Assembly (NCBI GenBank): GCA_964496475.1 | Contig: CAZBZS010000004.1 | Span: 11,775 to 75,774, forward strand | DNA: 64,000 bases | Source: an uncultured Chloroflexota bacterium | GTDB taxonomy: Bacteria; Chloroflexota; UBA11872; VXNJ01 | Direction of reading: 5' to 3' | Part shown: positions 1 through 64,000 of the stretch, in pieces | How the letters are laid out: every line of letters begins with the position of its first letter | How positions within the stretch are numbered: the first letter of the stretch is position 1 | Program-made: the position numbers and the translations under genes | Notes under the pieces: generated by a model | What the model saw: only the letters and a program-made list of their open reading frames with translations | Database searches by the model: none | What the model was told of the DNA's origin: nothing

Positions 1-236
1 GCGTCGGCGACTTCGGCCCGCAGTCCGGCGGAGCAAGCGGCGTCGACAGCTGCCGTGTCCAGATCGATTCCGAGCTCGTCGAGTCCGCGATCACGAGCGA
101 CCTCCAGAAATTCGCCCCGGCCGCAGCCGACGTCGAGCAACGGTCCGGACTGTGGGAAATATTCGAGATAGGGTTCGCGAGCGGCACGCACGGTATCCCG
201 GTCGAATTCTCTAAAGCTATACCAGTCGAAACTCAA
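1..236 (-). CDS. class I SAM-dependent methyltransferase, N-terminal part only (runs off the window start)
   Basis: Reverse-strand translation from TTG at 236 gives ...EPYLEYFPQSGPLLDVGCGRGEFLEVARDRGLDELGIDLD... This is glycine-rich motif I (VGCGxG) plus the acidic motif II of Rossmann-fold methyltransferases. It is truncated by the window edge, so it is absent from the ORF track. Confidence 0.6.
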   Translation of the reverse strand, partial: MSFDWYSFREFDRDTVRAAREPYLEYFPQSGPLLDVGCGRGEFLEVARDRGLDELGIDLDTAAVDAACSAGLRAEVAD

Positions 237-291
237 GCGGGCTCCCCCGGGTGTGGCCGGCGTCTGCCTAGAATATACGGAGTGGGGCCGA

Positions 292-1173
292 TCAGCGCTC
301 GAACCAGTAGGCGAGGTATTTCCAGCGGCCCCAGGAGCGATAGATACGCTCGGCGCGAGCGCGGGTCGGGCGCTCGCCCTTGAAATGGGTGGTGGTGACG
401 CGGCGCATGAATGCAGAGTCGACGGGCAGGAAGTCGTAGCGCTCGACCAGAGCCAGGATGCTGGCGGCGGCGTAGGGGCCCAGTCCCTTGATCCGCATGA
501 TCCGGTCCTGCAGTTCGGAGGTGCTGGTGTGGGGATCCTCCCATAGGGACAGGTCCAGATCGCCGGTCACGACGGCCCGGGCGATCTCGGAAAGCGTGTT
601 GCACCGATAACCCAGGCGGGCTCTCTTGGCGAGCGTGGTTGGTCGCCTCTTCGCCAGCCGCTCGGGAGTCGGGAAGCAGCGGTGGCCGCGTGGGGAGCGG
701 GCGCCGAAGGCCTTTACCAGCCGCTCGGACATGCCGCGGGTGCCGCCCCAGTTGACGTTGGTGGTGCAGAGGACTTTGACGATGTCTTCCCATAGCGTGG
801 GCGACCGGAGCATGCGGCCGAGACCCTCGTCGTCGACGTGGCGCAGGCGTTTGCGCGTCTGGCAACGGCGCTGAAATTCGGTGAAGTCGGTATCCAGCAT
901 GAGCATTCGGGTGACGACGGCGGCGATCAATTTTTCGGTTGTGGGGCCGGTCCATTCGATCTGAATTCGGCGCGGCGAGGACTGGCTGATGCTGAGATCG
1001 GTCGGGTGGCCGTTGAGTTCGGCGGCGGTGGCGATTACGCCGGTGTCTTCGTTCCAGCGGAAGGGAGGCAGGTTCCACCAACCGTGGGCGCGGACGACGC
1101 GCTCAAGGGAGTATCGCGGCGGCGACGCCAGCCGGAGAGTGCGAGCGGATGTGGGGTCTGGTGGTGGGGACAT
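292..1173 (-). CDS. HhH-GPD superfamily DNA glycosylase (AlkA / 3-methyladenine glycosylase II-like)
   Basis: 293-aa ORF. IMRIKGLGPYAAASILALVERYDFLPVDSAF matches the helix-hairpin-helix plus Gly/Pro loop and catalytic Asp. Stop is TGA. Confidence 0.75.
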   Translation of the reverse strand: MSPPPDPTSARTLRLASPPRYSLERVVRAHGWWNLPPFRWNEDTGVIATAAELNGHPTDLSISQSSPRRIQIEWTGPTTEKLIAAVVTRMLMLDTDFTEFQRRCQTRKRLRHVDDEGLGRMLRSPTLWEDIVKVLCTTNVNWGGTRGMSERLVKAFGARSPRGHRCFPTPERLAKRRPTTLAKRARLGYRCNTLSEIARAVVTGDLDLSLWEDPHTSTSELQDRIMRIKGLGPYAAASILALVERYDFLPVDSAFMRRVTTTHFKGERPTRARAERIYRSWGRWKYLAYWFER

Positions 1174-1175
1174 TG

Positions 1176-1259
1176 GCGAGAATATTAGCCGCGAGCGCTA
1201 AATCGCGCAGACGGTTGGGGGTTGGGTTTGATCGGGGGATGTTGGGCCGATATTCTCGC
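1176..1259. repeat. 10-bp perfect inverted repeat (GCGAGAATAT ... ATATTCTCGC) in a divergent intergenic region
   Basis: Arms at 1176-1185 and 1250-1259, read directly. It lies between the glycosylase (-) and sulfatase (+) starts. Confidence 0.8.
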
Positions 1260-1333
1260 GCGGGATAAGTTCATTATGTTGAGCTTCTGGTCCGGTCACG
1301 GATCGGTCGCGATTCTATAGGGAAGGCGCGCTG

Positions 1334-2836
1334 ATGCCCCGAAAGCCGATGAATGTCGTCTTCATCACGACGGACCAGATGCGGGCGGATTCGCTGGCGT
1401 GTGCTGGGAACCCGATTGTGCACACGCCGAACCTGGACCGGCTGGCGGCGGAGGGAGTTCTGGCGGAGCGAATGTATGTCGCCCAGCCGCTGTGCATGCC
1501 GTCGCGGTCGACGATCATCACGGGCACGACGCCCCGTGTGCACGGGGTCTGGACGAACGGCATTCCGCTGAGTTCTGAGATACCAACCTTTGGGCAGATG
1601 CTGTCCGAGGCGGGCTATCACACCGCGCTGATCGGCAAGGCGCACTTCCGGCCTTACGGGTTTGATGGTGGGGAAGCCGATCCGGTGGAGGTGGAGCGCG
1701 AGGACACGTGGGATCAGGGCCTGGTGCCGGAAGATTGGCACGGGCCGTATTACGGGTTCGAGCACATCGACCTGACGCTGCGGCATCACAGTTTGCGCCA
1801 GGGGCACATCGGGCGGGACCTGCGGGAACGGGCGCCCGAGTCCATCGACCTGATCGGCATTGAGCACGCGCTTGAGGAGCCAACCTGGGATGGGGCCTGG
1901 AAGAACGGCCTGCCGCTGGAGCATCACCCTTCGACCTGGATCACGGATCGGACAATTAGCTATCTGGAGGATGCTGGGGAGGAGCCGTTCTTCGTGTGGG
2001 CGTCATTCCCGGATCCGCATCACTCGTTCACCGCGCCGCGACCCTACTGCGATGCCTACGACCCGGCGGACATGCGGTCACCGGAGGTCACCGACGCCGA
2101 CCTGGACGGCAAGCCGCCGCATGTGCGGGATGTGGTGGAGGGGCGGGTGGAGAGGCATGAGGGCTGGGGTTTCGGCGCGGGTGATCTGCCGGCGCTGACG
2201 GACACCGACTGGCGGCAAATCCACGCTCAGTACTATGGGATGGTGGAGCTGATCGACCACTCGGTGGGACGAATCCTGGACGCGCTGGAAGAACAGGGCC
2301 TGGCGGATAACACGGCGGTTATCTTCACGAGCGATCATGGGGAGTTGTTTGGCGATCACGGGCTGCTGTACAAGGGGCCATTCCCTTACGAGGGCCTGTA
2401 CCGGCTGCCGTTCGCCGCTCGAATTCCAGGGGTGACCAAGCCGGGAACGCGGGCGAGTGGGCTGGGCACTTTGCTGGACTTGGCGCCGACGTTCGCGGAC
2501 CTGGCGGGGGTGGAGTCGCCGCCATCGTTCCAGGGACAGTCGATGCTGCCGTGGCTGGGTGGTGGGGAGGGGCGGGAGGTGGTGCTGGTCGAGTTCGTGT
2601 CCCGCTACTACCCGGAGCTGACGCTAATGACGGCCGTGACCGAGCGCTGGAAGCTGACGCATTACCCCAACTGGGATCGAGGCGAGCTGTATGACCTGCA
2701 GGACGATCCGAAAGAGCTGGTGAACCGCTGGGGAGACCCGGCGGTAGCGGACACTCAGCGGGAGTTGGAAGGCCGGCTGCTGGATCTGACGGCGGAGGCG
2801 ATCGGCCGGCTGCCGACTCCACTATCCCACGCCTAG
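1334..2836 (+). CDS. sulfatase (formylglycine-dependent arylsulfatase family)
   Basis: 500-aa ORF. The N-terminus VVFITTDQMRAD...PLCMPSRSTIITG contains the C-x-P-x-R formylglycine motif. FTSDHGE is downstream. Confidence 0.9.
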   Translation: MPRKPMNVVFITTDQMRADSLACAGNPIVHTPNLDRLAAEGVLAERMYVAQPLCMPSRSTIITGTTPRVHGVWTNGIPLSSEIPTFGQMLSEAGYHTALIGKAHFRPYGFDGGEADPVEVEREDTWDQGLVPEDWHGPYYGFEHIDLTLRHHSLRQGHIGRDLRERAPESIDLIGIEHALEEPTWDGAWKNGLPLEHHPSTWITDRTISYLEDAGEEPFFVWASFPDPHHSFTAPRPYCDAYDPADMRSPEVTDADLDGKPPHVRDVVEGRVERHEGWGFGAGDLPALTDTDWRQIHAQYYGMVELIDHSVGRILDALEEQGLADNTAVIFTSDHGELFGDHGLLYKGPFPYEGLYRLPFAARIPGVTKPGTRASGLGTLLDLAPTFADLAGVESPPSFQGQSMLPWLGGGEGREVVLVEFVSRYYPELTLMTAVTERWKLTHYPNWDRGELYDLQDDPKELVNRWGDPAVADTQRELEGRLLDLTAEAIGRLPTPLSHA

Positions 2837-2840
2837 CGGA

Positions 2841-2872
2841 CACAGACCGTTTATTTCTAGCAGCGGATGCGG
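2841..2872 (+). repeat. copy A of a recurrent post-stop motif (CACAG-N3-GTTT-N6-9-CAGCGG-R-YGC)
   Basis: CACAGACCGTTTATTTCTAGCAGCGGATGCGG begins 5 nt after the sulfatase stop. It aligns with the copies at 62179, 62217 and 63474. Confidence 0.6.
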
Positions 2873-2931
2873 ATTGAGTGGTCGCCCAGTCATGCCACCG
2901 CGAAGCTTGCAATCCGGGGTGATTCCGGCGG

Positions 2932-3531
2932 TCAGGCGGGGGCTTCGCCATCCTCGGGTTCGAGGTCATCGAAGATCTTGACCGGCTGGCTCATGAAATC
3001 GCCGTTGGCGACCATCAGTTGGACTCCGTCTTCGAGGAGTACCGTGGTGGAACGCAGGCCGATGGACTGGACCACGCCGCGCATGCCGCGAATCTCGATG
3101 GTCTGACCGGTCCGCACGCGCTGCTCGGACATGGTGATGACGCCGGCGATGAGGTTCTTGGCCAGGTCCTGGGCACCGAAGCCGATACCGACGGAAAGGC
3201 CGCCCAGGGGCACCAGGAGGATGGCCAGGTCGAAGCCGATGGAGCTGATGGCGATGTAGATGCCCATAAAGAGGATCATGAAACGGAAACCGCGGGCGAT
3301 TGAGTTCTCGACGGTTTCGCCGAAATTGACCTGCCCCAATACGATCCGCCGTAACAGGGGCGTCAGGAAACGTGAAAGCAGCCACGCTATGAGAATGATG
3401 ACCACGACCTGGATGAGCGAAAGCAGCGAGAGGTCGCGCTCTTCGATTTGGGTGATCGGGGTGTTAAGAACTTTCCAGATTTCGGTCCAGATGTCGCCCA
3501 ATCCGCTAATCCTCCCGGCGGTGATCGCCAC
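2932..3531 (-). CDS. small-conductance mechanosensitive channel (MscS family)
   Basis: 199-aa ORF. TM helices are followed by NLIAGVITMSEQRVRTGQTIEIRGMRGVVQSIGLRSTTVLLEDG, typical of the MscS beta-domain. Confidence 0.8.
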   Translation of the reverse strand: MAITAGRISGLGDIWTEIWKVLNTPITQIEERDLSLLSLIQVVVIILIAWLLSRFLTPLLRRIVLGQVNFGETVENSIARGFRFMILFMGIYIAISSIGFDLAILLVPLGGLSVGIGFGAQDLAKNLIAGVITMSEQRVRTGQTIEIRGMRGVVQSIGLRSTTVLLEDGVQLMVANGDFMSQPVKIFDDLEPEDGEAPA

Positions 3532-3647
3532 TGCCGATTTCGGCGTGTCCGACTAGTTTACGGTTTCTGCCGATCGCGCTCAGCGATGGGAAAGCGTGGA
3601 TCCACTTTCAGCAGGTCCGGCACGCAGGTGACATTCATGGCCCCTCA

Positions 3648-4853
3648 TTAGGCCTGGAGAAATTGGAGGAGGGCTTTTTCGCTGGAATCGATGATGTCGA
3701 TGTCGGGAGGCTCGATGTCGGATTTCAGGCCGGTCTCGGAAATGTTGCAAACGACGCCGGCATCGGCCGGGATCTTGCCGTCGCGGACCAATTTCGCCAA
3801 CGCCGGCAGGGTGATGCAGCCGGTTGGACCGGCCCAGATTCCTTCGAGCCGGGCAAGGCGTGTCTGCCACTCGACGACCTCTTCGTCGTTGCTGGCGGCG
3901 CCGAGTCCACCGGCGGCGCGCAGGTCGTCAAGGACCCAGTCGCCTTTCGGACCCATGTCGCCGACGGCGACGCCTTCGGCCATGGTGTAGTCGATGGTGA
4001 CGGGGACGCGCGGACCGCCTTCGCTGAGGGCCTTGACGATGGTGTCGGCGACGCTGGACTGAGCGGCGATGGGTATGGGGACACTGTCAGCGTGACCGGC
4101 GGCGTGGAGTTCGCGGAAGCCGCGCTGGGAGGCCAGCAGCATCTCGCCCATGCCGACCGGGTAGACGACGTAGTTGGGGGCCTGGAGGCCCAGCTGCTCG
4201 AATATCTCGTAGGCGAGCGTCTTCTTACCGTCCTGCTTATAGGGATTGCGGGAGGCGCCGCCGTCGAAGACGATGCGGTTGTCGATGGCCCGATCGTAGC
4301 CGCCGATCATGTCGTCATAGCCGCCGCGGTACATCATGAAACTGGCGGTGAGGGCGTTAACGTGGCAGACCTTGGGTCGGCTGCTGGTTTCGGCTGAGAG
4401 GATGAGGGCCTGAATGCCGGCGCGGGCTGCGTAGGCGGCAATGGAGGCAGCTGCGTTTCCTGTGCTGACGACACCGATGCGGTCGAAGCCGAATTGCAAG
4501 GCGGCGGCGACCGCGGTGACGGCGGAACGATCTTTAACGGTGCCGGTGGGGTTGAGCCCGTCAAACTTCAGCCAGAGGCGTTCGAGGCCGATCTCGGCGG
4601 CAAGTCGGGGGACGGCGATGAGAGGGGTGCTGCCCTCGCCGAGGGTGACGAAATTGGCCGGATCGGTGATAGGGAGAAGCTCGGCGTAGGGCCATATGCC
4701 GGGGCCGGCGAGATTGCCGAACTGGACGCTGGCGATGCGGTCGAGGTCGTACTCGACGAAGAGCAGACCGCCGCAGTCAGGGCAGTTGAGCAGGTATTCG
4801 AGAGGGTGGGTGCGATCGCAGTCAATACAACGCAGAGCGGTGGCGGCTGACAA
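3648..4853 (-). CDS. thrC: threonine synthase (PLP-dependent, with N-terminal zinc ribbon)
   Basis: 401 aa. CIDCDRTH...CPDCGG zinc ribbon. The PLP-lysine motif is GLNPTGTVKDR. Fold-type II PLP enzyme layout. Confidence 0.85.
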   Translation of the reverse strand: MSAATALRCIDCDRTHPLEYLLNCPDCGGLLFVEYDLDRIASVQFGNLAGPGIWPYAELLPITDPANFVTLGEGSTPLIAVPRLAAEIGLERLWLKFDGLNPTGTVKDRSAVTAVAAALQFGFDRIGVVSTGNAAASIAAYAARAGIQALILSAETSSRPKVCHVNALTASFMMYRGGYDDMIGGYDRAIDNRIVFDGGASRNPYKQDGKKTLAYEIFEQLGLQAPNYVVYPVGMGEMLLASQRGFRELHAAGHADSVPIPIAAQSSVADTIVKALSEGGPRVPVTIDYTMAEGVAVGDMGPKGDWVLDDLRAAGGLGAASNDEEVVEWQTRLARLEGIWAGPTGCITLPALAKLVRDGKIPADAGVVCNISETGLKSDIEPPDIDIIDSSEKALLQFLQA

Positions 4854-4969
4854 CCGCGGGCCTCCTTCATTGGACGGAACAACTCAGGGTAGCCGGTGGG
4901 AGACCAACGCCGGGATGGAAAAAGCGGGACGGACTAATGAAATCTGACCCGCCAGGGGGCGAGCTGTGA

Positions 4970-5218
4970 CTAGTTGGAGCTTGGCAGTAGTGGAATTCCC
5001 TGTGCTTTGCGGGCACAGGCGGCGCATTCGGCGGTGCCGGGTATTAGTTCGAGCCGGCTGGGCTCGATCTTCTCCCCGCAGACATCGCAGACACCGCTGC
5101 TCTGGCCCTCGGGCAAAGAATGCAGGGCTTCGTTGATGGCCTCCTGGATAAGCTGCTGACTCTGATCCAAGCCGTTATCGGCAAGACCGTCAATCAGCGG
5201 TCCTGAAGAATCTGACAT
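4970..5218 (-). CDS. TraR/DksA family C4-type zinc-finger protein
   Basis: 82 aa. CDVCGEKIEPSRLELIPGTAECAACA is the CxxC-N17-CxxC finger. A GGGAGGTGA Shine-Dalgarno lies 6 nt upstream of the ATG. Confidence 0.75.
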   Translation of the reverse strand: MSDSSGPLIDGLADNGLDQSQQLIQEAINEALHSLPEGQSSGVCDVCGEKIEPSRLELIPGTAECAACARKAQGIPLLPSSN

Positions 5219-5330
5219 GGCGTCTCACCTCCCTGTGTCTAAGTTATTAATATTCGGTTTAGTGAGTCGCATCTTGAATGTCGCGCCGGGGTGGACGCAG
5301 TTGTGGAATATATACACCTGAGCAGCGGAG

Positions 5331-5359
5331 AGGTTAAAACCTTAGTGCCATCTTGTCAA
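5331..5359 (-). promoter_or_regulatory. candidate sigma70-type promoter for the dksA-like gene
   Basis: On the minus strand: TTGACA (5359-5354), a 17-nt spacer, then TAACCT (5336-5331). It lies inside an unusually AT-rich 300-nt spacer. Confidence 0.35.
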
Positions 5360-5518
5360 GAGTCTTTCTGCGGAAGTCGCATAACGTCGACCGAACGGTA
5401 TAGCGAATTGCCAATTGGCTCGCCGGAGATCGATTCGCCCTACCGGAGCATCATAGAGCGGAGGCGGGCGTAGGTCCGTAGCGTAGTTCACAAATCTGGG
5501 GGCGGACTATTTAGGGGG

Positions 5519-6220
5519 CTACAGCTCGTATATGGTGGCCAGGTTCTCGCCGAAAATGGCGGCCTCGTCGGCGTCCGGCAGGTTCAGGCGCCGGATGGAC
5601 TCGACGGCCAGATCGGGATAGGCGCGTGGGGCGTTGGAGCCGAAGACCACGCGATTCGCGCCAATGGCGTCCACGGCAGCCTGCACCATGGCGGGCTCGA
5701 AGGCGGCGATGGTGGTTCCCAGCCAGATGTTGTCCTGCTGGCGGGCGGCGGCCAGGGCGCTTTCGCCCCAATATCGGTGGCCCATGTGATCCATAATTAT
5801 CGGGATGTCGGAGAATCGTCCGGCGAGGACGGCGATCTCCAGGGGATGGGCGGGGGAATTCTGGGAGTGGATGGTGACCGGGACCTTGTGGGCGCGGGCG
5901 ATCTCCATGATGGGGTCGACGAGGGACTGGATGATCTGGTAGCCATGCCGGGGCGGCATCAACTTGAGCCCCTTCATGCCGTCCTGGGCTAGGGCGCGTT
6001 CCAGTTCCTGCACGGCTTCGTCGCCCAGGGCCGGGCTGACGCAGGCGCAGGGAATGATGCGGTCGTTAACTTGGGCGGCGGCGACGATGGCGCGATTATC
6101 GGGACGCATGACCGGGGAGGGCATCAGGACGATTTTCTCGATGCCGGCGGCGTCTTCCATTGCGAGCAGATCGTCGAGCGTGTCGCCCTCGCCGAGATAG
6201 GCTTCAAAATCGCCGGTCAT
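5519..6220 (-). CDS. amidohydrolase-2 family protein (short, possibly degenerate)
   Basis: 233 aa. It has IIMDHMGH and a C-terminal VVFGSNAP, where the family normally has FGSDxP. No N-terminal HxH strand is present. Confidence 0.65.
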   Translation of the reverse strand: MTGDFEAYLGEGDTLDDLLAMEDAAGIEKIVLMPSPVMRPDNRAIVAAAQVNDRIIPCACVSPALGDEAVQELERALAQDGMKGLKLMPPRHGYQIIQSLVDPIMEIARAHKVPVTIHSQNSPAHPLEIAVLAGRFSDIPIIMDHMGHRYWGESALAAARQQDNIWLGTTIAAFEPAMVQAAVDAIGANRVVFGSNAPRAYPDLAVESIRRLNLPDADEAAIFGENLATIYEL

Positions 6221-6233
6221 GGTCGTGTTCCTT

Positions 6234-7283
6234 TCACCAGGTAGGGGGCACGCGGAAGATAGCGCTCATTTCTTGCAGGACGGCCAGTTCCTGCTCCTGA
6301 AACGGAATTCCGCCGGCCATGCGGTCGGCTTTGTTTTTCCATTCCAGTTCGCCGGGCAGGTAGACCTGGTCGAAACCGGGTCGCGGTTTGACGGCGTGGA
6401 GGATGCGGGTGTGCTCGCGCATGGTGGCGGCGAATTCCGCGACCGGAACAAATCCCTCGATGTTGATGGCCATGAAGAAATGGCCGGACTGGTTGCCTTT
6501 GCCGACGATTTCGGGGTCGAGCCCTTTGACGGCTGAGGGCAGGGAGCCGGTGAGGGTGCCGGCTAGGATGTCTAGCACGACGCCGATGCTGTAGCCCTTG
6601 GGCCCGGCAGCGGGCAGGACGGCCGCGACGGCGTTCGGATCAGTGGTGTCGCGGCCTTCGGCGTCAATGGCCCAGCCGAGGGGGATGGAGTCGCCGCGGA
6701 TGCTGGCCATCATGACTTTTCCCATGGCGGCGGCGCCGGTGGCCATGTCCAGAAGGACCGGGTCGCTGTCGCCGTTGGGGATGGCATAGGACATGGGCAT
6801 GTTGCCCTGGGCGGCCTCGATTCCACCGAACGGGGCGGCGGAGAGGAGGCTACCGTTGCTGCAGGCGAAGCCGATCATGTTCTGGTTTGCGGCCATCGTC
6901 GACCAGTGGGCGGCGGCGCCAAAATGGCGGCTGTTGCGCACGCCGACGACGCCGATGGTGGTGGTGCGGGCTTTATCGATCGCAAGGCTCATGGCGCGGT
7001 GGGAGACGACCTGGCCCGGGCCGCAGTCGCCGTCGAGGAGGGCGTGAGCAGCGCTGTCGCGCACCACCTTGATGTCGGGGGTCGGGTTGGTGTGGCGGTC
7101 GCGCATTTCCTCCAGGTAGCGTGGTTGCAGACGGACGACACCGTGGGAGTAGATGCCGCGGAGGTCGGACTCGACTAGGCTGGCGGCGGCTATGTCGGCG
7201 TCGTCATGGGGCATTCCGACGGTCTCGAAGAGGCTGGCGCTGAATCGGCGGAGATCGCTGGAGCTGATGTTGGTGTTTGTCAC
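6234..7283 (-). CDS. Ldh_2 family oxidoreductase (malate/L-lactate/ureidoglycolate dehydrogenase type 2)
   Basis: 349 aa. LRGIYSHGVVRLQPRYLE and GFACSNGS motifs are typical of Ldh_2. Confidence 0.85.
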   Translation of the reverse strand: MTNTNISSSDLRRFSASLFETVGMPHDDADIAAASLVESDLRGIYSHGVVRLQPRYLEEMRDRHTNPTPDIKVVRDSAAHALLDGDCGPGQVVSHRAMSLAIDKARTTTIGVVGVRNSRHFGAAAHWSTMAANQNMIGFACSNGSLLSAAPFGGIEAAQGNMPMSYAIPNGDSDPVLLDMATGAAAMGKVMMASIRGDSIPLGWAIDAEGRDTTDPNAVAAVLPAAGPKGYSIGVVLDILAGTLTGSLPSAVKGLDPEIVGKGNQSGHFFMAINIEGFVPVAEFAATMREHTRILHAVKPRPGFDQVYLPGELEWKNKADRMAGGIPFQEQELAVLQEMSAIFRVPPTW

Positions 7284-7307
7284 TTGCGGCCCCCCGGGGT
7301 TGTCGGT

Positions 7308-8531
7308 TTATCTGTGGAGATCGCGCACCACGTCACTGAAGATGGCCACGCCTTCACGGATTTTCTCCGGTGTTTCGAAGCTGTAGGCCAGACGGACGTG
7401 CCCGTCCTCTTCTTCGTCCATGCGAAAGGCCGAACCCGGCCAGATGTCGACGCCGCGGGTCATCGATTCGCGTTCGACCTGGGTGGAATCGACTCCGGCG
7501 GGAAGTTTCACCCAGATGAAAAACCCGCCATCAGGTCGGTTCCAGGTGGCGACGCCCCCGAGCCCCGCCTCCAACGCGTGCAGCATGGCGTCACGTTTGC
7601 CCCGGTAGACGCCACGGAGCTCGGTGACGTGCGCTTGCAGGTGCGTGCCCATGTATTCGGCGACGATTCGGGACATGAAAGGACTTGAGCCCAGGTCAAA
7701 CTTGTAGAGCATCATGGCCTGCAGGATATTGGGTGGGCCGATGGCCCAGCCGAGGCGCACACCGGCTCCGAGGATTTTGGAAAAGGTACCGGTGCGGACA
7801 ACATGGCTGCGGGTTTCGTCCAGTTCAAAGTAGCTGGGGATCTGCTCGCCGTCGAAGCGCAGCTCGAAGTAGGCATCGTCCTCGAGGATCAGGAAGCCGT
7901 GCCGTTGGGCGAGTTCGACGACCTGCTGGCGTCGCTCCAGGGACGCGGTGAACCCCATTGGATTCTGAAAGTTCGGGATCGTGTAGAAGGCTCGGATGCG
8001 TTCGCCGGGCTCAAGACCGGCTATGCCGCGGTCGAGGTCGGCGATGATTGGCCCCCGATCGTCCCACCGTACCGGGATGGCGTTGACTCCGAATCCACGA
8101 AAGACAAGGGATCCCCAGCTTGCCTCGTCGATGAGGATGGCGGCGCCGCGATCGACGAAGGCCTGGGCGGTGAGGCCGACGGCCTGGGAGGCGCCGGTGG
8201 CGATTATCACGTCGTCGGGGGTGATTTGCAGAGTTTCCATGAGGTTGGTTTTATCGGCGACGACCTGGCGTAAGGGGTCATAGCCGTCGCGGGCGCCGTA
8301 TAGCAGGGCGGATCGGTCGCCGGCCAGCACGGTGTCTACGGCGGTGGAGAGGTCGTCTATGGGCATCGAGTGCGGGTCGGGCTGACCGCTGCTGAGGCTG
8401 ATGCGAATCTCAGGCTGCGTTGCCCCGCCGCCGTCGGACTCGGTGAGGCGACGTTCTCGCGCGTCGGCCGAAAGCAGGGCTTCGAAATCGAGTGCCGTGA
8501 TATCGGTCATTGGGGGTCTCCCCGCGCTCAT
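7308..8531 (-). CDS. PLP-dependent aminotransferase, class I/II fold
   Basis: 407 aa. The lysine motif TFSKILGAGVRLGW, YTIPNFQNPMG and the overall length fit the class I fold. Confidence 0.85.
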   Translation of the reverse strand: MSAGRPPMTDITALDFEALLSADARERRLTESDGGGATQPEIRISLSSGQPDPHSMPIDDLSTAVDTVLAGDRSALLYGARDGYDPLRQVVADKTNLMETLQITPDDVIIATGASQAVGLTAQAFVDRGAAILIDEASWGSLVFRGFGVNAIPVRWDDRGPIIADLDRGIAGLEPGERIRAFYTIPNFQNPMGFTASLERRQQVVELAQRHGFLILEDDAYFELRFDGEQIPSYFELDETRSHVVRTGTFSKILGAGVRLGWAIGPPNILQAMMLYKFDLGSSPFMSRIVAEYMGTHLQAHVTELRGVYRGKRDAMLHALEAGLGGVATWNRPDGGFFIWVKLPAGVDSTQVERESMTRGVDIWPGSAFRMDEEEDGHVRLAYSFETPEKIREGVAIFSDVVRDLHR

Positions 8532-8621
8532 CCGGAGCGCCGCAAACGAATGGGAATTGTACCGTTCCGGGACGGGGTCCGTCGGGCGGCGATACGGGAC
8601 GGAGTTGGGCGGCTAACGCAA

Positions 8622-8651
8622 CGAGGCCGGTCCGGGAACGGACCGGCCTCG
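8622..8651 (-). terminator. strong stem-loop downstream of groEL
   Basis: Perfect 13-bp stem CGAGGCCGGTCCG / CGGACCGGCCTCG with a 4-nt loop, 22 nt past the groEL stop. The tail is only weakly U-rich (TTGCGTT). Confidence 0.55.
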
Positions 8652-8673
8652 TGAGAGATCGTATTGTCCGGGG

Positions 8674-10416
8674 CTACATCCCCATGCCACCCATGCCACC
8701 CATTTCGGGCGGGCCACCCATGCCACCCATGCCACCCATGCCGCCCATTCCGCCCATTCCGCCCATTCCGCCCATGTCTGGCATTCCCATTCCGCCCCCG
8801 GCCATCTGCTCGGGTGGCAGCGCGGCGGGGGTTACGCTGATGTCGGCGATAAGCACCTCGGTGGTGATGACCATGCCGGCGGAGCTGACGGCGTTGACCA
8901 AGGCCGCGACAGTAACGCCGGCGGCATCCACGACTCCCAGGTCGTAGAGATCGCCGTAGACGCCCTTCCAGGCGTCATAACCGAACCACGGATCGTCGAC
9001 CTCGCGAGTTCGCGAAGCGACTATGGCCGGCACCGCGCCAGAATTCTCGGCGATTTGTCGCAGGGGCCCATCGAGAGCGGCCTTGATCAACCGTGCGCCG
9101 GTCCGCTCATCACCTTCGTAATCATCCAGGTCGATGGCCGCGGCCGCTCGCAACAAGGCGGTTCCGCCGCCGGGGACGATGCCGTCGCTGATAGCGGCCT
9201 TGGTGGTGGAAACGCCGTCTTCGGCCCTTGCCTTGCGCTCGCGTTGCTCGATTTCGGTGGCGGCCCCGATCTCGATAATGCCGACGCCGCCAGTGAGCCG
9301 AGCCAGCCGCTCTTCGAGTTTCTCGCGCTCCCAGTCGGTGTCGGTGAGATCGAGCTGGGTGCGAATGGTATCGCAACGAGCCTCTACGTCGGCGTCGTGG
9401 CCGCGTCCTTCCAGGACGACGGAGGCCTCGCGGTTTGTGGTGACCCGCGAGCACTTTCCAAGCCATTCCACCGGCACATTGTCCCAGCCGACGCCGGTCT
9501 CCTCAGCCACTACCTGGGCGCCGGTAAGGGCGGCGAGGTCCTGCAAGATCGCCTTCATGCGGTCACCAAAAGATGGCGCCTTGATGGCGACGGTGTTCAG
9601 AACACCGCGAAGCTTGTTGAGGACCACGAGCGCCAGCGCATCGCCGGTCAAATCGAGGGCGACGATGAATAAATTTCGTACGCCGGCGGCCATGACCTTC
9701 TCCAGAAACGGCAAAAAATCGTTAGCGCTGCTGATTCGCTTATCGGTCAGCAAAATGGCTGGTTCCTCAAGGATGCCCTCCATACGCTCGGTGTTAGTTA
9801 CGAAATAAGGCGAGAGCCAGCCCTTGTCGAGCTGCATGCCTTCGACAAACCTGGCTGCCAGCGGGACCGAGGTACGGCTGTCGTCGACCATGACCATGCC
9901 GTCATTGCCGACGCGATCCATGATGTCGGCGATGGTGGCGCCAATCTCCTCATCGTTGGCGGCGATGGTGGCGACGCGTTGAATGTCGATTGAATCGGAG
10001 ACCGGGCGGGCCATTTCCCGAATCTGCTCGACGGCGGCGGCTGCGGCGCGATCCATGCCACGCTTCAGGAACATTGGATTGGCGCCGGCGGCGATGTTCC
10101 GCAGACCCTCATTGGCGATGGACCGCGTCAGGACAACCGAGGTGGTGGTTCCGTCGCCGACACTGTCGCCGGTCCGCTTGGCGGCTTCCTTGACGATTTG
10201 AAGTCCCACGTTTTCGTAGGGGTTCTCATAGCTCTCGCCGAACTGGTCGGCGATGAGATCACCGTCGTTGGTAACCCGGGGGGAGCCGAAGCGCCCGTAC
10301 ATGACGTTGCGGCCATGTGGGCCCAAGGTGGCGCCGATAATGTCGCCAATAAGCTCGACACCGCCGGACAGGGCCGCCCGCGCGGCGTCGTTGAAGACAA
10401 TCCCTCTATTTGGCAT
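8674..10416 (-). CDS. groEL: chaperonin GroEL (Cpn60)
   Basis: 580 aa. AARAALSGGV...GPHGRNV, DGTTT and the C-terminal GGM tail. Stop is TAG. It follows groES directly. Confidence 0.97.
   Translation of the reverse strand: MPNRGIVFNDAARAALSGGVELIGDIIGATLGPHGRNVMYGRFGSPRVTNDGDLIADQFGESYENPYENVGLQIVKEAAKRTGDSVGDGTTTSVVLTRSIANEGLRNIAAGANPMFLKRGMDRAAAAAVEQIREMARPVSDSIDIQRVATIAANDEEIGATIADIMDRVGNDGMVMVDDSRTSVPLAARFVEGMQLDKGWLSPYFVTNTERMEGILEEPAILLTDKRISSANDFLPFLEKVMAAGVRNLFIVALDLTGDALALVVLNKLRGVLNTVAIKAPSFGDRMKAILQDLAALTGAQVVAEETGVGWDNVPVEWLGKCSRVTTNREASVVLEGRGHDADVEARCDTIRTQLDLTDTDWEREKLEERLARLTGGVGIIEIGAATEIEQRERKARAEDGVSTTKAAISDGIVPGGGTALLRAAAAIDLDDYEGDERTGARLIKAALDGPLRQIAENSGAVPAIVASRTREVDDPWFGYDAWKGVYGDLYDLGVVDAAGVTVAALVNAVSSAGMVITTEVLIADISVTPAALPPEQMAGGGMGMPDMGGMGGMGGMGGMGGMGGMGGPPEMGGMGGMGM
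8677..8805 (-). repeat. coding (GGM)n microsatellite-like tract of the GroEL C-terminus
   Basis: It encodes MAGGGMGMPDMGGMGGMGGMGGMGGMGGMGGPPEMGGMGGMGM. At the DNA level this is iterated CATGCC(A/G)CC units. Confidence 0.9.
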
Positions 10417-10448
10417 CTTAGGTGGCTTTCCTTAGTGCAGCGGACTGG

Positions 10449-10742
10449 CTAGTTCTTGATAACCGCCAGGACGTCCTTCTCGCTGATGATCAGGTAATCG
10501 GTGTCGTTGTACTTGACTTCGGTCCCGGCGTACTTGGCGAAGAGCACCGTCTGACCCTTCTTAATCTCGATCTCCTGGCGCTCGCCGTTGTCCAGGACAC
10601 GTCCAGGGCCGGTGGATATTACTTCGCCCTCCATCGGCTTCTCTCTGGCTGTGTCGGGCAGGACCAATCCGGAGCTCGTCACTTCGTCGCGAGCCTGAGG
10701 CTCCACGACCAATCGGTCTCCAAGAGGCACAATCGTCGTCAC
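10449..10742 (-). CDS. groES: co-chaperonin GroES (Cpn10)
   Basis: 97 aa. [12 protein letters not shown]...[17 protein letters not shown]. Stop is TAG. Confidence 0.97.
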
Positions 10743-10834
10743 TATTCCACTCCTCCAACGAAGGGATCAATTCCCCCAGCTGTCTTGATTTATTGGGGGT
10801 GCTGTCGGCGGGGCTTGCTGCACCGCGACTGTGC

Positions 10835-10864
10835 ATAATACCGATCGCGCACCCTTCGTCGCAA
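10835..10864 (-). promoter_or_regulatory. candidate sigma70-type promoter upstream of groES
   Basis: On the minus strand: TTGCGA (10864-10859), an 18-nt spacer, then TATTAT (10840-10835). No CIRCE or HAIR operator was recognisable. Confidence 0.35.
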
Positions 10865-10947
10865 GAGTTGACCAAATTCCCCCCGCCTCAGCCCGAGCAG
10901 AGTGCGGGAAATGGTCGTGGTAGTGGGGCCGGCGAGCCCACTCCTCC

Positions 10948-11748
10948 GTGCTTGATTTCGGACGCGCCGTTAAGCGGGATGCGGCCAGCGCTGAAAATAC
11001 TGGTGATGAGCAACGCACCCCTCAAGTCCTGATGCGGAGCGGCCTCCCCAACATCGCCGCTCGAGTCCGGCAGATCAGTCGCCGGATCGATGTAGTGAAC
11101 CGTGTTCCGGATCGCGCGAGGACAGCGACCCCGAGTCAACTGGCGGTCAATGTGAATGCCGGGGTGGTGAACACGGCTCCGGCGCGATCGGACTTCAAGG
11201 CCATCCTGGAGACGCAACTGGCGCAGGGGCTATTGGGATCGCTGACCGTTTCCGATTCTGAGGACGCCAACGCAGACCTCTTCGCCGGCGTGCTTGGCGG
11301 AGCTTTCGGCGGTGAGGGCGACGGTCTCGATTCCAGCCTGATCGGTCTACTGCCCAGACTGGATGGAAGCGGAAGTGGGACTGTCCTGCCGTACGGGGCA
11401 GGCTTCAAATACAATTTCTTCAGAGACTTGGAAGTGACATCGCCGTTTGGGCCGCGGGAATTCAGCGGCGTCACCGAGAAACACAAAGGCCTCGACCTGG
11501 CGCTGCCGCTGGGCACACTTCTCCCGGCGATCGGTGCCGGACGGATCACGGAAGTGGCGGAGGATGACGTGTTCGGGCGGTACGTAACCTGCCAGCTGGA
11601 TTCGGGCGAGGTAATCCGCTACGCCCACTCGAAATCGGACGCCCCGCTCCTGGTGACGGATGGCCAGCGAATCTCCTCGGGACAGACGGTGGGGATGTCA
11701 GGAAATAGCGGTCGCTCAACAGGTCCGCACCTGCACATCTCGGTGTAG
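10948..11748 (+). CDS. M23 family metallopeptidase (LytM domain); start uncertain
   Basis: The C-terminal half has HKGLDLALPLGT...YAHS...GNSGRSTGPHLH, i.e. the HxxxD and HxH motifs. The true start is probably downstream of 10948. Confidence 0.8.
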   Translation: MLDFGRAVKRDAASAENTGDEQRTPQVLMRSGLPNIAARVRQISRRIDVVNRVPDRARTATPSQLAVNVNAGVVNTAPARSDFKAILETQLAQGLLGSLTVSDSEDANADLFAGVLGGAFGGEGDGLDSSLIGLLPRLDGSGSGTVLPYGAGFKYNFFRDLEVTSPFGPREFSGVTEKHKGLDLALPLGTLLPAIGAGRITEVAEDDVFGRYVTCQLDSGEVIRYAHSKSDAPLLVTDGQRISSGQTVGMSGNSGRSTGPHLHISV

Positions 11749-11943
11749 TTTGGCGGGAATTATGTGGATCCGCAGACGTTCCTGTGGCGGTTGCCGTGAG
11801 CGCGGCCACGAAAATAGAAACTTGGCGCCGAGGCGTGTTGGTCTCAAGCCAGCCACGGCTCCTGCCGAACATTGGACCGTACCACCGGCGGATCCCGCCA
11901 GATTTACTACGCCGCTCCGCCTCCGTGAGGTGAATCGAAAACC

Positions 11944-12652
11944 ATGAGCTCATCGACCATCGTTCAGACCCTATCGACGCTTACGGCCGCGCAACGTGAC
12001 GGCTACCCGACGCCGGGAGTCGGAGATGGGTCGTTTGATGAGGCCATCCGCGATGCGGTTCGATCCAACCGGGGGGGGCATCAGCCTTGATAACTATGCG
12101 CGATTCTCCACCGAGCGCGGTCGCTCGCTAACGACTGTTGTGAATTCTGGCGGCGCCGTGAATGCGTCGCTGGTCGCGGATCAAGCTGACGCCGATCCCG
12201 TCGAGACGGTCCCCGTGACCGCGGCGCTCACGCCGGAAGCGGCGGTCGAATCTGAAAATCCCGAACCGGCACCGGAAGCTGCCGCCGCACCGATGACAAA
12301 TCGTGAGCGTTTTGGCGATCTGTGCTCCAGCAGCAATCTAGGGGTTGTCTGGGACGCGGATGGCGACGAGCGCCGCATGCCAGGTGGCGGCAATCCGGAC
12401 GAGATCACCAACCCTATCTACGAGCTGAAGGCGCTGGGTGTCAATGACGCGGAGCGATTCTGGAGGGGCAGGACCAACGGCGGTGAAGATCACCTGACCG
12501 GGTTCATTCTGTTCAACCAGTTGAAATTCTCGGCAATGCGATCCGGAAAGCAACTGCTGACACCGGCCGAGTATCGGCCCATAGGCGCGGATTTGTTCAC
12601 GCGGGGAATCCAGCCAGATAAATTCCCGGATGAATACCTGTTCGGGAGCTAA
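11944..12652 (+). pseudogene. hypothetical protein split by a +1 frameshift in a G8 tract
   Basis: The ATG at 11944 reads MSSSTIVQTLSTLTAAQRDGYPTPGVGDGSFDEAIRDAVRSNRGG and stops at 12088. The 11996-12652 ORF continues GGISLDNYARF... in the next frame. Removing one G from G8 (12071-12078) gives one 235-aa ORF. Confidence 0.55.
12071..12078 (+). repeat. G8 homopolymer at the frameshift site
   Basis: Read directly: ccaaccGGGGGGGGcatc. Confidence 0.95.
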
Positions 12653-12835
12653 TTCGCCTCGGGTAATTTGGCGGAGCGACGGGTGCGCGCAAACCCCGCG
12701 GCGGTCGGCATATAGCCTTCTACGGCCCTCAGCACGAGTCCCTGTGGGTTGAGCGATCGTCGCCGTCGCTGGCGGTTGGGGAACGATGCTTCAGAATGGG
12801 ACCGGCAAAGTTCATTAGATACTGAGTAGTGCTCC

Positions 12836-14020
12836 ATGACCCGTCCTCACGTCTCGCTGTTGATTGGAATTCAATTCGCGGGATTCTCGCTTGCGGGCTT
12901 CCTCTTTCCGTTTTTACCGTTATACGTTCAGGAATTGGGAGTTTGGCCGCTTTCCGCAGTGATTCTGTGGGCTGGGATTCTGGCGGCGGCAGGCTCGGTC
13001 GGGCTGACGTTTTCGGGCTTTCTCTGGTCCAGGCTGGGGCACTGGTTCGGGCTGCGAGCGACACTGGTGCGGGCGTTGATCGGGCTCGGGCTAGCCGCAA
13101 TCTTGATGGGAATTGCCGCTGAGGTGTGGCAGTTATTACTTATCAGGATCGTGCACGGGGTGCTTGGCAGCGTGGGGGCGGTGGTGGTGGCGGTCGTCAC
13201 GGCGGCGATCCCGCGCGAGGGACGCGCCAGCGTGCTTGGCTGGCTGCAAGTTTCGATGCTTGCGGGAAGCGTAACCGGCCCGGTGCTGGGAGGGCTGGTG
13301 CTCTACTGGTTTGGATTTCCGTTGCTGTTTGGTTTGGCGGGGGGGGGCGCGCTGGCGCTGGCGATCTTCGCGTTCGCGGCGTTGCCGGCTATTCCTGCGG
13401 CGCCGGTTGAGGATGGGGAAGCCCCGGCGACCCCGGATCAAGGCATCGGGCGCGATCCGCGGGCGCTATCGCTGGCCGTCTACTTTCTTGCCCTACAGGC
13501 CGCGGCGATGATGACGGGCGGGCTGCTGGTTCTTTACGTACAGGAGCTTGGTGCGGGGACGGCGACGGCCCCCATCACCGGATTGGTAATAGGGTCGTCG
13601 GGCGCGCTGGCCGGGCTGGCGGCCCTGTTCGCGGCCCGGAGGCGGGGTCGGCTGATGTCGGCGGAAGGGATCGGAGTGACGAGCGCGCTGTTGGGTCTGC
13701 TGCTGCTGGCTCAGGGTGTATCGACGGCACTTGGCTTGGTGTGGCTGTTTCGGCTCGGCCAGGGTCTGACGACGGGACTGCTGCGGCCAGCGGCGCAGGC
13801 GAGCGTGCAACGACTGGTGGACCCGGACAAACGCCGGGCCGCATATCGACTGGTGGCCAGGGCATCGACGGCGGGATCGATCGGGGGCGCGATCTTGGGC
13901 GGCGTGGTGGGTGCGGGCATCGGCTTATCCACGGTGTTCGCGGCGGGGGGCGCGGTGCTGCTGGTCGGGACCGCTACCGCGGGAATTTTTTTGCGGGTGC
14001 AAGGGCGCCAAGCCCGCTGA
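12836..14020 (+). CDS. MFS transporter
   Basis: 394 aa with about 12 hydrophobic segments and an MFS-type loop (RLGHWFGLRATL). Confidence 0.85.
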   Translation: MTRPHVSLLIGIQFAGFSLAGFLFPFLPLYVQELGVWPLSAVILWAGILAAAGSVGLTFSGFLWSRLGHWFGLRATLVRALIGLGLAAILMGIAAEVWQLLLIRIVHGVLGSVGAVVVAVVTAAIPREGRASVLGWLQVSMLAGSVTGPVLGGLVLYWFGFPLLFGLAGGGALALAIFAFAALPAIPAAPVEDGEAPATPDQGIGRDPRALSLAVYFLALQAAAMMTGGLLVLYVQELGAGTATAPITGLVIGSSGALAGLAALFAARRRGRLMSAEGIGVTSALLGLLLLAQGVSTALGLVWLFRLGQGLTTGLLRPAAQASVQRLVDPDKRRAAYRLVARASTAGSIGGAILGGVVGAGIGLSTVFAAGGAVLLVGTATAGIFLRVQGRQAR

Positions 14021-14107
14021 CGACAGGTCGCACGGTGCCCTCCAAGAATCCGTCGTTCACTTCAGGGGGTTTACAAGCGGTGTTAACATAATGCCCTTGG
14101 CGCGGTA

Positions 14108-14872
14108 ATGACAGATGCGGCAGCGGGGGGGTCCTCCGTCGCCCGAGTGCGCCGGCGATCGTCCGGAAAATGCCGCCAGCGACGAACCAGCCAAACCGAT
14201 TTGCGTGCTAAAACGCCCCAAGGAGCGGAAACTACGAAAATTCACGACATCAGTATCAGCATCGGCCCGATGACCCCGCTGTGGCCCGACGATCCCGAAA
14301 TCGTGCTGGAGCCGGCAACACGTGTTGCGAATGGCGACCGAGCCAACATCACGCTACTGCAGATGGGAACTCATTCGGGGACCCACGTTGAACCGCCGGC
14401 GCACTTTTTCGACGGTACGGCGACCATTGACCGTCTCGATCTAAGTTTGCTGTGCGGCCCGGCGTACGTGGCCGAGTTGAGCGCGCCGGATCGCATCGGC
14501 CGCGAGCATCTGGACGCGGCCAAGATCCCGCCGGGGGTGCGACGTTTGTTGTTGAGGACGAGCAACTCGGACAAGAATCTGTTGTCCAATCGCGATTTCG
14601 AGGAGAAATACGTCAGTCTCTCTCCGGAAGGCGCCCGCTGGGTGGTAGATCGGGGAGTGCAGTTGATCGGGATCGACTATCTGTCGGTGGAAGCCTTCAA
14701 CTACGCCAATCAGGACACGCATCGCGTGTTGCTCGGAAACCGGCTCGTGATTTTGGAGGGAATCGATCTCTCCCAGATCGGAGCGGGGCCTTACAACCTG
14801 TTCTGCCTGCCGCTTAAGGTCGCCCGAGGCGACGGCGCCCCGGCGCGAGCGGTCCTGGTAGAGGACTTGTAG
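14108..14872 (+). CDS. cyclase family protein (kynurenine formamidase-like); start uncertain
   Basis: HSGTHVEPPAHF matches the HxGTHxDxPxH cyclase motif. The first 42 codons are Arg-rich and non-protein-like. AAGGAG at 14220-14225 sits 8 nt before an in-frame ACG (14234). Confidence 0.8.
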   Translation: MTDAAAGGSSVARVRRRSSGKCRQRRTSQTDLRAKTPQGAETTKIHDISISIGPMTPLWPDDPEIVLEPATRVANGDRANITLLQMGTHSGTHVEPPAHFFDGTATIDRLDLSLLCGPAYVAELSAPDRIGREHLDAAKIPPGVRRLLLRTSNSDKNLLSNRDFEEKYVSLSPEGARWVVDRGVQLIGIDYLSVEAFNYANQDTHRVLLGNRLVILEGIDLSQIGAGPYNLFCLPLKVARGDGAPARAVLVEDL

Positions 14873-14875
14873 CGC

Positions 14876-15832
14876 TTGGTCGGCTCGGCGGACAGAGACG
14901 GTGCTGCCGTTGAGCCCGGCGCGGCCCTGGATTTCAAGGCCGAGATCGCACGGTTTCTGGATTATTTGCGGCGATCGCGGGGGCTCTCTCGAAACACGCT
15001 GGCGGCCTATGGTAATGACCTCGGGCAGTTCGCGAAATTTCTGGGTCAACAAGGGGCGTCGAGTTGGGACGTGCCGGCCAGCACGATCTCGGCATTCTTG
15101 GAGATGTTGGTTGGGCGCGAATACGCCCCGTCATCCCAGGCTCGGAAATTAGCGGCAATAAAGGCGATGTATCGATACCTGGTGTCGGTGAACGCGGTGG
15201 CGCATGATCCGAGCAAGGGCATCGGTGGGGCCCGGGTCGTCAAGCAACGTCCGAATATAATTTCGGTGGGAGAGGTGGACCGGCTACTGGCGGCGGCAGC
15301 CGCTAGCTCATCGCCGGAGGGCTACCGGGACAGCGGCATGCTGGAACTGCTGTACGCGACCGGGATGCGGGTGAGCGAGATCGTGGCTCTCAATGACATC
15401 GACCTAGACATTCGGAACCTGCGGGTCATCTGTGGTAAGGGCACCAACCGGGAACGGCAAATCCCGTTCGGCCCGAGAGTCGTGCAGGCGCTGGGGAGTT
15501 ACCTCAACCAGGCCCGGAACAAATTACTGGGCGGGCGGCAGGCCTCCGCCCTGTTTCTTAATCATCGAGGTCGAAGACTGACGCGGCAGGGGTTCTGGCT
15601 CATCATCAAGGGGCATGCTCGGGAAGCGGGAATCTCAAACTTGATAACCCCACACACCCTGCGGCATTCGTTCGCCACCCATCAATTGCGCAATGATGGG
15701 ACGATCCCGGAGGTTCAGTCGGTGCTGGGTCATGCCAGTCCGGCGACGACCCAGGTATACTTGGAACTTGCGCGGGAATCGGGAGGCATCAGCGGACCGT
15801 TGCCGGGCTCCCAACCCCGTTCCTCCGACTGA
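14876..15832 (+). CDS. tyrosine recombinase, XerC/XerD family
   Basis: 318 aa. N-terminal SAM-like domain (ARFLDYLRRSRGLSRNTLAAYGNDL). C-terminal catalytic region HTLRHSFATHQL...LGHASPATTQVY. Confidence 0.9.
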   Translation: MVGSADRDGAAVEPGAALDFKAEIARFLDYLRRSRGLSRNTLAAYGNDLGQFAKFLGQQGASSWDVPASTISAFLEMLVGREYAPSSQARKLAAIKAMYRYLVSVNAVAHDPSKGIGGARVVKQRPNIISVGEVDRLLAAAAASSSPEGYRDSGMLELLYATGMRVSEIVALNDIDLDIRNLRVICGKGTNRERQIPFGPRVVQALGSYLNQARNKLLGGRQASALFLNHRGRRLTRQGFWLIIKGHAREAGISNLITPHTLRHSFATHQLRNDGTIPEVQSVLGHASPATTQVYLELARESGGISGPLPGSQPRSSD

Positions 15833-15842
15833 ATAGACGCGG

Positions 15843-16691
15843 GTGAGCGTCCGGCCGAAGGCCGATTACCCGGCTGAGGTTCTGGTAGCCGCCGAATTCA
15901 TTGCTGGCAGGTGCACGGACTCGCCGCGACTCGGGGTGGTGCTTGGCAGCGGTATCGGTGCGGCTGGTGATGGCTGGGACATCGGGGGTTGCATTCAGTA
16001 CGCGGACATTCCCAACTTCCCGACGAGCTCGGTGGCCGGACACGCCGGTGAATTGCTGACAGGCCGGATTGGCGAGACGCCGGCGTTGATCATGAGCGGA
16101 CGCTCACACTTCTACGAATCCGGCTCGATGGCCCAGCTTGCGTTTGCGATTCGCAGCCTGTGCGCGTGTGACATCAACGCTCTGATTCTCACCAACTCCG
16201 CGGGAGCGGTGTCAAGCGGGGTAGAACCGGGCGCGGTGATGCTTATTGAGGACCACATATGCCTGCCGGCACTCACCGGACTGGGTCCGTTGGTGGGGCC
16301 AAATGTCGGGCCGGGACCGCGGTTTCCATCGATGGTGGGTGCTTACGACAACGGGCTGCTGGAGCTGGCGGCCGGGGCTGCCTCTGACCTCGAGATCGAT
16401 GTCGTGAGCGGTGTCTACGCGATGGTCGGCGGTCCGAATTATGAAACTCCGGCCGAGGTGCGACTGCTAGAGACGATCGGGGTGGACGCGGTGGGCATGA
16501 GCACGGCTGCCGAGGCGATTGTGGCCACGCACTGCGGGGTGCGGGTGCTGGGGATTTCGGTCATCACCAATAGGGCCGGGGTCCAGATGGAGGATGATGA
16601 GCACGAGACAGTCCTACGGTTGGCCGGGCGCGCAGCCAAGGACGTGGCCGGCCTAATCGAGGTCGTCGCCTTGCGGATCGGAGCCGGTTAG
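15843..16691 (+). CDS. purine nucleoside phosphorylase (PNP/MTAP family)
   Basis: 282 aa. GRSHFYESG, VGGPNYETPAE and GMSTAAEAIVATHCG motifs. Confidence 0.85.
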   Translation: MSVRPKADYPAEVLVAAEFIAGRCTDSPRLGVVLGSGIGAAGDGWDIGGCIQYADIPNFPTSSVAGHAGELLTGRIGETPALIMSGRSHFYESGSMAQLAFAIRSLCACDINALILTNSAGAVSSGVEPGAVMLIEDHICLPALTGLGPLVGPNVGPGPRFPSMVGAYDNGLLELAAGAASDLEIDVVSGVYAMVGGPNYETPAEVRLLETIGVDAVGMSTAAEAIVATHCGVRVLGISVITNRAGVQMEDDEHETVLRLAGRAAKDVAGLIEVVALRIGAG

Positions 16692-17371
16692 GAGCGCAGG
16701 CGCCAGAGCTGGCGCAGGTAGTTCCAGGCTTCGCGGAGGCCGGCCTTGCTCTGTTCGGCGTGGCGCCGTTCGAACGCGAAGGGAATGTCCGCGACATCGC
16801 GCGCATGGCCCCGCACCAGGATTTCCAGCAAGATCTTGTAACCCAACGGTCGCAGATGGGCGTTCTCGATCACCGAGCGCTTGAAAAGGAAATACCCGCT
16901 GAGCGGATCGGAGGTGACCTTCGTCACGGGCAGGAGGAGGTATGCGGCCAGCCGGGTGACCTTGCTGGCGAGACGCCGTTGCGGTCCGGAAAGGCCGGAA
17001 TCCCATCCCCCCGGCGCGTAACGGCTGGCTACGACCAAATCCGCACCGCCCTGCAGCCGTTCCAACAGCCGGGGGAGTATCTCCGGCGGATGCTGGAGGT
17101 CGCCGTCCATGACCGCGAGGGTGTCGGTGGTGACCATGGGCAGGGCGGCGACGACGGCGGAAGCGAGCCCGCGCCCGGCCTCGCGATAGGACAGGCGAAT
17201 TCGGGGATCGGCGTCGGAGGCCCGCCGGATGATGTCGGTGGTGGCGTCGGCGCTGTCGTCGGCGAACACGATCTGGTAGTCGATCCCGGTCAACGCCCGG
17301 TCGATGGCGGCAATGAGCGGCTCGATGTTGTCGGCCTCGTTAAAGGTTGGGACTATGACGGACAGGTGCAT
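16688..17371 (-). CDS. GT2 polyprenyl-phosphate glycosyltransferase (Dpm1/Ppm1-like)
   Basis: 227 aa. VIVPTFNEADNI, FADDSADAT and MDGDLQHPPE (DxD) motifs. Confidence 0.85.
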   Translation of the reverse strand: MHLSVIVPTFNEADNIEPLIAAIDRALTGIDYQIVFADDSADATTDIIRRASDADPRIRLSYREAGRGLASAVVAALPMVTTDTLAVMDGDLQHPPEILPRLLERLQGGADLVVASRYAPGGWDSGLSGPQRRLASKVTRLAAYLLLPVTKVTSDPLSGYFLFKRSVIENAHLRPLGYKILLEILVRGHARDVADIPFAFERRHAEQSKAGLREAWNYLRQLWRLRS

Positions 17372-17516
17372 GATTCTCTACCCTAGATGGGGGCAAATTA
17401 TTGGGTGTGACGTTACTGACGAAGACGGGAGTGGTTGGGGTGGGATCGACCTCCCATCTTCTCCTAAAAACGGATAGTGTCGGCGAGATTCGCCAAGCCG
17501 ACTGGAGCAGCAGACT

Positions 17517-18011
17517 GTGAAGGCAGTGATCATGGCAGGCGGGGAAGGTTCCCGCTTGAGACCGCTCACCGCGAATCGTCCCAAGCCGATGGTGCTGGTG
17601 GCGAATCTGCCGGCGATGGAGCACATTATTCTGCGTTCTGTGGAAACACGGAATTCGTGAGGTCGTGGCCACGGTCTACTACGAAGCCTGGGTCATACAA
17701 GATTACTGCCGTGACGGTCGGTATTTTGACATGCGGCTGCACTATGCGGTGGAGGATAAACCGCTGGGCACGGCGGAGAGCGTGCGCCTAGCCAGGGAAA
17801 TACTGGATGAGACTTTCTTGGTCGTAAGCGGAGACGCAGTCACCAACTTCGAACTTAACCGGGTGGTCGAATTCCACAGAGCTCGGGATGCGGCCGCGAC
17901 TCTGACGCTGTACCGGGTTGAGAATCCGCTGGAGTACGGCGCTGTGGTGACGGACGACGACGGCCGGCTGCTCCGGTTTCAGGAGACACCGACGTGGGGC
18001 GAAGTGCTGAG
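17517..18011 (+). pseudogene. sugar-1-phosphate nucleotidyltransferase (mannose-1-P guanylyltransferase-like), frameshifted and 3'-truncated
   Basis: The GTG at 17517 gives VKAVIMAGGEGSRLRPLTANRPKPMVLVANLPAMEHIIL, then stops. The sequence continues in another frame as KHGIREVVATVYYEAWVIQDY...LRFQETPTWGEVLSD and breaks off where homologues continue. The frameshift is near 17632-17643. Confidence 0.7.
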
Positions 18012-18315
18012 CGACCGCGCCGCAAACGTCCCCCGGGCAGCAAATCGACGGCGGCGTTGCACTATGAGATCGGAGGCGAAGCCCCCCGAGTGGTGGCCTC
18101 CGGCCACGGTTTTATCGCTGAAAAATATCATCGCGCTGGCAAAAGAGCACGGCCTGAAGATTCATGAGGATCCGGACCTGGCACAGGTTCTGGCGGAGCT
18201 CGACCTTGGGTCGGTGATCCCACTGGAGATCTACCAAGTGGTAGCCGAAGTTCTGGCTTATGTCTACCGGGCGAATGCGTCGGCAGACCGGCTACCCGCC
18301 GCGTCTTCAAGGTAA
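17994..18315 (+). pseudogene. FlhB C-terminal-like (EscU/YscU-type) small protein, frameshifted
   Basis: AGGAGA lies 7 nt before the GTG at 17994. Translation ...STAALHYEIGGEAPRVVASGHGFIAE shifts frame at an A5 run (18121-18125) into NIIALAKEHGLKIHEDPDLAQVLAELDLGSVIPLEIYQVVAEVLAYVY. The length is 322 nt, which is 3n+1. Confidence 0.65.
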
Positions 18316-18372
18316 CCAGAATCTCGCCGCTTTCGCAGTATCGTCGCTGCGCCGCTCCCGGCCGCGTTTGCC

Positions 18373-19299
18373 CTAGCGCTGGCCCGCCTGTTGACCCGTC
18401 ATCAGGCGTCGGTAACTGTCGTGGCGCGCCGGCTCGATAACACCCGCGTCTACCGCCGCCTGGACCGCGCATCCATCCTCGACTAGGTGGGTGCACCAGC
18501 GGTTGTCACATTGGCCCAGAAACTCGCGGAATTCGGCGAAGCAGTAGTCGAGATCCTCTTTATCGACATCCTCCAGTCCGAATGACCGCAGCCCTGGAAC
18601 GTCCACCACCCAGCGCCCTCCATCCAGTTCGAAGGCCTCGCTGCTGGTGGTTGCGTGTCTGCCTTTGCCAGTGGAAGCGCTCACAGCCAGGGTCTTGAGA
18701 TCGTGGCGACCCGTCAGGGCGGTGATCAACGAAGTCTTGCCCGCCCCCGATGGGCCGACGAAAGCAGTCAGCCCGGCGGGTAGGGAATCCCGAAGGGCCT
18801 CAACGCCGTCGCCGGCTGGCGCGCAGGTTTTCAACACTCGATAGCCCGCCCGCTGATAGGCCCCGGCTATCGCCGCCAGCTCGGACTGGTCGGTCACGAG
18901 GTCGATCTTGTTTACACACACCTGCGCGGCAAGTTCCGCATGCTCGGCGGACACCAGCATTCGATCCAGCAGCCGCAGACGCCGGGGCCGCATGGCCGGG
19001 TCGGATTCCACCGCCGGAATCACGAAAATGGCCATCGCCAGATTCGCGGCCACTTCACGGCGCACCGTTCGGCCATGGGCGATGGTCGTGCGTTGCAGCA
19101 TTGATTCCCTGGGCAGAATCTCGTCCAGCACGATAGTTCCCGAATGGACGGTGAGCCGCACCCAGTCGCCGACTCGTACCGGGTTCTTCCCGCCAGCCTC
19201 TCTGATGGTTCCGCCACGAACGTGAAATTGCACTCGATTGCCGTCCACCTCCGCCTCGCATTCGGTTCGGCTTACGCGGACTACGGTGCCTTCAACCAA
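18373..19299 (-). CDS. rsgA: ribosome small-subunit-dependent GTPase A
   Basis: 308 aa. OB-fold N-terminus, circularly permuted GTPase (NKIDL ... GPSGAGKTSL) and a C-terminal Cys/His zinc knuckle. Confidence 0.9.
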   Translation of the reverse strand: MVEGTVVRVSRTECEAEVDGNRVQFHVRGGTIREAGGKNPVRVGDWVRLTVHSGTIVLDEILPRESMLQRTTIAHGRTVRREVAANLAMAIFVIPAVESDPAMRPRRLRLLDRMLVSAEHAELAAQVCVNKIDLVTDQSELAAIAGAYQRAGYRVLKTCAPAGDGVEALRDSLPAGLTAFVGPSGAGKTSLITALTGRHDLKTLAVSASTGKGRHATTSSEAFELDGGRWVVDVPGLRSFGLEDVDKEDLDYCFAEFREFLGQCDNRWCTHLVEDGCAVQAAVDAGVIEPARHDSYRRLMTGQQAGQR

Positions 19300-19410
19300 C
19301 GTTTTCGGACCAGTTCTGTACTTGGACGTCCACCATACGGGCCAATTTCGGATATGCGATCGCCTTGCCGACCGGAGTCGCGGCCCGCCACCTCACCGCA
19401 CCATAAAGAG

Positions 19411-19803
19411 CTATCGTCGGCCGAAGGCCTTTTTGCGCCAGGCGGTTGCGGCGGCCCCAACGGCCAAAGCGGTCAGGGAAGTCAGACCGAGTAAGAGTGG
19501 CCACGACGTACCGTCGGTCACGCTGCCGGCGAAGGTTCGGGGCAATTCGATCACAATTGGCGCGCCGGGGCGGAACTGGATCGGCGCCACCGGCTGGCTG
19601 GCGGCCACGATTCCGGTGGTACCCTCGCCCACCGGAACCACCGATTTGATGGTCTGGGTGGCATTGTTTATCACGGTTACGACATCGGTGTCGTCGGATT
19701 CATCGGCGATAACAACCGTGCCGACGCCGTTGGCGGCGATCGTGCCGGTAATCAGCAACACGGTCACCAACAACAGCGCGAAAATGGTCAGTCTCTTCTT
19801 CAA
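19411..19803 (-). CDS. secreted or anchored hypothetical protein with a C-terminal TM plus basic tail
   Basis: A TTG start at 19803 is preceded by AGGAG with a 5-nt spacer. LKKRLTIFALLLVTVLLITG is a signal or anchor. The C-terminus is DGTSWPLLLGLTSLTALAVGAAATAWRKKAFGRR. Confidence 0.55.
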   Translation of the reverse strand: MKKRLTIFALLLVTVLLITGTIAANGVGTVVIADESDDTDVVTVINNATQTIKSVVPVGEGTTGIVAASQPVAPIQFRPGAPIVIELPRTFAGSVTDGTSWPLLLGLTSLTALAVGAAATAWRKKAFGRR

Positions 19804-20130
19804 CTTTTCTCCTGAACCGCCTACCCCACCTGCGGGAGTGAACACTTTACATAATAACCCACGTTGGAGCCAAGAGAGGCGCGCCAAACCTGTAACCTAA
19901 TAGTCGGCAGAGTGGACTGACGGGACAGTCCCTGTATGTCGACGAATCGACAACGGGCACCCCGGGCAATTAGTCTCGGGATTTGTATTGCCTCCTTCAG
20001 AAGATAGCGATGGATTAGGGATGTTTTGCTGCAACAGGTAGTCGCCAATGGCCCGGTAAATGAGCGTGCACGGTTGGTGATCGCCGCGCTCCTCGCGGCC
20101 CGGTTCAAGACTTGACGGTTAACTCGCCCA

Positions 20131-20859
20131 ATGGACGGTGAGCTCGGCTCCGGCGGCATGACCGCCGGCCTAATTCAGATCATCTTCTTCGACCTGATTC
20201 TTAGCGGCGACAACGCGGTGGTCATCGGAGTTGTGGCGGGGCGCCTACCGGGCCGGCAGCGCCGGCTGGCGATTCTGTTCGGCGCCGGGGCGGCAGTGGT
20301 GCTGCGGATAATCTTCGCCGCAATCGCGACGGTGCTCTTCACCGTGCCCGCCCTTGCAGCCGTCGGTGGGGTGGCGCTGCTCTATATAGGCGTGCGTCTG
20401 CTCGAACCGCAACCCGAGGATGGCGAAGGCCATCAGGCGGCCGGCTCGCTGAGGGAGGCCATTCAGCTCATCATCCTCGCGGATGTGGTGATGAGCCTGG
20501 ACAACGTGCTCACGATAGCCGGCGCGGCCCGGGGCCACGTTGGCCTACTGATCTTCGGACTGGTGGTGTCCATGCCCCTGCTGTTCGTCGGCGCTCAGAT
20601 GATCGCCATCGTCGCCAGTAGAGCTCCACTGGTGATTTACTTGGGCAGCGCCCTGGTTTTCCGGATTGCGGTCGTGTTGATCATCGAGGACCCGGTGATA
20701 TCACCGCTCTGGGGGGAGAGCTTCTTTATCGAGCACATCATGCCGTGGATCGTGGCATTGGCCGGACCGACCGCCTACCTTGTGCAGGCCAGAATGCGGG
20801 GACGGCCTACCATCCCGATCTGGGTAAATCCATTCGACGGACGGAAGGGCGTCGCTTAG
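20131..20859 (+). CDS. TerC/YjbE family integral membrane protein
   Basis: Duplicated LILSGDNAVVIG and VMSLDNVLTIAG motifs. The start may be the second ATG, at 20158. Confidence 0.85.
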   Translation: MDGELGSGGMTAGLIQIIFFDLILSGDNAVVIGVVAGRLPGRQRRLAILFGAGAAVVLRIIFAAIATVLFTVPALAAVGGVALLYIGVRLLEPQPEDGEGHQAAGSLREAIQLIILADVVMSLDNVLTIAGAARGHVGLLIFGLVVSMPLLFVGAQMIAIVASRAPLVIYLGSALVFRIAVVLIIEDPVISPLWGESFFIEHIMPWIVALAGPTAYLVQARMRGRPTIPIWVNPFDGRKGVA

Positions 20860-21033
20860 TGAGCGCCAGAGGCGATCGAGGCCCGGACTGGGTACCAACT
20901 TAGAAGCGCTGGCGTCTGGTCGCCCGACGGTGACGGCCCCCGTGAAAATACCAGAATGCCGTTGCGCCGCGGTCGATCGAGCGATAGTGTCTGGGAAAGA
21001 GGCTAAACCTATCGATTTCTGCGAAACAGGTAC

Positions 21034-21906
21034 TTGAGAGTAATCCCAGCGAATCCCCGCGGATATTGTCACGGCGTGGTCACGGCCCTCCGCATGGCCC
21101 GGGAAATCGCGGCCGCCGAGCCAGGCCCTTTCTACATGCTCGGCTATCTGGTGCACAACGAACATCTGACCGGCGAGCTGGAAGAATTGGGAATCACCCT
21201 GATCGACGCGGACGACCGGATGGCCGGGCTTGAGGGTATCAGCGAGGGCACGGTCATCTTCACTGCCCACGGAATTTCACCGTCGGTGCGGGCAAAGGCG
21301 AAGGAGCTGGGATTGAACTGCGTGGACACCACCTGCTCCGACGTGCAGAGGACCCACGATCTCATAAACGATCTGGTGGGCGATGGCTACCAGATCGTTT
21401 ATGTTGGCCGCCGGGGACACCCCGAGGCGCTAGGCTGCATCGGCGAAGCGCCTGACGCGGTGCATCTCGTGGAAGGTTCGGAAGATGTGGCGGCGCTCGA
21501 TCTAGATTCGCGGCCGGTCGCGGTCACTACGCAAACAACGTTGAGCGTCTGGGACACCGCCGGCGTCATTCGCTCGATCAAAGAGCGATTTCCGGCTGCC
21601 GAAGTCTTTAATGAAATCTGCGCGGCCACTCAGGACCGGCAGGAGGCGATTGTGGAAGTTGCCGCGGAGGCCGATCTGGTTCTGGTGGTCGGTAGCCGTC
21701 GCAGTTCGAACTCGCAGCGTCTGGTCGAGGTGACCCGGCAGCGTACCGGCAAACCGGCTTACCTGATCGACTCGGTCGCCGAAATCGATGCCGCTTGGCT
21801 TACGGACTGCAAGGTTGTGGCGGTGTCGTCCGGAGCGTCCACTCCATCACCGCTCACGCGCGAAGTCATCCGCCGGCTGGAAGCGATGCCTGCTGCCGCG
21901 GACTAG
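21034..21906 (+). CDS. ispH: 4-hydroxy-3-methylbut-2-enyl diphosphate reductase
   Basis: 290 aa, TTG start. PRGYCHGV..., TAHG and SSNSQRL motifs with three conserved Cys. Confidence 0.93.
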   Translation: MRVIPANPRGYCHGVVTALRMAREIAAAEPGPFYMLGYLVHNEHLTGELEELGITLIDADDRMAGLEGISEGTVIFTAHGISPSVRAKAKELGLNCVDTTCSDVQRTHDLINDLVGDGYQIVYVGRRGHPEALGCIGEAPDAVHLVEGSEDVAALDLDSRPVAVTTQTTLSVWDTAGVIRSIKERFPAAEVFNEICAATQDRQEAIVEVAAEADLVLVVGSRRSSNSQRLVEVTRQRTGKPAYLIDSVAEIDAAWLTDCKVVAVSSGASTPSPLTREVIRRLEAMPAAAD

Positions 21907-22460
21907 TCCCGTCGAAGAACCTCGCGCACAGCATCCCAGCTAAACGGCCTTCCGTCGGTAAGTCGTGCCCCGGCGTCGGTGAATGGAATTCGACCCTCGT
22001 CTTCGGGATCGTATAGCCGGGTCGGGAAGTTCGTCAGAATCGCCCTTCCGGACGGAGACACGACGAATCCGTGGTGAACGCGCTCGGGGATCATCAGCGC
22101 GTACTGGCCGTCCGGACCCTGCGCGGAGCCCATCGGAAAAAGATTGATCAGCCCTTCGGTGGAGGAGCCGGGCCGAGGATCGTGCGCGCCCACCACCAGC
22201 TCGCCATCTATCACCACAAACCGGTCCCGCTGGTGCTGGTGGACGTGCCACTGATCCTCGTCTCGGGCTACACCGGCCCGGGTGACCGAGTAGTAGGTCT
22301 GTTTGAACGGCAGTATGTCGGCGTCATAGAAGTCCGCCCAATCGACTTTGAGAGTCTCCACCAAGGTGCCGCGATCGTCGGAGTTGACCCGTAGCCTTCT
22401 GACCTTGATACCGTCGATATGTGATTCAGGATCAAAGGGATCGGTGAACTGAACGGCCAT
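21903..22460 (-). CDS. RmlC-like cupin (dTDP-4-dehydrorhamnose 3,5-epimerase-related)
   Basis: 185 aa. QTYYSVTRAGVARDEDQWHVHQHQRDRFVV. Its stop shares a CTAG tetranucleotide with the convergent ispH stop. Confidence 0.65.
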   Translation of the reverse strand: MAVQFTDPFDPESHIDGIKVRRLRVNSDDRGTLVETLKVDWADFYDADILPFKQTYYSVTRAGVARDEDQWHVHQHQRDRFVVIDGELVVGAHDPRPGSSTEGLINLFPMGSAQGPDGQYALMIPERVHHGFVVSPSGRAILTNFPTRLYDPEDEGRIPFTDAGARLTDGRPFSWDAVREVLRRD

Positions 22461-22682
22461 ATTTTGGTCTTGCCCGCACCTTTCGCGCCGGGGTTATCAA
22501 CACTCAGACACGCGACGTGTGTCAGCGTGGACGGGTAGAACATACCACTCTTGACTCTGCCGTCCCCGGCAGTCTGAAGCAGTCACTCGAAACGAGTACA
22601 CTTTCCGTGACCGCCGGCCCGGAGACCGGACTGGCCGGTTTTGTTGGGGGTTTCCGTAGTTGCTCTGAAAAGAGGGTCCTGC

Positions 22683-24329
22683 ATGACCGGCGCCGATGTG
22701 ATCGCCCGCATCCTCAAGGCGGAAGGGGTAACGCAGGTATTCAATTTTCCGTTTTCTCCGATCATCGACGCTATGGTCCGCGCGGGGATCAGGATCATCA
22801 CGTCGCGCCAGGAGAGAGTGGCGGGCAACATGGCGGACGGAGTGTCCCGCTCGACCAACGGCCGGCAGATCGGCACGTTCACCGTTCAGGCAAGCGCGGG
22901 CTCCGAAAACGCATTTGCCGGTGTGGCGCATGCCTACACTGATTCGAGCCCGATGCTGTATCTCCCGGGTCATCGCGGTCTCGATGACATAGGGGTTTCG
23001 CCCACCTTCGACAGCGAGACCAATTACGGGTCCACGACCAAGCTGGCAATGAAGATCTTTACCACCCGGCAGATTCCAGAGCGCATGCGTCGGGCATACA
23101 CAGCTTTACGCTCCGGCAGGCCGAGACCGGTATTGGTTGAAATACCCTCCAGCGTTGCTACCAGCGAGTTCGAGGGCGAACTTGACTACCAGCCGGTCCC
23201 GCGTATGCGTTCCGGCCCCGACGACGGCGCGGTGCGGGAGGCGGCGGAGCGCCTCGTCGCCGCCGATTCTCCGCTGATCTGGGTCGGCCAGGGCGTCCAT
23301 TGGGCGGAGGCATATGATGAGCTAAAGGATGTCGCCGAGCTGCTCGGCGTCCCGGTCATGACCACGCTCATGGGCAAGAGCGCCTTTGATGAGACGCACG
23401 AACTGTCGGCTGGTATGGGCGCCATCAGTGTCACCGCGATGATTGCCCACTACCTCCGCGGGGCCGATGTGCTCCTCGCCGTGGGTTCCAGTCTTACGGT
23501 GGCGTCGTTCACTCCAGCGATCCCGGCGGGCAAGACCATCATTCATGCCACCAACGATCCCATCGACATCAATAAGACTCATCCAACCGCCGTTCCGATC
23601 GTCAGCGACGCGAAGCTCTTCCTGGCGTCGCTTGCCGAGGAATTGCGCCGAATCGGCGCCGATCGCACGGCGATCCGCCGCCGCAATGTCGAGTTGCTAG
23701 CGCGGCTTCGGGCCGAGTGGGAGGCGGACTATGAATCCCTTTTCAGCGATGATTCGAGCTCGATCAACGGCTACCGCATGTTCCGCGAACTGTGGAGTCT
23801 GCTGGACCCGGCGACGTCCATGCTCACCCACGAATCCGGCGCCGTCCGTGACATTCAGAGTGTCTTTTACCGCGCCACCACACCGCGAAGTTATCTCGGA
23901 TGGGGACAATCTTCCCAACTCGGCTTCTCCCTCGGCCTGGCGATGGGCGCCAAACTCGCCAATCCGGACAAGCTGGTCGTCAACGTCATGGGGGATGGCT
24001 CGATTGGCATGACGGGCATGGACCTCGCCACGGCATCCCAGTACGAGATCCCGATTCTGACGGTGGTCAAGCACGATTCGATATTCAGCGGCTATGACAA
24101 GCACATTCCGGAAGCAATCAGACGCTATAAGTCCTCCACCATGGATGGCGATTACGCGGCGGTCGCCACCGCGCTCGGCTGCCACGCCGAGCGTGTGGAG
24201 ACCCTGGCCGAGCTGCGACCGGCGCTCCAGCGGGCCATCACCGCGGTAAACGAAGGCCAGCCCGCCCTGGTGGATGTCATCACCACCGAGACCCGCAGAC
24301 TGTCGACAATGGACACGTTCGTAAGCTAG
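22683..24329 (+). CDS. thiamine pyrophosphate-dependent enzyme (acetolactate synthase large-subunit-like)
   Basis: The ATG at 22683 has AGAGGG 7 nt upstream. MTGADVIARILKAEGV... N-terminal Pyr domain and a C-terminal GDGSIGMTGMDLATA TPP-binding motif. Confidence 0.85.
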   Translation: MTGADVIARILKAEGVTQVFNFPFSPIIDAMVRAGIRIITSRQERVAGNMADGVSRSTNGRQIGTFTVQASAGSENAFAGVAHAYTDSSPMLYLPGHRGLDDIGVSPTFDSETNYGSTTKLAMKIFTTRQIPERMRRAYTALRSGRPRPVLVEIPSSVATSEFEGELDYQPVPRMRSGPDDGAVREAAERLVAADSPLIWVGQGVHWAEAYDELKDVAELLGVPVMTTLMGKSAFDETHELSAGMGAISVTAMIAHYLRGADVLLAVGSSLTVASFTPAIPAGKTIIHATNDPIDINKTHPTAVPIVSDAKLFLASLAEELRRIGADRTAIRRRNVELLARLRAEWEADYESLFSDDSSSINGYRMFRELWSLLDPATSMLTHESGAVRDIQSVFYRATTPRSYLGWGQSSQLGFSLGLAMGAKLANPDKLVVNVMGDGSIGMTGMDLATASQYEIPILTVVKHDSIFSGYDKHIPEAIRRYKSSTMDGDYAAVATALGCHAERVETLAELRPALQRAITAVNEGQPALVDVITTETRRLSTMDTFVS

Positions 24330-24380
24330 AGGTCGCTGCCTGTCCGGTCTGGGGCCGGCGCAAGGTCAATATCCTTGTCC

Positions 24381-25600
24381 TTATCTGAATGTCGCCATTA
24401 TGCCTCTGTGCGTGGCCAGGAACCTGGCGAAGAGCAGCGCGGCTATTGTGGAAATCGCCGCACCGGTGAGAAAGAGGCCCTAGAAGCCGGAGGCGGAAAT
24501 TATTACGCCGTCGGTCAAAGCCGTCCCGCCCGAACCGAGCGCCCAGGAAAAATTTACATAGCCCGACATAAGCGCCTAGTACTCCAGGCGCACGAGGTCC
24601 ATGGTGTACACGGCGATCGCCGGTCGCATGATAGGGATGAAGGACAGTACGGCAATCAGTCCGACATTTGCGGCGATCGGTTTGGCGATCAGAGCCATCG
24701 GCACCAGGCAGATGGCCACGCCGATCATCTCCACCAGAGTCGCCGGCCCAGGGACAATGCGTTTGGAGAGAATTGGCGAAAGCAGCGCCATGGGACCGGC
24801 CACAAGTTGCGCGATGGCGAAGGTAATTCCGATCTTGACCGTTTCAACGTCCAGCCCAGCATCCATATAAACATTGAAGAATGTCCTTGCGGAACCTTCT
24901 CCAAACTTGCGCAGTACTCTGAGAACGGTCATCACCGTGATTATCATCAGCGGAGCCTTGTTGCCGGGCCCGCGTCGCGTGGCCGGTCTCACGGGTCCGA
25001 TTTCGCGGGTTGCTGCGATCAGGAGGAGCGTCGGGACGACCGCCAGGGCGACCAGGTGCAGTGAGTAGCGGAAGGTGGTGGGATCGTCCGGCGTGAGCCC
25101 CAGCCATCCGGCGGAGAGTCCAGGAAGAAATCCGCCGATAAGACTGGCGGCGAAGCCCGCCGTCTGCAAGGTGGCCGAGGACAGCGCGAAGGCTCAGCTA
25201 CGCAAATCTGGTACAACCGTCCCCATCATGACCGGCTGCATGTTGACGAAGAAAACGCCGGTTCCGGTGAAGGTAATGGCATGGCTGATCATCAGCCAGA
25301 CGGCGCGGGTTACCCCTCGAACGTGGCGCCGAAGGGTATCAGCGTGCTTCCCAGCATGACTGCGCCCAGGCTAATCAACATCAGCCGCCGGTATCCAATC
25401 CGGTGCGACCTCGCGCCGGCTATCGGGGAAGCGATCGCCCAGCAGATCAGCCCAACGCCGTTGGCAAGTCCGATGAAAGCGATGCCAAATCCTAGGCGTA
25501 GAAAGAAGAGATTGAGCAGCACGGCGTAGCTGCCGAATAACTAACCGTTAAGGAGGTCGCCAGTATCCCGCAAGCCGGGTCGGGCGTTGCTCCACCGCCG
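24381..25600 (-). pseudogene. MFS transporter pseudogene (3 in-frame TAG, 1 TGA, at least 1 frameshift)
   Basis: The reverse-strand reading is continuous apart from TAG at 25541-25543, a -1 shift in a G-run near 25313, TGA at 25194-25196, and TAG at 24576-24578 and 24480-24482. The final TAA is at 24381. It contains MFS motif A-like GARSHRIGYRRLM. Confidence 0.7.
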
Positions 25601-25682
25601 CACCTACCGCGGCTAAAATCGTACCGCCGCCGGGAGCACTCTCCGCACCGGCCAAATTGAGCACGTATGAACCGGGGGCGCC

Positions 25683-26849
25683 ATGAGTATTTACGAGGAA
25701 CTGTTTCGTCTAAGGCCAATCATTAACGCGGCCGGGACGATGACGTTACTCGGCGGCTCGCTGATGGCGCCGGAGACCGTAGCGGCCATGGATCGCGCCG
25801 CCGAGGAATGGGTGGACATGCCCGACCTGCTCCGGCTTGCCTGCGAGGGGATTGCCAGCTCGCTCGGGCTCGGCCCCCGACTCGGTGGTGTCCACATAAC
25901 TTCCGGCACGGCCGCCGCCAACATGATCGCCGCCGCCGCGGTGATGACCGGGCACGATCGGACCCGCATGAACGCGCTGCCAGACTCATCCGGTTTCCCA
26001 AACGAGATTCTGATGCAGCCGACGCACGGGGGGAACTGGTCCCGCTCGTACGCCGCCGCGGGAGCCCGTATCGCTATGTCTCCAGTGGAGACCGTTTTCG
26101 ATGGCGACAGCGGCCGGCGCATCCTCGGTGTCACGGAGGAGTCGTTTGAGTCCGGAATCAACGACAACACCTGCGCGATCGGAGCGATTCTGTCTTGGGA
26201 AGGCGCTCACGCCGGCGGGTTGTCTATTGCTCAGCTTGTGATCATCGCCCGGCGTCACGCACTCCCGGTCATTGTGGACGCCGCCGCGCAAGTCCCACCG
26301 ATAACGACGATCAAGGATCTACTGGAGATGGGCGTCGACCTGGTGGCGGTTAGTGGTGGCAAGGCCATCGGCGGTCCCAACGACACGGGACTGCTGGCCG
26401 GCAATCGGATCTACTTGACCCCGGCCATCTTGCAGTCGAGTCCTAACACCGGCGTGGTAGGCCGGGGGTTAAAAGTCAGTAAGGAGCAGATTGTCGGCTT
26501 GTACGTCGCTTTGACGGCGTACGTGGAGAGCGACGCCGACGCACGCCTGGCGGAGGATCAGCGGCGTTGCGACTTCCTCATAGAGCGGCTCGGCGAGACC
26601 GAGCACGTAAGACTTGAGAAGGTTTTTCCCGATGAAACCGGCTTGCCGGTACCGCGAGTGCGGGTTCACCTGCTCGAACCGCTTGGCAAGACCGTTGACG
26701 AGATCACCCACACCCTGTGGGAGGAGACGCCCAGTATCCGTCTGCGCGGCGGCTATCCCGGGGCCGATTTCTTGAATGTCGACGTCAGCACGTTGCGGGA
26801 CGGGGAAGTCGAAATCGTCGCCGAGCGTGTAGGCGCGGCCCTGAGGTAA
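25683..26849 (+). CDS. SelA-like PLP-dependent enzyme (DgaE-type paralogue, not bona fide SelA)
   Basis: 388 aa. PIINAAGTMTLLGGS and the lysine motif VSGGKAIGGPNDTGLLAG. It lacks the SelA N-terminal domain. Confidence 0.75.
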   Translation: MSIYEELFRLRPIINAAGTMTLLGGSLMAPETVAAMDRAAEEWVDMPDLLRLACEGIASSLGLGPRLGGVHITSGTAAANMIAAAAVMTGHDRTRMNALPDSSGFPNEILMQPTHGGNWSRSYAAAGARIAMSPVETVFDGDSGRRILGVTEESFESGINDNTCAIGAILSWEGAHAGGLSIAQLVIIARRHALPVIVDAAAQVPPITTIKDLLEMGVDLVAVSGGKAIGGPNDTGLLAGNRIYLTPAILQSSPNTGVVGRGLKVSKEQIVGLYVALTAYVESDADARLAEDQRRCDFLIERLGETEHVRLEKVFPDETGLPVPRVRVHLLEPLGKTVDEITHTLWEETPSIRLRGGYPGADFLNVDVSTLRDGEVEIVAERVGAALR

Positions 26850-27148
26850 GCGGTCTGCGTCGTCGCCGCCACGATCCAACGGAAGGATTTGCGACGGTGC
26901 CCGGCAGCGCCCCTAGCTCCCCTACTCAACGTGATGATCGAGACCTTCGGCTTCCAGTGTGTCGTCGATGCAGAGTCGCGGTCAAACCGGAAATCCGTCC
27001 CGGCGAAATCCGCTGGTTCCGCAACCAGCCACGGGTCGCCCGCTTCCTGACCGTGCTCGACGGTGCCAGTTTTCTGCATCTTGGGGTCGCGCTAGCATCG
27101 GCCACGGGCTCTCGCGCCGGGCGTGGGCCGGGTTGAGGAGGTCAAGAT

Positions 27149-27730
27149 ATGCCCGCTTACGAACAGTTCAAGGAAGGCGTGATGGATAGCCTTCCGGAGA
27201 TCAGCGATATCTCAAATGCCGATCTGCGGGAGCGGGTGACCAATGCCTGGGCGATGGCGCTGGCCGAAACGGAGTTTGAAAGCATCGACGAAATTCGGGC
27301 CTCCGGCAATCCCGACACCCCGGTGATGAAGTCCGGCACGCAGTCGGATCATCTGCGCGGTGTCACCCGCATGGCGGTGGCGCTGGCGGAGTCCCTAGAA
27401 GAGGTGGTTCCTGGTTTGGGAGTCGATCGTGACATCTTGATAGCTTGCGGGCTGTGCCACGATTTGGGTAAGCCGTTCGAGTTCAGCCCCGCAAACCAGG
27501 CACGCTGGAAGCGGAACCCGGCGGCGTCCGGATTCCCGGCCCTGCGACATCCCGCCTACGGGGCCCACATCGCCATCTCGGCCGGTCTGCCGGAGGCAGT
27601 CTGCCATGCCGCCTCAGCCCATTCGGGGGAGGGTGAATTGGTCGTCCGCAGCCTGGAGAACACGATCGTCCACCATGCTGATCATGTTTACTGGCGAATC
27701 CTGGATAGGGCAGGGAAATTGGAAATGTGA
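27149..27730 (+). CDS. HD-domain phosphohydrolase
   Basis: 193 aa. H...HDLGK motif (CGLCHDLGKPFEF) with downstream His residues. Confidence 0.8.
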   Translation: MPAYEQFKEGVMDSLPEISDISNADLRERVTNAWAMALAETEFESIDEIRASGNPDTPVMKSGTQSDHLRGVTRMAVALAESLEEVVPGLGVDRDILIACGLCHDLGKPFEFSPANQARWKRNPAASGFPALRHPAYGAHIAISAGLPEAVCHAASAHSGEGELVVRSLENTIVHHADHVYWRILDRAGKLEM

Positions 27731-27731
27731 T

Positions 27732-28904
27732 CGGGAATTTGGGATGGCCGGCGTCCAAGCGCGGGTTTTCAGCGACGTAGTCGGCTAGGGTGCCGACGAC
27801 CTCCAGGGCAGCGGGAGCGCCGAAAAGCTCGCCTTTCAGGATTTCGTCCTCGCTGGCTCGCATGACGGTTACCGGGATCGGCTTATCCGGGTCCAGATTT
27901 CACAGAATCTGGCAGTAGGTGGACTTGGTGCCGTCCTCGGCCAACTTAACGCCGTCCATTTACAGGATCTGATCCTTGAGGTCCAGGCCGAGTGCGGCGG
28001 CCGGAGGGCCCGGATGCACGCCGACGACGTGAATGCCGGAGTAGCCGGTCTGCTCGGCCGACGCGGCGTCGGAAGTGAGGCCGATCCAGCGGCTGTTCTC
28101 CCCCTGCCGCAGATTTTCGATCGAGTCCAGCAGATCGCCGATCGACAGCATCAGGGCGTCGTACCGATTGACTCTGGTCTGGACTGATCCGGCGCGAATC
28201 CCTAGGACGTTTCCAGAGCTGTCGAGTATCGGGTCGGAATAATGGTAGGCGTCCGCCGGATGTGACACCAGACGGACGGCGTCCACCTCTACGGTGGCCC
28301 CGTCGAGATCCACGCCTTTGACCCGCCGGTGTTTGAAATTGTAAGTCCCGAGAGTATCGACATATTGTGGGACGTAAACTCCATCGCCGTCTTCGAGCGA
28401 CAGCGCTTTCAGATCCAGATATGTGTAACCAGCGACGGAAAGGCGAATCACGGCCAGATTCAAGCATTCGTTCCCGGAGACGTAATGAGCAGTTACCGGC
28501 TCGTCTGTGCCGGGAAGAAGCACCGAAAGAGTTTCGCTTCCGGTTACCAGGATGTTTCTAGTGACCGCGTAGCCGTCGTCGCTGATCGGGAATCCGGCGA
28601 CGAGATCGATCGCCGTCTCCGGACTGGACGACGGAGGCCACAAGACCTGAATCAGGGCGGACTCCGCACTTTCGGGGCTGGAGGGCATGGAGGTCGCTAG
28701 TGGGGTTGTCGCCACCGGCGTCGCTGGGGCGAGAGTTGGTTCCTCCGCGGACGCGACTATCGGGGAGTCCGGGGTGGATGTAGAGCCGACAGAGGTCGGA
28801 GTCGCTCCGCCGGACCCGCCACAACCACCTAGGAGCAGGGACATCGTCAAGCCGATGGCCATCAGCGTGATTCGTCGGGCCCCGAAGACAGAACCAAGAA
28901 TCAT
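27732..28904 (-). pseudogene. trypsin-like (S1C) protease-PDZ lipoprotein with two in-frame stops and a degenerate catalytic triad; 3' end undefined
   Basis: Lipobox LLLGGCGG. The PDZ region reads GIHVVGVHPGPPAAALGLDLKDQIL-TAA(27960)-MDGVKLAEDGTKSTYCQIL-TGA(27900)-NLDPDKPIPVTVMRASEDEILKGELFG, all in one frame. At the expected His/Asp/Ser sites I read TRNILV, LNLAVI and DPILDSSG. Confidence 0.6.
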
Positions 28905-29118
28905 AACCCTGTACCTCCAATAGTCGTAACCACGCGCTTAATTTCCGATTTAGCGCCACATATCAGCGTTGGGTAACGCTGGCCCGGATCGCCCAATCCT
29001 GCGCAGATCTTCTTCCTGCAGGGGCGACGTGCCCCTCCCGGAACCTGGCTACCGTATCCTTGGCAGTGCGGGCAGGTTGGAAAACGCAGACTCTTAAAGA
29101 GTGAAATGAGAGATCACC

Positions 29119-29577
29119 GTGGGCGCTGAGGACCGTCTTGGTGAACTTCACATAACGTTACCGGAGCCGGCCCGGCCGTTGGGTTCTTACGTTACGGCGG
29201 TGCGCACCGGCGACCTCTTATTTACGGCCGGACATCTGCCAGCTTCGCTGGATGGACGCCAATGGCAGGGCAAAGTCGGGTCCGACTTCACGGTGGACAA
29301 GGGCGCCGAAGCCGCTCGCCTCACCGGGCTGAACCTCTTGGCCACGGTGCGTGATGCGGTCGGGAGCCTGGATAACGTGGTCAGGGTCGTCAAGCTGACC
29401 GGATTCGTCAACAGCGCCCCCGGTTTCAATCAACAGCCGTCCGTCATCAATGGCTGTTCCGATCTCTTCGCCGAGGTGTTTGGCAAGGCCGGAATCCATG
29501 CCCGCTCGGCGGTTGGCGTAGGCGACCTTCCACTAGATACTCCGGTGGAAATCGAAGCTATTTTCGAGGTCATGTAG
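29119..29577 (+). CDS. RidA/YjgF family reactive-intermediate deaminase
   Basis: 152 aa, GTG start. Typical RidA length and a C-terminal ARSAVGVGDLPLDTPVEIEAI. Confidence 0.88.
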   Translation: MGAEDRLGELHITLPEPARPLGSYVTAVRTGDLLFTAGHLPASLDGRQWQGKVGSDFTVDKGAEAARLTGLNLLATVRDAVGSLDNVVRVVKLTGFVNSAPGFNQQPSVINGCSDLFAEVFGKAGIHARSAVGVGDLPLDTPVEIEAIFEVM

Positions 29578-29607
29578 CCGCCACCCGGGCTGGGCGGGCC
29601 CGACCCC

Positions 29608-30180
29608 GTGGAAGGACGGGGCGGGACTATGAGAAATCTTTACACCGTACTTCCCTTCCGTGTTTTCTTTTTCTTCGTGGTTATTGTCGTTGGCCGTCTC
29701 ATCCAAGTCCGTCCGTATCAGGAGCTCACCGAAATCCTGACCGCGGGTCGGGCCGCTGATAGCGAGAGGGAGATTGTGCGGGCCACAGTGATCGGGTCGG
29801 CAGACGAAATCCTGGTGGCCGCACGCGGGGCGGCGGATTTTCTGACAAATGGCGCCAGCGTGGCCAATCTGTCAGAGACCACCGATGGAATCGTTCTGGA
29901 TGTCGATCCGCCGCTTGCCGTCGACACCACCGGGGCGGCGCTGGTGGCGCTGTCTTCCGCGATCGTGGGGGGCAAGGAACGGACGGTGGTGCGCGGCGGC
30001 GATCTGGTTATGATCTTTGGCAGAAGGGATGCCGCGGGGCCTCTACGGGCCGACATCATTTCGGCCCTGCCGCCAGCGGAGCTCTATAATGATCGGCTGC
30101 GCGCGGCCGTCCGGGTATTCGTCGGCGGTCTGGGGATGCTTGCCGCGTTCTTCTTGCTGCCGCCGGTCGCACGATTTTGA
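29608..30180 (+). CDS. hypothetical two-TM protein with an extracytoplasmic domain
   Basis: 190 aa. N-terminal TM (VFFFFVVIVVG) and C-terminal TM (VFVGGLGMLAAFFLL). No recognisable motif. Confidence 0.45.
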   Translation: MEGRGGTMRNLYTVLPFRVFFFFVVIVVGRLIQVRPYQELTEILTAGRAADSEREIVRATVIGSADEILVAARGAADFLTNGASVANLSETTDGIVLDVDPPLAVDTTGAALVALSSAIVGGKERTVVRGGDLVMIFGRRDAAGPLRADIISALPPAELYNDRLRAAVRVFVGGLGMLAAFFLLPPVARF

Positions 30181-30349
30181 CGTCGCCTGGCCGGCGAAAT
30201 CCGGCGCGATCGCGCCAGTTGCCGCCGTCGCGCCGAGCTACGGGAGCGTGGCGAATGCCCTGCCTGCCAGCCCCCGGCCGCTCGTGGTTTCATCGCCTGT
30301 GTCGAATGCGGCCGGGCGCTCGAACGCGGCATTCAGCTGAGAGAAATCC

Positions 30350-30664
30350 GTGAGTCGTTGCAAGCGTTGCGGGAAGGCTCTGCTCTTGTCGGCTGTTGGG
30401 CCCGTATCCGCATCGCTGCGCTTTTCCCGCGACCGGGGAATGAAACTTGAAATTCGATCGACTGACGTCTCCATCGCCGATGCCCGAGCGGTGAGGCACG
30501 TATTGTCGCGGGTCGGCGCTCCCGCCGCCCGCGAACCGGGCCCGATCTGGATGATCAATTTCAACGATTCCGTCGGCCGCGCCGTCGCCGCCGCGCACGG
30601 AATTTTTCAGGAAGTCTATCGGGTGGACCGGGACTACATGCTCGAGATGCGCCGCCTGCCCTGA
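30350..30664 (+). CDS. hypothetical small protein (start may be the ATG at 30440)
   Basis: The ORF ends ...PIWMINFNDSVGRAVAAAHGIFQEVYRVDRDYMLEMRRLP. It is followed by a hairpin. No family was recognised. Confidence 0.35.
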   Translation: MSRCKRCGKALLLSAVGPVSASLRFSRDRGMKLEIRSTDVSIADARAVRHVLSRVGAPAAREPGPIWMINFNDSVGRAVAAAHGIFQEVYRVDRDYMLEMRRLP

Positions 30665-30681
30665 ACCGAGAAAGCACCGAA

Positions 30682-30708
30682 GCCCGCAACGGCCTTGCCG
30701 TTGCGGGC
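30682..30708 (-). terminator. 11-bp stem-loop between convergent transcription units
   Basis: GCCCGCAACGG-5 nt-CCGTTGCGGGC. On the minus strand it is followed by TTCGGTGCTTTCT (moderately U-rich). On the plus strand there is no U tract. Confidence 0.45.
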
Positions 30709-30765
30709 TCCAGCTCTTGACAGTGAATCCGGCGACTCTGCCCCCTTGTACGGAGGGATCCGCCG

Positions 30766-30825
30766 CTAGAGGTACTTGACCTCCAGGGAGGGTGCGCCGG
30801 ACTCACTATCTATACGTTCAGACAT
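30766..30825 (-). CDS. candidate 19-aa micro-ORF (MSERIDSESGAPSLEVKYL)
   Basis: The ATG at 30825 is preceded by GAAAGGGGGTGAT, a near-complete complement of the 16S 3' end. TAG stop at 30766. The hairpin at 30708-30682 is about 58 nt downstream. Confidence 0.3.
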   Translation of the reverse strand: MSERIDSESGAPSLEVKYL

Positions 30826-31014
30826 ATGGGCATCACCCCCTTTCATCGCCGCAAAACTAGCACGGGAATTGGACGTGGGTCAACGGATTCTATCCGGGGG
30901 AAACCGGGCCGGGGAACTGCCGGATATACTGGCGTTTTCGGGGGGGCGAGCGCCCCCGAAATTTAAATTACGGAGCCGCGTGCGGACCGGTTTGCTCGGC
31001 CGCTGAAGCCGTTG

Positions 31015-31500
31015 CTACATGTCTTCTTGCAGCCCTACGTTGATCTGCAGCTTGCCCAGATCGGTCTTCAACGGCAGCGCCACCGTAGGCATCGTCATCG
31101 TGGATATGCGGGGTCCCTTGCCCTCGATGATCGTAGGGGGCGAAAGATCGTAGTTATGGCCGGCCTCCTTCAGCAATATGGCGGCCTAGCCGGTAATCAT
31201 GTTGCCGAGTTCACCGATCGCACTCCACCCCAGATCGTCAAGTTCGGTTACCGGCTTGCCCATCACGGCTGAGAAGATACCGATGGCCATTTCCATGCGC
31301 ATTGAGTAGAGAACCACCCCTTTCACCTTTCCCGTTACCCCGATCAAAGCGGTCACATCCTGCGGACTGAGACTGTCGGTGGATAGGCTGAGCTGGCCGT
31401 CTCGTTCAACTTCGACGTTGGCTTCCGTGCTCAGCACCTCATTGGCGGCGGTGATGAATGGGTTTATGAGTTGTGCCTTCATATTTGTGGCCAGCTCCAT
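31015..31500 (-). pseudogene. CheX-like chemotaxis phosphatase-fold protein with a single in-frame TAG
   Basis: MELATNMKAQLINPFITAANEVL...GELGNMITG-TAG(31186-31188)-AAILLKEAGHNYDLSPPTIIEGKGTPRISTMTMPTVALPLKTDLGKLQINVGLQEDM. The frame stays open and family-like for 57 codons after the stop. Confidence 0.65.
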
Positions 31501-31602
31501 CGGCGGTTCGGCTCCGTGTCCGTCGGAAGTAGCGAGGCTCTGCGATATGCAACATTCAGTATCCTTTGCGTATCCGTTTGGGACTGTAACCGAGGCCACA
31601 GC

Positions 31603-32289
31603 ATGGTGGCTGCCCACATGAAGTTTGTCGTCTCGCTGAGACTTCCGGTCACTGGAGAACGATTGACCGAAACCGAGAACTATGTAGCCTGGGATCTTGA
31701 GACGTTGCGTTTGAGTTGGGAGGTTCCCGGTCGCTGGACCAACCCGGCTGGCTTCGGCCTGAGCGTTGCCGTGACTCAGGATCGCATGGGCTCCGTGCAG
31801 ACATGGGTCGAAGGCGAGGCCGCCAAACTCATCGAGTATCTCAACCGCTTCGATACGGTTGTGGGATTCAATTCCCGCCGATTCGATAACAAAGTTCTTG
31901 GCGCGTACGGCGATGTCACGGTGCTCGATATGCATACCGTGGACCTGCTGGAAGACATCTCGGCCGCCTGTGGCCGCCCCAACTGCGTATCACTGGATCG
32001 GCTTGCCGAATGCCTGTTTGGCGAGACCAAACTGCTCGACGATCCCACCGATGCCGTTCGCATGTGGCGCACCGGTCGTCCCGAGGATCGCGAGTACGTG
32101 GTCCGTTATTGCCAACAGGATGTCGACCTCACGTTCCGCGCCTACGAGTTCGGCCGCCGCAATGGATTCGTAATCGTCCCGGCTCCAGACACTTTCTGGA
32201 ACGAGCTGCCGCTGGTCGCCCGGGTACCGGTTGAATGGGGCGACGAAATCGTCCGGCCGCTTGTTCAGCCGGAAGCCCTGGACCTTTAG
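31603..32289 (+). CDS. DEDDy-type 3'-5' exonuclease (RNase H-like, PolB-exo-like)
   Basis: Motifs WDLET (ExoI), GFNSRRFDNKVL (ExoII) and YCQQDVDLT (ExoIII). The start is at ATG 31603 or 31618. Confidence 0.7.
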   Translation: MVAAHMKFVVSLRLPVTGERLTETENYVAWDLETLRLSWEVPGRWTNPAGFGLSVAVTQDRMGSVQTWVEGEAAKLIEYLNRFDTVVGFNSRRFDNKVLGAYGDVTVLDMHTVDLLEDISAACGRPNCVSLDRLAECLFGETKLLDDPTDAVRMWRTGRPEDREYVVRYCQQDVDLTFRAYEFGRRNGFVIVPAPDTFWNELPLVARVPVEWGDEIVRPLVQPEALDL

Positions 32290-32347
32290 TTGCCGTGTCC
32301 CGTGCCATGCATGATGCCGCGGGCGATCCGGCCGGCAGGTCTCACTC

Positions 32348-35300
32348 GTGATCGCCGACGACCGCCCCGGGCTCTCCGCCGGTGTCTCCGGCGCCATCTC
32401 ACCCGACCTCCCACCGAACGCCCCTACACCGGTGGCCACAGCGTCGCACCGACGGAGGCGAGGCGCTTTCCTGACCGGCATCACCCTCGCCGCGATCCTC
32501 CTGCTGGCCCTGGTCCTCCGTCTGATCGGGCTGGATTGGGACAGCGGCAAGCATCTTCACCCTGATGAACGCTTTCTCACGATCGTCGAGACCTCGATTC
32601 GCTGGCCGTCATCCCTGGCCGAGTACTTCGACCCCACTCGCTCGCCTCTAAATCCATTCCTCCGGCCCGACATTTCCTTCTTCGTCTACGGGACGTTTCC
32701 GCTGTTCCTGGTGAAGGCGTTGGGCACCCTCACCCTTTACACAACCTACGACACGATCAATCTGGTTGGTCGTGTGGTCTCGGCCGTGTTCGACGCCAGC
32801 ACTATTCTGATTCTGTTTCTGCTCACCCGGCGGCTGTTCGATCGCCGCGTGGCCCTGCTTGCCGCTCTGTTTGGCGCTCTCAGCGTATTGAGCATTCAGC
32901 TATCCCATTTCTTCGCGGTCGACACGTTTTCCACGTTCTTCGTCACCGCCGCCCTTTACTTCGCCCTTCGCGTGTATCGGGAGCAACGCTGGTATCTGTT
33001 CGCCGGTCTCGGGCTCGTCACCGGCCTGGCGCTTGCCAGCAAGCTCAGCAGCGCCCTGATAGTCCCTTTTATCGTCGCCTACCTGATTGCCCGGTACCTC
33101 CGCGATCGTCGCATCGTCGCGCGCCCGCCCGGGTTGCCGCTTTTGGTCGCCGGGTTGCTGTTGGCGGTCGTAACGGCCGCTTTTATTTTCCGAATAACCC
33201 AGCCCTACGCTTTTGCCGGCGGCAATCTGCTGGATTTTCGCCTGGCTCGCGATTTCTTGGACGCCGTAAATCAGCAGCGCCAAATCCAAGAGGGCACTTA
33301 CGATTGGCCGCCCGGCATCCAATGGGCGGGCACCACCCCGTATCTGTTCCCGCTCAAGAACATCGTCCTCTGGGGACTCGGCCCGGCCCTGGGTTTTGCC
33401 GCACTGGCGGGTCTCGTATTCGCCTCCTGGCGGCTGACCGTTCGGCGTGACTGGCCGCTTTTCATTCCGGTCGTCTGGACCCTGTTGAACTTTGCTTACT
33501 TCGGCGCACTGGTTCTCAAGACCATGCGCTACTACCAGCCCATGTACCCGATGCTCGCGATGCTCGCCGCCTGGGGCCTTTACTACGCTTGGGACCGGCG
33601 ATCGAGATTGCGCCGGCTTCCGGTCCCCGCCTCGACGCTACCACTGGCGTTGTTCGCCATCGTGATCGTGGGGACCGCCCTGTGGGCGACAGCGTTTGTC
33701 AGCATCTACACTCGCCCGGTAACCCGTATCGCCGCCAGCGAATGGATTCACACGTCCATTCCGGCGGGCACGACGATCGCCGTGGAGCACTGGGACGACA
33801 CCCTGCCGCTGGGCCTGCCGGGATTCGGCGGCGCCGAACGCTACAACATGTTGCAGCTACCCCTGTACGACGACGACACCACGGCCAAAAGGGAGCGGGT
33901 GCTCGACATTATCAATCAGACGGAATTCATCGTGCTCAGCAGCAATCGCCTCAGCGGCAGCATCCCCCGCATGCCGGGTCGCTATCCGATGACCATCCGC
34001 TACTACGACGCCCTCTTCTCCGGCGAGCTTGGCTTTGATGAGGTAGCCGACTTCACCAGCTACCCCTCGCTGCTTGGAATTGAGATTTCCGACGATTCCG
34101 CCGAGGAGGCTTTCACTGTTTACGATCATCCGCGGGTGCGCATCTTTCAGAAGGCGGCCGGATTCGACGCAAACACGGTCCGCGCCATTCTGGCCGGCAT
34201 TGACCTCACCGCCGCCGCGCGGATCTTGCCCCGCGACGCCGGAACCCCCGATCTTCTCCTGAGCACGGCCGACAGGGAGCGGGTACAATCCACCGGCTCG
34301 CTTCCCAGGCAGCTTTTCGGCGAGTCGATTTTCGCCCGATACCCGGCGGTCGCCTGGTTCCTGCTGGTGCTGGTGGCCGGTCTCGCCTCGTGGCCGCTGG
34401 TAAGCCTTGCGCTTTCCCGCCTGCCGGATGCCGGTTACTTCGCCGCCCGGCCGTTTGGCTTGCTCCTGCTTGTTTATCCGGCCTGGATGCTGGGGAGCCA
34501 GCGCTGGGTGCCGTTCGGCCGAAGTTCGTTGCTGGCCGGACTGGCGCTCCTGCTGGCCACCGGCATCGCCGTGGGATGGTTCCGGCGACACCGGTTGCTC
34601 CAGACCATCCGGTCGGCCTGGCCGGCTCTGGTCGTGGGCGAGCTTGTCTTCCTGGCCGCCTTCCTCTTCCTGTTAGTGATTCGCATGGCCAATCCCGACC
34701 TCTGGCACACCGTCTTTGGCGGCGAAAAACCCATGGATTTTGCTCATCTCAATGCCATGCTGCGCACGGATTATTTCCCGCCTTACGACCCCTGGTGGGC
34801 CGGCGGTTACATCAATTACTATTATTTCGGCCAGCTGTTCACCGCCGGTCCGTCGCTTGCGTTAGGCATCCAGCCAGCAGTGGCCTACAACCTGGGTCTG
34901 CCGGCGATGTTCGCCGTCACCGCGGCTGCGATCTTTTCGTTCGGCTTCAACATCTGGCGCGGTGTCGGCCGAAAACGCTTCGCGGCCATCGGCGTGGGGC
35001 TGCTGGCCGTCTTCCTCACGCTGTTCCTTGGCAATCTTGATTCTCTGGTACAGCTATTTCAGATCACCGCGCGCCGCGCGCCCGGGGCCGCGACGGGACT
35101 ATCCGTTCTTTCGCAGGTTCCCAGTACGCTTCTCGGCGGAACCTTCAGCGCCAATTTCGACTTCTGGCGCAGCACGCGGGTCATCGAGCAGACCGTCAAC
35201 GAATTTCCCTACTTCACCTTTCTCTACGGTGATCTCCATCCCCATCTGCTCGATCTCGGCTGGACCATCGTGACTCTGGTCGCGGTCGTTGCGCTGGTGC

Positions 35301-36928
35301 TGGCCCGCCCGGTTCCCGGCCTCTTTGCAGCCGGAGCGACGCTTCAATCGCGCGCGCTGGCGTTCGTCCGCGGCGACCACTTGCCGCCGCTGGTGCTGAT
35401 CGCCGTCACGCTCGGTGTCCATCGAGTTACGAACCCATGGGACTTTCCCACCTACCTGCTGCTCACCGTCCTGGCGCTGGTCTATTCGTTGTGGCGTGGA
35501 CATGGGCGATTTGGTTGGAGCTTCCTGGTCGTCCCGGTACTGGCTGCCGGAGGGCTGATGGCGGCCAGCCTGGCGCTCTTCACTCCGTTTCATACCAATT
35601 TCGGCGTCTTCTTCAGCGGCGTGGTTCCGACCCCCGAGACAACTCCACTGAGCTTGTATTTGCTGTTCTTCGGGGTCTTTTTCCTGATATTGCTGAGCTT
35701 CGCCGGGCTCAGTTTCGTTCCTCGACGGGTTCGCGGGTGGTATTCGACCGGCTTCAAAGTCGGCCTCGCCAGCCCGGTCAGGCTAGTGAGATACGTTTCT
35801 CTGGCCGCAGCGCTCGGGCGCTGGCGACGTCTGCCCGCTATCTGGGTATTGATGTTTCCGGCTGTAGCGTTGCTTGTGCTGCTCGCTGCCGCCGCCACCA
35901 GCCAGTCCTGGTCCACTCCGGCGGCGCAGACCGGGTTGATCGTAATCGGCCTGGGGATTCCGATTCTCTGGATAATCGGGGCTGGACGCGTTCCGCCGGT
36001 CCCCTGGCCTCTTCTCATTCTTGGGATTTCTCTATTTCTCCTGGTGATCGCCGACTACCCGTGGTCCACACGCTTATTTCAGCCACTGGCCGTCATCCTG
36101 GCGGTTGCGGCTGCCCTGAAGAATCGCCGTGACCCGATCCGCTTCATCCCGATGGCTCTGCTGGTCGGGGCGCTGTTGTTGACCGCCCTCCCCGAGTGGT
36201 ACGCGCTGGAGGGCGACATCGGCCGGCTGAACACTGTCTTCAAGTCCTACTATCAGGCGTGGGTGATGCTGGCTCTGGCCAGCGCTCTGGTGTTGCCACA
36301 ACTGATTCCCGCCATCCTGCGCCGCTTTGGGGGTTGGTTCAGCGTCGGCGGCTCGTTTTTGCTGGCGACGATCGCCATCTCCATTTTTGGGTCTGCTCTT
36401 TATCCGATCGGGGCGACCCCGGTGAAAATCGACCTCCGCATCGATCACACCGAACCGACTCTGGACGGCACGGCCTACATGGTCGAAGGGGTGATCAACG
36501 ATCGCGGGCGCGAGATCGAGCTCCGCTACGACAAGCAGGCCATCGACTGGATTCTGTCCAACGTGGAAGGCCGCCCGACAATCCTGGAGGCCACGGTGGA
36601 TATTTATCATTGGGGTTCGCGAATCTCCATAAACACCGGCCTGCCCACTGTGCTCGGTTGGGACTGGCACGAAAAACAGCAGCGCTGGCCCTATCGCCAC
36701 GAGGTGGATGCGCGCCGCCGGGATGTCGAGCTTGCCTACAGCACGACGAACGTGACCGAGCTCCTGAATGTGCTCGATCGTTACGGCGTCGATCTCATCT
36801 ACATCGGTGAACTGGAGCGTGCCTACTATCCGGCCAATGGGCTGGCAAAATTTGATGATCTGACCGATCGCGGCCTGGACGTCATCTATGAGAACCGGGA
36901 TGTCCGTATCTACCGGGTATCGTCTTGA
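32348..36928 (+). CDS. 1526-aa polytopic membrane protein: N-terminal PMT_2/ArnT-like GT-C module fused to a DUF2298 (Chlor_Arch_YYY) module
   Basis: HLHPDERFLTIVE (DE loop after TM1). Many TM segments. GGEKPMDFAHLNAMLRTDYFPPYDPWWAGGYINYYYFGQ. The C-terminal soluble domain is ...TGLPTVLGWDWHEKQQRW...YIGELERAYY. Confidence 0.85.
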   Translation: MIADDRPGLSAGVSGAISPDLPPNAPTPVATASHRRRRGAFLTGITLAAILLLALVLRLIGLDWDSGKHLHPDERFLTIVETSIRWPSSLAEYFDPTRSPLNPFLRPDISFFVYGTFPLFLVKALGTLTLYTTYDTINLVGRVVSAVFDASTILILFLLTRRLFDRRVALLAALFGALSVLSIQLSHFFAVDTFSTFFVTAALYFALRVYREQRWYLFAGLGLVTGLALASKLSSALIVPFIVAYLIARYLRDRRIVARPPGLPLLVAGLLLAVVTAAFIFRITQPYAFAGGNLLDFRLARDFLDAVNQQRQIQEGTYDWPPGIQWAGTTPYLFPLKNIVLWGLGPALGFAALAGLVFASWRLTVRRDWPLFIPVVWTLLNFAYFGALVLKTMRYYQPMYPMLAMLAAWGLYYAWDRRSRLRRLPVPASTLPLALFAIVIVGTALWATAFVSIYTRPVTRIAASEWIHTSIPAGTTIAVEHWDDTLPLGLPGFGGAERYNMLQLPLYDDDTTAKRERVLDIINQTEFIVLSSNRLSGSIPRMPGRYPMTIRYYDALFSGELGFDEVADFTSYPSLLGIEISDDSAEEAFTVYDHPRVRIFQKAAGFDANTVRAILAGIDLTAAARILPRDAGTPDLLLSTADRERVQSTGSLPRQLFGESIFARYPAVAWFLLVLVAGLASWPLVSLALSRLPDAGYFAARPFGLLLLVYPAWMLGSQRWVPFGRSSLLAGLALLLATGIAVGWFRRHRLLQTIRSAWPALVVGELVFLAAFLFLLVIRMANPDLWHTVFGGEKPMDFAHLNAMLRTDYFPPYDPWWAGGYINYYYFGQLFTAGPSLALGIQPAVAYNLGLPAMFAVTAAAIFSFGFNIWRGVGRKRFAAIGVGLLAVFLTLFLGNLDSLVQLFQITARRAPGAATGLSVLSQVPSTLLGGTFSANFDFWRSTRVIEQTVNEFPYFTFLYGDLHPHLLDLGWTIVTLVAVVALVLARPVPGLFAAGATLQSRALAFVRGDHLPPLVLIAVTLGVHRVTNPWDFPTYLLLTVLALVYSLWRGHGRFGWSFLVVPVLAAGGLMAASLALFTPFHTNFGVFFSGVVPTPETTPLSLYLLFFGVFFLILLSFAGLSFVPRRVRGWYSTGFKVGLASPVRLVRYVSLAAALGRWRRLPAIWVLMFPAVALLVLLAAAATSQSWSTPAAQTGLIVIGLGIPILWIIGAGRVPPVPWPLLILGISLFLLVIADYPWSTRLFQPLAVILAVAAALKNRRDPIRFIPMALLVGALLLTALPEWYALEGDIGRLNTVFKSYYQAWVMLALASALVLPQLIPAILRRFGGWFSVGGSFLLATIAISIFGSALYPIGATPVKIDLRIDHTEPTLDGTAYMVEGVINDRGREIELRYDKQAIDWILSNVEGRPTILEATVDIYHWGSRISINTGLPTVLGWDWHEKQQRWPYRHEVDARRRDVELAYSTTNVTELLNVLDRYGVDLIYIGELERAYYPANGLAKFDDLTDRGLDVIYENRDVRIYRVSS

Positions 36929-37022
36929 CGGGACGTAAACTGACCGCCGGCCTGCGCTCGCCGCTTTTGACGATCTCGCAGCCGACCGAAAGGATCCAGC
37001 AATAAGCGACTCGCTTCTCTGG

Positions 37023-39209
37023 GTGCTGATCCTGCTCGTCATGACGCTCGTCGGGTTGCCGCTCTCTCACATCCTCTTCCCACGCCTGCCTTCCCGCGGC
37101 TATCTGCTGGCCAAACCGCTGGGTCTGCTGGCGTTTAGCTTCGTGAGCTGGCTGCTGTTGTTCACGGGAGCGTTTGCCAACGGACGCTCTTATCAAATGA
37201 TCTTGCTATTCGTCCTGGTGCTAGCTGCCTTGGTCGCGTACCGTAGCCTTCCCGATCTGGCGGAGGAGCTCCGCGCCCGCCAATGGCAAATCGTCATCGG
37301 CGAAGTCGTGTTTGCGGTCGCGTTTCTGTTGTTCGCGCTTTACCGGGCCCGCAATCCCGACATCGCCGGCACGGAGAAACCGATGGAATTCGCGATGTTG
37401 AGTTCGGTCATGCGCAGCGCCACTTTCCCGCCCATCGATCCTTGGCTCTCAGGTCTTCCGGTCAACTACTACTACTTCGGGTATTCCGTCGGCGGGGCGC
37501 TGGCGAATCTGGCCGGAACCGCGGCGGCCATCGCCTTCAACCTCTTGCTGATAACCGTCTTCGCACTGACCGCACTCGTAACTTTCTCGCTCGGCCACGA
37601 CCTGCTGGCACTGGCCCGCGAGAGGTCAACCGCGATCGAGCGCAACGTCACGGGCGGTCTGGCGGCCGTCTTCGTGCTGCTCGCCGGAAACCTGGGGGGC
37701 TACCGCTTTGTCATCGAACCCGCCTTCCGTAACGAAGACTTCTGGCGCGGAATCGGCTGGAACGCAAGTCGTGTCCTCCAACGCAACAATGAATCCGGGG
37801 AACTTCAGGATTACACGATCAACGAATTTCCGGCTTTTTCGTTTGTGCTTGGCGATCTGCACCCCCACGTAATAGCGCTGCCGTTCACCATGCTGGCGGT
37901 CGCCATCGCTCTAAGCTGGTTGCTTGTCTGGGGTGACAGGGATTCTTCCTTCCGGGAGACGATCCCACTGGCCGTGGTCACGGCGCTGCTGCTCGGCGCT
38001 CTGAATGTCACCAATCCCTGGGACTTTCCCAGCTTCACCGTACTCATCGCCCTAGCCGGGTTGACCGGGCTGTATTTTTTTGGTGACCGCCGGCGCTGGA
38101 CCGATCTCGTTATTCATCTCGCCGCCGCCGTAGGGCTCTCGCTGCTGCTGTACCTTCCCTACCATCTGCACTTCGAACCGTTCATAAGTCAGCTGGGACT
38201 GGTCTCTGTCAGGTCGGCGGTCGGCCCGTTCGTCATCATCTTCGGCTTCTGGATCGTGGCGGCCGTCCTTTTGCTCGCTCACCGGCTGGGGCGCGATTCG
38301 CTCTCCGGCCGCTGGATGGTGCTGGCCGTGGGCGCCGTTGTCGTGGTGCTCTGGTTGAGCAATGTGCCGGCCGGCGTCCTGCTTCTGTGCGCGCTGCTGG
38401 CCGCGGCGATGGCATACCTTGGCGTCCGCCAGTCCGATGGCCAGCCCCGCCGCGCCGCCCTGCCGCTGGTCTTTTTCACCGGATTTGGGCTGGCGGCCGT
38501 GCCGGAACTCGTCTTCGTAGACGACTTCTTCGGGCCGCCCTACGAGCGGATGAACACGGTTTTTAAGATTTACTTCCAGGCCTGGCCGCTGCTGGCGGTG
38601 GCCTCGGCGCCGGCGATATACCTGTTCTTGCGCCGGGTCTGGAGTCGTTTGGGCGAGACCGGCGCGCTCGCCACGGGCGCCACCGCAGTCGTGGCCATCC
38701 TGTTTTTCGTAGCCATCATCTACCCGTTTGCCGCGGGCCGCGCCCGGATCGGGGGCAGTCAGCCCGCCACGCTTGACGGCTTGGCCTTCGCCCGTCGCAG
38801 CTGGCCCGCCGAGGTCCGGGCCGCCGAATGGCTCCGCGCCGAGGCCCCAGCCGGCTCCGTGGTCCTGGAAGCTGCCGGCAACGCCTACACCGACTACGCC
38901 CGCGTCTCCGCCTGGACCGGCATACCGACGGTGATCGGCTGGGACCAGCACGAGGCGCTCTGGCGGGGGGGGCGCCAGGAAGTAGATCCACGGGTGATTG
39001 ATGTCGACGCCATTTACCAAGGCCGGGGCCGCGGCGACACTCTGGATCTGCTCCACAAATACGATGTCCGTTACGTCTTCGTTGGCCGCCTCGAACGCGA
39101 AAAATACGGACTTGACGTCGCCACTCGTTTCACCGGATATCCGCTGCTGTTTGAAATCCGGGGCGAAGTGTCAATTTTCGGGGTGCCGCTCAGCACCCCC
39201 GGAGGTTAG
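37023..39209 (+). CDS. DUF2298 (Chlor_Arch_YYY, TIGR03662-like) membrane protein
   Basis: 728 aa. GTEKPMEFAMLSSVMRSATFPPIDPWLSGLPVNYYYFGY. The C-terminal domain TGIPTVIGWDQHEALWRG...FVGRLEREKY parallels the upstream paralogue. Confidence 0.85.
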   Translation: MLILLVMTLVGLPLSHILFPRLPSRGYLLAKPLGLLAFSFVSWLLLFTGAFANGRSYQMILLFVLVLAALVAYRSLPDLAEELRARQWQIVIGEVVFAVAFLLFALYRARNPDIAGTEKPMEFAMLSSVMRSATFPPIDPWLSGLPVNYYYFGYSVGGALANLAGTAAAIAFNLLLITVFALTALVTFSLGHDLLALARERSTAIERNVTGGLAAVFVLLAGNLGGYRFVIEPAFRNEDFWRGIGWNASRVLQRNNESGELQDYTINEFPAFSFVLGDLHPHVIALPFTMLAVAIALSWLLVWGDRDSSFRETIPLAVVTALLLGALNVTNPWDFPSFTVLIALAGLTGLYFFGDRRRWTDLVIHLAAAVGLSLLLYLPYHLHFEPFISQLGLVSVRSAVGPFVIIFGFWIVAAVLLLAHRLGRDSLSGRWMVLAVGAVVVVLWLSNVPAGVLLLCALLAAAMAYLGVRQSDGQPRRAALPLVFFTGFGLAAVPELVFVDDFFGPPYERMNTVFKIYFQAWPLLAVASAPAIYLFLRRVWSRLGETGALATGATAVVAILFFVAIIYPFAAGRARIGGSQPATLDGLAFARRSWPAEVRAAEWLRAEAPAGSVVLEAAGNAYTDYARVSAWTGIPTVIGWDQHEALWRGGRQEVDPRVIDVDAIYQGRGRGDTLDLLHKYDVRYVFVGRLEREKYGLDVATRFTGYPLLFEIRGEVSIFGVPLSTPGG

Positions 39210-39212
39210 GCA

Positions 39213-40961
39213 GTGGGTGCTGTTGATCCCGTCCTGAAATGGAGTTTCTGGCGGCAGATCGTAAGGCTCCCGCTGCCGGGCGGACGGGGGCTGGAACTGG
39301 CCCGCTGGGAGATGCTGCTATACGCCGCCATCATTGTGGCGGTCGTGGCCACCCGGTTCCTGGCACTCGATGTCCGCGCCTACCACCATGACGAAAGCAT
39401 CCACGCCAAGACCTCCTGGGACATCATGAACGGTGTGGCCTACCGCTACAACCCCGTGTATCACGGTCCTTTCCAGTACTTCGCGACCGCCGCCGTATTC
39501 AAAGTCTTCCGCGCCGGTGACTTTGCCGGCCGCATCATGCCCGCCATCTTCGGCGCGGCCACCATCTTCGCCATTCCCTGGCTTTACCGGAATCACCTGG
39601 GCCGGCACGGCACCTGGATCGTCATGGTCGCCCTGACCCTGTCCACCGGGTTCATGTACTTCTCGCGCTTCGCCCGTAACGATATCTACGTCGCGTTCTG
39701 GACCGTGCTCTTGTTCGGCGCGTTACTCCGTTACATCGATCGGCCGCAGCGGCGCTGGGTGGTTCTGGCCGCGGGCTCGCTCGGGCTCTTCTTCGTCACC
39801 AAGGAGAACGCGTACATCGTCGGATTTATCTTCGTCAGCTTCGTCGTATTGCTGGCGCTGTGGACGTTCCGCGGTCGACGCGGCCGGGATGCCGCCGACG
39901 AGACGGTCGGTCGGTTTCGAACCGCGTTCCAGGTGCTGGGACGGGATGTTGATGGGTTGGCCTACGCGCTTTTGCTGTTCCTGGGCGTGATTTTCATATT
40001 CATGACCTCTTTCTTCACTTACCTGCCCGGATTTCGAGAGGGCATCATCACATCCTTTACCGTCTGGGCGGACATCAACGAATCGCAGAGGGTGAATCAG
40101 CCATGGTTCTTCTACTTTATATTCACCGGCGTTTACGAGGCTTTCGCCGCGCTCCTGGGTCTGGCCGGCATCGTGCAGGCCATCCGCCGGCCGAAGCTAT
40201 TGCCGGTGCTCTTGGTGTACTGGACGGTGCTGAGCTTCTTCATCTACTCGATCGCCGGCGAAAAGGCGGCCTGGCTCTCGCTGCATCCCACCCTGCCGCT
40301 TACGCTGCTGGCCTCGTGGTATGTGGGGGATAGATTCGAGCGAATCCGGTCCTTCGGCGGACGGGCTGCGGTGGCTCTCATCGCCATCGTCCTACTCGGC
40401 TGGACCGCCGGAAATTCCGTAAGGGTAACCTTCGTTTACCGAGATGTACCCAACGATTTTGTCATCTACACGCAGACCTCCCGGGACGTTCTGGAGACCC
40501 TGGAGATTATCGAGGAGGCCGGCCGCCGCACCGGCGAGGGATCCGGCATCCCGATCTTCCTGCATGCCGAGACCCACTGGCCTTATGCCTGGTATCTGCG
40601 CGACTACACCGCCATCTACTACGCCCCGAACATGACCGAGCTTCCGACGCAGAAGATCGTGCTAGCCGGCGACGCTAGCGCTCGCGAGTTCGGCTATCTC
40701 TTCGTCGATCATGTAGGTATCGAAATGAAACTCCGCGAGTGGTTTCCCGAGCAGGTTTACAGGGATTGGGATTGGAGTTCTCTGGGCAGCGCCCTCCAGA
40801 AGGACAATCTTTTGAAACTCTATCGCTTCTATTTCTTCAGGGAGCCGCCCGAGAGCCTGGGATCGTCTAATTACCTCCTTTACATCCACAAGGATCTCTT
40901 GCAGGCCGGACCGCTGGGGCGGTTTACCCTGCTGCCGCCGTCGGCGCCCGCCGGCCCCTGA
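39213..40961 (+). CDS. TIGR03663 / Agl23-like GT-C family membrane protein
   Basis: 582 aa. RAYHHDESIHAKTSW...YNPVYHGPFQYF carries the invariant DE and HGP of the family. GGAGG lies 7 nt before the GTG, and the gap to the upstream stop is 3 nt. Confidence 0.85.
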   Translation: MGAVDPVLKWSFWRQIVRLPLPGGRGLELARWEMLLYAAIIVAVVATRFLALDVRAYHHDESIHAKTSWDIMNGVAYRYNPVYHGPFQYFATAAVFKVFRAGDFAGRIMPAIFGAATIFAIPWLYRNHLGRHGTWIVMVALTLSTGFMYFSRFARNDIYVAFWTVLLFGALLRYIDRPQRRWVVLAAGSLGLFFVTKENAYIVGFIFVSFVVLLALWTFRGRRGRDAADETVGRFRTAFQVLGRDVDGLAYALLLFLGVIFIFMTSFFTYLPGFREGIITSFTVWADINESQRVNQPWFFYFIFTGVYEAFAALLGLAGIVQAIRRPKLLPVLLVYWTVLSFFIYSIAGEKAAWLSLHPTLPLTLLASWYVGDRFERIRSFGGRAAVALIAIVLLGWTAGNSVRVTFVYRDVPNDFVIYTQTSRDVLETLEIIEEAGRRTGEGSGIPIFLHAETHWPYAWYLRDYTAIYYAPNMTELPTQKIVLAGDASAREFGYLFVDHVGIEMKLREWFPEQVYRDWDWSSLGSALQKDNLLKLYRFYFFREPPESLGSSNYLLYIHKDLLQAGPLGRFTLLPPSAPAGP

Positions 40962-40964
40962 GAA

Positions 40965-41978
40965 TTGAGCCGCCGAGCGCTACTCAGGTCGGCGATTGGG
41001 TTGCCGTTGAGCGCCGTATTTCTCTGGCTGGCGCTTCGCAACGTCGATCTTGGAACGGCCGTCGCGCGGATCGCCGAATCCGATCTTGCCTTCGTTTTCG
41101 CGGCCGCGGTCGTATTGATGTTCGGGATATGGCTCCGGGCCGTACGCTGGCGAATCTTGCTGGCTCCGCTGGGACGAACCACGGTGATGCAGTCGTTCTC
41201 AGCGCTCTCGATCGGCTACCTCGCCAACAACGCCTTACCCGCGCGACTGGGGGAGATCGTCCGGGTCGTCGTCCTCCACCGCGATACCGGCATCCCCCGT
41301 TCCGGCGCGGTTGGCACCATCGTCGCCGAGCGCCTTTTCGATGTTCTCACGCTACTTCTTATGCTTGGCGTCGCCGCCCTGGTGTCCGGCTGGGAGAATC
41401 CTTGGGCCGGCCTGCTGGGTCTGCTCGGGGTAGCCGCCGCACTCGGTCTCGTCGTGGTATATCTGGTTGCCGCCCGCTCCGTCATCCTGCCGACGCGACT
41501 CTCTCGCCCGTTCGTTCCGGTCGTCGGCCGCCTGCCCCGCCGGCTCGTCGAGTTGGCCGGTGGCTTCTTGGCCGGGTTTGCCAACGTGGCTTCCGCCAGG
41601 ACCATCGTGCAAATTTTTTCGCTTTCGCTGCTCTCCTGGACGGTTGAGGCTACGGTCTACTATCTGATGCTGCTCGCCTTGGACATCGGCGCCGGCGGAT
41701 ATTGGATGGGAATGCTGGTGTCGTCGCTCTCCAACCTGGCCGGGGTGATCCCGGCCGGGCCGGCGAACCTGGGACCGTTCGAATATTTCGCCAGGGAGAC
41801 TCTGCTTGGGTTTGCGCTATCCGCCGAGACCGCCGTTGCCTTTGCGGTCGCCACTCACCTGCTCCTCATCTTCCCGCCGAGCGTCATCGGAGGGCTTTTG
41901 CTCATTCGCGCGGGACTTCGTTGGCGTGCCGGCGGCGCCGAGAATGTTGATCGCGACGGACCGCCTGAGCCGGGGTAA
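40965..41978 (+). CDS. lysylphosphatidylglycerol-synthase-TM-region / UPF0104 'flippase-like' membrane protein
   Basis: 337 aa with about 8 TM segments. The N-terminus is LWLALRNVDL...WLRAVRWRILLAPLG. The gap to the upstream stop is 3 nt. Confidence 0.8.
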   Translation: MSRRALLRSAIGLPLSAVFLWLALRNVDLGTAVARIAESDLAFVFAAAVVLMFGIWLRAVRWRILLAPLGRTTVMQSFSALSIGYLANNALPARLGEIVRVVVLHRDTGIPRSGAVGTIVAERLFDVLTLLLMLGVAALVSGWENPWAGLLGLLGVAAALGLVVVYLVAARSVILPTRLSRPFVPVVGRLPRRLVELAGGFLAGFANVASARTIVQIFSLSLLSWTVEATVYYLMLLALDIGAGGYWMGMLVSSLSNLAGVIPAGPANLGPFEYFARETLLGFALSAETAVAFAVATHLLLIFPPSVIGGLLLIRAGLRWRAGGAENVDRDGPPEPG

Positions 41979-41990
41979 CCTGATCCGATC

Positions 41991-43322
41991 ATGAGCATCC
42001 AATCCGATCCCAGCGTCGCCATCATCGGGGCGGGCATAACGGGCCTTACCGCCGCCTTTGAGCTGTCTCGCCGCGGTTTTGTCGTCGATGTCTACGAGGC
42101 GGCCTCCACCATCGGCGGCGAGCTGGGTGTTATCGAGGTGAACGGCGAACCCGTCGAACGCTACTACCATCACCTTTTCCGGGGAGATTCCGAAATCATC
42201 GGCCTGCTCGGTCAACTGGGTATCGACCATCTGCTGGAATGGCGCTCGCCGCCGATGGGGTTCTATTCCGACGGCCGTCTCTTCAATTTCACCACTCCGA
42301 TCGATCTGCTCCGGTTCAAGCCCCTGCCGCTCCTCGATCGCCTGCGGATGGCGTTCTCCACCGTGTACCTCCAGCGAATTAGAAACTACACTCGTTTTGA
42401 GGATGTCCGCGCCTCGGATTACCTTCCCCGAATCACCGGGCGCCAGGCCTTCGAGACCATCTGGCGACCGTTGTTGATGGCCAAATTCGGGGAGCAATGG
42501 GGCGAAATTTCCATGGCCTGGTTCTGGGGCAGGGTGCACGTGCGTTTCCAGTCCCGTAGCCGGTCCGGGCTGCGGGAAGAGCTCGGTTACATTCGGGGAA
42601 GCTTCGCCCGGATCAGTCAGGCCTTAGCGGACCACGTGAGCGATCACGGAGGGCGCATTTTTCCGAAAATGCCGGTGGAGGCGATCGTGCAGCACGAGGG
42701 CAGTGCGACCGGCATTCGGGTCGCTGGCGAGGAACGTGCCTACAATCACGTTATCGGAACAGTCGGCCTGCCCATCCTGCGACGGCTGCTCGGCCCGGGC
42801 CAGATCAGCGATAGCTACGGCGCCATCGATTATCGCGCCGCCCTGGTGATGTTGATGAGGCTCGACCGGCCGTCAGGGGATCGATACTGGACTAACATCG
42901 GCGACCCGGAGCCGCCATTCGCCGGACTGATCGAGCACACGAATTTCATCCCACCGGAACGTTACGGCGGCGCTCACCTGCTCTACGTCAGCAACTACGT
43001 CCGACCCGACGATCGATTGTTCAAGCTCACCGACGACGAGCTTTTTGATGAGTATGTGCCGCACATCGCGCGGATCCTGCCTGGATTCAATCCCGAGGCC
43101 GTGATCGAGCGCTGGGTCTCTCGCGACCCGGTCGCTCAGCCGGTGATTACGGCTGGGTATCAGCGACGCATCCCGCCGTTCCGCAGCGAGGTGCCGAGGT
43201 TTTACGTATGCAACACGTCACAGATATATCCGGAAGATCGCGGTACGAATTACAACGTGCGAATCGCCCGCCAGGTAGTCCGTTGTATCTGTGAGGATAC
43301 CGGCGTGGATTTCGACGGGTAG
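41991..43322 (+). CDS. FAD/NAD(P)-dependent oxidoreductase (amine-oxidase / CrtI-HemY-like fold)
   Basis: 443 aa. VAIIGAGITGLTAAFELSRRGFVVDVYEA dinucleotide-binding motif. The gap to the upstream gene is 12 nt. Confidence 0.8.
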   Translation: MSIQSDPSVAIIGAGITGLTAAFELSRRGFVVDVYEAASTIGGELGVIEVNGEPVERYYHHLFRGDSEIIGLLGQLGIDHLLEWRSPPMGFYSDGRLFNFTTPIDLLRFKPLPLLDRLRMAFSTVYLQRIRNYTRFEDVRASDYLPRITGRQAFETIWRPLLMAKFGEQWGEISMAWFWGRVHVRFQSRSRSGLREELGYIRGSFARISQALADHVSDHGGRIFPKMPVEAIVQHEGSATGIRVAGEERAYNHVIGTVGLPILRRLLGPGQISDSYGAIDYRAALVMLMRLDRPSGDRYWTNIGDPEPPFAGLIEHTNFIPPERYGGAHLLYVSNYVRPDDRLFKLTDDELFDEYVPHIARILPGFNPEAVIERWVSRDPVAQPVITAGYQRRIPPFRSEVPRFYVCNTSQIYPEDRGTNYNVRIARQVVRCICEDTGVDFDG

Positions 43323-43334
43323 TCCGCGGGACGC

Positions 43335-44057
43335 CTAGATCAGCAGCAGGCGCTCGTCCTCGCTGATCCCGCTGGTGGCCAGCGTCGGCACCCGGTCGCT
43401 GCGGTCCACTTGCGCGCAGAAATCCAGGTCCGCCTCCAGGCCGATCGCCATCAGCCGCCGCCCGCTGTCCGAGATTCGTAACATCGCCGGGAGGTCTTGG
43501 TACGCCTGCGCCAGCGCGACGGCGGCCAGTGCCGAGTCGTCCGCCGCCCCACCCATCTCCACGAGCCGACTCGCGAATAAGCCGGCGCAAACGGCGTCGT
43601 CCAGCGCGAACCGTCGGTGGCTTCCCGCACAGACGATCTTCACCGTTCCCGGATCGGTTGCCGCCGCCCGCTCGGCGGCCGCCGTCAGATTCAGGAAACT
43701 CGCCATCGAGACATGTTTCGCCGCCGCCGCCATTCGCGCCGCCCGCGGCCCGTTGACGGTGCCGAAGACGATCTCCCGCTCGCCGAAATCCATTTCGGCG
43801 ACCTCGCGGGGAGAATTGCCCATTTCAAAGCGGGGTAGAGGTAGGCCGTCCAGCTCTCCGCCCGCCCAGGCGTGCGGGCGTTCACGGTCGCGATACTCCA
43901 GGGCCTCGCGGGCGCTGTCAGCCAGGTAGATAGGCGGATTACCATTCGCCGCGATAACGGCCAGCGTCGCGCCCGAGCGGACCGCGTCGACCACAATGGC
44001 GGCATCTTCAACGCCGTAACCCATGTCTTCTGGAAGAAAGGCCACGGCAACTCGCAT
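43335..44057 (-). CDS. 2-phosphosulfolactate phosphatase (ComB) family protein
   Basis: 240 aa. The N-terminus AIVVDAVRSGATLAVIAANG resembles the ComB VIDVLRAT motif. The assignment is moderate. Confidence 0.65.
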   Translation of the reverse strand: MRVAVAFLPEDMGYGVEDAAIVVDAVRSGATLAVIAANGNPPIYLADSAREALEYRDRERPHAWAGGELDGLPLPRFEMGNSPREVAEMDFGEREIVFGTVNGPRAARMAAAAKHVSMASFLNLTAAAERAAATDPGTVKIVCAGSHRRFALDDAVCAGLFASRLVEMGGAADDSALAAVALAQAYQDLPAMLRISDSGRRLMAIGLEADLDFCAQVDRSDRVPTLATSGISEDERLLLI

Positions 44058-44082
44058 GCTTCTCTCCGCCTCCCGGCGGCCG

Positions 44083-44889
44083 CTAGACCTTCGTGTAGTC
44101 GGTGCTGGCGATCTCGGTGCCGTCGTCCAGCTTCTCCAGCCGGTAGTCGCCGAACATGTTCGGCGCGTCCTCCTGCAAGATTTTGAGAATTCCGCCGGCT
44201 ACCTTCCGAATTTCCACCTCGGCGTGCTCGCTGGCGCGGAGCTCGATGAAATGCCGCAGCGCGCGGGCGTTGGCGGTGACGAAAATCTTTGTTTCGGTCG
44301 CGTTGGGTAGAACGCTTCGCGCAGCCTGCCGCGCCAGCTTTCGCCGCAGAGTTTTGTTATGGACGTGAGCGAACTGTTTACGCAACTTCTTCGCCAGCAC
44401 CCGGTACGCCTGCTGCGCCTGGCCGATGGACTCCATCCAGACGGCGTGCGACTCCGGGTCGTCAGCGATGCAGTCGGGCTCGATGAACTCGGCCTTCGAT
44501 TCGTTCACGTATCGCTGGCTCAGCTGACTGTAGCCAAAGCCGGCCCGATGCCGGACCAGCTCATGGCTGAACGTGCGCGACACGCCGGTGATGATGAAGT
44601 TCCAGACGGCGTGCTCCAGCACGCTTCCGTGCCCCGACGAAAGGATATTGCCCAGGTACTCCTGATTGCTGCCCCGACCCTTGCCAAAGGACATGTAGCA
44701 AACCCGCCCGGCCGCCTCGGATATCAACTGCGCCGGCACCTGCGTATCCGGAGTCCACTCCATACCGTGATCACGCAGAAAGTCCTCCATTCCGCCCTCG
44801 TCCACCACCTGCTTCCCCACCAGGTATATACGCGGGTCTCTGATTATTTGCAGTTCGGCCTGTTCCGAGGTGGCTGGTGTCGTACTCAT
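44083..44889 (-). CDS. thyX: FAD-dependent thymidylate synthase
   Basis: ThyX motif SHELVRHRAGFGYSQLSQRY (RHRxxSxxxxSxR). The ATG at 44889 has AGGAG 4 nt upstream. The longer ORF to 44934 is less likely. Confidence 0.9.
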   Translation of the reverse strand: MSTTPATSEQAELQIIRDPRIYLVGKQVVDEGGMEDFLRDHGMEWTPDTQVPAQLISEAAGRVCYMSFGKGRGSNQEYLGNILSSGHGSVLEHAVWNFIITGVSRTFSHELVRHRAGFGYSQLSQRYVNESKAEFIEPDCIADDPESHAVWMESIGQAQQAYRVLAKKLRKQFAHVHNKTLRRKLARQAARSVLPNATETKIFVTANARALRHFIELRASEHAEVEIRKVAGGILKILQEDAPNMFGDYRLEKLDDGTEIASTDYTKV

Positions 44890-44933
44890 CACTCTCCTAC
44901 TGTTAGCCGTATGATTGTTCGCGTGAGCTTTCA

Positions 44934-45269
44934 TTGCAAATTACCATCGCGCCAGCTTCCGTGACCGGCCCCGGCGAGTCCGAGTTCGAGCGAACTTTGC
45001 CGCAGGGTGACTGGTACATCATTCCTCCCATCGAGGGCGACTGGAAAATTGACGCGGTCCCCGACGGCGATGGTGGCCAGCATCTCACAATGATCTACGC
45101 GGAGGGCTACTCGGCCAGCGTCCACATGAAAGGCAACGGCGTCCTCCAGGTGAGCCTGTACCGTAACGACTCGCCTCATCCCATGGAGATCGACCAGAGC
45201 AACCTGCACATCTGGTTCCGCGACCGCCAGGACGAACCGCCTGTTGCACTCAAGAACGGGCACGAATGA
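44934..45269 (+). CDS. hypothetical protein
   Basis: 111-aa ORF with a TTG start. Its stop overlaps the start of the next gene (ATGA). No motif was recognised. Confidence 0.4.
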   Translation: MQITIAPASVTGPGESEFERTLPQGDWYIIPPIEGDWKIDAVPDGDGGQHLTMIYAEGYSASVHMKGNGVLQVSLYRNDSPHPMEIDQSNLHIWFRDRQDEPPVALKNGHE

Positions 45270-46417
45270 TACGTGACCTGCAGCGCTGGCTCTGGCTCGC
45301 GGGTGGCGCCGCCGCGGTTGTCAGCGCCGGGTCCGGCTGGTGGAGCAATCGCCAATCGGCCAGCCTGATCGACTGGAAGCTTGCCCGCCGCATAGCCGGG
45401 AGGATTAGCCGTCGCGATGGCATCCCGCTCACCAGCGCCGCCGAGATCGATTACGAGGCCCTCTCCGTCGAGTGTCGGGTCGCCGTAAGCAACTATTTCC
45501 GCCGGGAGATTGACCGTGACGGCGCCGGAGTCATCCCTATAAACCGCGACGCTTGGATCGACCTCAACATCCGCAATTTCACCAAGATGCTCGAACCGGT
45601 GGAATCTGCCTACGCCAACCTGAAGAAACGCAGCGGCATAGGCGGAGCGCTCATCTCATTGCCCGCCCGGGTCGCCGTCAGCCTGCAAATGGGTTTCATG
45701 CTCGGCTTTCTCTCCCGTCGCGTGCTCGGACAGTACGATATCCCGCTGCTGGAAGCGGGAGAGGGTAAGACCTACCTCGTGGAACCGAATATCGAGGCGG
45801 TGGCTCGCAAGGCAAGCGTGGACCCGGTCGCCATGCGACGCTGGGTCGCGCTGCACGAGATAACCCACGCCCTGGAGTTCGAGTCCACCCCATGGCTCCG
45901 GGAGCATCTGGCCGGTCTATTGCGGGATTACCTGGGGGAGATCGCCAGCACGATCGACGATCCGGGCCGCGTCCGCAGGCAGGCCGCGGCTGCCTGCGGT
46001 AAGTCCGCGGTGCCCGGCCTTCGCGAAGGCGTTCTGTTGGGACTGTTGCTCTCACCCCGACAGCGCGAAATCGTCGCCCAGATTCAGGGAGTCATGTCCC
46101 TGATGGAGGGCTACAGCAACCATGCCATGCGCAATACCGGGGCGAAGCTTATACCTGGCTACCAGCTACTGGATCGACGAATGCGAAAAAGGGAGCAATC
46201 CCGAGGGATGACCTTCAACGTGATTGCCCGGCTGCTCGGACTCGAGCTCAAACTCCAGCAGTATCGGCTGGGCGAAAGATTTGTGAACCTTGTGGTCGAG
46301 CGTGGGGGCACCGAACTTCTCAATCGAGCCTGGGAGTCTCCTGAGAACCTGCCTACTCTGACCGAGATCGAACACGCGGAGACTTGGATTCAGAGAATCA
46401 ATGCCGGCGCCGGTTAG
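45266..46417 (+). CDS. zinc metalloprotease-like hydrolase (DUF2342 / TIGR03624-like)
   Basis: 383 aa. IDWKLARRIAGRI N-terminus and the HExxH motif in ALHEITHALEF. Confidence 0.78.
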   Translation: MIRDLQRWLWLAGGAAAVVSAGSGWWSNRQSASLIDWKLARRIAGRISRRDGIPLTSAAEIDYEALSVECRVAVSNYFRREIDRDGAGVIPINRDAWIDLNIRNFTKMLEPVESAYANLKKRSGIGGALISLPARVAVSLQMGFMLGFLSRRVLGQYDIPLLEAGEGKTYLVEPNIEAVARKASVDPVAMRRWVALHEITHALEFESTPWLREHLAGLLRDYLGEIASTIDDPGRVRRQAAAACGKSAVPGLREGVLLGLLLSPRQREIVAQIQGVMSLMEGYSNHAMRNTGAKLIPGYQLLDRRMRKREQSRGMTFNVIARLLGLELKLQQYRLGERFVNLVVERGGTELLNRAWESPENLPTLTEIEHAETWIQRINAGAG

Positions 46418-47071
46418 GTTGGGCCGTCGCCGGATCATCTCCGGGCTGGTGGGGGCGCCGCTCCTGCTGGGCGGCATACTGTCCGCCTGTGAGAATCTGA
46501 GAAGTCAGGCGCTGACACCGACTCCGGCGCCGACTCCCCGACCGACCGCCCCGTCGCTCTCGGCCGCGGAGGTTTAGGACCTGCTGGGTTCAGATTATCT
46601 GGATACGGAACTGGTCTTTTTCGTCAGCTGTCCCTCGGAATGGAAAGTAGACCCGGTTGAGGAGGACGGCCTGGCTATAGCGTTCAAGACGCCTATCGCC
46701 GATACCGATGCCACCGGTACCGCCTACCCGACCATCACGGTGGACACTTTTGTTCCGGACGATTTTCCACGCACGACCACCCGATTCTTTTCAGAATTGA
46801 CGCTGGAGAATGGGATTCCTCGAGCAGAGGAATCCCTGCCCGGGTTCGAATTGCTTACCGGAGAGGTCCAGCAGATCCCTGCTGGCTATGCCGCGTTGTT
46901 TGAATTTCGCCACGACACCGAGAGCGTCCGACTGCACACCATGCAACTCGTTGTCCCGGCAGACAGAGGATGTACTCCGCGACCTATACCGCCCTCGACA
47001 GCGTATTTGAGGATTATCTCAACATCTACTTGGCCGTCGTATCTACCTTCAGCATTCTGGGTGGACGCTGA
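46401..47071 (+). pseudogene. lipoprotein with an in-frame TAG and a late -1 frameshift
   Basis: MPAPVRLGRRRIISGLVGAPLLLGGILSAC (lipobox). TAG at 46575-46577 (…SAAEV*DLLGSDY…). Near 46969 the protein-like reading moves to another frame (MYSATYTALDSVFEDYLNIYLAVVSTFSILGGR, stop at 47069-47071). Confidence 0.55.
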
Positions 47072-47089
47072 GCGCGACGCTCTTGGGCT

Positions 47090-47611
47090 TTACTCGGCGT
47101 CGTAGTGGATCAGCGCCGTTATCGCGCGATCGCCCAGCTTCTTGCGGCCGTTCAAGAAATCCAATTCGATCAGGAACGCCATCCCGCTCACCTCCCCGCC
47201 CAGCCGCTCGACCAGGCTAACCGTCGCCGCCGCCGTGCCTCCAGTTGCCAGTAGATCATCCACTATCAGCACCCGCGTGCCGGCACCGATCGCATCCACA
47301 TGAATCTGCAACTCGTCGCTGCCGTACTCTAATTCGTAGGTTGCCGACGCCGTCTCCGCCGGTAGTTTGCCGGGTTTTCTCACCGGCGCGAATCCGCACC
47401 CCAGCAGGTACGCCATAGCGGTGGCGAATACGAATCCTCGCGCCTCGACCGCCACTATCAGGTCCGGCGGATCGTCCATGTAAGGCGCGGCCAGCTCGTC
47501 GATCGCCGCCCGCAACGCTTCCGGATTTTTCAGCAGGGTCGTGATGTCCTTGAAATTGATGCCCTCGATCGGAAAATCGGGGACGTTGCGGATTTGCTGC
47601 GCCAGGTCCAT
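47090..47611 (-). CDS. apt: adenine phosphoribosyltransferase
   Basis: The ATG at 47611 has GGAGGAGG upstream. PDFPIEGINFKDIT and the PRPP motif VLIVDDLLATGGTA. Confidence 0.92.
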   Translation of the reverse strand: MDLAQQIRNVPDFPIEGINFKDITTLLKNPEALRAAIDELAAPYMDDPPDLIVAVEARGFVFATAMAYLLGCGFAPVRKPGKLPAETASATYELEYGSDELQIHVDAIGAGTRVLIVDDLLATGGTAAATVSLVERLGGEVSGMAFLIELDFLNGRKKLGDRAITALIHYDAE

Positions 47612-47755
47612 TTCGGTAATCCTCCTCCAGCTCACGGGGATGTCGGTGCATCTGGTCGGACCGTCTGCCCCATTGTTGCAGTTCGTCCACCACTAGCTGG
47701 CACGCCCCATCCATTATCATCACCGCGGCCCGCCTCAGGACCGAAAGATTGGCAC

Positions 47756-48169
47756 ATGCCCATTACCGAAGATCAGGAACTACGCCGGATTCTGGATGAA
47801 GCACTCAATGTCGCCGTGGTTGGCCTTTCCGACCGGGAGGATCGCTCCAGCCACGGCATTGCCGAATTCCTGCACGATCGCGGCTATCTCATAACTCCGG
47901 TCAATCCCAACATTACCGAATTTCGGGGAACCTCCGCAGTAGCTTCCCTGTCGGAGATAGAGGGGCCGATCGACATTGTAAATGTGTTTCGACGGTCGGA
48001 GTTCGCTCCCGAAATCGCCCGCGCCGCCGTCGCCGCGGGAGCCGGAACCCTCTGGTTGCAGCAGGGAATCGTCAGTGACGAAGCCATGGAGATTGCGGAG
48101 GCCGGCGGTGTTAATGCGGTCCAGGACAGATGTCTCGCCGTCACGTACCGGATGCTCGGCCTGACCTGA
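47756..48169 (+). CDS. CoA-binding domain protein (YccU/YneT-like)
   Basis: The ATG at 47756 gives MPITEDQELRRILDEALNVAVVGLSDREDRSSHGIAEFL...ITPVNPN. Confidence 0.8.
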   Translation: MPITEDQELRRILDEALNVAVVGLSDREDRSSHGIAEFLHDRGYLITPVNPNITEFRGTSAVASLSEIEGPIDIVNVFRRSEFAPEIARAAVAAGAGTLWLQQGIVSDEAMEIAEAGGVNAVQDRCLAVTYRMLGLT

Positions 48170-48770
48170 CGGTCGATCCCCGTTCCCATCCCGCCAGTAC
48201 CCGTTGCCAGTCTTCGATCTGCGTCACCAGCGGTCGTCGCGCCAACGTCCGTCCTCCGGGATGAAACAGAACGCCGAGTTTCCGTCCGTTCCAGGACAAG
48301 ACCCGCCCGGCATCGCGGCTGACCCGCAAATCATGCCCCTCAACTCGTCCCAGCGCGCGTAGCGCCACGGCTCCCAGAGCTACGACAAGTTGGGGGGCCA
48401 CCAAGTCCAGCGTCGCCCGGAGCCAGGTTCCGCAATTCGCCAGCTCCGCCGCCACTGGTTGGGCATTGTGGCCGTCCGGAGTCTGCGGATTGCACAGCAC
48501 CGCGTTGGTTATGAAAACGTCGTCTCGCTCCAGACCGCAGGATGCCAGCAGGCGCTCGAAGTTCCGACCGGCGGCGTCTCCGTGAAAGGGCACGCCGTGC
48601 CTTTCGGCCCCCCGCCGTCCCGGCGCCTCCCCGACGAAGAGAACGCTCGCGTTCGGGTTGCCGTTTAGCTCGCTCAAGACTCGGCGGCGGCCGGCCATTC
48701 GCGGGCATTGTCGGCAGGCTGTGGCTCGCCGGAACAACGCCGTCGCCGGATCGACGGCTAGGGAAACCAC
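48141..48770 (-). CDS. uracil-DNA glycosylase, family 4/5 type; start uncertain
   Basis: CRQCPRM..., VLFVGEAPGRRGAERHGVPFHG and FITNAVLCNP motifs. A GTG at 48770 avoids the long overlap with the upstream gene. Confidence 0.8.
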   Translation of the reverse strand: MVSLAVDPATALFRRATACRQCPRMAGRRRVLSELNGNPNASVLFVGEAPGRRGAERHGVPFHGDAAGRNFERLLASCGLERDDVFITNAVLCNPQTPDGHNAQPVAAELANCGTWLRATLDLVAPQLVVALGAVALRALGRVEGHDLRVSRDAGRVLSWNGRKLGVLFHPGGRTLARRPLVTQIEDWQRVLAGWERGSTVRSGRASGT

Positions 48771-49456
48771 CGCCTGGCTCCCGTTCTCGGTCCGGTTGCT
48801 AGCGGCCGGAAGCCCTCCGCGAGTTCCACCCCGGCCTGCAGCCCGCGATAGCGAGCGATTGTCTTCATGGTTTCCGTAAGATTGCTGGCGCCCTTTAATC
48901 GGGCGGCCGGCAGCGACTTGTAGCACTCCAACGCTCGGTTTTTGATATCGATCTGCTCGGTGATGTCCACAAATTCGATGGGCTCCGGCGACTGACCGGG
49001 CGGGCCGTCCATCGCGTACACCACCGGCGGTGTCGCCAGCGCCGGCAGCGATCGCTCGACCCCGGCCACCGCGGCGTCGTGCGCCGCCCGGATGGCCACC
49101 TGCGCCACCGCATCATGATCTGATGTCAGCGAACCCGGCGGATGGGTTACCACCAGCTCCGGCTGAAACTCCCGGAATATCGCGACCAATTGCATGACCG
49201 TCACCGCGTCCGGCGTAACGAAATGATCGGACTGTCCCAGCCAGTGCAAACGGGCGCTCAGCAACGCCGCGGCCTTTTCCGCTTCCGTTCGACGAATATT
49301 CCCGAGTTCCCCGGGATTGATGTCTGGATCACTCAGGTTGCCGTTGGCGACGTAGGCAATGGATATTGTGTCCCCGTTTGTGAGGTAGCGGGCCAGCGTA
49401 CCCCCGCAGTAATACTCCGCCTCGTGAGGGTGAGCCGCCACGACGATTACTCGCAA
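48758..49456 (-). CDS. PIG-L/LmbE family N-acetylglucosaminyl deacetylase
   Basis: 232 aa. VIVVAAHPHEAEYYCGGT (AHPDD-type motif) and HPPGSLTSDHD. Confidence 0.85.
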   Translation of the reverse strand: MRVIVVAAHPHEAEYYCGGTLARYLTNGDTISIAYVANGNLSDPDINPGELGNIRRTEAEKAAALLSARLHWLGQSDHFVTPDAVTVMQLVAIFREFQPELVVTHPPGSLTSDHDAVAQVAIRAAHDAAVAGVERSLPALATPPVVYAMDGPPGQSPEPIEFVDITEQIDIKNRALECYKSLPAARLKGASNLTETMKTIARYRGLQAGVELAEGFRPLATGPRTGARRWFP

Positions 49457-49563
49457 CTTGCCTCTCGATACTCAAGCCGGCAGCCGCCGGTAAACGTCCG
49501 CTGGAACAGTTTGCCTTCGGCTCCCTCACCTAGCCAACCCTTGAACCCATAAAATAGCGTCTC

Positions 49564-50838
49564 ATGCAGCGCTTTTACGATATCGCCCGGGTATTTGTCG
49601 CCGCCGGGCGCGGCGGCGATGGCTCGCGGCATCTGCGTCACGAGGCCCACGTCCCCCAGGGCGGCCCGGACGGCGGCGATGGCGGTCGAGGGGGCCATGT
49701 AATCCTGGAGGCCACCCACAACGACTCTTCCCTGATCCGCTTCCACTTCAACCAGCGTTTTCGGGCCGCCGACGGCTCTGGTGGCGATCGCAACAACCGC
49801 TATGGCCGCAGCGGCGATGATCTCATCGTCGCGGTCCCGGAGGGAACAGTCGTTACCCGTGAGGACACCGGCGATTTTCTCAGCGACCTGGTCGCGCACG
49901 GCGATCGCTTTGTGGTGGCCAGTGGCGGCGAAGGGGGCCTTGGTAATACCCATTTCAAGAGCTCAACCCACCAGACGCCGCTCATTGCGCTAAAGGGCGA
50001 GCCTGGCGAATCCCTCTGGCTGCGACTGGAACTGAAACTTGTCGCCGACGTCGGCTTGGTCGGCGCTCCAAACGCTGGCAAATCATCGCTCCTCTCCCGC
50101 GTATCCGCGGCGCAGCCCAAGATCGCCGACTACCCCTTCACCACCCTCAGCCCGATTCTGGGGGTCGTCGCCCTAGGCGATAGCAGCGTTGTAGTGGCTG
50201 ACCTGCCCGGTCTCATCGAAGGGGCCCATGCCGGGATTGGCCTCGGGGATCAATTCCTGCGACACATTGAGAGGACTCGCTTCCTGGTGCATGTCGTCGA
50301 CCTCTCCGGCGAGTCCGGCGAGCCGCTTGACCTCTACGAGCAGATTTACGGGGAACTTGAGCAGTACGGCCACGGCCTGGAGGACCGGCACATCCTGGTC
50401 GCGGGCAACAAGATCGACGTCACCGAGTCGCGAGCACATTGGCCGGCCTTTCGGGACGAGCTTGACTCCCGCGATATCGATTGCCTGGCGATTTCAGCCG
50501 TAACCGGCGACGGCCTCGACGAGCTGATCCAGAAAATTTTCGCCGGCGTCGCGGCCGCGCCGATTCCCGATACTCAGCCCGCCTCTGACGGTGTGATCCT
50601 GCGGCCTGGACTGACGACCTCGCCCCTGGTCGTGCGAAAACGAGCCGAAGCCGAATTCGGACTCCGGGGCGAGGAGGCCGAGCGGCTGGCCGAGCGGATC
50701 GATTTCGAAGTGCCGGACGCCGTTGATTGGTTCCGAAAACGACTGCACCAAATGGGGGTGGATCGCTTGATGACCGAGGCCGGCGGCGCCGCCGGTGATC
50801 TGCTGACGATCGGCGAACATGAGATCGAATGGCTCTAG
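49564..50838 (+). CDS. obg: GTPase Obg/CgtA
   Basis: 424 aa. N-terminal Obg fold (GGPDGGDGGRGGHV), G domain GAPNAGKSSL...DLPGLIEGA...NKID, and a C-terminal OCT-like domain. Confidence 0.93.
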   Translation: MQRFYDIARVFVAAGRGGDGSRHLRHEAHVPQGGPDGGDGGRGGHVILEATHNDSSLIRFHFNQRFRAADGSGGDRNNRYGRSGDDLIVAVPEGTVVTREDTGDFLSDLVAHGDRFVVASGGEGGLGNTHFKSSTHQTPLIALKGEPGESLWLRLELKLVADVGLVGAPNAGKSSLLSRVSAAQPKIADYPFTTLSPILGVVALGDSSVVVADLPGLIEGAHAGIGLGDQFLRHIERTRFLVHVVDLSGESGEPLDLYEQIYGELEQYGHGLEDRHILVAGNKIDVTESRAHWPAFRDELDSRDIDCLAISAVTGDGLDELIQKIFAGVAAAPIPDTQPASDGVILRPGLTTSPLVVRKRAEAEFGLRGEEAERLAERIDFEVPDAVDWFRKRLHQMGVDRLMTEAGGAAGDLLTIGEHEIEWL

Positions 50839-50842
50839 GCGA

Positions 50843-52084
50843 CTACCTCTGAAATGGACTTGGCCCGAGCGATGGATCCACTTCGCCGACGTTACGCAGG
50901 CCGTGCCGCCCGGCCCATTCAAGGCTCTCCGCTGTGAGCAGGTATTCGATCTCAACGTCCTCTAATAGCTGTGTCCGAAAATCGGTCTCGGCGTTCGTTT
51001 CCAACCGATCGCGTTGCTCGGAAGTCAGCGCCCGATCTGCGTCCCATTCGACCAAAAGGATGACGTAGAACTCGGCGCCCACCGCCTGGATCTCGCTCAC
51101 CTGACCGGCCTCCAGATCGCCGGCCGCCTTGGCATAGAGGGGGTCGAACAGATCGATGGGCGCGAAGCCCAAATCGCCGCCGTCCACCAGATCGCGCTCG
51201 GGCGTTGACAGCTCCCGCGCCAGATCCTCCCAGCTCTCCCCCGCGCGGTACCGCGCTACAACCGCGTGGCCAGCCTCCTGACTCGGCGCGATGATGTATC
51301 GCAGATGTGCCTGCGGTAACCGGTCAGGAACGCCTTCTTTCGCCAGCGCGACATAGTGGCGATTCAATATCGCGTCGGTCACGATGTCCCCGAACGTGTC
51401 TCGATCCAGCCCCAAGTTGGCCAGCATCTCGTCAAGCCGGACGGGGAGCAGGCGATCGTCCGCGACATCTGGCGGAGTTACGCTTCCGGCTGGGAACGCC
51501 TCCGATGGACTCAAGATGGACTCGAGCTCGGCGTCCAGAGCCTCGGCCGGAATCTCGTAGCCGTCGGCCAGTGCCCTCTCCCGCAGCAGGCGTCCGGTTA
51601 TCAGATCGTCTACGGTCTGATAATCAACCGTCAACAGATCGATCCGTCGCGCCTCGATCGCCTGTTGAACCGCAAGCCGGGTCACCTCATCATCCGTGGC
51701 CCGCGCGTCGTGATACTTCGCTAGGGCGTTGAGATCGCGTGTCGCTCGATAACGGGCGAAGTCGCTCGCTCGCGCGAATTCGTTGAAGGAAATTTCCTCC
51801 CCATTTACCCGGGCCGCCGCCGATCGACCGGTAAGTATAAATTCGACTATCAGGGGCGCCAGCAGGAGACCGATCACGAACGCCCCGATCGCGAATCCGG
51901 CGCTGACCGTGATTTTTCTGACCAGCGCCGACCGGTGCGCGCTAATCAACTCTCCCCACCGCAGCAGATCGCCCGGAACCTGGCGCCAAGCGATGTCGAT
52001 CTTTGGTTCTTGCAGGCGTCTGGCGGCCTTGATCTCGGCCTTGCGCTCGCGCCGCCGCTTTCCCTTGCTGTGGAACCTGCTCAT
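50843..52084 (-). CDS. membrane-anchored parvulin-type peptidyl-prolyl isomerase (PrsA/SurA-like)
   Basis: 413 aa. Basic N-terminus plus a TM segment. The C-terminal PpiC-like region is GGDLGFAPIDLFDPLYAKAAGDLEAGQVSEIQAVGAEFYVILL. Confidence 0.72.
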   Translation of the reverse strand: MSRFHSKGKRRRERKAEIKAARRLQEPKIDIAWRQVPGDLLRWGELISAHRSALVRKITVSAGFAIGAFVIGLLLAPLIVEFILTGRSAAARVNGEEISFNEFARASDFARYRATRDLNALAKYHDARATDDEVTRLAVQQAIEARRIDLLTVDYQTVDDLITGRLLRERALADGYEIPAEALDAELESILSPSEAFPAGSVTPPDVADDRLLPVRLDEMLANLGLDRDTFGDIVTDAILNRHYVALAKEGVPDRLPQAHLRYIIAPSQEAGHAVVARYRAGESWEDLARELSTPERDLVDGGDLGFAPIDLFDPLYAKAAGDLEAGQVSEIQAVGAEFYVILLVEWDADRALTSEQRDRLETNAETDFRTQLLEDVEIEYLLTAESLEWAGRHGLRNVGEVDPSLGPSPFQR

Positions 52085-52121
52085 GGGCCGGTCGCCACTG
52101 TTTACCGTGGCCGCCCGGAGG

Positions 52122-52478
52122 CTAGCGGTTGCCCTTGTTCACATAGGGAATCAGCGCCAGAAAGCGGGCTCGCTTCAGTTCCTTGGCCAGCCGCCGCTGC
52201 CGTTTGGCGTTGAGTGTGGTCATTCGCCGGGGCAAAATCTTGGCCGCCTGATTCAAGCACCTTCGCAGCAATTCCACGTTCTTGTAATCGATCGACAAAT
52301 CGATCTCAACTCCGTCTACCCGGTTGTCACGAAATGGGCTAACCGGCATCGGCCGCCGGCGCCGAAAGCCGCCGCGTCGTTGTCCGCGGTCGTCGGGACG
52401 CCTGCCCGAATCCTGTCCTGAATCGCCACTGCCGGAGTCGCCCGGCGGTCCGTCCCGACGTTCTCTATCTTCACTCAT
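52122..52478 (-). CDS. rpsR: 30S ribosomal protein bS18 with an Arg/Gly/Asp-rich N-terminal extension
   Basis: IDYKNVELLRRCLNQAAKILPRRMTTLNAKRQRRLAKELKRARFLALIPY. Confidence 0.9.
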   Translation of the reverse strand: MSEDRERRDGPPGDSGSGDSGQDSGRRPDDRGQRRGGFRRRRPMPVSPFRDNRVDGVEIDLSIDYKNVELLRRCLNQAAKILPRRMTTLNAKRQRRLAKELKRARFLALIPYVNKGNR

Positions 52479-52508
52479 AGCGTTCGTTATCTCCTGAAAT
52501 TCAGCTTT

Positions 52509-52970
52509 CTAGAAAGGCAGGTCGTCGGGATCGACGCTCGCGTCCCCGCCGCCTCCCTGCTCCGGCGGTGGACTACCGCCACCGCCTCCACCGCTCGGGC
52601 CGTCTTCGCGGGATCGCGCCAGGAGTTGCAGGTTGTTGGCGTCGACTTCCAGGCTCGTCCGAGTCTGCCCGTCCTTACCGGTCCATTCGGCGGTCCGAAA
52701 GCGTCCCTCCACAAACACCTGGCTACCTCGCTGTAGATAGTTGTTAGCGATCTCCGCTAGTCCCCGCCAGCAGGTCACCCGGAACCAATCAGTGTTCTCC
52801 TCTTCCTGGCCGTCTTTTCCCCGGCGGAAGTCATTTACCGCGACATTAAATGAGGTGAACGCCACTCCGCTCTGGGTGTAGCGCATTTCCGGGTCAGCTC
52901 CAAGGTTGCCGATGATAGTTATAAGCTTCGTGCCCCGACTGCGACCTCTTTGCTGGCTGCTCTCAGTCAT
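52509..52970 (-). CDS. ssb: single-stranded DNA-binding protein
   Basis: OB-fold N-terminus (IIGNLGADPEMRYTQSGVAFTSFNVAV), a Gly-rich linker and an acidic tip DDLPF. Confidence 0.93.
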   Translation of the reverse strand: MTESSQQRGRSRGTKLITIIGNLGADPEMRYTQSGVAFTSFNVAVNDFRRGKDGQEEENTDWFRVTCWRGLAEIANNYLQRGSQVFVEGRFRTAEWTGKDGQTRTSLEVDANNLQLLARSREDGPSGGGGGGSPPPEQGGGGDASVDPDDLPF

Positions 52971-53313
52971 CTTCGCTCTGCTCCTCGGAATTATCTTCGG
53001 TCGCCGGTTTTACCACCGGGCCCAGTCCGCCGTTGTCCTTGACTAGAAGGTGCCGAATCAGATTTTGCTCGATGTTGAGCGAATCATCCAGCGGCCGGAC
53101 CTGGTCCGGCTTCAGGCTGAGCTTGAACAGGACGTAAAAGCCACCGTCCAACTTGTTAATCGGGTACGCGAATTTTCGCCGGCCCCAGTGATATACCCCG
53201 CGAACTTCGCCCTCGTGATTGCCAACCAGCGTGGAGATTCGCTCCACCACCTCGGCGGCCAATTCGGTCTCTTCCCCTGCCGGGAAGATGGTCACCAACT
53301 CGTATTCCCGCAA
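52963..53313 (-). CDS. rpsF: 30S ribosomal protein bS6
   Basis: MREYELVTIF...WGRRKFAYPI. TTG start with GGAAGGA upstream. Conserved rpsF-ssb-rpsR order. Confidence 0.9.
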   Translation of the reverse strand: MREYELVTIFPAGEETELAAEVVERISTLVGNHEGEVRGVYHWGRRKFAYPINKLDGGFYVLFKLSLKPDQVRPLDDSLNIEQNLIRHLLVKDNGGLGPVVKPATEDNSEEQSEDD

Positions 53314-53454
53314 TTCAGCCGTTCCTTCCTATGGGCTTGCCGTCGAATACGTCGCCTTTGCGGAAGGCGATCGTCTCAAGGGCAGAAAGGCAGATAATTC
53401 AAGTGCCAGAAGCGACTGGGATACTATCACAGAACTTGACCCGGTCCCACCGTT

Positions 53455-54438
53455 TTGGCGGGGACCGAAAGAGATAGCAAATCTGTGCCCGATGACTCCC
53501 TGGCCGCTCTCCGCGCCCGCCAGACGAATCCAATCTACCGCTGGGGAATTCGCCCCTTGCCGATAGATCCCGAGGCTCACCTCGGCAGCGGTCGCCTGGT
53601 CGAGATCGATGCCGGCCGGGTGCATATCGACACCATTGGCGAGGGTCCGGATATTGTCGCCCTGCCTGGCTTTGGGGGCACCTCGCGCACCTGCCGGGCG
53701 CTCGCCGAGCGGTTGCGGGGAAGTTATCGCTTGCACCTGCTTGATTTCCTCGGTTACGGCCTCTCGGACAAGCCGACGGGCATCGACCACTCTCGTATCG
53801 GGCAGGCGCACCAAATCCAGCAGGCCATGGACGCCCTCGGACTGAAACAATGCATTCTGCTCTCCAATTCCGCCAGCGCCGCCCCCTCCCTATACGCGCA
53901 GTTCCGCACCCCGCGGCGAATAACGGCCAACATCATGGTGGCTCCGTTCGTCGCCCCGACCCGGTCGGCCCGAATTAGCGTCCGTTTTTTGCGCCTGCCT
54001 TTCGCCAGGCCTGCACTGCGCCTCCTACTTGGATTCCGCCCCATGGTGGGGCTGGCCAATTACATGGGTCGGAGCGACCGTTCTGGAATCACGCCCGAGA
54101 TCGTGGACGAGCAGTACCTTCCTTACGGCACGCCCGGCATCTGGGAGGCCATTGCCAGCGTGGGCAGGCACCTCAACCCCGACGGCCTCAATGGCATCGT
54201 GCAGATGAACACCATTCCCACGCTGGTCGTGTGGGCTTCCGAAGACCGCGTCGGCGATCTGGCCGGCACCCGCCGTCTGCTGGGTCAGATTCCCGGCATG
54301 CGCTTCGAAATCTTCGACCCCTGCGGTCACGTGATCCAGGAAGAACGACCTGACGACCTGGCCCGCGTCATCCGTGATTTTTTGGCCAACTCCGGCATCA
54401 CCTGCATCCCACCCTGCGAAAAGGTCTACCCCCCGTAA
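53455..54438 (+). CDS. alpha/beta-fold hydrolase
   Basis: 327 aa. LPGFGGTS oxyanion region, an atypical nucleophile elbow LLSNSASA, and a C-terminal GHVIQEERPD. Confidence 0.72.
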   Translation: MAGTERDSKSVPDDSLAALRARQTNPIYRWGIRPLPIDPEAHLGSGRLVEIDAGRVHIDTIGEGPDIVALPGFGGTSRTCRALAERLRGSYRLHLLDFLGYGLSDKPTGIDHSRIGQAHQIQQAMDALGLKQCILLSNSASAAPSLYAQFRTPRRITANIMVAPFVAPTRSARISVRFLRLPFARPALRLLLGFRPMVGLANYMGRSDRSGITPEIVDEQYLPYGTPGIWEAIASVGRHLNPDGLNGIVQMNTIPTLVVWASEDRVGDLAGTRRLLGQIPGMRFEIFDPCGHVIQEERPDDLARVIRDFLANSGITCIPPCEKVYPP

Positions 54439-55787
54439 ATCGTAGTCTCCGGGAAATACGCCGACCAGCCGTACCACTCCGACACGAACGAGGTAGCGAA
54501 TGGCAGCTGCGTGCCGGCGTGCGGGCCGGTGAGAGCCCGGCCCTGAAGATCCCACTCGGCTCCGGTCTGGTCGGTGATGATTCCGTCCTCCACTGAGAAA
54601 TTCAGGACCTCGCCCTCTGCCACCGCCACGAACGCCAGCGCGTACAGCTCATCCGGGTCGGAGAAGATCGCGAGCCGATCTCCCCCCAACTCGTCGGTAA
54701 TGACCATCGGCCCCGTTCCCATTTCGCCCAGCACGTAAGCCCGCTGCTCGCCGTAGTGGTTCACCCCGAGGACCAATTCATTCTCCGGCAGGCGATCGTC
54801 CCAATTCAGCAGCGTCTGCTGAAACTTCGGGCCCAACCCCGCCCTACCGACCTCGAACCTCCCTTGTGGGTAGTCAGCCGCGAAATCCGGATACCAGTCC
54901 AGTACCAGCGTGTTGGGGCTGGCGGTACGCCAATCTCCCCAGGTGGTGTGGTACGCCGGCAAGATCTCCAGCTTCACCCCCTGCCCGGCCAGCGGCCCCT
55001 GCAGGATCGAGCCGTCGTAGTGCGTCCACACGGAGCCCGTCTGCCGGTCCCTCATGACAAACAGGCCATTGTAGAGACCGGCCACGTCGAAGGTGTAAAC
55101 GGTCCCTTCCCAGGAGGGGTTGAACTCAACCCCGGACGAACAGACGCCTCAGTAGGTCACCAGGTAGGGCTCGCCGCCTACGGTGAGATTGGCGATGTGG
55201 TGGTACGCCATCTGTCGGACTGGAAAAGCGCGGGTTTCGCCATTCTTCGCCACCAGCCCCATCACAATCTCCTCGTCATCCAGCCAGGTGGCTTCCGCGG
55301 CCGGGATCATCACCGGCTCATCGAGAGGAATGAATCTGCTGCCCGGACCCACCGCCAGGCCAGCCGGATCGAAGCTGTCCGCCGCGGTCGGGCTCCCCGG
55401 TCGAGGGGTCGCGGTTGGGACCGGCGCTACCGTCGCCTCCGGCTTCGGAGCGCGGCTGCTGACTTCCTCAGCCGGCTCCGGCGCGGCCGGCGCCGATTTT
55501 CCGGTGGCGACCGATGCGGCAGCCGCCAGGGGTGTGGCTGACGACGTGGTTTTCACCGCCTCTGGCGGAGTCTGAGCGACGCTACCACGCATCGCCGCGA
55601 TCCGCGACGGTGCTCCCTGAACCTGCGAATCGATAACCCCGACCGTCGGCGTTCCAACGACGCCTCCAGATTCCGTCCCCGGGCCCTCCCCACCCGCGCA
55701 CGCGGAGGTCACACCGATCAGAATTGCCAGGCCCGCCGTTATCGTCCTTCGTGGAATTTGTTGTTGATCTGACATCGCCTTCATCAC
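54426..55787 (-). CDS. DUF3179-family lipoprotein; single ORF interrupted only by TGA at 55149-55151 (candidate Sec codon or nonsense)
   Basis: ORFs 55149-55787 and 54426-55085 are in the same frame. The joined reading is ...LTVGGEPYLVTY-TGA-GVCSSGVEFNPSWEGTVYTFDVAGLYNGLFVMRDRQTGSVW... Lipobox LIGVTSAC. Confidence 0.7.
55116..55133 (-). promoter_or_regulatory. SECIS-like hairpin 15 nt downstream of the in-frame TGA
   Basis: The mRNA reads UGA-GGCGUCUGUUCGUCC-GGGGUUG-AGUU-CAACCCC. That is a 7-bp G/C-rich stem and a 4-nt loop containing GU, about 22 nt after the UGA. Confidence 0.3.
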
Positions 55788-56034
55788 CTTCGCTCGGAGG
55801 CTGCGATAACCCTGTTCTCCCTTACGTTAGTCGAATCCAAAGTGTATGACTATCTCCTGAACGACCCTCGCGACCGCGAGATATCTCCGACGAATTTCCG
55901 ACTCGCGGATGAACCGTGCCCGCCAGCCTCTCTGGCCAATGACGATCTGGGTAGGATGGCTCCATGAACAGCCGCTTCGAATTGACAAGCCCGACCGGCA
56001 CGATCCCACGCTGTGACCCAGCGTACCTGCACCG

Positions 56035-58599
56035 ATGGGAACAATGATCTCCCCTCTGGTCGTGATCTGGGCACGGATTCCGCCTCGCGCCCGCGTTCTG
56101 ACCGGTTACGCTTTCCCGCTCTTGTTCCTCTACCGACGGCTTCTTTTCGAGGGCCAAACCTGGCTGGATTTCGACTTTCTCATTGATAATCGCGTCCGTT
56201 TCGAGATTTTGCAGGCCGGTCTGGTGGATAACCAGCTGCCGCTCTGGACCGACAGGTACCTGGGCGGCTTTCCCATTGCCTTTTCCGAATTCGGCTGGTT
56301 TTACCCTCCATCCTGGCTGTTCTTGCGCGTATTCCCGATGCCGCTCGCCTACCACGCCGAGGCCGCCCTGGGACTCCTCCTCGCCGCCGTCAGCACCTAT
56401 CTACTGGGTCGTGCTTGGGGGCTCAGTCGTTTGTCCGCCTACATCGGAGGCTATCTCTACGGCTTTGCTCCCTTTGTATTCGCGACTTCCCTTTTCATCA
56501 ACTTCGCCGACATCTTCTGGGTGCTCCCAGCGGCCATCCTCGCCATCGAGCGCGTATCTCAAGGGCTCCTCCGCTATTTATTCCTGCTAGCCCTCGCCGC
56601 CGCCGCCGCCATCCTCGCCGGGCATCCCCATCTCGCTGTCATCCTGGCCTTTGCCGCTGCGATTTATGCGGTATTTCGCTTGACTTGTACCTTTCGCGAT
56701 CGGGGCCCTAGCGCGGCGGCAAGGTTACTCGGCCTGCTGGTGTTCGCCTGTGGCATAGGCCTGATGCTGGGGGCCGTGCGGCTGCTGCCGACGCTCGCTC
56801 TGACCGGTGTGTCCACCCGGGCTGGCGGACTCGACCCAGCCACTGCGGCCGGCGGCTCCCTGCATCCGTTCCAGTTGCTCTTGGGCTATCTCTACCCCGC
56901 CTTCGATCTTCCCCTGGTCGCCGGCGGAATTCTGCGCGCGGAGCCGCTGTCCTATGCCGGTCTGCTAGCGCTGCCTCTGGCGTTCGGCGCGGTCATCTGG
57001 CGGGCCCGCGAAAGGCCCGTGGTCTTCCTTTTAGCCCTGCTGATCGTTAGCTGGTTACTCGCCTTCGGCGACCTGACGCCCGTCTACGGCCTCTTGCGCA
57101 GTCTGCCCGTGTTTGAGCTCTTCCGGGAGCCCGGCCGTTATCTACTGCCGGGCATTCTGGCGTTAGCCCTGCTGGCGGCTTTCGGACTTGATGCTCTGCG
57201 CGACCCGGCCGGTCGCCATGCAGTCTTCGCACGTCGAGTTGGAATCATTTTCGCCATCTATTCAGCAATTATGCTTGCCTTACTCATCGCCGGAACGGTG
57301 CTGCTGAAGAGCGGCGGCTCCATCGAGGAATTCGCCAACCGGGGAATCGACCGCTTCCTGGTCGGCGGTCGGAACGCCTACTTCAACGAGTCCGGCTGGC
57401 TGGGAGCGTTCGCGCTGGCGCGTGGTCGCTTGGAAGTCGCCTTCACTCTGGCCAGCTGGACTCCGGTGCTGGCCATCCTCACGACCGCCGCCGGGGCCGC
57501 AGTCCTGTGGCGTTACGGGATTGGACACCTGACGGCGCGAACACTGGTCGCCGCTCTTGCGGCCCTGCTCGTTTTCGATCTAACCCTCTCGATCGGCCAC
57601 GGTATCCCCACCCTTCCACCGAAGCTCGCCGAATCGACTCCGGCGGTCGCCGCCACCGTCGGCGAGCTGAGCGACAGTCGGGTGTTTTCCTATCGATCCC
57701 TGGCGGACAAGTCGGAACTGGGACTCGGCTCCGGTCGCGATCTGCCCCCGACGGAGCGCCGTCTGCTGGAATATCTCTTCGCCCGCGAACTGCTCACGCC
57801 AAATCTGCCCGGCCGCTACGGTCTGCGTTCGCTGGACGGCTACGAGAACCTCATGAGCCATCGGCAGGCCGAGGTACTGGCTTACCTCGGTAGCGAGCGC
57901 GCCGCCGCACCGGGATTCGCCCGCGACGATTCCCTTTCGGAGGGTGCTAAGGCCGATCTGTTGCGTCGGCGATTGCCGGTCCTCGGGGCTCTCGGCGTCA
58001 GCACGATCGTTGCCGGGACCGATCTGAGTGCGGCTCTCGGGCGCGCCGCCTCCTCCCACCGCGTGGACATCCCCTTCGATTGGGAACGACCCATCGTTTG
58101 GGTCTACGAATTACCCCCCGATCGGGGCGATTTCTACCTGACCGCCAATTGGCTTCGGGACGACCCGGCCATGTCCACCAGGCATGCGCTGGATCGTATC
58201 GTCTCCGATCCGGCATCGACCCTGTTGGACGGAGATCCAGGCTTCGCGCCGAACATCGACTCCGGAGCCACCATCCAAATCAAACGTCGTGCCCCGGGCG
58301 ACTGGAGCTTCACGGTCACCGGCGATCGGCGAACCGTGCTCGTCCTCAATCAGGCCGCGCTTCCCGGCTGGCGTGTGAGTCTCAACGGAGAATCAGCCCG
58401 GCTCCTGACGGCCAATCGCTTCGCGCTTGCCGTGGTCGTCCCGCCGGGACGGGTCGGGGTAGAGTTCACCTACGTGCCGCCACGATTTGGAACTGGCGTC
58501 GCCATCAGCCTGGCCGGGTTGGCGATAGGGCTGATGATGGGCCTGGCGGCGCTGATCGGGCCGCGGCTCCGCCTCCGCCGACCACCGGAGCACTACTGA
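56035..58599 (+). CDS. YfhO-family GT-C-type membrane protein
   Basis: 854 aa and highly polytopic. The N-terminal region ...LVDNQLPLWTDRYLGGFPIAFSEFGWFYPPSW resembles the YfhO signature. Large C-terminal extracytoplasmic domain. Confidence 0.78.
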   Translation: MGTMISPLVVIWARIPPRARVLTGYAFPLLFLYRRLLFEGQTWLDFDFLIDNRVRFEILQAGLVDNQLPLWTDRYLGGFPIAFSEFGWFYPPSWLFLRVFPMPLAYHAEAALGLLLAAVSTYLLGRAWGLSRLSAYIGGYLYGFAPFVFATSLFINFADIFWVLPAAILAIERVSQGLLRYLFLLALAAAAAILAGHPHLAVILAFAAAIYAVFRLTCTFRDRGPSAAARLLGLLVFACGIGLMLGAVRLLPTLALTGVSTRAGGLDPATAAGGSLHPFQLLLGYLYPAFDLPLVAGGILRAEPLSYAGLLALPLAFGAVIWRARERPVVFLLALLIVSWLLAFGDLTPVYGLLRSLPVFELFREPGRYLLPGILALALLAAFGLDALRDPAGRHAVFARRVGIIFAIYSAIMLALLIAGTVLLKSGGSIEEFANRGIDRFLVGGRNAYFNESGWLGAFALARGRLEVAFTLASWTPVLAILTTAAGAAVLWRYGIGHLTARTLVAALAALLVFDLTLSIGHGIPTLPPKLAESTPAVAATVGELSDSRVFSYRSLADKSELGLGSGRDLPPTERRLLEYLFARELLTPNLPGRYGLRSLDGYENLMSHRQAEVLAYLGSERAAAPGFARDDSLSEGAKADLLRRRLPVLGALGVSTIVAGTDLSAALGRAASSHRVDIPFDWERPIVWVYELPPDRGDFYLTANWLRDDPAMSTRHALDRIVSDPASTLLDGDPGFAPNIDSGATIQIKRRAPGDWSFTVTGDRRTVLVLNQAALPGWRVSLNGESARLLTANRFALAVVVPPGRVGVEFTYVPPRFGTGVAISLAGLAIGLMMGLAALIGPRLRLRRPPEHY

Positions 58600-59318
58600 T
58601 GCGCAAGATCTTCCTTCTGCTGCTGGCGCTGGCCGGACTCCTCGGGGCGACCCCGGTCGGCGGCGCCGACGATTGCCCTTTTACCGCCGTTCGATCCCAG
58701 CGTCGCCGTGAGAATGCTTCGGAGCCGCGCGATCCGCCTCGCCAATCTGGGCTACTTCGGACATATGTAGGATCTCTATGCGATGTAGACCTAGGTACCC
58801 CTCTTCCTGATTGAATTGGCCGTGGCCCAGGGTAGTCCGGTGTCCATGGGGAGCGTGATTGCGTTCTCGATAATCGCGGTTGGTGGGCTGGGCTGGGCTG
58901 CGCCGCCGCCGGAGCCCTGGCCGATCGATTGGGAAGGACGACGATTACTGTTGCGGCGATGACGGTCAGCGGAATGATGGCCGTTCTTACAGCCATCTTC
59001 CACACGGCTCCGCTTGCTGTTGGTGCAGAGATACTGCTTGTGTGGGGGTTCACAATCGTGGCCGATTCGGCGCAGTTCTCGGCGGCGGTCACGGAGCTGA
59101 GCGAGCCCGAGTATCTAGTCACCGCCCTCACTCTTCAGACCGCTCTCGGCTTCTCGCTCACCTTGGTCTCTATTCAGGTAGTGCCATTGATTGTTGATTT
59201 CGGGGGATGGGCCTGGGCGTTCGCAATGCTTGCTCTCGGTCCGGCATTTGGGGTCGTCGCCATACTCCGGCTCCGCTCGGCTCCCGAAGCTCGCAAGCTC
59301 GCCGGCGGGCGCGGCTGA
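58599..59318 (+). pseudogene. MFS transporter 3' remnant (TM6-12) with three TAG codons, two frameshifts and no N-terminal half
   Basis: ...FDPSVAVRMLRSRAIRLANLGYFGHM-TAG-DLYAM-TAG-T-TAG-VPLFL... (58768, 58786, 58792). There is a frame change near 58686-58690 and a second at a GGGCT x3 repeat. The last 129 aa (58929-59318) are intact. Confidence 0.7.
58885..58899 (+). repeat. (GGGCT)x3 pentanucleotide tandem repeat causing a +5 frameshift
   Basis: Read directly. With two units the reading VGGLGCAAAGALADRLGRTTITVAAM is restored. Confidence 0.85.
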
Positions 59319-59335
59319 CAGGTCCTCCGGCTCGG

Positions 59336-60121
59336 CTAATCGAACCCGACGGAGACGGTACCGAGACGGTCGAACTCGGCCACGAAAACGTCGCCCTTCA
59401 CGGCGAACGGAGCGCCGACCAGGGAACCCGACAGCACGATCTCGCCGGCCTGCAAGGTGATGTCGAACTCGGCCAGCTTGTTCGCTAGCCAGGCCACCGA
59501 TGCCGCCGGGTGCCCCAGCGCCTCGGCTCCGGTTCCGCTCCCTACAGCCCAACCGCTTTTCGAGAAGAGCACCCCGGTTAGCCGCAAGTCCATTTCGATA
59601 ACAGGCGTGATCGCCCCGCCCAGCACGATCCGGGCGCTGGAGCCGTTGTCGGCCACCGTGTCCTCCAGCTTAATCTTCCAGTCCCGCACTCTTGAATCCA
59701 AGATTTCCAGTGCCGGCATCACCCCGTCGGTTGCCGCGAGCACGTCGGCAACGGTCACTCCGGGCCCGGCCAGATCGTCACCCAGAATGAAGGCGATCTC
59801 GGCCTCGCAGCGCGGCTGCAGCAGCAAATCAATCGCCACCGGTTGTCCCGCCGGCACGATCATGTCGTCAAAGAGATGGCCGTAGTCCGGTTCATTCACC
59901 CCCAGAAGTTCCTGCATCGCCTTGCCGCTCAGGCCGATCTTCTTTCCTACAACCTTGCTGCCTTGCGCGATTCGGTGCTCGACGATTGCCAGCTGAATAC
60001 CGTAAGCGTCCTCGATGCTCAGGTCCGGGTAGCGTTCGGTGAGCGGATCGACTGGCGTGCGGGTCTCGCCTGCATCGATGAGTTCCCGGGCCAGTGCAGT
60101 CAGGTCAGGCGTTGCTGGCAT
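59336..60121 (-). CDS. 2-keto-4-pentenoate hydratase / 2-oxohepta-3-ene-1,7-dioate hydratase family
   Basis: The ATG at 60121 has AAGGAGG upstream. ...DAYGIQLAIVEHRIAQGSKVVGKKIGLS... is typical of the MhpD/HpcG family. Confidence 0.85.
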   Translation of the reverse strand: MPATPDLTALARELIDAGETRTPVDPLTERYPDLSIEDAYGIQLAIVEHRIAQGSKVVGKKIGLSGKAMQELLGVNEPDYGHLFDDMIVPAGQPVAIDLLLQPRCEAEIAFILGDDLAGPGVTVADVLAATDGVMPALEILDSRVRDWKIKLEDTVADNGSSARIVLGGAITPVIEMDLRLTGVLFSKSGWAVGSGTGAEALGHPAASVAWLANKLAEFDITLQAGEIVLSGSLVGAPFAVKGDVFVAEFDRLGTVSVGFD

Positions 60122-60257
60122 AGGGGTCCTCCTTCGAGCACTTTCCTGTTCCCACACAATATCCGGCGACGCCGCCGATCTTGGTGCCCAGGATGGCCAC
60201 TCCGACAGTCCAGAGAATGGCGACTACGGAAAGGCTACGCAAGCTCATCGCCTGCAT
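60105..60257 (-). CDS. candidate 50-aa single-TM protein
   Basis: MQAMSLRSLSVVAILWTVGVAILGTKIGGVAGYCVGTGKCSKEDPYASNA. CGGAG lies 7 nt upstream. Its stop overlaps the hydratase start region. Confidence 0.3.
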   Translation of the reverse strand: MQAMSLRSLSVVAILWTVGVAILGTKIGGVAGYCVGTGKCSKEDPYASNA

Positions 60258-60342
60258 TAGCTGACTCCGATCGTTGAGCTCGCTTTGCCCGGTTCGGCTG
60301 AACCTCGCCGGATGACCCGCCCAACCCGACAGTGGGAATTTA

Positions 60343-60936
60343 TCACGCGTCGGCCTTCTGCGGTACACGGCCTACGAGAACGTCGAAATCGGGGCTGAAA
60401 TCCAGCTTCTCCACCGTGAGCCCGGCGTGCTCCGTCGGGTCCAGCATCTGCTCGGCGGTGAGGCGCTCGCCGTCCGGGGGGCCGAGATCGGGATCGCCGC
60501 CCTTGCGCCAGTCGACCAGCGCCACTGTTCCTCCGGCTCGGGTAATACGGGTGAACTCGGTCAGGAGCCGGTCCCGATCGTCGATCTCGTGATAGACGAA
60601 GATGCACAGGGCCAGATCGACGCCGTTGTCGGGAAGGCCGGTTTTGCAGAGATCGGTCTGGTGAGGTTCTATGCGGGAGATGAGGCCCAGATCGCGGGCG
60701 CCATCGGCCAGGGTGCCGAGCATCTCCGGGGAATCGTCGACGACGAAGACGCAGCCTTCATCCCCGACCAGGGCAGCGAGCTGCAGAGCGAAGTAGCCGG
60801 GGCCACAGCCCAGATCGGCCACTTTCATGCTGGGCGCCACTTCCAGCGCGGCGAATAATTCGGCGGGACGGGTCCATTCGACTCGCTCAGGATTTAGCAG
60901 CATCGCCCGATTGCTGACATCAAAGTGCCTGCTCAT
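60343..60936 (-). CDS. class I SAM-dependent methyltransferase
   Basis: 197 aa. Motif I is KVADLGCGPGYFALQLA. There is an acidic motif II. Confidence 0.85.
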   Translation of the reverse strand: MSRHFDVSNRAMLLNPERVEWTRPAELFAALEVAPSMKVADLGCGPGYFALQLAALVGDEGCVFVVDDSPEMLGTLADGARDLGLISRIEPHQTDLCKTGLPDNGVDLALCIFVYHEIDDRDRLLTEFTRITRAGGTVALVDWRKGGDPDLGPPDGERLTAEQMLDPTEHAGLTVEKLDFSPDFDVLVGRVPQKADA

Positions 60937-61239
60937 TCGCAGACGGATCCCATTCGCTTCAGGTCAAAAGGCCCGGTTTGAGGTTCCAATATGGTCGATA
61001 GCTGATGCCCGTTTAGTAAGTCATTTCTTAATGTTGTTGCCCGGCGGGTGGGACCCGTCTGGCGGACCAGGCCGTGCCAGGACAGGGTCTAGTTTGGACC
61101 GGGAGATGGTGTGGGGTCGAGTGACGCCCGGCCTTGAACGGGACCGGCGTGGGGTGCATAGTACGCGAAGGGCGATCCCGGGGCGGCGCCCGTATCGATT
61201 TGTGAGTAGGCCCGGGAGCGGAAGGGCAGGCCGACGGAT

Positions 61240-62172
61240 ATGACAGGAGGGACACGGGTTGCGTATGTAAGTGGCGAGTTCGTGCCGGAGAGGGAGGCCA
61301 CGGTCTCGGTCTACGACGCGGGCATCCTGTACGGACAGATGGTTTTTGAGTTTTCTCGCACGTTCGGGATGAAGCCGTTTCGCATGGATCACCATCTGCG
61401 TCGTCTGTATGCGTCGATGAAGTACGCAGCGATCGATTCGGGCATGACGATTGAGGAGATGGACGCGGCGACGAATGAGACGCTGGCGCGCAACGCCCAT
61501 CTGCTGGATGACAGGGACGACTATGGCATCTGGCACAACGTTTCCAATGGCCCGAGCGCTTTTCACGCCGACGCCGTGCGGGGTGGAGACGGCCCGTCGG
61601 TTGTTATTAGCGTTTGGCCGATTTCGCGGACGAAGCCGGAGCAGTGGAAGTACTACGACACGGGAATCAACGCGGTAATCACGGCGCAGCGGTCAGTGCC
61701 GGCGCGGCTGATCGACCCGAAGGTGAAGAATCGCAGCCGGATGCACTACCGGATGGCAGACTTGCAGGCGGCAAAGGTCCGGGAGAATGCCTGGGCGCTG
61801 CTGACGGATGAGGACGGGTTCATAACGGAAGGCACGGGGGCGAACTTCATGATCGTGCGCGACGGGGAGCTCGTTTCGCCGGAACCGCGCAATACGCTGA
61901 GGGGGATCACCCGGGGGGCGATTATCGAGCTTGCGGGCGCTCAAGGCATTCCATTCATGGAGACCAACATCGACGCCTATGACGTCTATAACGCGGAGGA
62001 AGCGTTTTACTGCTCGACCTCGTACGTGATCATGCCGGTTGTTACGGTAGACGGTCATGAGATGGGGGACTCGATTCCGGGTCCGGTGACGCGACGGCTG
62101 ATAGATGCGTTTGCCGATGAGGCAGGGATTGATTTCGTGGCCCAGGGGAAGGCGCTGCAGAAGATCTCGTAG
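61240..62172 (+). CDS. class IV (fold-type IV) PLP aminotransferase (branched-chain / D-amino-acid aminotransferase-like)
   Basis: 310 aa. YVSGEFVPEREATVSVYDAGILYGQ N-terminus, and KVKNRSRMHY and EGTGANF regions. Confidence 0.85.
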   Translation: MTGGTRVAYVSGEFVPEREATVSVYDAGILYGQMVFEFSRTFGMKPFRMDHHLRRLYASMKYAAIDSGMTIEEMDAATNETLARNAHLLDDRDDYGIWHNVSNGPSAFHADAVRGGDGPSVVISVWPISRTKPEQWKYYDTGINAVITAQRSVPARLIDPKVKNRSRMHYRMADLQAAKVRENAWALLTDEDGFITEGTGANFMIVRDGELVSPEPRNTLRGITRGAIIELAGAQGIPFMETNIDAYDVYNAEEAFYCSTSYVIMPVVTVDGHEMGDSIPGPVTRRLIDAFADEAGIDFVAQGKALQKIS

Positions 62173-62178
62173 GCCAGC

Positions 62179-62207
62179 CACAGGCTGTTTTTCTGGCAGC
62201 GGGTGCG
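62179..62207 (+). repeat. copy B of the post-stop motif
   Basis: CACAGGCTGTTTTTCTGGCAGCGGGTGCG starts 7 nt after the aminotransferase stop. Confidence 0.6.
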
Positions 62208-62216
62208 TGTGGCAGA

Positions 62217-62247
62217 CACAGCCTGTTTCATCTAAAACAGCGGACGC
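62217..62247 (+). repeat. copy D of the post-stop motif (tandem to copy B)
   Basis: CACAGCCTGTTTCATCTAAAACAGCGGACGC. It can fold as CTGTTT-6 nt-AAACAG. Confidence 0.55.
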
Positions 62248-62554
62248 TATTCTAGGTAACAGGCAGGCGGCAGCAGTTACGGAGCCGGATTTCGTAACTT
62301 GTGTAACGTCGGCGTTACCCACGAGGCACTAGAACGTTTCTCCGGTTTTTTTGGGTTCGCGATTTGAGATACCGTTTTACAGGGATTAAGGGGGTGGTTG
62401 GAAGGGCAATTTCGCTGGGTTTTGTCCACAAGCGAGGTTGGTCCGGGGTGGCGGGAAGAGGCCGGGGTTAGTCTCTATGGAGTGGGGCGCGTAGACTGGC
62501 GGCGCGCAACAGAGAGCATCGATCCAGGGCGAGTATGAGGGTAGTAACGAGATA

Positions 62555-63454
62555 ATGATTTATGGGATGTGTCCGCCGGTGACGACGCCGTTCACTGAGG
62601 ATGGGGATGTCGACGAGGCGGTGTTTCGGGAAGAAATTCGTTTCATGATCGAAGAGGCCGAGGTGCATGGGGTGGCGGTGGGTGGAAGCACGGGCGAGGG
62701 GCACTCACTGTCGACGGCCGAGTTGCGGACGCTGGTCGGGGCGGCGGTGGAGGTGGCGGCGGGCCGGATTCCGGTGATCGCGGGAATAATCGTGGACAGC
62801 ACGCGGCTGGCGATCGAACGTGGTAAGGCTCTGTCGGACTTGGAGGTGGAGGCGCTGCAGGTGACGCCGGTGCATTATGCGTTCCAGCCAAGTCACGACG
62901 GCACGGTGGGCTTTTTCTCTGACATTGTGGATGGGACAGGCTATCCGGTGCTGATTTACAACGTGGTGGAGTGGAACTACCTGGAGGTGGCGTTGCTGGG
63001 GCGGCTCATGCGGGAGGTGGAGGGAGTGATCGGGGTGAAGCAGAGCGCGGGCGACTTCAAGCTGGTTGCCGATACGATGCTGGAGCTGCCAGAGGAATCA
63101 ATAATCATGAGCGCGGTGGACGCGCTGATGTATCCGTCGCTGGCGCTGGGCGTGGACGGAGCGATCTCGGCGACGGTAACGGTGGCGCCGACCAGTTACG
63201 TGGAGATGTGGGACGTGGTGAAGGCGGGAGATCATGTGCGGGGGCGGGAGTTGCACGAGATGCTGCTGCCGCTGTACAACGCGCTGGTCACGTCGGACAA
63301 CGGCGAACGAAACTTGCCGGCGGCGGTAAAGTACGGGATGGAGCGACAGGGCCGGCGGGCGGGTCACCCGCGAGCGCCGATGAATCCGCCGGGTCCGGGA
63401 CAACGGGAGTTGATCGATCGGGCGCTGGCGGGCGCGGGTCTGGTGGACGGATAG
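62555..63454 (+). CDS. DapA/NAL family class I aldolase (4-hydroxy-tetrahydrodipicolinate synthase-like)
   Basis: 299 aa. GVAVGGSTGEGHSLS, YNVV and the Schiff-base lysine in GVKQSAGD. Confidence 0.85.
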   Translation: MIYGMCPPVTTPFTEDGDVDEAVFREEIRFMIEEAEVHGVAVGGSTGEGHSLSTAELRTLVGAAVEVAAGRIPVIAGIIVDSTRLAIERGKALSDLEVEALQVTPVHYAFQPSHDGTVGFFSDIVDGTGYPVLIYNVVEWNYLEVALLGRLMREVEGVIGVKQSAGDFKLVADTMLELPEESIIMSAVDALMYPSLALGVDGAISATVTVAPTSYVEMWDVVKAGDHVRGRELHEMLLPLYNALVTSDNGERNLPAAVKYGMERQGRRAGHPRAPMNPPGPGQRELIDRALAGAGLVDG

Positions 63455-63473
63455 GTGGCAGCCACAGGCAGCC

Positions 63474-63502
63474 CATGGCTGTTTGATCTAGCAGCGGGCG
63501 CA
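63474..63502 (+). repeat. copy C of the post-stop motif
   Basis: CATGGCTGTTTGATCTAGCAGCGGGCGCA. It is preceded by GGCAGCCACAGGC, which matches the GCCAGCCACAGGC prefix of copy B. It begins just after the dapA-like stop. Confidence 0.6.
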
Positions 63503-63599
63503 AGTAGAGGAAAGGCGGGTGAGGGTCAGGTGCGGAGGGTGGCAATTCGCAGGGCACGGGTGTGATCGGGCGTCGCCAAGCGGAGAGAGGATTCGGAGG

Positions 63600-64000
63600 A
63601 TGAGCCAGGGTCGATTGGCCGACAAGGTGGCTATCGTCACGGGCGGGGGCAGCCGGGGTGGTGAGACCGGCACGGGTGAGGCGACGGCGGTGTGCATGGC
63701 TAGGGAAGGCGCGCGGGTGCTGGTGGCCGACATCGCCTAGGAGAATGCGGAGCGGACGGTGGCGGCGATAGAGGAAGAGGGTGGAGAGGTGGCAATATTG
63801 CTCGGCGACGTGTGCGTGGGCAACGAATGCGAGGTGATGGTGAAGGCGGCGGTGGAGCGGTATGGGGGGCTGCACGTGCTGGTCAACAATCTCGGCTATC
63901 GCGGCCGGGGGGGGGGGGGGGTACGGAGGCGTGGCGTGGCTGACCTGGACGAGGAGCAGTACGAACTGGCGATGGATCTCAATCTGAAGACCGCGCTGCT
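63600..64000 (+). pseudogene. short-chain dehydrogenase/reductase with an in-frame TAG and an internal G15 tract (runs off the window end)
   Basis: MSQGRLADKVAIVTGGGSRGGETG...GARVLVADIA-TAG(63738-63740)-ENAERTVAAIEEEGGEVAILLGDV...LHVLVNNLGYRGRGGGGVRRRGVADLDEEQYELAMDLNLK. TGxxxGxG and NNxG motifs are present. Confidence 0.65.
63907..63921 (+). repeat. G15 homopolymer inside the SDR reading frame
   Basis: Counted directly: 4+10+1 G. It is translated as RGGGGV. Confidence 0.9.

Follow-up and report, generated by a model that had tools for sequence, protein, structure and literature searches.

What would a bacterium make with several very large membrane proteins encoded in a row, followed by a flippase-like protein and a flavoprotein? 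We addressed this question for five genes (A to E) in a 64,000-nucleotide stretch of DNA, hereafter the window, from an uncultured Chloroflexota bacterium. A first-pass annotation made from the sequence had proposed an archaeal-style lipid-linked glycosylation module of GT-C-type proteins. The three large membrane proteins of the locus, A to C, comprise four GT-C-type domains, of which two belong to DUF2298, a family that has not been studied.

Operon Organization

Five plus-strand open reading frames were read in the window, with intergenic gaps of 94, 3, 3 and 12 nt (Table 1). The GGAGG of gene C stands 7 nt before its GTG at 39213 and just 5' of the TAG stop of gene B (39207-39209), a predicted case of translational coupling. 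These gaps, the coupled GTG and every motif quoted in the first-pass annotation proved exact, and HMM searches bore out the families it had named, placing A and B in TIGR03662, C in TIGR03663, D in LPG_synthase_TM/TIGR00374 and E in Amino_oxidase/NAD_binding_8. As all five proteins scored above curated HMM cut-offs and the A-E gene order was found again in independent genomes, we conclude that this is a real, tight five-gene operon, beyond what chance would give.

Table 1. Features of the operon and of a candidate synthase gene elsewhere in the window.
Feature	Position	Strand	Details
Gene A	32348..36928	+	1526 aa, GTG start
A, N-terminal PMT_2-like GT-C membrane domain	32348..33757	+	PMT_2 match
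A, middle soluble domain	33758..34327	+	Conservation among fused proteins
A, C-terminal DUF2298/TIGR03662 unit including its C-terminal soluble domain	34328..36928	+	TIGR03662 match
Gene B	37023..39209	+	728 aa, GTG start
Shine-Dalgarno GGAGG for gene C	39201..39205	+	Sequence read
Gene C	39213..40961	+	582 aa, GTG start
Gene D	40965..41978	+	337 aa, TTG start
Gene E	41991..43322	+	443 aa, ATG start
Small soluble GT2, outside operon	16688..17371	-	227 aa, Glycos_transf_2 97 bits

Four GT-C-Type Units in Three Membrane Proteins

Gene A joins two GT-C-type units in a natural fusion. The PMT_2-like unit (approximately residues 39-460) matched PMT_2 at 61.5 bits over residues 140-274 and carries HPDE just past its first transmembrane helix, within the motif HLHPDERF; its match to TIGR03663 was weak (29.5 bits, below the cut-off of 126), and it shared 28% identity with C over 123 aa. 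The soluble domain that follows (approximately residues 470-660) had no match in the Pfam profile search. It is 38-74% identical among fused proteins of Chloroflexota and Acidobacteriota; in the Acidobacteriota fusions, which are the more distant ones, no other part of A is as well conserved. It would be the extracytoplasmic domain belonging to the first GT-C unit. Residues 667-1526 make up a complete DUF2298/TIGR03662 unit (513.5 bits, cut-off 300) with the NYYYFG motif (GGYINYYYFGQ), 32-33% identical to B. The true start codon of A is uncertain because its first ~62 residues are unconserved among relatives.

Gene B encodes a stand-alone DUF2298/TIGR03662 protein (543 bits, cut-off 300) with the motif GLPVNYYYFGY. 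Its AF2 model (pLDDT 89, pTM 0.92) gave 14 Foldseek matches in the PDB at E<=1e-3, with moderate TM-scores (0.31-0.53, highest for AftA at 0.45/0.53), and all of them were GT-C enzymes (AglB, DPY19, AftA, STT3, ArnT). Because the model matches only GT-C glycosyltransferases, DUF2298 is, on its predicted structure, an uncharacterised GT-C family. Invariant residues comprise P112, E118, M121, D139-P-W, Y149-Y150, E268-F-P, D278, H280, H282 and G639-W640, and the motifs P[DE]..TEKPM[DE], DPW and DLHPH are conserved after a transmembrane helix.

Gene C belongs to the TIGR03663 ('Agl23') family (300 bits, cut-off 126) and carries YHHDESIHA...YHGPF, with HHDE in the first external loop. Its AF2 model (pLDDT 85, pTM 0.86) likewise matched only GT-C glycosyltransferases in the PDB; the top Foldseek matches were ALG12 (TM 0.56/0.66), ArnT, AglB, STT3, PglB, Pmt4, ALG9 and Emb, and a GT-C fold is thus predicted for C. 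The earlier guess of GT-C proteins therefore gains structural support for both DUF2298 (B) and TIGR03663 (C). Fifty positions of C are invariant, including H58, H59, D60, E61, H84-G-P, S151-R-F, R155, D157 and T196-K-E, and the DE, HGP, SRF.R.D and TKE motifs are common to C and a Halogeometricum protein annotated as Agl23. Fold and conserved residues together predict a transferase. The position after a transmembrane helix where invariant acidic and histidine residues occur in A (HPDE), B and C is that of the catalytic loop in GT-C enzymes, and by our reading of the models the conserved residues of B and C sit in predicted outward-facing loops.

Accessory Genes and Donor Supply

Gene D encodes a stand-alone LPG_synthase_TM/TIGR00374 'flippase-like' membrane protein, which matched PF03706 over the whole profile (151.5 bits, positions 2-302 of 302) and TIGR00374 at 70 bits (cut-off 43). 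A crude hydropathy scan found 5 strong segments, where 8 TM had been counted before. LPG_synthase_TM domains are known to flip aminoacyl-phospholipids (MprF), not polyprenyl sugars; HpnL falls in the same superfamily as the MprF flippase domain. Gene E encodes a cytoplasmic FAD flavoprotein with GAGITG at residues 13-18 and neither a transmembrane segment nor a signal peptide. It belongs to the amine-oxidase/phytoene-desaturase superfamily and, within it, to an uncharacterised family of its own, PRK07233 (NF005560 472.7 bits, cut-off 252), scoring far under the HpnE, CrtI and PPOX cut-offs.

Both genes are linked to the GT-C module in Chloroflexota, as add-ons. A search from the E end placed its homologues (41-49% identity) in DUF2298-PMT_2-(LPG_TM)-FAD operons in four of five contexts inspected, and a D-type gene was found in 13 of 67 loci, nearly all Chloroflexota; at most of the loci where the GT-C core is retained, D and E are absent. 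In Acidobacteriota loci the D/E slot holds instead a small GT2 and a UDP-galactopyranose mutase. Among the best 80 genome loci, 26 have a Dpm1/ArnC-like GT2 beside the TIGR03663 gene, and this GT2 adjoins a bona fide UDP-galactopyranose mutase (E=3e-99 to 4dsg) in nine of ten cases, which points to lipid-linked sugar donors.

The operon contains no polyprenyl-phosphate sugar synthase, and in close Chloroflexota relatives none was found within ±10 kb. The small GT2 in Table 1, 15 kb from the operon, is a tentative candidate for the missing enzyme by a generic family match: its best partial NCBIfam matches (PgfS, AglJ, ArnC, Dol-P-hexose transferase and PpgS) all fell below cut-off, and it is 24-38% identical to the GT2s next to TIGR03663 genes (27-34% over longer alignments).

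Conservation Across Phyla

In 47 of 70 genome loci, drawn from many bacterial phyla, the TIGR03663 gene is preceded on its strand by a DUF2298 gene, and the gene order of the operon is kept in genomes only 41-56% identical. Phylum spread was read from the best 80 genome loci, which include Acidobacteriota, Binatia, Methylomirabilis, Spirochaetia, Desulfobacterales, Actinomycetota and Goldiibacteriota. The A-type fusion of PMT-like and DUF2298 units (1270-1842 aa) recurs in 23 loci across phyla, 22 of them with HPDE. One Acidobacteriota open reading frame of 2533 aa combines PMT, DUF2298, TIGR03663 and an NHL domain, and thus all three GT-C types; TPR or NHL domains occur in some family members. 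A plasmid from Firmicutes also carries a DUF2298 gene, set within a polysaccharide locus.

These patterns modify several earlier statements. TIGR03662 and TIGR03663 do co-occur, adjacent or even fused, and their pairing is the conserved core of the unit across phyla, but the exact five-gene order is limited to close Chloroflexota relatives. The supposed restriction mainly to Chloroflexi and Archaea is wrong given the phyla listed above, the Firmicutes plasmid and the size of DUF2298 (~7,000 clusters at 50% identity). 'Archaeal-style' likewise found no support: every close relative of the operon is bacterial, and the two haloarchaeal replicons inspected lack the pairing, one (Halogeometricum) having an Agl23 gene that overlaps a GtrA flippase-family gene without DUF2298, the other a DUF2298 gene alone. 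The remark that such clusters have no known product held, as no characterised orthologous cluster or product was found in the literature searched.

A Putative Extracytoplasmic Glycosylation Machine

We consider it reasonably probable that the five gene products constitute a multi-component extracytoplasmic glycosylation machine of the polyprenyl-phosphate-sugar/GT-C type, which probably decorates something at the cell surface with lipid-carried sugars. Within this reading, the kind of lipid-linked donor, which way it is flipped, assembly into a complex, the task of E and the acceptor are all inferred, as follows. A sugar would be loaded onto polyprenyl phosphate at the cytoplasmic face by a synthase encoded outside the operon, and E may alter the lipid carrier or a lipid-linked or nucleotide sugar. 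D, and possibly the Agl23-like C too, would carry the lipid-linked donor across the membrane. The four GT-C units (the PMT_2-like and DUF2298 halves of A, B and C), probably acting as one complex, would then pass the sugar(s) on to an extracellular acceptor, perhaps a surface glycan or a protein that is secreted or part of the S-layer. We counted in favor of glycosylation that the only significant PDB matches of B are polyprenyl-phosphate-dependent GT-C enzymes, together with the family memberships, the predicted fold of C, the conserved loop residues, the synteny and fusions, the linkage of E, the GT2 and mutase genes at other loci, the haloarchaeal GtrA and Firmicutes plasmid contexts and the established scheme of synthase, flippase and GT-C. 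Counted against it were the flippase, not transferase, activity reported for the sole tested TIGR03663 member, nearest characterised relatives of E that act on isoprenoid chains or tetrapyrroles and not on sugars, the LPG_synthase_TM precedent, the synthase gap in the operon and close relatives, and the moderate TM-scores of B.

That flippase activity suggests another arrangement, which we regard as unlikely: C would be a lipid-linked-sugar flippase or scramblase and the DUF2298 units the transferases, so that the A fusion and the B-C pair form two flippase-transferase couples and D has a separate role. In proteoliposomes, purified Haloarcula hispanica Agl23 translocates M5GN2-PP-Dol, and it also rescues yeast rft1Δ (PMC11182771); these data outdate the earlier statement that only genetic data exist for Agl23. 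The NCBIfam name of TIGR03663 is 'flippase activity-associated protein Agl23', and PMT-like units pair one-to-one with DUF2298 (fused in A, adjacent in B-C, fused at locus L047). However, C has a full GT-C fold, and its 50 invariant positions, including the HHDE loop and SRF.R.D/TKE, are expected for a catalytic and phosphate-binding site, more than a scramblase seems to need. D would moreover be redundant as a second flippase-like protein, and the Halogeometricum Agl23 gene itself adjoins a GtrA-family flippase candidate.

Alternatively, DUF2298 might represent an oligosaccharyltransferase of a new type, transferring a preassembled glycan en bloc from lipid carrier to protein as AglB, PglB and STT3 do, with single sugars added or trimmed by C and the N-terminal part of A. 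The best Foldseek E-values of B were indeed to AglB and STT3-containing OST complexes, its C-terminal domain matched the AglB C-terminal globular domain (3vu0, probability 1.00), and the TPR or NHL domains of some members could bind protein substrates. We nevertheless find this improbable: profile searches gave no STT3 Pfam or NCBIfam match in the operon proteins, the WWDYG motif that defines STT3 is absent from DUF2298, whose conserved C-terminal motif is GW..HE with a variable D position, the top TM-score belongs to a single-sugar arabinofuranosyltransferase, AftA, and no lipid-linked-oligosaccharide assembly genes lie nearby.

We give equally little credence to a module that modifies or exports a membrane lipid, for example an isoprenoid lipid processed by E, moved by D and decorated by the GT-C proteins. 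GT-C enzymes of the ArnT type are known to glycosylate lipids, and ArnT itself ranked among the best structural matches of C. D is of the LPG_synthase_TM family, and the best characterised relatives of E, both matched over full length, are HpnE (88 bits) and phytoene desaturase (72 bits); among solved structures, the plant phytoene desaturase 5mog is the best full-length match of E. The HpnE score is, however, far below that model's cut-off of 283, D had no match to the HpnL model at E<=0.01, most loci with the GT-C core do without D and E, and the window contains no hopanoid or carotenoid genes. That A to E are mere neighbours with no shared function, on which promoter or terminator evidence speaks neither way, is very improbable given the gaps of 3, 3 and 12 nt, the Shine-Dalgarno sequence just before the preceding stop, the order kept between distant genomes and the natural gene fusions.

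Comparison With Known Systems

The putative glycosylation machine shares parts with several known systems. As in PMT/TMTC proteins (Pfam PMT, PMT_2), a DE motif stands in the first external loop of the A N-terminal domain and C, which both match PMT_2, and relatives have TPR or β-propeller domains at the C-terminus, as TMTC has TPR; the scores are low (37-61 bits), however, a MIR domain is absent, and Pmt4 was a mid-ranking structural match of C. E shares its flavoprotein superfamily with eukaryote-type UDP-galactopyranose mutase (UGM), HpnE and phytoene desaturase, and UGM genes hold the equivalent accessory position in Acidobacteriota loci. The E family aligned with UGM-like profiles over full length (98% probability), and a histidine of the YHHLF loop of E aligned with an invariant histidine of the UGM-like family, which we take to be the UGM histidine loop. 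In the alignment, though, E lacks the invariant F-Y-R arginine and the C-terminal RGRFGxWxYExGN segment of the UGM family.

The mycobacterial arabinan locus (Rv3789 GtrA-like, DprE1 flavoenzyme, DprE2, AftA, EmbC/A/B) similarly groups several very large GT-Cs with a small flippase-like protein and with an FAD enzyme for making the lipid-linked donor. The best TM-score for DUF2298 came from AftA, and Emb, AftB and AftD enzymes are structural matches of C. The parts are nonetheless analogous, not homologous: the GT-C likeness is at the level of fold (10-16% identity), E is of the amine-oxidase/PDS superfamily whereas DprE1 is VAO-type, D is LPG_synthase_TM and not GtrA, and a PRPP-dependent synthase is absent. 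C is in the same HMM family as H. hispanica Agl23, the founding named TIGR03663 member, and ~28% identical to Halogeometricum Agl23 in the N-terminal third only. Unlike these, C is bacterial and predicted to be translationally coupled to a DUF2298 gene, which the Halogeometricum locus lacks; Agl23 was reported to act as a flippase, whereas C, judged by its fold and conserved residues, is predicted to be a transferase.

The closest known systems are multi-component extracytoplasmic ones: Gtr O-antigen glucosylation, ArnC/ArnT, Gram-positive teichoic-acid glycosylation and the pentofuranose systems of Kelly et al. (2024; PMC11127046), where synthase, flippase and GT-C, with auxiliary sugar-modifying enzymes, form an established scheme. 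The operon differs in having four GT-C units, two of them DUF2298, instead of one, a flippase candidate of LPG_synthase_TM and not GtrA, MATE or SMR type, an amine-oxidase-type flavoprotein as auxiliary, and its synthase outside the operon. In these systems a GT-C transferase outside the membrane uses a polyprenyl-phosphate monosaccharide flipped by a dedicated membrane protein, with optional auxiliary enzymes that alter the sugar; a small GT2 synthase at related loci and the GtrA-family gene adjoining haloarchaeal Agl23 extend the likeness.

Organization of the operon

Consecutive ORFs of the operon, genes A to E, are separated by 94, 3, 3 and 12 nt, and a GGAGG at 39201-39205, slightly 5' of the stop codon of B, precedes the GTG start of C (39213) by 7 nt. 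The first-pass annotation, made by a model from the sequence alone, had described a five-gene operon with a Shine-Dalgarno-coupled GTG, and the ORF positions and gaps it gave proved exact. Since the flanking genes are unrelated housekeeping genes (YjgF-like and CheX-like upstream; ComB-like and ThyX downstream, on the opposite strand), the operon is a bounded unit. One further ORF upstream of A was ruled out as a sixth member because it is conserved in the closest relative only. The start codon of A is uncertain, as its first ~62 residues show no conservation in relatives. A scan for promoters and terminators was uninformative, as its counts did not exceed those from shuffled controls.

Genes of the operon and other features of the window
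Feature	Position	Strand	Product	Description
Recombinase	14876-15832	+		Tyrosine recombinase (phage-integrase family, N-terminal SAM-like domain)
GT2	16688-17371	-	227 aa	Small, soluble, Dpm1/ArnC-like glycosyltransferase, 15 kb upstream of the operon; candidate donor synthase
Composite ORF	17665-18315	+		Truncated sugar-1-phosphate nucleotidyltransferase (profile 53-165) joined to FlhB-like C-terminal domain
Upstream ORF	~31657-32289	+
A	32348-36928	+	1526 aa	TIGR03662/DUF2298 with N-terminal PMT_2-like domain
B	37023-39209	+	728 aa	TIGR03662/DUF2298
C	39213-40961	+	582 aa	TIGR03663
D	40965-41978	+	337 aa	LPG_synthase_TM/TIGR00374
E	41991-43322	+	443 aa	NF005560/PRK07233 flavoprotein
ComB	43335-44057	-		2-phosphosulfolactate-phosphatase family; convergent with operon end
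Large ORF	56035-58599	+	854 aa	Only family match, YfhO (final ~70 residues of that profile); no NCBIfam match

Other features of the window were recorded alongside. The ComB neighbour is retained in 11 Chloroflexota loci and one 'Actinobacteria' MAG contig, reflecting either function or merely a conserved neighbourhood. The tyrosine recombinase, which lies among housekeeping genes, is probably XerC/D-like. The composite ORF may have arisen by frameshift or fusion, or may have been mis-called. The large ORF, 13 kb beyond the downstream end of the operon, possibly encodes one more large membrane protein of glycosyltransferase-like type. AT skew was strongly negative across 32001-42000 (-0.18 to -0.33), whereas 2-kb windows on either side gave about 0 to -0.12; we put this down to hydrophobic residues being encoded by T-rich codons on the sense strand. 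The cumulative GC skew peaked near 30-32 kb and reached its minimum near 60 kb.

Family membership and predicted fold of the large membrane proteins

Both A and B exceeded the DUF2298 cut-offs (300.25 bits for NCBIfam TIGR03662, 27.8 for Pfam DUF2298), A with 513.5 and 331.5 bits and B with 543 and 357.8 bits, respectively. Both contain NYYYFG, which carries the YYY motif that names the family; Y149 and Y150 of B are invariant, and Y151 is kept in 28 of 30 homologues. C matched TIGR03663, currently named 'flippase activity-associated protein Agl23' by NCBI, at 300.2 bits (cut-off 126.25; profile positions 4-432 of 435). Along with the assignments of D and E described below, these scores uphold the families proposed in the first-pass annotation, and the peptide motifs quoted there are all present in the proteins. 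A itself is built of a PMT_2-like GT-C domain (61.5 bits), a soluble domain without a family and a full TIGR03662/DUF2298 unit. Its N-terminal domain was rejected as a TIGR03663 member because it scored only 29.5 bits against that profile, and it is a PMT_2-like relative only. No Pfam family matched the soluble domains of the three large membrane proteins, and the middle domain of A showed no similarity to the C-terminal domain of C.

Sequence searches of the PDB with A, B and C returned no meaningful solved relative, so a comparison of folds was needed. We built AlphaFold models of B (pLDDT 89, pTM 0.92) and C (pLDDT 85, pTM 0.86) from homologue alignments and compared them to the PDB with Foldseek. 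At E<=1e-3, all 14 matches of B were GT-C enzymes (AglB, DPY19, AftA, STT3 and ArnT; top TM-score to AftA, 0.45/0.53), as were all 23 matches of C (ALG12, with TM-scores of 0.56/0.66, ArnT, AglB/STT3/PglB, Pmt4, ALG9, Emb and AftB/AftD). The GT-C nature of these proteins, a guess in the first-pass annotation, thus agrees with the models. Because the significant PDB matches of the B model are all GT-C glycosyltransferases, DUF2298 is, on predicted structure, a GT-C family; A is placed in the same superfamily on its PMT_2 and DUF2298 HMM matches. In a literature search on DUF2298, TIGR03662 and TIGR03663 we found no paper assigning DUF2298 to GT-C and no functional study of DUF2298, in line with the earlier remark that the product has not been described.

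B holds the invariant residues P112, E118, M121, D139-P-W, Y149-Y150, E268-F-P, D278-L-H280-P-H282 and G639-W640. Within its first long loop, where E118 and D139 lie, an acidic residue (D or E) occupies position 113 in 26 of 30 homologues. For A, the HPDE of its N-terminal unit is present in 22 of the 23 homologues with an A-type fusion. The C-terminal domain of B resembles the C-terminal globular domain of AglB by Foldseek; the WWD motif was not found there, and the conserved residues are G639-W640-x-x-H643-E644, with position 641 variable. In C, 50 positions are invariant among homologues down to 30% identity, including H84-G-P, S151-R-F-x-R-x-D, T196-K-E and, immediately following the first transmembrane helix, H58-H59-D60-E61; its motifs are common to a Halogeometricum protein annotated as Agl23. 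Such conservation supports a catalytic role for B and C. From the helix order of the models and the positive-inside rule, we infer that their conserved loop residues lie on the side of the C-terminal domain, outside the cell.

Distribution across phyla

Anchoring on C, we scanned 185,579 species genomes, obtained 573 relatives and analyzed the best 80 loci. The closest were from Chloroflexota (72% and 54-56% identity), and the best 80 of 573 also included Acidobacteriota/Thermoanaerobaculia, Binatia, Methylomirabilis, Spirochaetia, Desulfobacterales, Actinomycetota, Goldiibacteriota and others. This range does not fit the restriction mainly to Chloroflexi and Archaea given in the first-pass annotation. 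The label 'archaeal-style' given there fares no better: the best 80 of 573 loci were all bacterial, and the two haloarchaeal replicons through which archaeal synteny was sampled in a plasmid collection showed no pairing of DUF2298 with Agl23. On Halogeometricum borinquense pHBOR02 (8917-11288 of the locus), the gene annotated as Agl23 shares 4 nt with a GtrA-family gene and has two GH18 chitinase-family genes among its neighbours, with no DUF2298 nearby; on a Halarchaeum replicon, the DUF2298 gene stands alone. On a Pseudobutyrivibrio plasmid, DUF2298 is accompanied by GT2 genes and a gene of the O-antigen-ligase family inside a polysaccharide locus.

The expectation of a conserved gene order was borne out across phyla for the DUF2298-TIGR03663 core, and only within Chloroflexota for the exact order. 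Among the 70 of the best 80 loci with enough flank, DUF2298 lay upstream on the same strand as TIGR03663 in 47 and immediately adjoined it in 28. The full A-B-C-D-E order was found, among the best 80 of 573 loci, in four complete Chloroflexota genomes and one truncated contig, and more distant Chloroflexota have B-C-E or B-C-D-E. D and E occurred in 13 and 16, respectively, of 67 of these best 80 loci, nearly all from Chloroflexota.

Fusions link the same domains. A-type fusions of a PMT-like domain, a soluble domain and DUF2298 (1270-1842 aa) were present in 23 of the best 80 of 573 loci, in several phyla. In an Acidobacteriota MAG (CAWJKC010000007.1; locus L047, 5042-12643), a 2533-aa frame joins PMT-like, DUF2298, TIGR03663 and NHL β-propeller domains. 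Three proteins of 1,700-2,700 aa from a representative library (P0365, P0380 and P0364) contain two or three DUF2298 units, and two of them end in C-terminal TPR repeats, an architecture that recalls TMTC-type protein O-mannosyltransferases. Among the DUF2298 clusters of a larger protein library, some members reach 2,000-2,700 aa and combine two or three DUF2298 copies with C-terminal TPR repeats. By analogy, the TPR and NHL domains of these relatives faintly hint at protein acceptors.

The flippase-like protein and the flavoprotein

D exceeded the cut-offs of LPG_synthase_TM (151.5 bits against 33.4 in Pfam; profile positions 2-302 of 302) and TIGR00374 (70 bits against 43.2 in NCBIfam). It consists of the transmembrane domain alone, with no other domain matched in HMM searches, and was rejected as MprF, as the fused C-terminal aminoacyl-PG synthase domain is missing. 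The flippase families known to move polyprenyl-phosphate sugars are GtrA, MATE and SMR. By HMM family D falls outside these and belongs to LPG_synthase_TM instead; its resemblance to dedicated polyprenyl-phosphate-sugar flippases is one of functional analogy only.

E matched NF005560/PRK07233, an uncharacterized family of the amine-oxidase/phytoene-desaturase flavoprotein superfamily, at 472.7 bits (cut-off 252; profile positions 2-431 of 435). The glycines of its GxGxxG FAD-binding motif (G13, G15 and G18) are invariant, and it is predicted to be cytoplasmic because it has no transmembrane segment and its Rossmann motif begins at residue 8. We rejected E as HpnE (88.5 bits against a cut-off of 283), CrtI (crtI_fam, 33 against 238) and protoporphyrinogen oxidase (proto_IX_ox, 39 against 98). 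Its nearest solved structure at full length is phytoene desaturase and its nearest characterized family is HpnE; the substrates of both are long isoprenoid chains. When searched from the E end, homologues with 41-49% identity lay in DUF2298-PMT_2-(LPG_synthase_TM)-FAD operons in four of five contexts, which, judged by gene neighbourhood, makes E a true component of the module in its Chloroflexota form.

Possible donor supply

Clustering of all ORFs from the best 80 of 573 loci revealed two kinds of accessory gene. A small glycosyltransferase (GT2) of ~250 aa, present in 26 of these loci, matched best to the polyprenyl-phosphate glycosyltransferases PgfS, ArnC, AglJ, Dol-P-hexose transferase and PpgS, all below cut-offs. 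These Dpm1/ArnC-like genes are indirect evidence that DUF2298 and TIGR03663 proteins may use a polyprenyl-phosphate sugar donor. The operon itself contains no polyprenyl-phosphate sugar synthase, nor was one found within ±10 kb in close relatives. The GT2 gene of the window, with generic partial matches to PgfS, AglJ, ArnC, Dol-P-hexose transferase and PpgS that also fall below cut-offs, is a candidate donor synthase.

The second accessory gene, a eukaryote-type UDP-galactopyranose mutase (UGM), occurred in 10 of the best 80 of 573 loci, from Acidobacteriota, Actinomycetota and Desulfobacterales (L048, at 7810-9216, and L044, L047, L049, L053, L058, L064, L068, L075 and L080). These flavoproteins align over their full length with Trypanosoma cruzi UGM (4dsg; E=3e-99). 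In 9 of the 10 loci UGM directly adjoins the small GT2 near TIGR03663/DUF2298 genes, which suggests that in those bacteria a lipid-linked, possibly furanose and perhaps galactofuranose, donor feeds the GT-C proteins.

E and this UGM family are distant homologues (hhalign probability 98%, 18% identity), and one histidine of the YHHLF loop of E aligns with an invariant histidine of the mutases. Where the UGM-like family has the Y-R of its F-Y-R motif, the profile-profile alignment places A-G in E, and E lacks the C-terminal RGRFGxWxYExGN segment; UGMs are absent from the top 60 PDB matches of its profile. As E is missing the family-invariant arginine of F-Y-R and this segment, its homology is at the superfamily level only, and it was not classed with the mutases.

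A model of the system and its alternatives

The best-supported reading of the operon is a multi-component extracytoplasmic glycosylation system, a concept established for the Gtr, Arn, teichoic-acid and pentofuranose systems (PMC11127046). The tool results show its family memberships, GT-C folds, conserved loop residues, the adjacency and fusion of its GT-C genes and the linkage of D and E. Its donor chemistry, flipping protein, complex formation, E reaction and acceptor we infer, as follows. A polyprenyl-phosphate sugar would be synthesized on the cytoplasmic face and possibly modified by E; D would then flip the lipid-linked sugar, possibly with a contribution from C; and four GT-C units, probably in one complex, would consume it outside the cell.

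The main rival pairs C, as a flippase, with DUF2298 as the transferase. In published work (PMC11182771), purified Agl23 of Haloarcula hispanica translocated M5GN2-PP-Dol, and Agl23 rescued yeast rft1Δ, an activity that favours a flippase and takes knowledge of this protein beyond the genetic data cited in the first-pass annotation. A pure flippase would, however, sit uneasily with the many invariant polar residues of C and with the presence of D. The two activities do not exclude each other, and proteins of the Agl23 family may act biochemically as flippases or as transferases. A role for DUF2298 in en-bloc glycan transfer, as in an oligosaccharyltransferase, is less likely: we rejected it as an STT3-type enzyme, with no STT3 HMM match and no WWDYG. 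Also less likely is a lipid-centred role, to which an HpnE-like enzyme beside an LPG_synthase_TM-type membrane protein might point; it is weakened because most loci that keep the core lack D and E. Chance adjacency of the five genes, likewise less likely, is excluded by translational coupling, conserved synteny and fusions.

Beyond the glycosylation system as modelled, we consider it possible, if rather doubtful, that DUF2298 and TIGR03663 form an unrecognized heteromeric GT-C machine, sometimes fused into proteins of more than 2,500 aa, that assembles a surface glycoconjugate not yet described in bacteria of many phyla, with the PRK07233 flavoprotein as a new donor-preparing enzyme. Were this so, 'Agl23' proteins would be transferases, with flipping secondary. 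PRK07233 would be a candidate for the long-sought prokaryotic polyprenol α-reductase, implying a dolichol-like carrier in bacteria, or alternatively an oxidoreductase or mutase acting on the lipid-linked sugar. A 2024 review lists the α-reductase for archaeal dolichol as still unidentified (PMC10821996).

Significance and comparison with known systems

GT-C enzymes build N-glycans, O-mannans, arabinan and modified lipid A, all major surface structures. DUF2298, with about 7,000 clusters in a library of 1.84 billion proteins, is here placed by its modelled fold in the GT-C superfamily and tied to the Agl23 family by adjacency and fusion. The operon presents these families as a compact system of four GT-C units, a flippase candidate and one flavoenzyme. 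It bears on which surface glycoconjugate Chloroflexota, Acidobacteriota and their relatives make, on the real activity of Agl23-type proteins and on the action of PRK07233 on lipid-linked donors, and it would make directly testable both what DUF2298 does and whether Agl23 proteins are transferases or flippases. Glycobiologists would not be shocked by such a system, which is clean, widely conserved and entirely uncharacterized. In membership tests, none of A to E belonged to STT3, MprF, UGM, HpnE, CrtI or PPOX. In organization the operon is like three-component glycosylation systems, and it resembles the mycobacterial arabinan locus in its giant GT-C enzymes, flippase-like protein and FAD enzyme, while the families of its flippase-like and flavoprotein parts differ from those of both.

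Follow-up and report, generated by a model that had tools for sequence, protein, structure and literature searches.

DUF3179 proteins (PF11376; UxxC/T) are listed as a bacterial selenoprotein family by Zhang et al. 2022 (PMC9312934) and Zhang et al. 2026 (PMC13188914). Both reviews credit the family to Zhang & Gladyshev 2007 (PMC1976440), with deltaproteobacterial worm symbionts as its credited source; the name DUF3179 is absent from the text of PMC1976440 and the family is therefore not mapped here to one of the 'OS_HP' families of that study. In the literature examined there is no demonstration of selenium incorporation into a DUF3179 protein. The bacterial SECIS (bSECIS) model describes a stem of 4–16 bp and a loop of 3–9 nt with a G in the first two loop positions, a distance of 16–37 nt from UGA to loop and a minimum free energy of -7.5 kcal/mol or lower (PMC13188914). 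Selenocysteine (Sec) users occur in Chloroflexi, Acidobacteria and Actinobacteria (PMC1794560, PMC5389517), and Chloroflexi have unusual 8/4 tRNA-Sec structures as described by Mukai et al. (PMC5389517). The locus analysed here had been put forward, in an earlier note made from the sequence alone, as a candidate new selenoprotein. It is not new in that sense, as DUF3179 with UxxC/T is already catalogued (PMC9312934, PMC13188914).

The gene lies on the minus strand (54426–55787) of a 64-kb stretch of DNA from a Chloroflexota bacterium, hereafter the window, and contains one in-frame TGA (55151–55149). We consider it highly likely that this TGA encodes selenocysteine and that the locus is one gene, neither two genes nor a pseudogene. 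The ORF list splits it into two ORFs in the same frame (55149–55787, 212 aa; 54426–55085, 219 aa), and from the TGA to the GTG of the second ORF (55085) there are 63 nt, equal to 21 sense codons. Translation bears out this arrangement, and also the junction as the earlier note had read it, GGEPYLVTY*GVCSSGVEF with U at the asterisk. Read through the TGA, the peptide runs EPYLVTY-U-GVCSSGVEFNPSWEGTVYTFDVAGLYNGLFVMR, of which residues 214–234 are absent from both called ORFs. The 454 codons comprise one internal stop and the true, terminal stop TAG (54428–54426), with no second lesion in 1,362 nt, giving a protein of 453 residues with Sec at position 213. Candidate start codons are GTG at 55787 and ATG at 55784 or 55775. 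The Sec/Cys pair forms a U-G-V-C motif (TGA GGC GTC TGT, 55140–55151), whose second Cys, C216, is invariant in our homologue alignment. The gene is monocistronic, flanked by a divergent YfhO-like gene on one side and a convergent alpha/beta hydrolase gene on the other, and neither the window nor the related loci show a consistent neighbouring partner that might hint at function.

Comparison with relatives supports the proposal that the TGA stands in place of the first Cys in a CxxC motif to give UxxC. Protein searches were repeated with the DUF3179 domain alone, since the full-length query was swamped by its low-complexity linker and gave 11 matches. At the TGA column, 12 full-length homologues have Cys, the first of a CxxC. 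The motif VTYCPLC, which the earlier note had given for this region, is borne out by distant homologues (ISYCPLC, VTWCPLC, VSFCPLC and VTFCPLC), while closer ones read VTYCSVC or VTYCVVC. The genome scan used peptide patterns from Sec forms and is biased to the Sec clade, but the TGA column lies in neither pattern. Of 80 related loci in genomes of Chloroflexota, Acidimicrobiales and Acidobacteriota, 79 have TGA at this exact column, with TAA or TAG never seen. TGA occupies the column in all of loci L001–L019, which span 42–76% identity across Chloroflexota, Acidimicrobiales and Acidobacteria, and in a further locus of 89% identity. In the Acidobacteriota clade it is found in 62 of 62 motif-bearing loci, none with TAA or TAG. 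Two of the related loci are syntenic Chloroflexota orthologues (L003 and L004), sharing the order YfhO-like, DUF3179, alpha/beta hydrolase, S6, SSB, S18, SurA-like and Obg, and both keep the TGA; the syntenic MAGs are JASLPR01 and CAYYTN01. In two MAGs the TGA-containing gene is present as a pair of paralogues, L009 with L016 in one and L007 with L017 in the other.

Downstream of the TGA the transcript can form the hairpin GGGGUUG-AGUU-CAACCCC (55133–55116, minus strand), with a 7-bp stem, an AGUU loop and a spacer of 15 nt after the UGA. The loop lies 22 nt from the UGA and has G at its second position, and the energy is -11.0 kcal/mol. These values fall within every published bSECIS limit (PMC13188914), in agreement with the earlier proposal of a loop about 22 nt downstream and within SECIS range. 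Pairing is kept in 140 of 140 cells over 20 Sec forms, eight of these cells with double changes (seven U-A to C-G and one G-C to A-U), which none of 500 shuffles reached. The same helix is predicted by RNAalifold, and within the stem a synonymous Val change (GTT/GTC) tracks an Asn/Asp change (AAC/GAC). The stem codons are minor ones, with GGG, GTT and CCC making up 21%, 12% and 28% of their respective families in the window. If the hairpin were incidental, Cys relatives might be expected to carry the same downstream sequence. Instead it is eroded in the seven Cys forms, which keep only 2–6 of the seven pairs, and the three closest have energies of -5.0, -1.5 and -5.5 kcal/mol. The conserved peptide G-V-x-F-[ND]-P partly dictates the stem, so some pairing is expected without selection at the RNA level, and one Cys form keeps six of the seven pairs. 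Folded as a single sequence, the 60 nt after the UGA are no better than shuffles (z = -0.79; 40 of 200 as good). What places the hairpin beyond chance is its cross-species conservation and covariation, not the lone fold. Rfam returned no SECIS or other credible family, either at the gathering threshold over the whole window or at E <= 10 over 54900–55300.

Readthrough of the UGA need not in principle yield Sec. The codon might be decoded as Cys by a selC*-type tRNA(Cys) opal suppressor, of the kind described in some anaerobic bacteria (PMC5389517), or as Trp or Gly if TGA were reassigned, and the lack of visible Sec machinery in the window could be taken to favour such decoding. Neither tblastn with E. 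coli SelA, SelB and SelD nor Pfam detected selA, selB or selD in the window and 1.29 Mb of related loci, and ARAGORN scans of the window and 60 related loci gave no tRNA-Sec. Little follows from this absence of machinery, as the window covers just 64 kb of the genome, and an 8/4 tRNA-Sec may escape ARAGORN. An alternative genetic code was rejected: of the 26 confident genes in the window, 6 end in TGA, which indicates the standard code and not reassignment. Homologues align Cys, not Trp or Gly, at the column, and the SECIS-type hairpin is maintained specifically in TGA forms. The selC* type was reported in Firmicutes, Thermodesulfobacteria, Nitrospirae and Proteobacteria, not Chloroflexi (PMC5389517). 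We judge decoding as a residue other than Sec to be very unlikely.

A pseudogene arising by simple nonsense mutation of TGC or TGT to TGA would need a single base change in a Cys codon, and the window does hold other broken genes. The earlier note had described many nonsense mutations here; this is correct in that at least three genes are truly disrupted: an in-frame TAG interrupts a CheX-like gene, an MFS gene has both a frameshift and an in-frame TGA, and an NTP-transferase gene is frameshifted. Several of the 'split' genes, however, are simply neighbours that share a frame, rpsF-ssb-rpsR for example. Against a lesion in the DUF3179 gene, the same TGA column is shared by syntenic orthologues and about 80 other genomes of three phyla, and is never TAA or TAG. 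Identities of 42–89% among the related loci exclude the possibility that they are copies of one contaminating sequence. In seven comparisons dN/dS is 0.17–0.39 after the TGA and 0.08–0.45 before it. The downstream values imply that this part is translated and under purifying selection. The 1,362 nt contain no second lesion, and the hairpin is conserved and covaries. A pseudogene is accordingly highly improbable, and conservation effectively refutes it.

Two separate genes, one for a lipoprotein of 212 aa that stops at the TGA and one for a protein of 219 aa that begins at GTG 55085, would match public annotations, which consistently give two ORFs; a truncated product (P0036) is even named 'DUF3179 domain-containing protein' by NCBI. 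Yet a single Pfam domain spans the gap, conservation is high across the 21 codons from TGA to GTG (VCSSGVGF[ND]P), which stay in continuous frame in all relatives, and the full-length Cys homologues are single proteins. In an AF2 model of one of these the strands flanking CxxC belong to one beta-hairpin, and the C-terminal fragment would have no signal peptide. Separate genes are thus most improbable, and the public split is better read as an annotation error shared by most relatives: 118 of 130 retrieved homologue clusters in public protein data begin just after the Sec codon, a pattern typical of selenoprotein genes that have gone unrecognised. An error of sequencing or assembly as the source of the TGA is scarcely credible, for although such assembly errors could account for the frameshifts seen elsewhere in the window, the identical codon occurs in independent assemblies from many studies.

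The N-terminus of the predicted protein supports the earlier assignment as a lipoprotein. A signal peptide with a lipobox (MKAMSDQQQIPRRTITAGLAILIGVTSA followed by C30) is read from the sequence at 55698–55787, with the Cys codon TGC at 55700–55698. By pattern check, the lipobox region ends AGLAILIGVTSA-C30, with an atypical Thr at -3, and a hydrophobic stretch ending [AGST][AGST]C is found in 14 orthologues, such that the lipobox Cys is conserved by pattern. Between the lipid anchor and the domain lies a low-complexity linker rich in Ala, Pro, Thr and Ser (residues 31–154; 55326–55697), which is outside the Pfam match and differs in length and sequence among orthologues. The DUF3179 domain itself (residues 155–448; 54444–55325) spans the TGA junction and matches PF11376 with E = 7.8e-56 and 190.1 bits (cut-off 27) over profile positions 7–292 of 292. 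In addition to C216, residues D247, W254, D330, W438 and P446 are invariant in the alignment (window numbering), and the first Cys of the CxxC is replaced by Sec. A His-His pair (residues 196–197; 55197–55202) within the motif MAYHHIAN lies 16 residues before Sec. Its first His is conserved and its second is His or Glu, and the pair is present in the Acidobacteriota clade too. His-His may act as a metal ligand.

Structural evidence comes from the AF2 model (pLDDT 86) of a Cys homologue, P0031, which is 48% identical to the window protein. The model is all-beta around the motif, with CxxC at the end of strand 122–129 and in the turn before strand 134–139. A thioredoxin fold, with CxxC at a helix N-terminus, was considered and rejected on this model, where CxxC sits on a beta-hairpin turn; no thioredoxin-fold match is among the best 50 Foldseek matches listed. 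The earlier description of a classic UxxC redox motif consequently stands for the UxxC arrangement, but the redox label is unproven for a beta-hairpin turn in an all-beta domain. Among the Foldseek matches listed, the only recurring ones are Rieske-type or NirD-like, including 3c0d (NirD-like), 5bok, 2qpz and carbazole dioxygenase ferredoxins. These are weak (probability 0.9–1.0, target TM-score 0.45–0.6, E 0.02–0.1, none with E <= 0.001). Comparison of the family profile with the E. coli Rieske ferredoxin HcaC by hhalign gave a probability of 0.1%, so the Rieske resemblance remains a fold-level lead. A sequence-profile search of the PDB returned nothing relevant, and NCBIfam has no model for the DUF3179 family.

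These features lead to a molecular model for the locus. In the preferred reading, a Sec residue at UxxC specified with the help of a bacterial SECIS-like hairpin, the UGA at 55151–55149 would be recoded as selenocysteine. This core of the earlier note held in all tests run, among them TGA conservation, purifying selection and covariation. By analogy with the established bacterial pathway, the hairpin at 55133–55116 most likely acts as a bacterial SECIS element and most likely recruits SelB-GTP-Sec-tRNA(Sec) to the ribosome with the UGA in the A site. The predicted product is a 453-residue lipoprotein with a signal peptide, lipobox Cys30, a Pro/Ala-rich tether and an extracytoplasmic DUF3179 domain bearing U213-G-V-C216. 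Less confidently, the reactive centre may be the Sec/Cys pair, placed on an exposed beta-hairpin turn beside the conserved His-His. The pair might undergo selenenylsulfide cycling within an extracytoplasmic thiol/selenol redox relay, or might bind a soft metal ion. A more specific possibility is that DUF3179 is an extracytoplasmic metalloprotein of Rieske-like beta-fold and not an oxidoreductase, its metal site composed of His-His (196–197) and U213-x-x-C216, with a selenolate ligand. We regard this as rather unlikely. If true, the cell surface would bear a new type of Sec-ligated metal centre, which would be common across marine Chloroflexota, Acidimicrobiia and soil Acidobacteriota but would be hidden almost completely by split gene calls in public databases.

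Our results correct an annotation on sound grounds but do not constitute a discovery, given that the DUF3179 UxxC family is already catalogued. ORFs 54426–55085 and 55149–55787 should be joined and annotated as one gene that contains Sec. The source Chloroflexota bacterium is very probably Sec-decoding, which predicts selA, selB, selC and selD elsewhere in its genome. Functional work may be guided by the conserved lipoprotein anchor and by the modelled placement of Sec/Cys on a beta-hairpin turn, in a fold that resembles Rieske proteins and not thioredoxin.

Set against known systems, the gene shares features with several. Like the thioredoxin-fold UxxC/CxxU selenoproteins (DsbA-like, thiol-disulfide isomerase-like and AhpC/Prx-like), it has U-x-x-C spacing and an extracytoplasmic location, and a thiol-disulfide association is likewise seen among its relatives. 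One Sec form, L001, is fused to a TlpA/AhpC-type redoxin domain (WCPNC), and another, L093, adjoins a DsbA-like gene. Unlike thioredoxin-fold selenoproteins, the domain in the P0031 model has an all-beta structure that places CxxC on a beta-hairpin turn. Rieske proteins have the layout strand, CxH, 15–17 residues and CxxH, which the DUF3179 order of strand, HH, 16 residues and UxxC parallels. In contrast to Rieske [2Fe-2S] proteins, the CxH...CxxH ligands are absent from DUF3179, which has HH...UxxC instead.

The hairpin resembles bacterial SECIS elements of the E. coli fdhF type and the bSECISearch model in being a stem-loop within the coding sequence immediately 3' of the UGA. It differs from the fdhF SECIS in its minimal form, with a 4-nt loop on a stem of 7 bp and without a bulged U, and shows no sequence resemblance to it. 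The sister Acidobacteriota clade has a different hairpin, CACAC(C/G)-GGUCU-(G/U)GUGUG, also 15 nt from the UGA. The closest likeness is to the catalogued DUF3179 selenoproteins, with which the window protein shares the same Pfam family, Sec as the first residue of C-x-x-C, one Sec per protein, the existence of Cys homologues and a SECIS-like hairpin just downstream of the UGA. The window copy is a lipoprotein whose tether is long and of low complexity, and has U-G-V-C where most relatives have U-V-V-C. It comes from a Chloroflexota lineage, unlike the credited source of the family, and nothing essential differs.

The DUF3179 gene occupies 54426-55787 on the minus strand and comprises an upstream ORF (55149-55787, 212 aa) and a downstream ORF (54426-55085, 219 aa) in a common frame. 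On translation its 454 codons contain one internal stop, the TGA at 55151-55149, and end with TAG. The TGA is followed by 21 sense codons up to a GTG, at which gene-finding programs begin the second ORF, and the junction peptide reads GGEPYLVTY*GVCSSGVEF. With Cys put in place of the internal stop, the Pfam DUF3179 profile (PF11376) matches across the junction at residues 155-448 (E = 7.8e-56; score 190 bits, cut-off 27). The earlier note's description of two same-frame minus-strand ORFs with a single TGA between them, and its assignment of the product to DUF3179, were correct. The gene stands alone, with a divergent YfhO-like gene on one side and a convergent alpha/beta hydrolase gene on the other.

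The hairpin GGGGTTG-AGTT-CAACCCC (55133-55116, minus strand) begins 15 nt past the TGA. Folded as a single sequence, the 60 nt after the UGA do no better than shuffled sequence (z = -0.79). The comparative test used an ungapped alignment of 20 Sec forms, DUF3179 genes with an in-frame TGA at the first Cys of the CxxC motif. Here a 7-bp helix formed by columns 19-25 and 30-36 shows pairing in all of its 140 cells (140 of 140), with U-A replaced by C-G in seven sequences, G-C by A-U in one and G-U pairs in several. None of 500 column shuffles matched the observed pairing or covariation, sliding the 3' arm out of register destroyed the pairing, and RNAalifold independently gave the identical helix. 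In the chief compensatory change synonymous Val codons (GTT/GTC) track Asn/Asp (AAC/GAC) on the other side of the loop, a link not expected from selection on the protein. The stem Gly is GGG in 20/20 sequences and the stem Pro CCC in 19/20, while neighbouring Ser codons vary freely; in window genes GGG, GTT and CCC account for only 21%, 12% and 28% of their own codon families. Hairpin energies among the 20 Sec forms range from -8.4 to -12.8 kcal/mol and the loops are AGUU, GGUU or GUUU. The bSECIS consensus describes a loop of 3-9 nt with G in its first two nucleotides, a stem of 4-16 bp, a UGA-to-loop distance of 16-37 nt and an MFE <= -7.5 kcal/mol (PMC13188914 section 5). The window hairpin, whose position the earlier note had placed within the range of bacterial SECIS elements, lies within every one of these limits (4-nt loop with G at position 2, 7 bp, 22 nt, -11.0 kcal/mol).

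Seven Cys-containing homologues served as controls. The four distant ones keep 2-5 of the 7 same-register pairs, and the three closest (P0031, P0051 and P0081; 41-47% identical to the search query; peptide VVCSS[AG]V[GA]F[DN]P) retain 5, 5 and 6, with energies of -5.0, -1.5 and -5.5 kcal/mol. The intact hairpin therefore accompanies the TGA and is degraded in these Cys relatives, which answers the refuting condition that the earlier note had set for an incidental hairpin. That the UGA is instead read through as Cys, Trp or Gly is disfavoured by the presence of this SECIS hairpin and by the use of TGA as a normal stop in 6 of the 26 confident window genes (the others end in TAG, 16, or TAA, 4; genome 62% G+C).

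Selenocysteine at this position is also consistent with the column in relatives. Full-length homologues from the first search carry Cys there (VTYCSVC, ISYCPLC and others), and the two closest matches (P0001 and P0008) start exactly one residue past it; on their contigs a same-frame upstream ORF ends in TGA at the column. Locus L001 reads VTY-TGA-VVCSSG and L002 VTF-TGA-VVCSSG. A scan of one genome per bacterial species with two peptide patterns that omit the Sec column returned 80 loci, a sample skewed towards the Sec clade because the patterns were taken from Sec forms. TGA occupies the column in 17 of 17 closer loci (L003-L019; 42-76% identity), which belong to Chloroflexota (Anaerolineae and Dehalococcoidia among them), Acidimicrobiales, Microthrix and Acidobacteria. 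A distant Acidobacteriota sister clade (L020-L082; Pyrinomonadaceae, Blastocatellia, Bryobacter; 30-35% identity) reads ATY-stop-TLCHTG in 62 of 63 loci, and all 62 stops are TGA (TAA 0, TAG 0); the sole exception, L023, has lost Cys and Sec and has no stop there. This clade carries a different hairpin at a near-identical place, 15 nt from the UGA (CACAC(C/G)-GGUCU or GGAAU-(G/U)GUGUG; mean energy -9.0 kcal/mol; loop opening with GG), a SECIS-like hairpin of its own. Among these homologues the column is thus Cys or TGA, L023 excepted, in agreement with the earlier view that the TGA replaces the first Cys of a CxxC motif: Cys in full-length homologues, TGA in Sec forms.

L003 and L004 show synteny to the window (YfhO-like, DUF3179, alpha/beta hydrolase, S6, SSB, S18, SurA-like, Obg and PIG-L), their proteins being 57-86% identical, so the TGA has been kept in true orthologues across substantial divergence. 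Two Chloroflexota MAGs each hold two diverged, TGA-bearing DUF3179 paralogues (L009 and L016 in B84T3L11; L007 and L017 in KW1-S05_108). At L090 the C-terminal ORF product is 89% identical, and the TGA GGC and 60 nt downstream match those of the window. Seven pairwise comparisons gave dN/dS of 0.17-0.39 over 232-240 codons past the TGA, with similar values upstream, and the downstream half is therefore translated. The occurrence of TGA at one column in ~80 genomes, together with this purifying selection, excludes both a nonsense mutation and an assembly error as its origin. The earlier caution that the window holds other broken genes was justified for CheX-like, MFS and NTP-transferase genes, but the DUF3179 TGA is different in nature.

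The CheX/CheC-like gene (31015-31660, minus strand) has an in-frame TAG (31188-31186) inside the conserved GELGNMITG*AAILL; its frame runs 56 codons past the TAG, and the match to the Pfam CheX profile covers positions 1-55 of 94 and is then cut. The TAG has the look of a real nonsense lesion, or else of a sequencing error. The MFS transporter gene (24576-25690, minus strand) appears broken: it is frameshifted, its N-terminal part ends at TAA 25310-25312, the rest lies in another frame with an in-frame TGA (25196-25194; PDLRS*AFALSS), and an ORF remains only for the final 197 aa (Pfam MFS_1 profile positions 127-323). The nucleotidyl-transferase gene (17517-18315, plus strand) is frameshifted near 17640, with VKAVIMAGGEGSRLRPLT in frame 2 and the remainder in frame 0. 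It is an odd hybrid, since the 50 residues at its C-terminal end match the corresponding end of the FlhB/YscU export family (PF01312 profile positions 288-335). At 32348-40961 (plus strand) three very large membrane-protein genes in a row (1526, 728 and 582 aa) with DUF2298 and PMT_2 (glycosyltransferase family 39-like) domains, followed by an LPG_synthase_TM gene, probably represent a cell-envelope glycosylation cluster.

A second protein search with the DUF3179 domain alone found 130 homologue clusters, 118 of which are N-terminally truncated and start 1 to ~45 residues past the Sec column. At least 31 truncated clusters open with M-x-C-S-S-G, and only 12 of the 130 are full length with CxxC. 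The gene is split in public calls almost everywhere (P0012-P0130; L090, L092, L093), and the NCBI record of one C-terminal fragment (P0036) carries the name 'DUF3179 domain-containing protein'. The presence of two separate genes is excluded by the single DUF3179 domain across the junction and the conservation of the 21 in-frame codons between TGA and GTG; the beta-hairpin predicted to form across the junction points the same way.

Sec users occur in Chloroflexi, Acidobacteria and Actinobacteria, and in Chloroflexi and Actinobacteria tRNA-Sec with an unusual 8/4 structure is reported (PMC1794560 Table 2; PMC5389517). The 64-kb window has no tRNA genes or Rfam matches, and Pfam scans of essentially all plausible window ORFs showed ordinary housekeeping genes (including GroEL/ES, Obg, RsgA, LytB, ThyX and S6-SSB-S18) and revealed no SelA, SelB or SelD. 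Nor did tblastn with the E. coli proteins in the window and 1.29 Mb of related loci, a result that is uninformative for a 64-kb genome sample. The sequence comparisons show that the UGA is translated, corresponds to Cys in homologues and has a SECIS-type hairpin selectively maintained beside it. The selenocysteine reading of the TGA is supported, and Sec decoding of UGA 213 is very probable. By analogy with the established bacterial pathway, SelB-GTP-Sec-tRNA(Sec) would bind the hairpin and deliver Sec at UGA 213.

The N-terminal stretch MKAMSDQQQIPRRTITAGLAILIGVTSA-C30 resembles a lipoprotein signal peptide, and in 14 orthologues a comparable hydrophobic segment likewise closes with a lipobox Cys, as expected of the lipoprotein first proposed. 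A 124-residue Ala/Pro/Thr-rich tether leads to the DUF3179 domain. The signal peptide includes a twin arginine (IPRRTITAG; residues 12-16; 55740-55760, minus strand), a weak, non-conserved motif also found in L003, L007, L015 and L018 and absent from L005 and L008; export through Tat would suit a protein that bears a cofactor. More tentatively, the exported, lipid-anchored domain may have U213/C216 as its reactive centre, forming either a selenenylsulfide redox couple or, together with His196/197, a soft-metal site, with the redox and metal-binding roles roughly evenly balanced. An AhpC-TSA/redoxin (TlpA-like) domain with WCPNC is fused in front of the Sec-form DUF3179 in L001 (279-2228), which hints that the U/C pair is part of a thiol-disulfide relay; together with a DsbA-like gene adjoining the Sec form in L093 it hints at a thiol-redox context. 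A copper storage protein gene (Csp, PF03860; L083 2084-2545) lies ~450 nt upstream of the Cys form P0002, a single instance. No neighbour gene is conserved overall across DUF3179 loci.

No solved structure for a DUF3179 protein was detectable by sequence, and there is no NCBIfam model for DUF3179. A structure was modelled for the full-length Cys homologue P0031, 48% identical to the window protein in their alignment (mean pLDDT 86, pTM 0.79). In this model the DUF3179 domain is almost wholly beta, and its two Cys residues, 129 and 132, are placed at the end of strand 122-129 and in the tight turn ahead of strand 134-139. The CxxC is thus predicted in a knuckle-like position rather than at the helix N-terminus of a thioredoxin fold. 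A Foldseek search of the model against the PDB found nothing at E <= 0.001; among the matches listed, the only recurring ones were to Rieske-type ferredoxins and to NirD-like small subunits, at E 0.02-0.1 with a probability of 0.9-1.0 and a target TM-score of 0.45-0.6. Profile comparison of the family with E. coli HcaC was not significant. The Rieske motif is spaced CxH-x15-17-CxxH, which the conserved His-His of DUF3179, 16 residues before Sec, followed by U-x-x-C, parallels. The parallel is a lead towards a possible Rieske-like relationship.

DUF3179 already figures among the catalogued prokaryotic selenoprotein families, with the motif UxxC/T (PMC9312934, PMC13188914). The 2022 review gives MBW1804167.1 as its example (PMC9312934) and the 2026 review, which records one Sec per protein, MDJ0986319.1 (PMC13188914); both credit the Olavius symbionts study of Zhang & Gladyshev 2007 (PMC1976440). 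The earlier note's proposal of a new selenoprotein therefore finds no support. Beyond the catalogue entry, it may be modestly useful that Chloroflexota, Acidimicrobiia and Acidobacteriota carry the Sec form very widely, that most public gene calls split it, and that the Sec/Cys pair is predicted to lie outside a thioredoxin fold. The window gene belongs to this family, shares the Sec position of the catalogued DUF3179 selenoproteins and has a standard bSECIS, which makes it one more member of a selenoprotein family already known.
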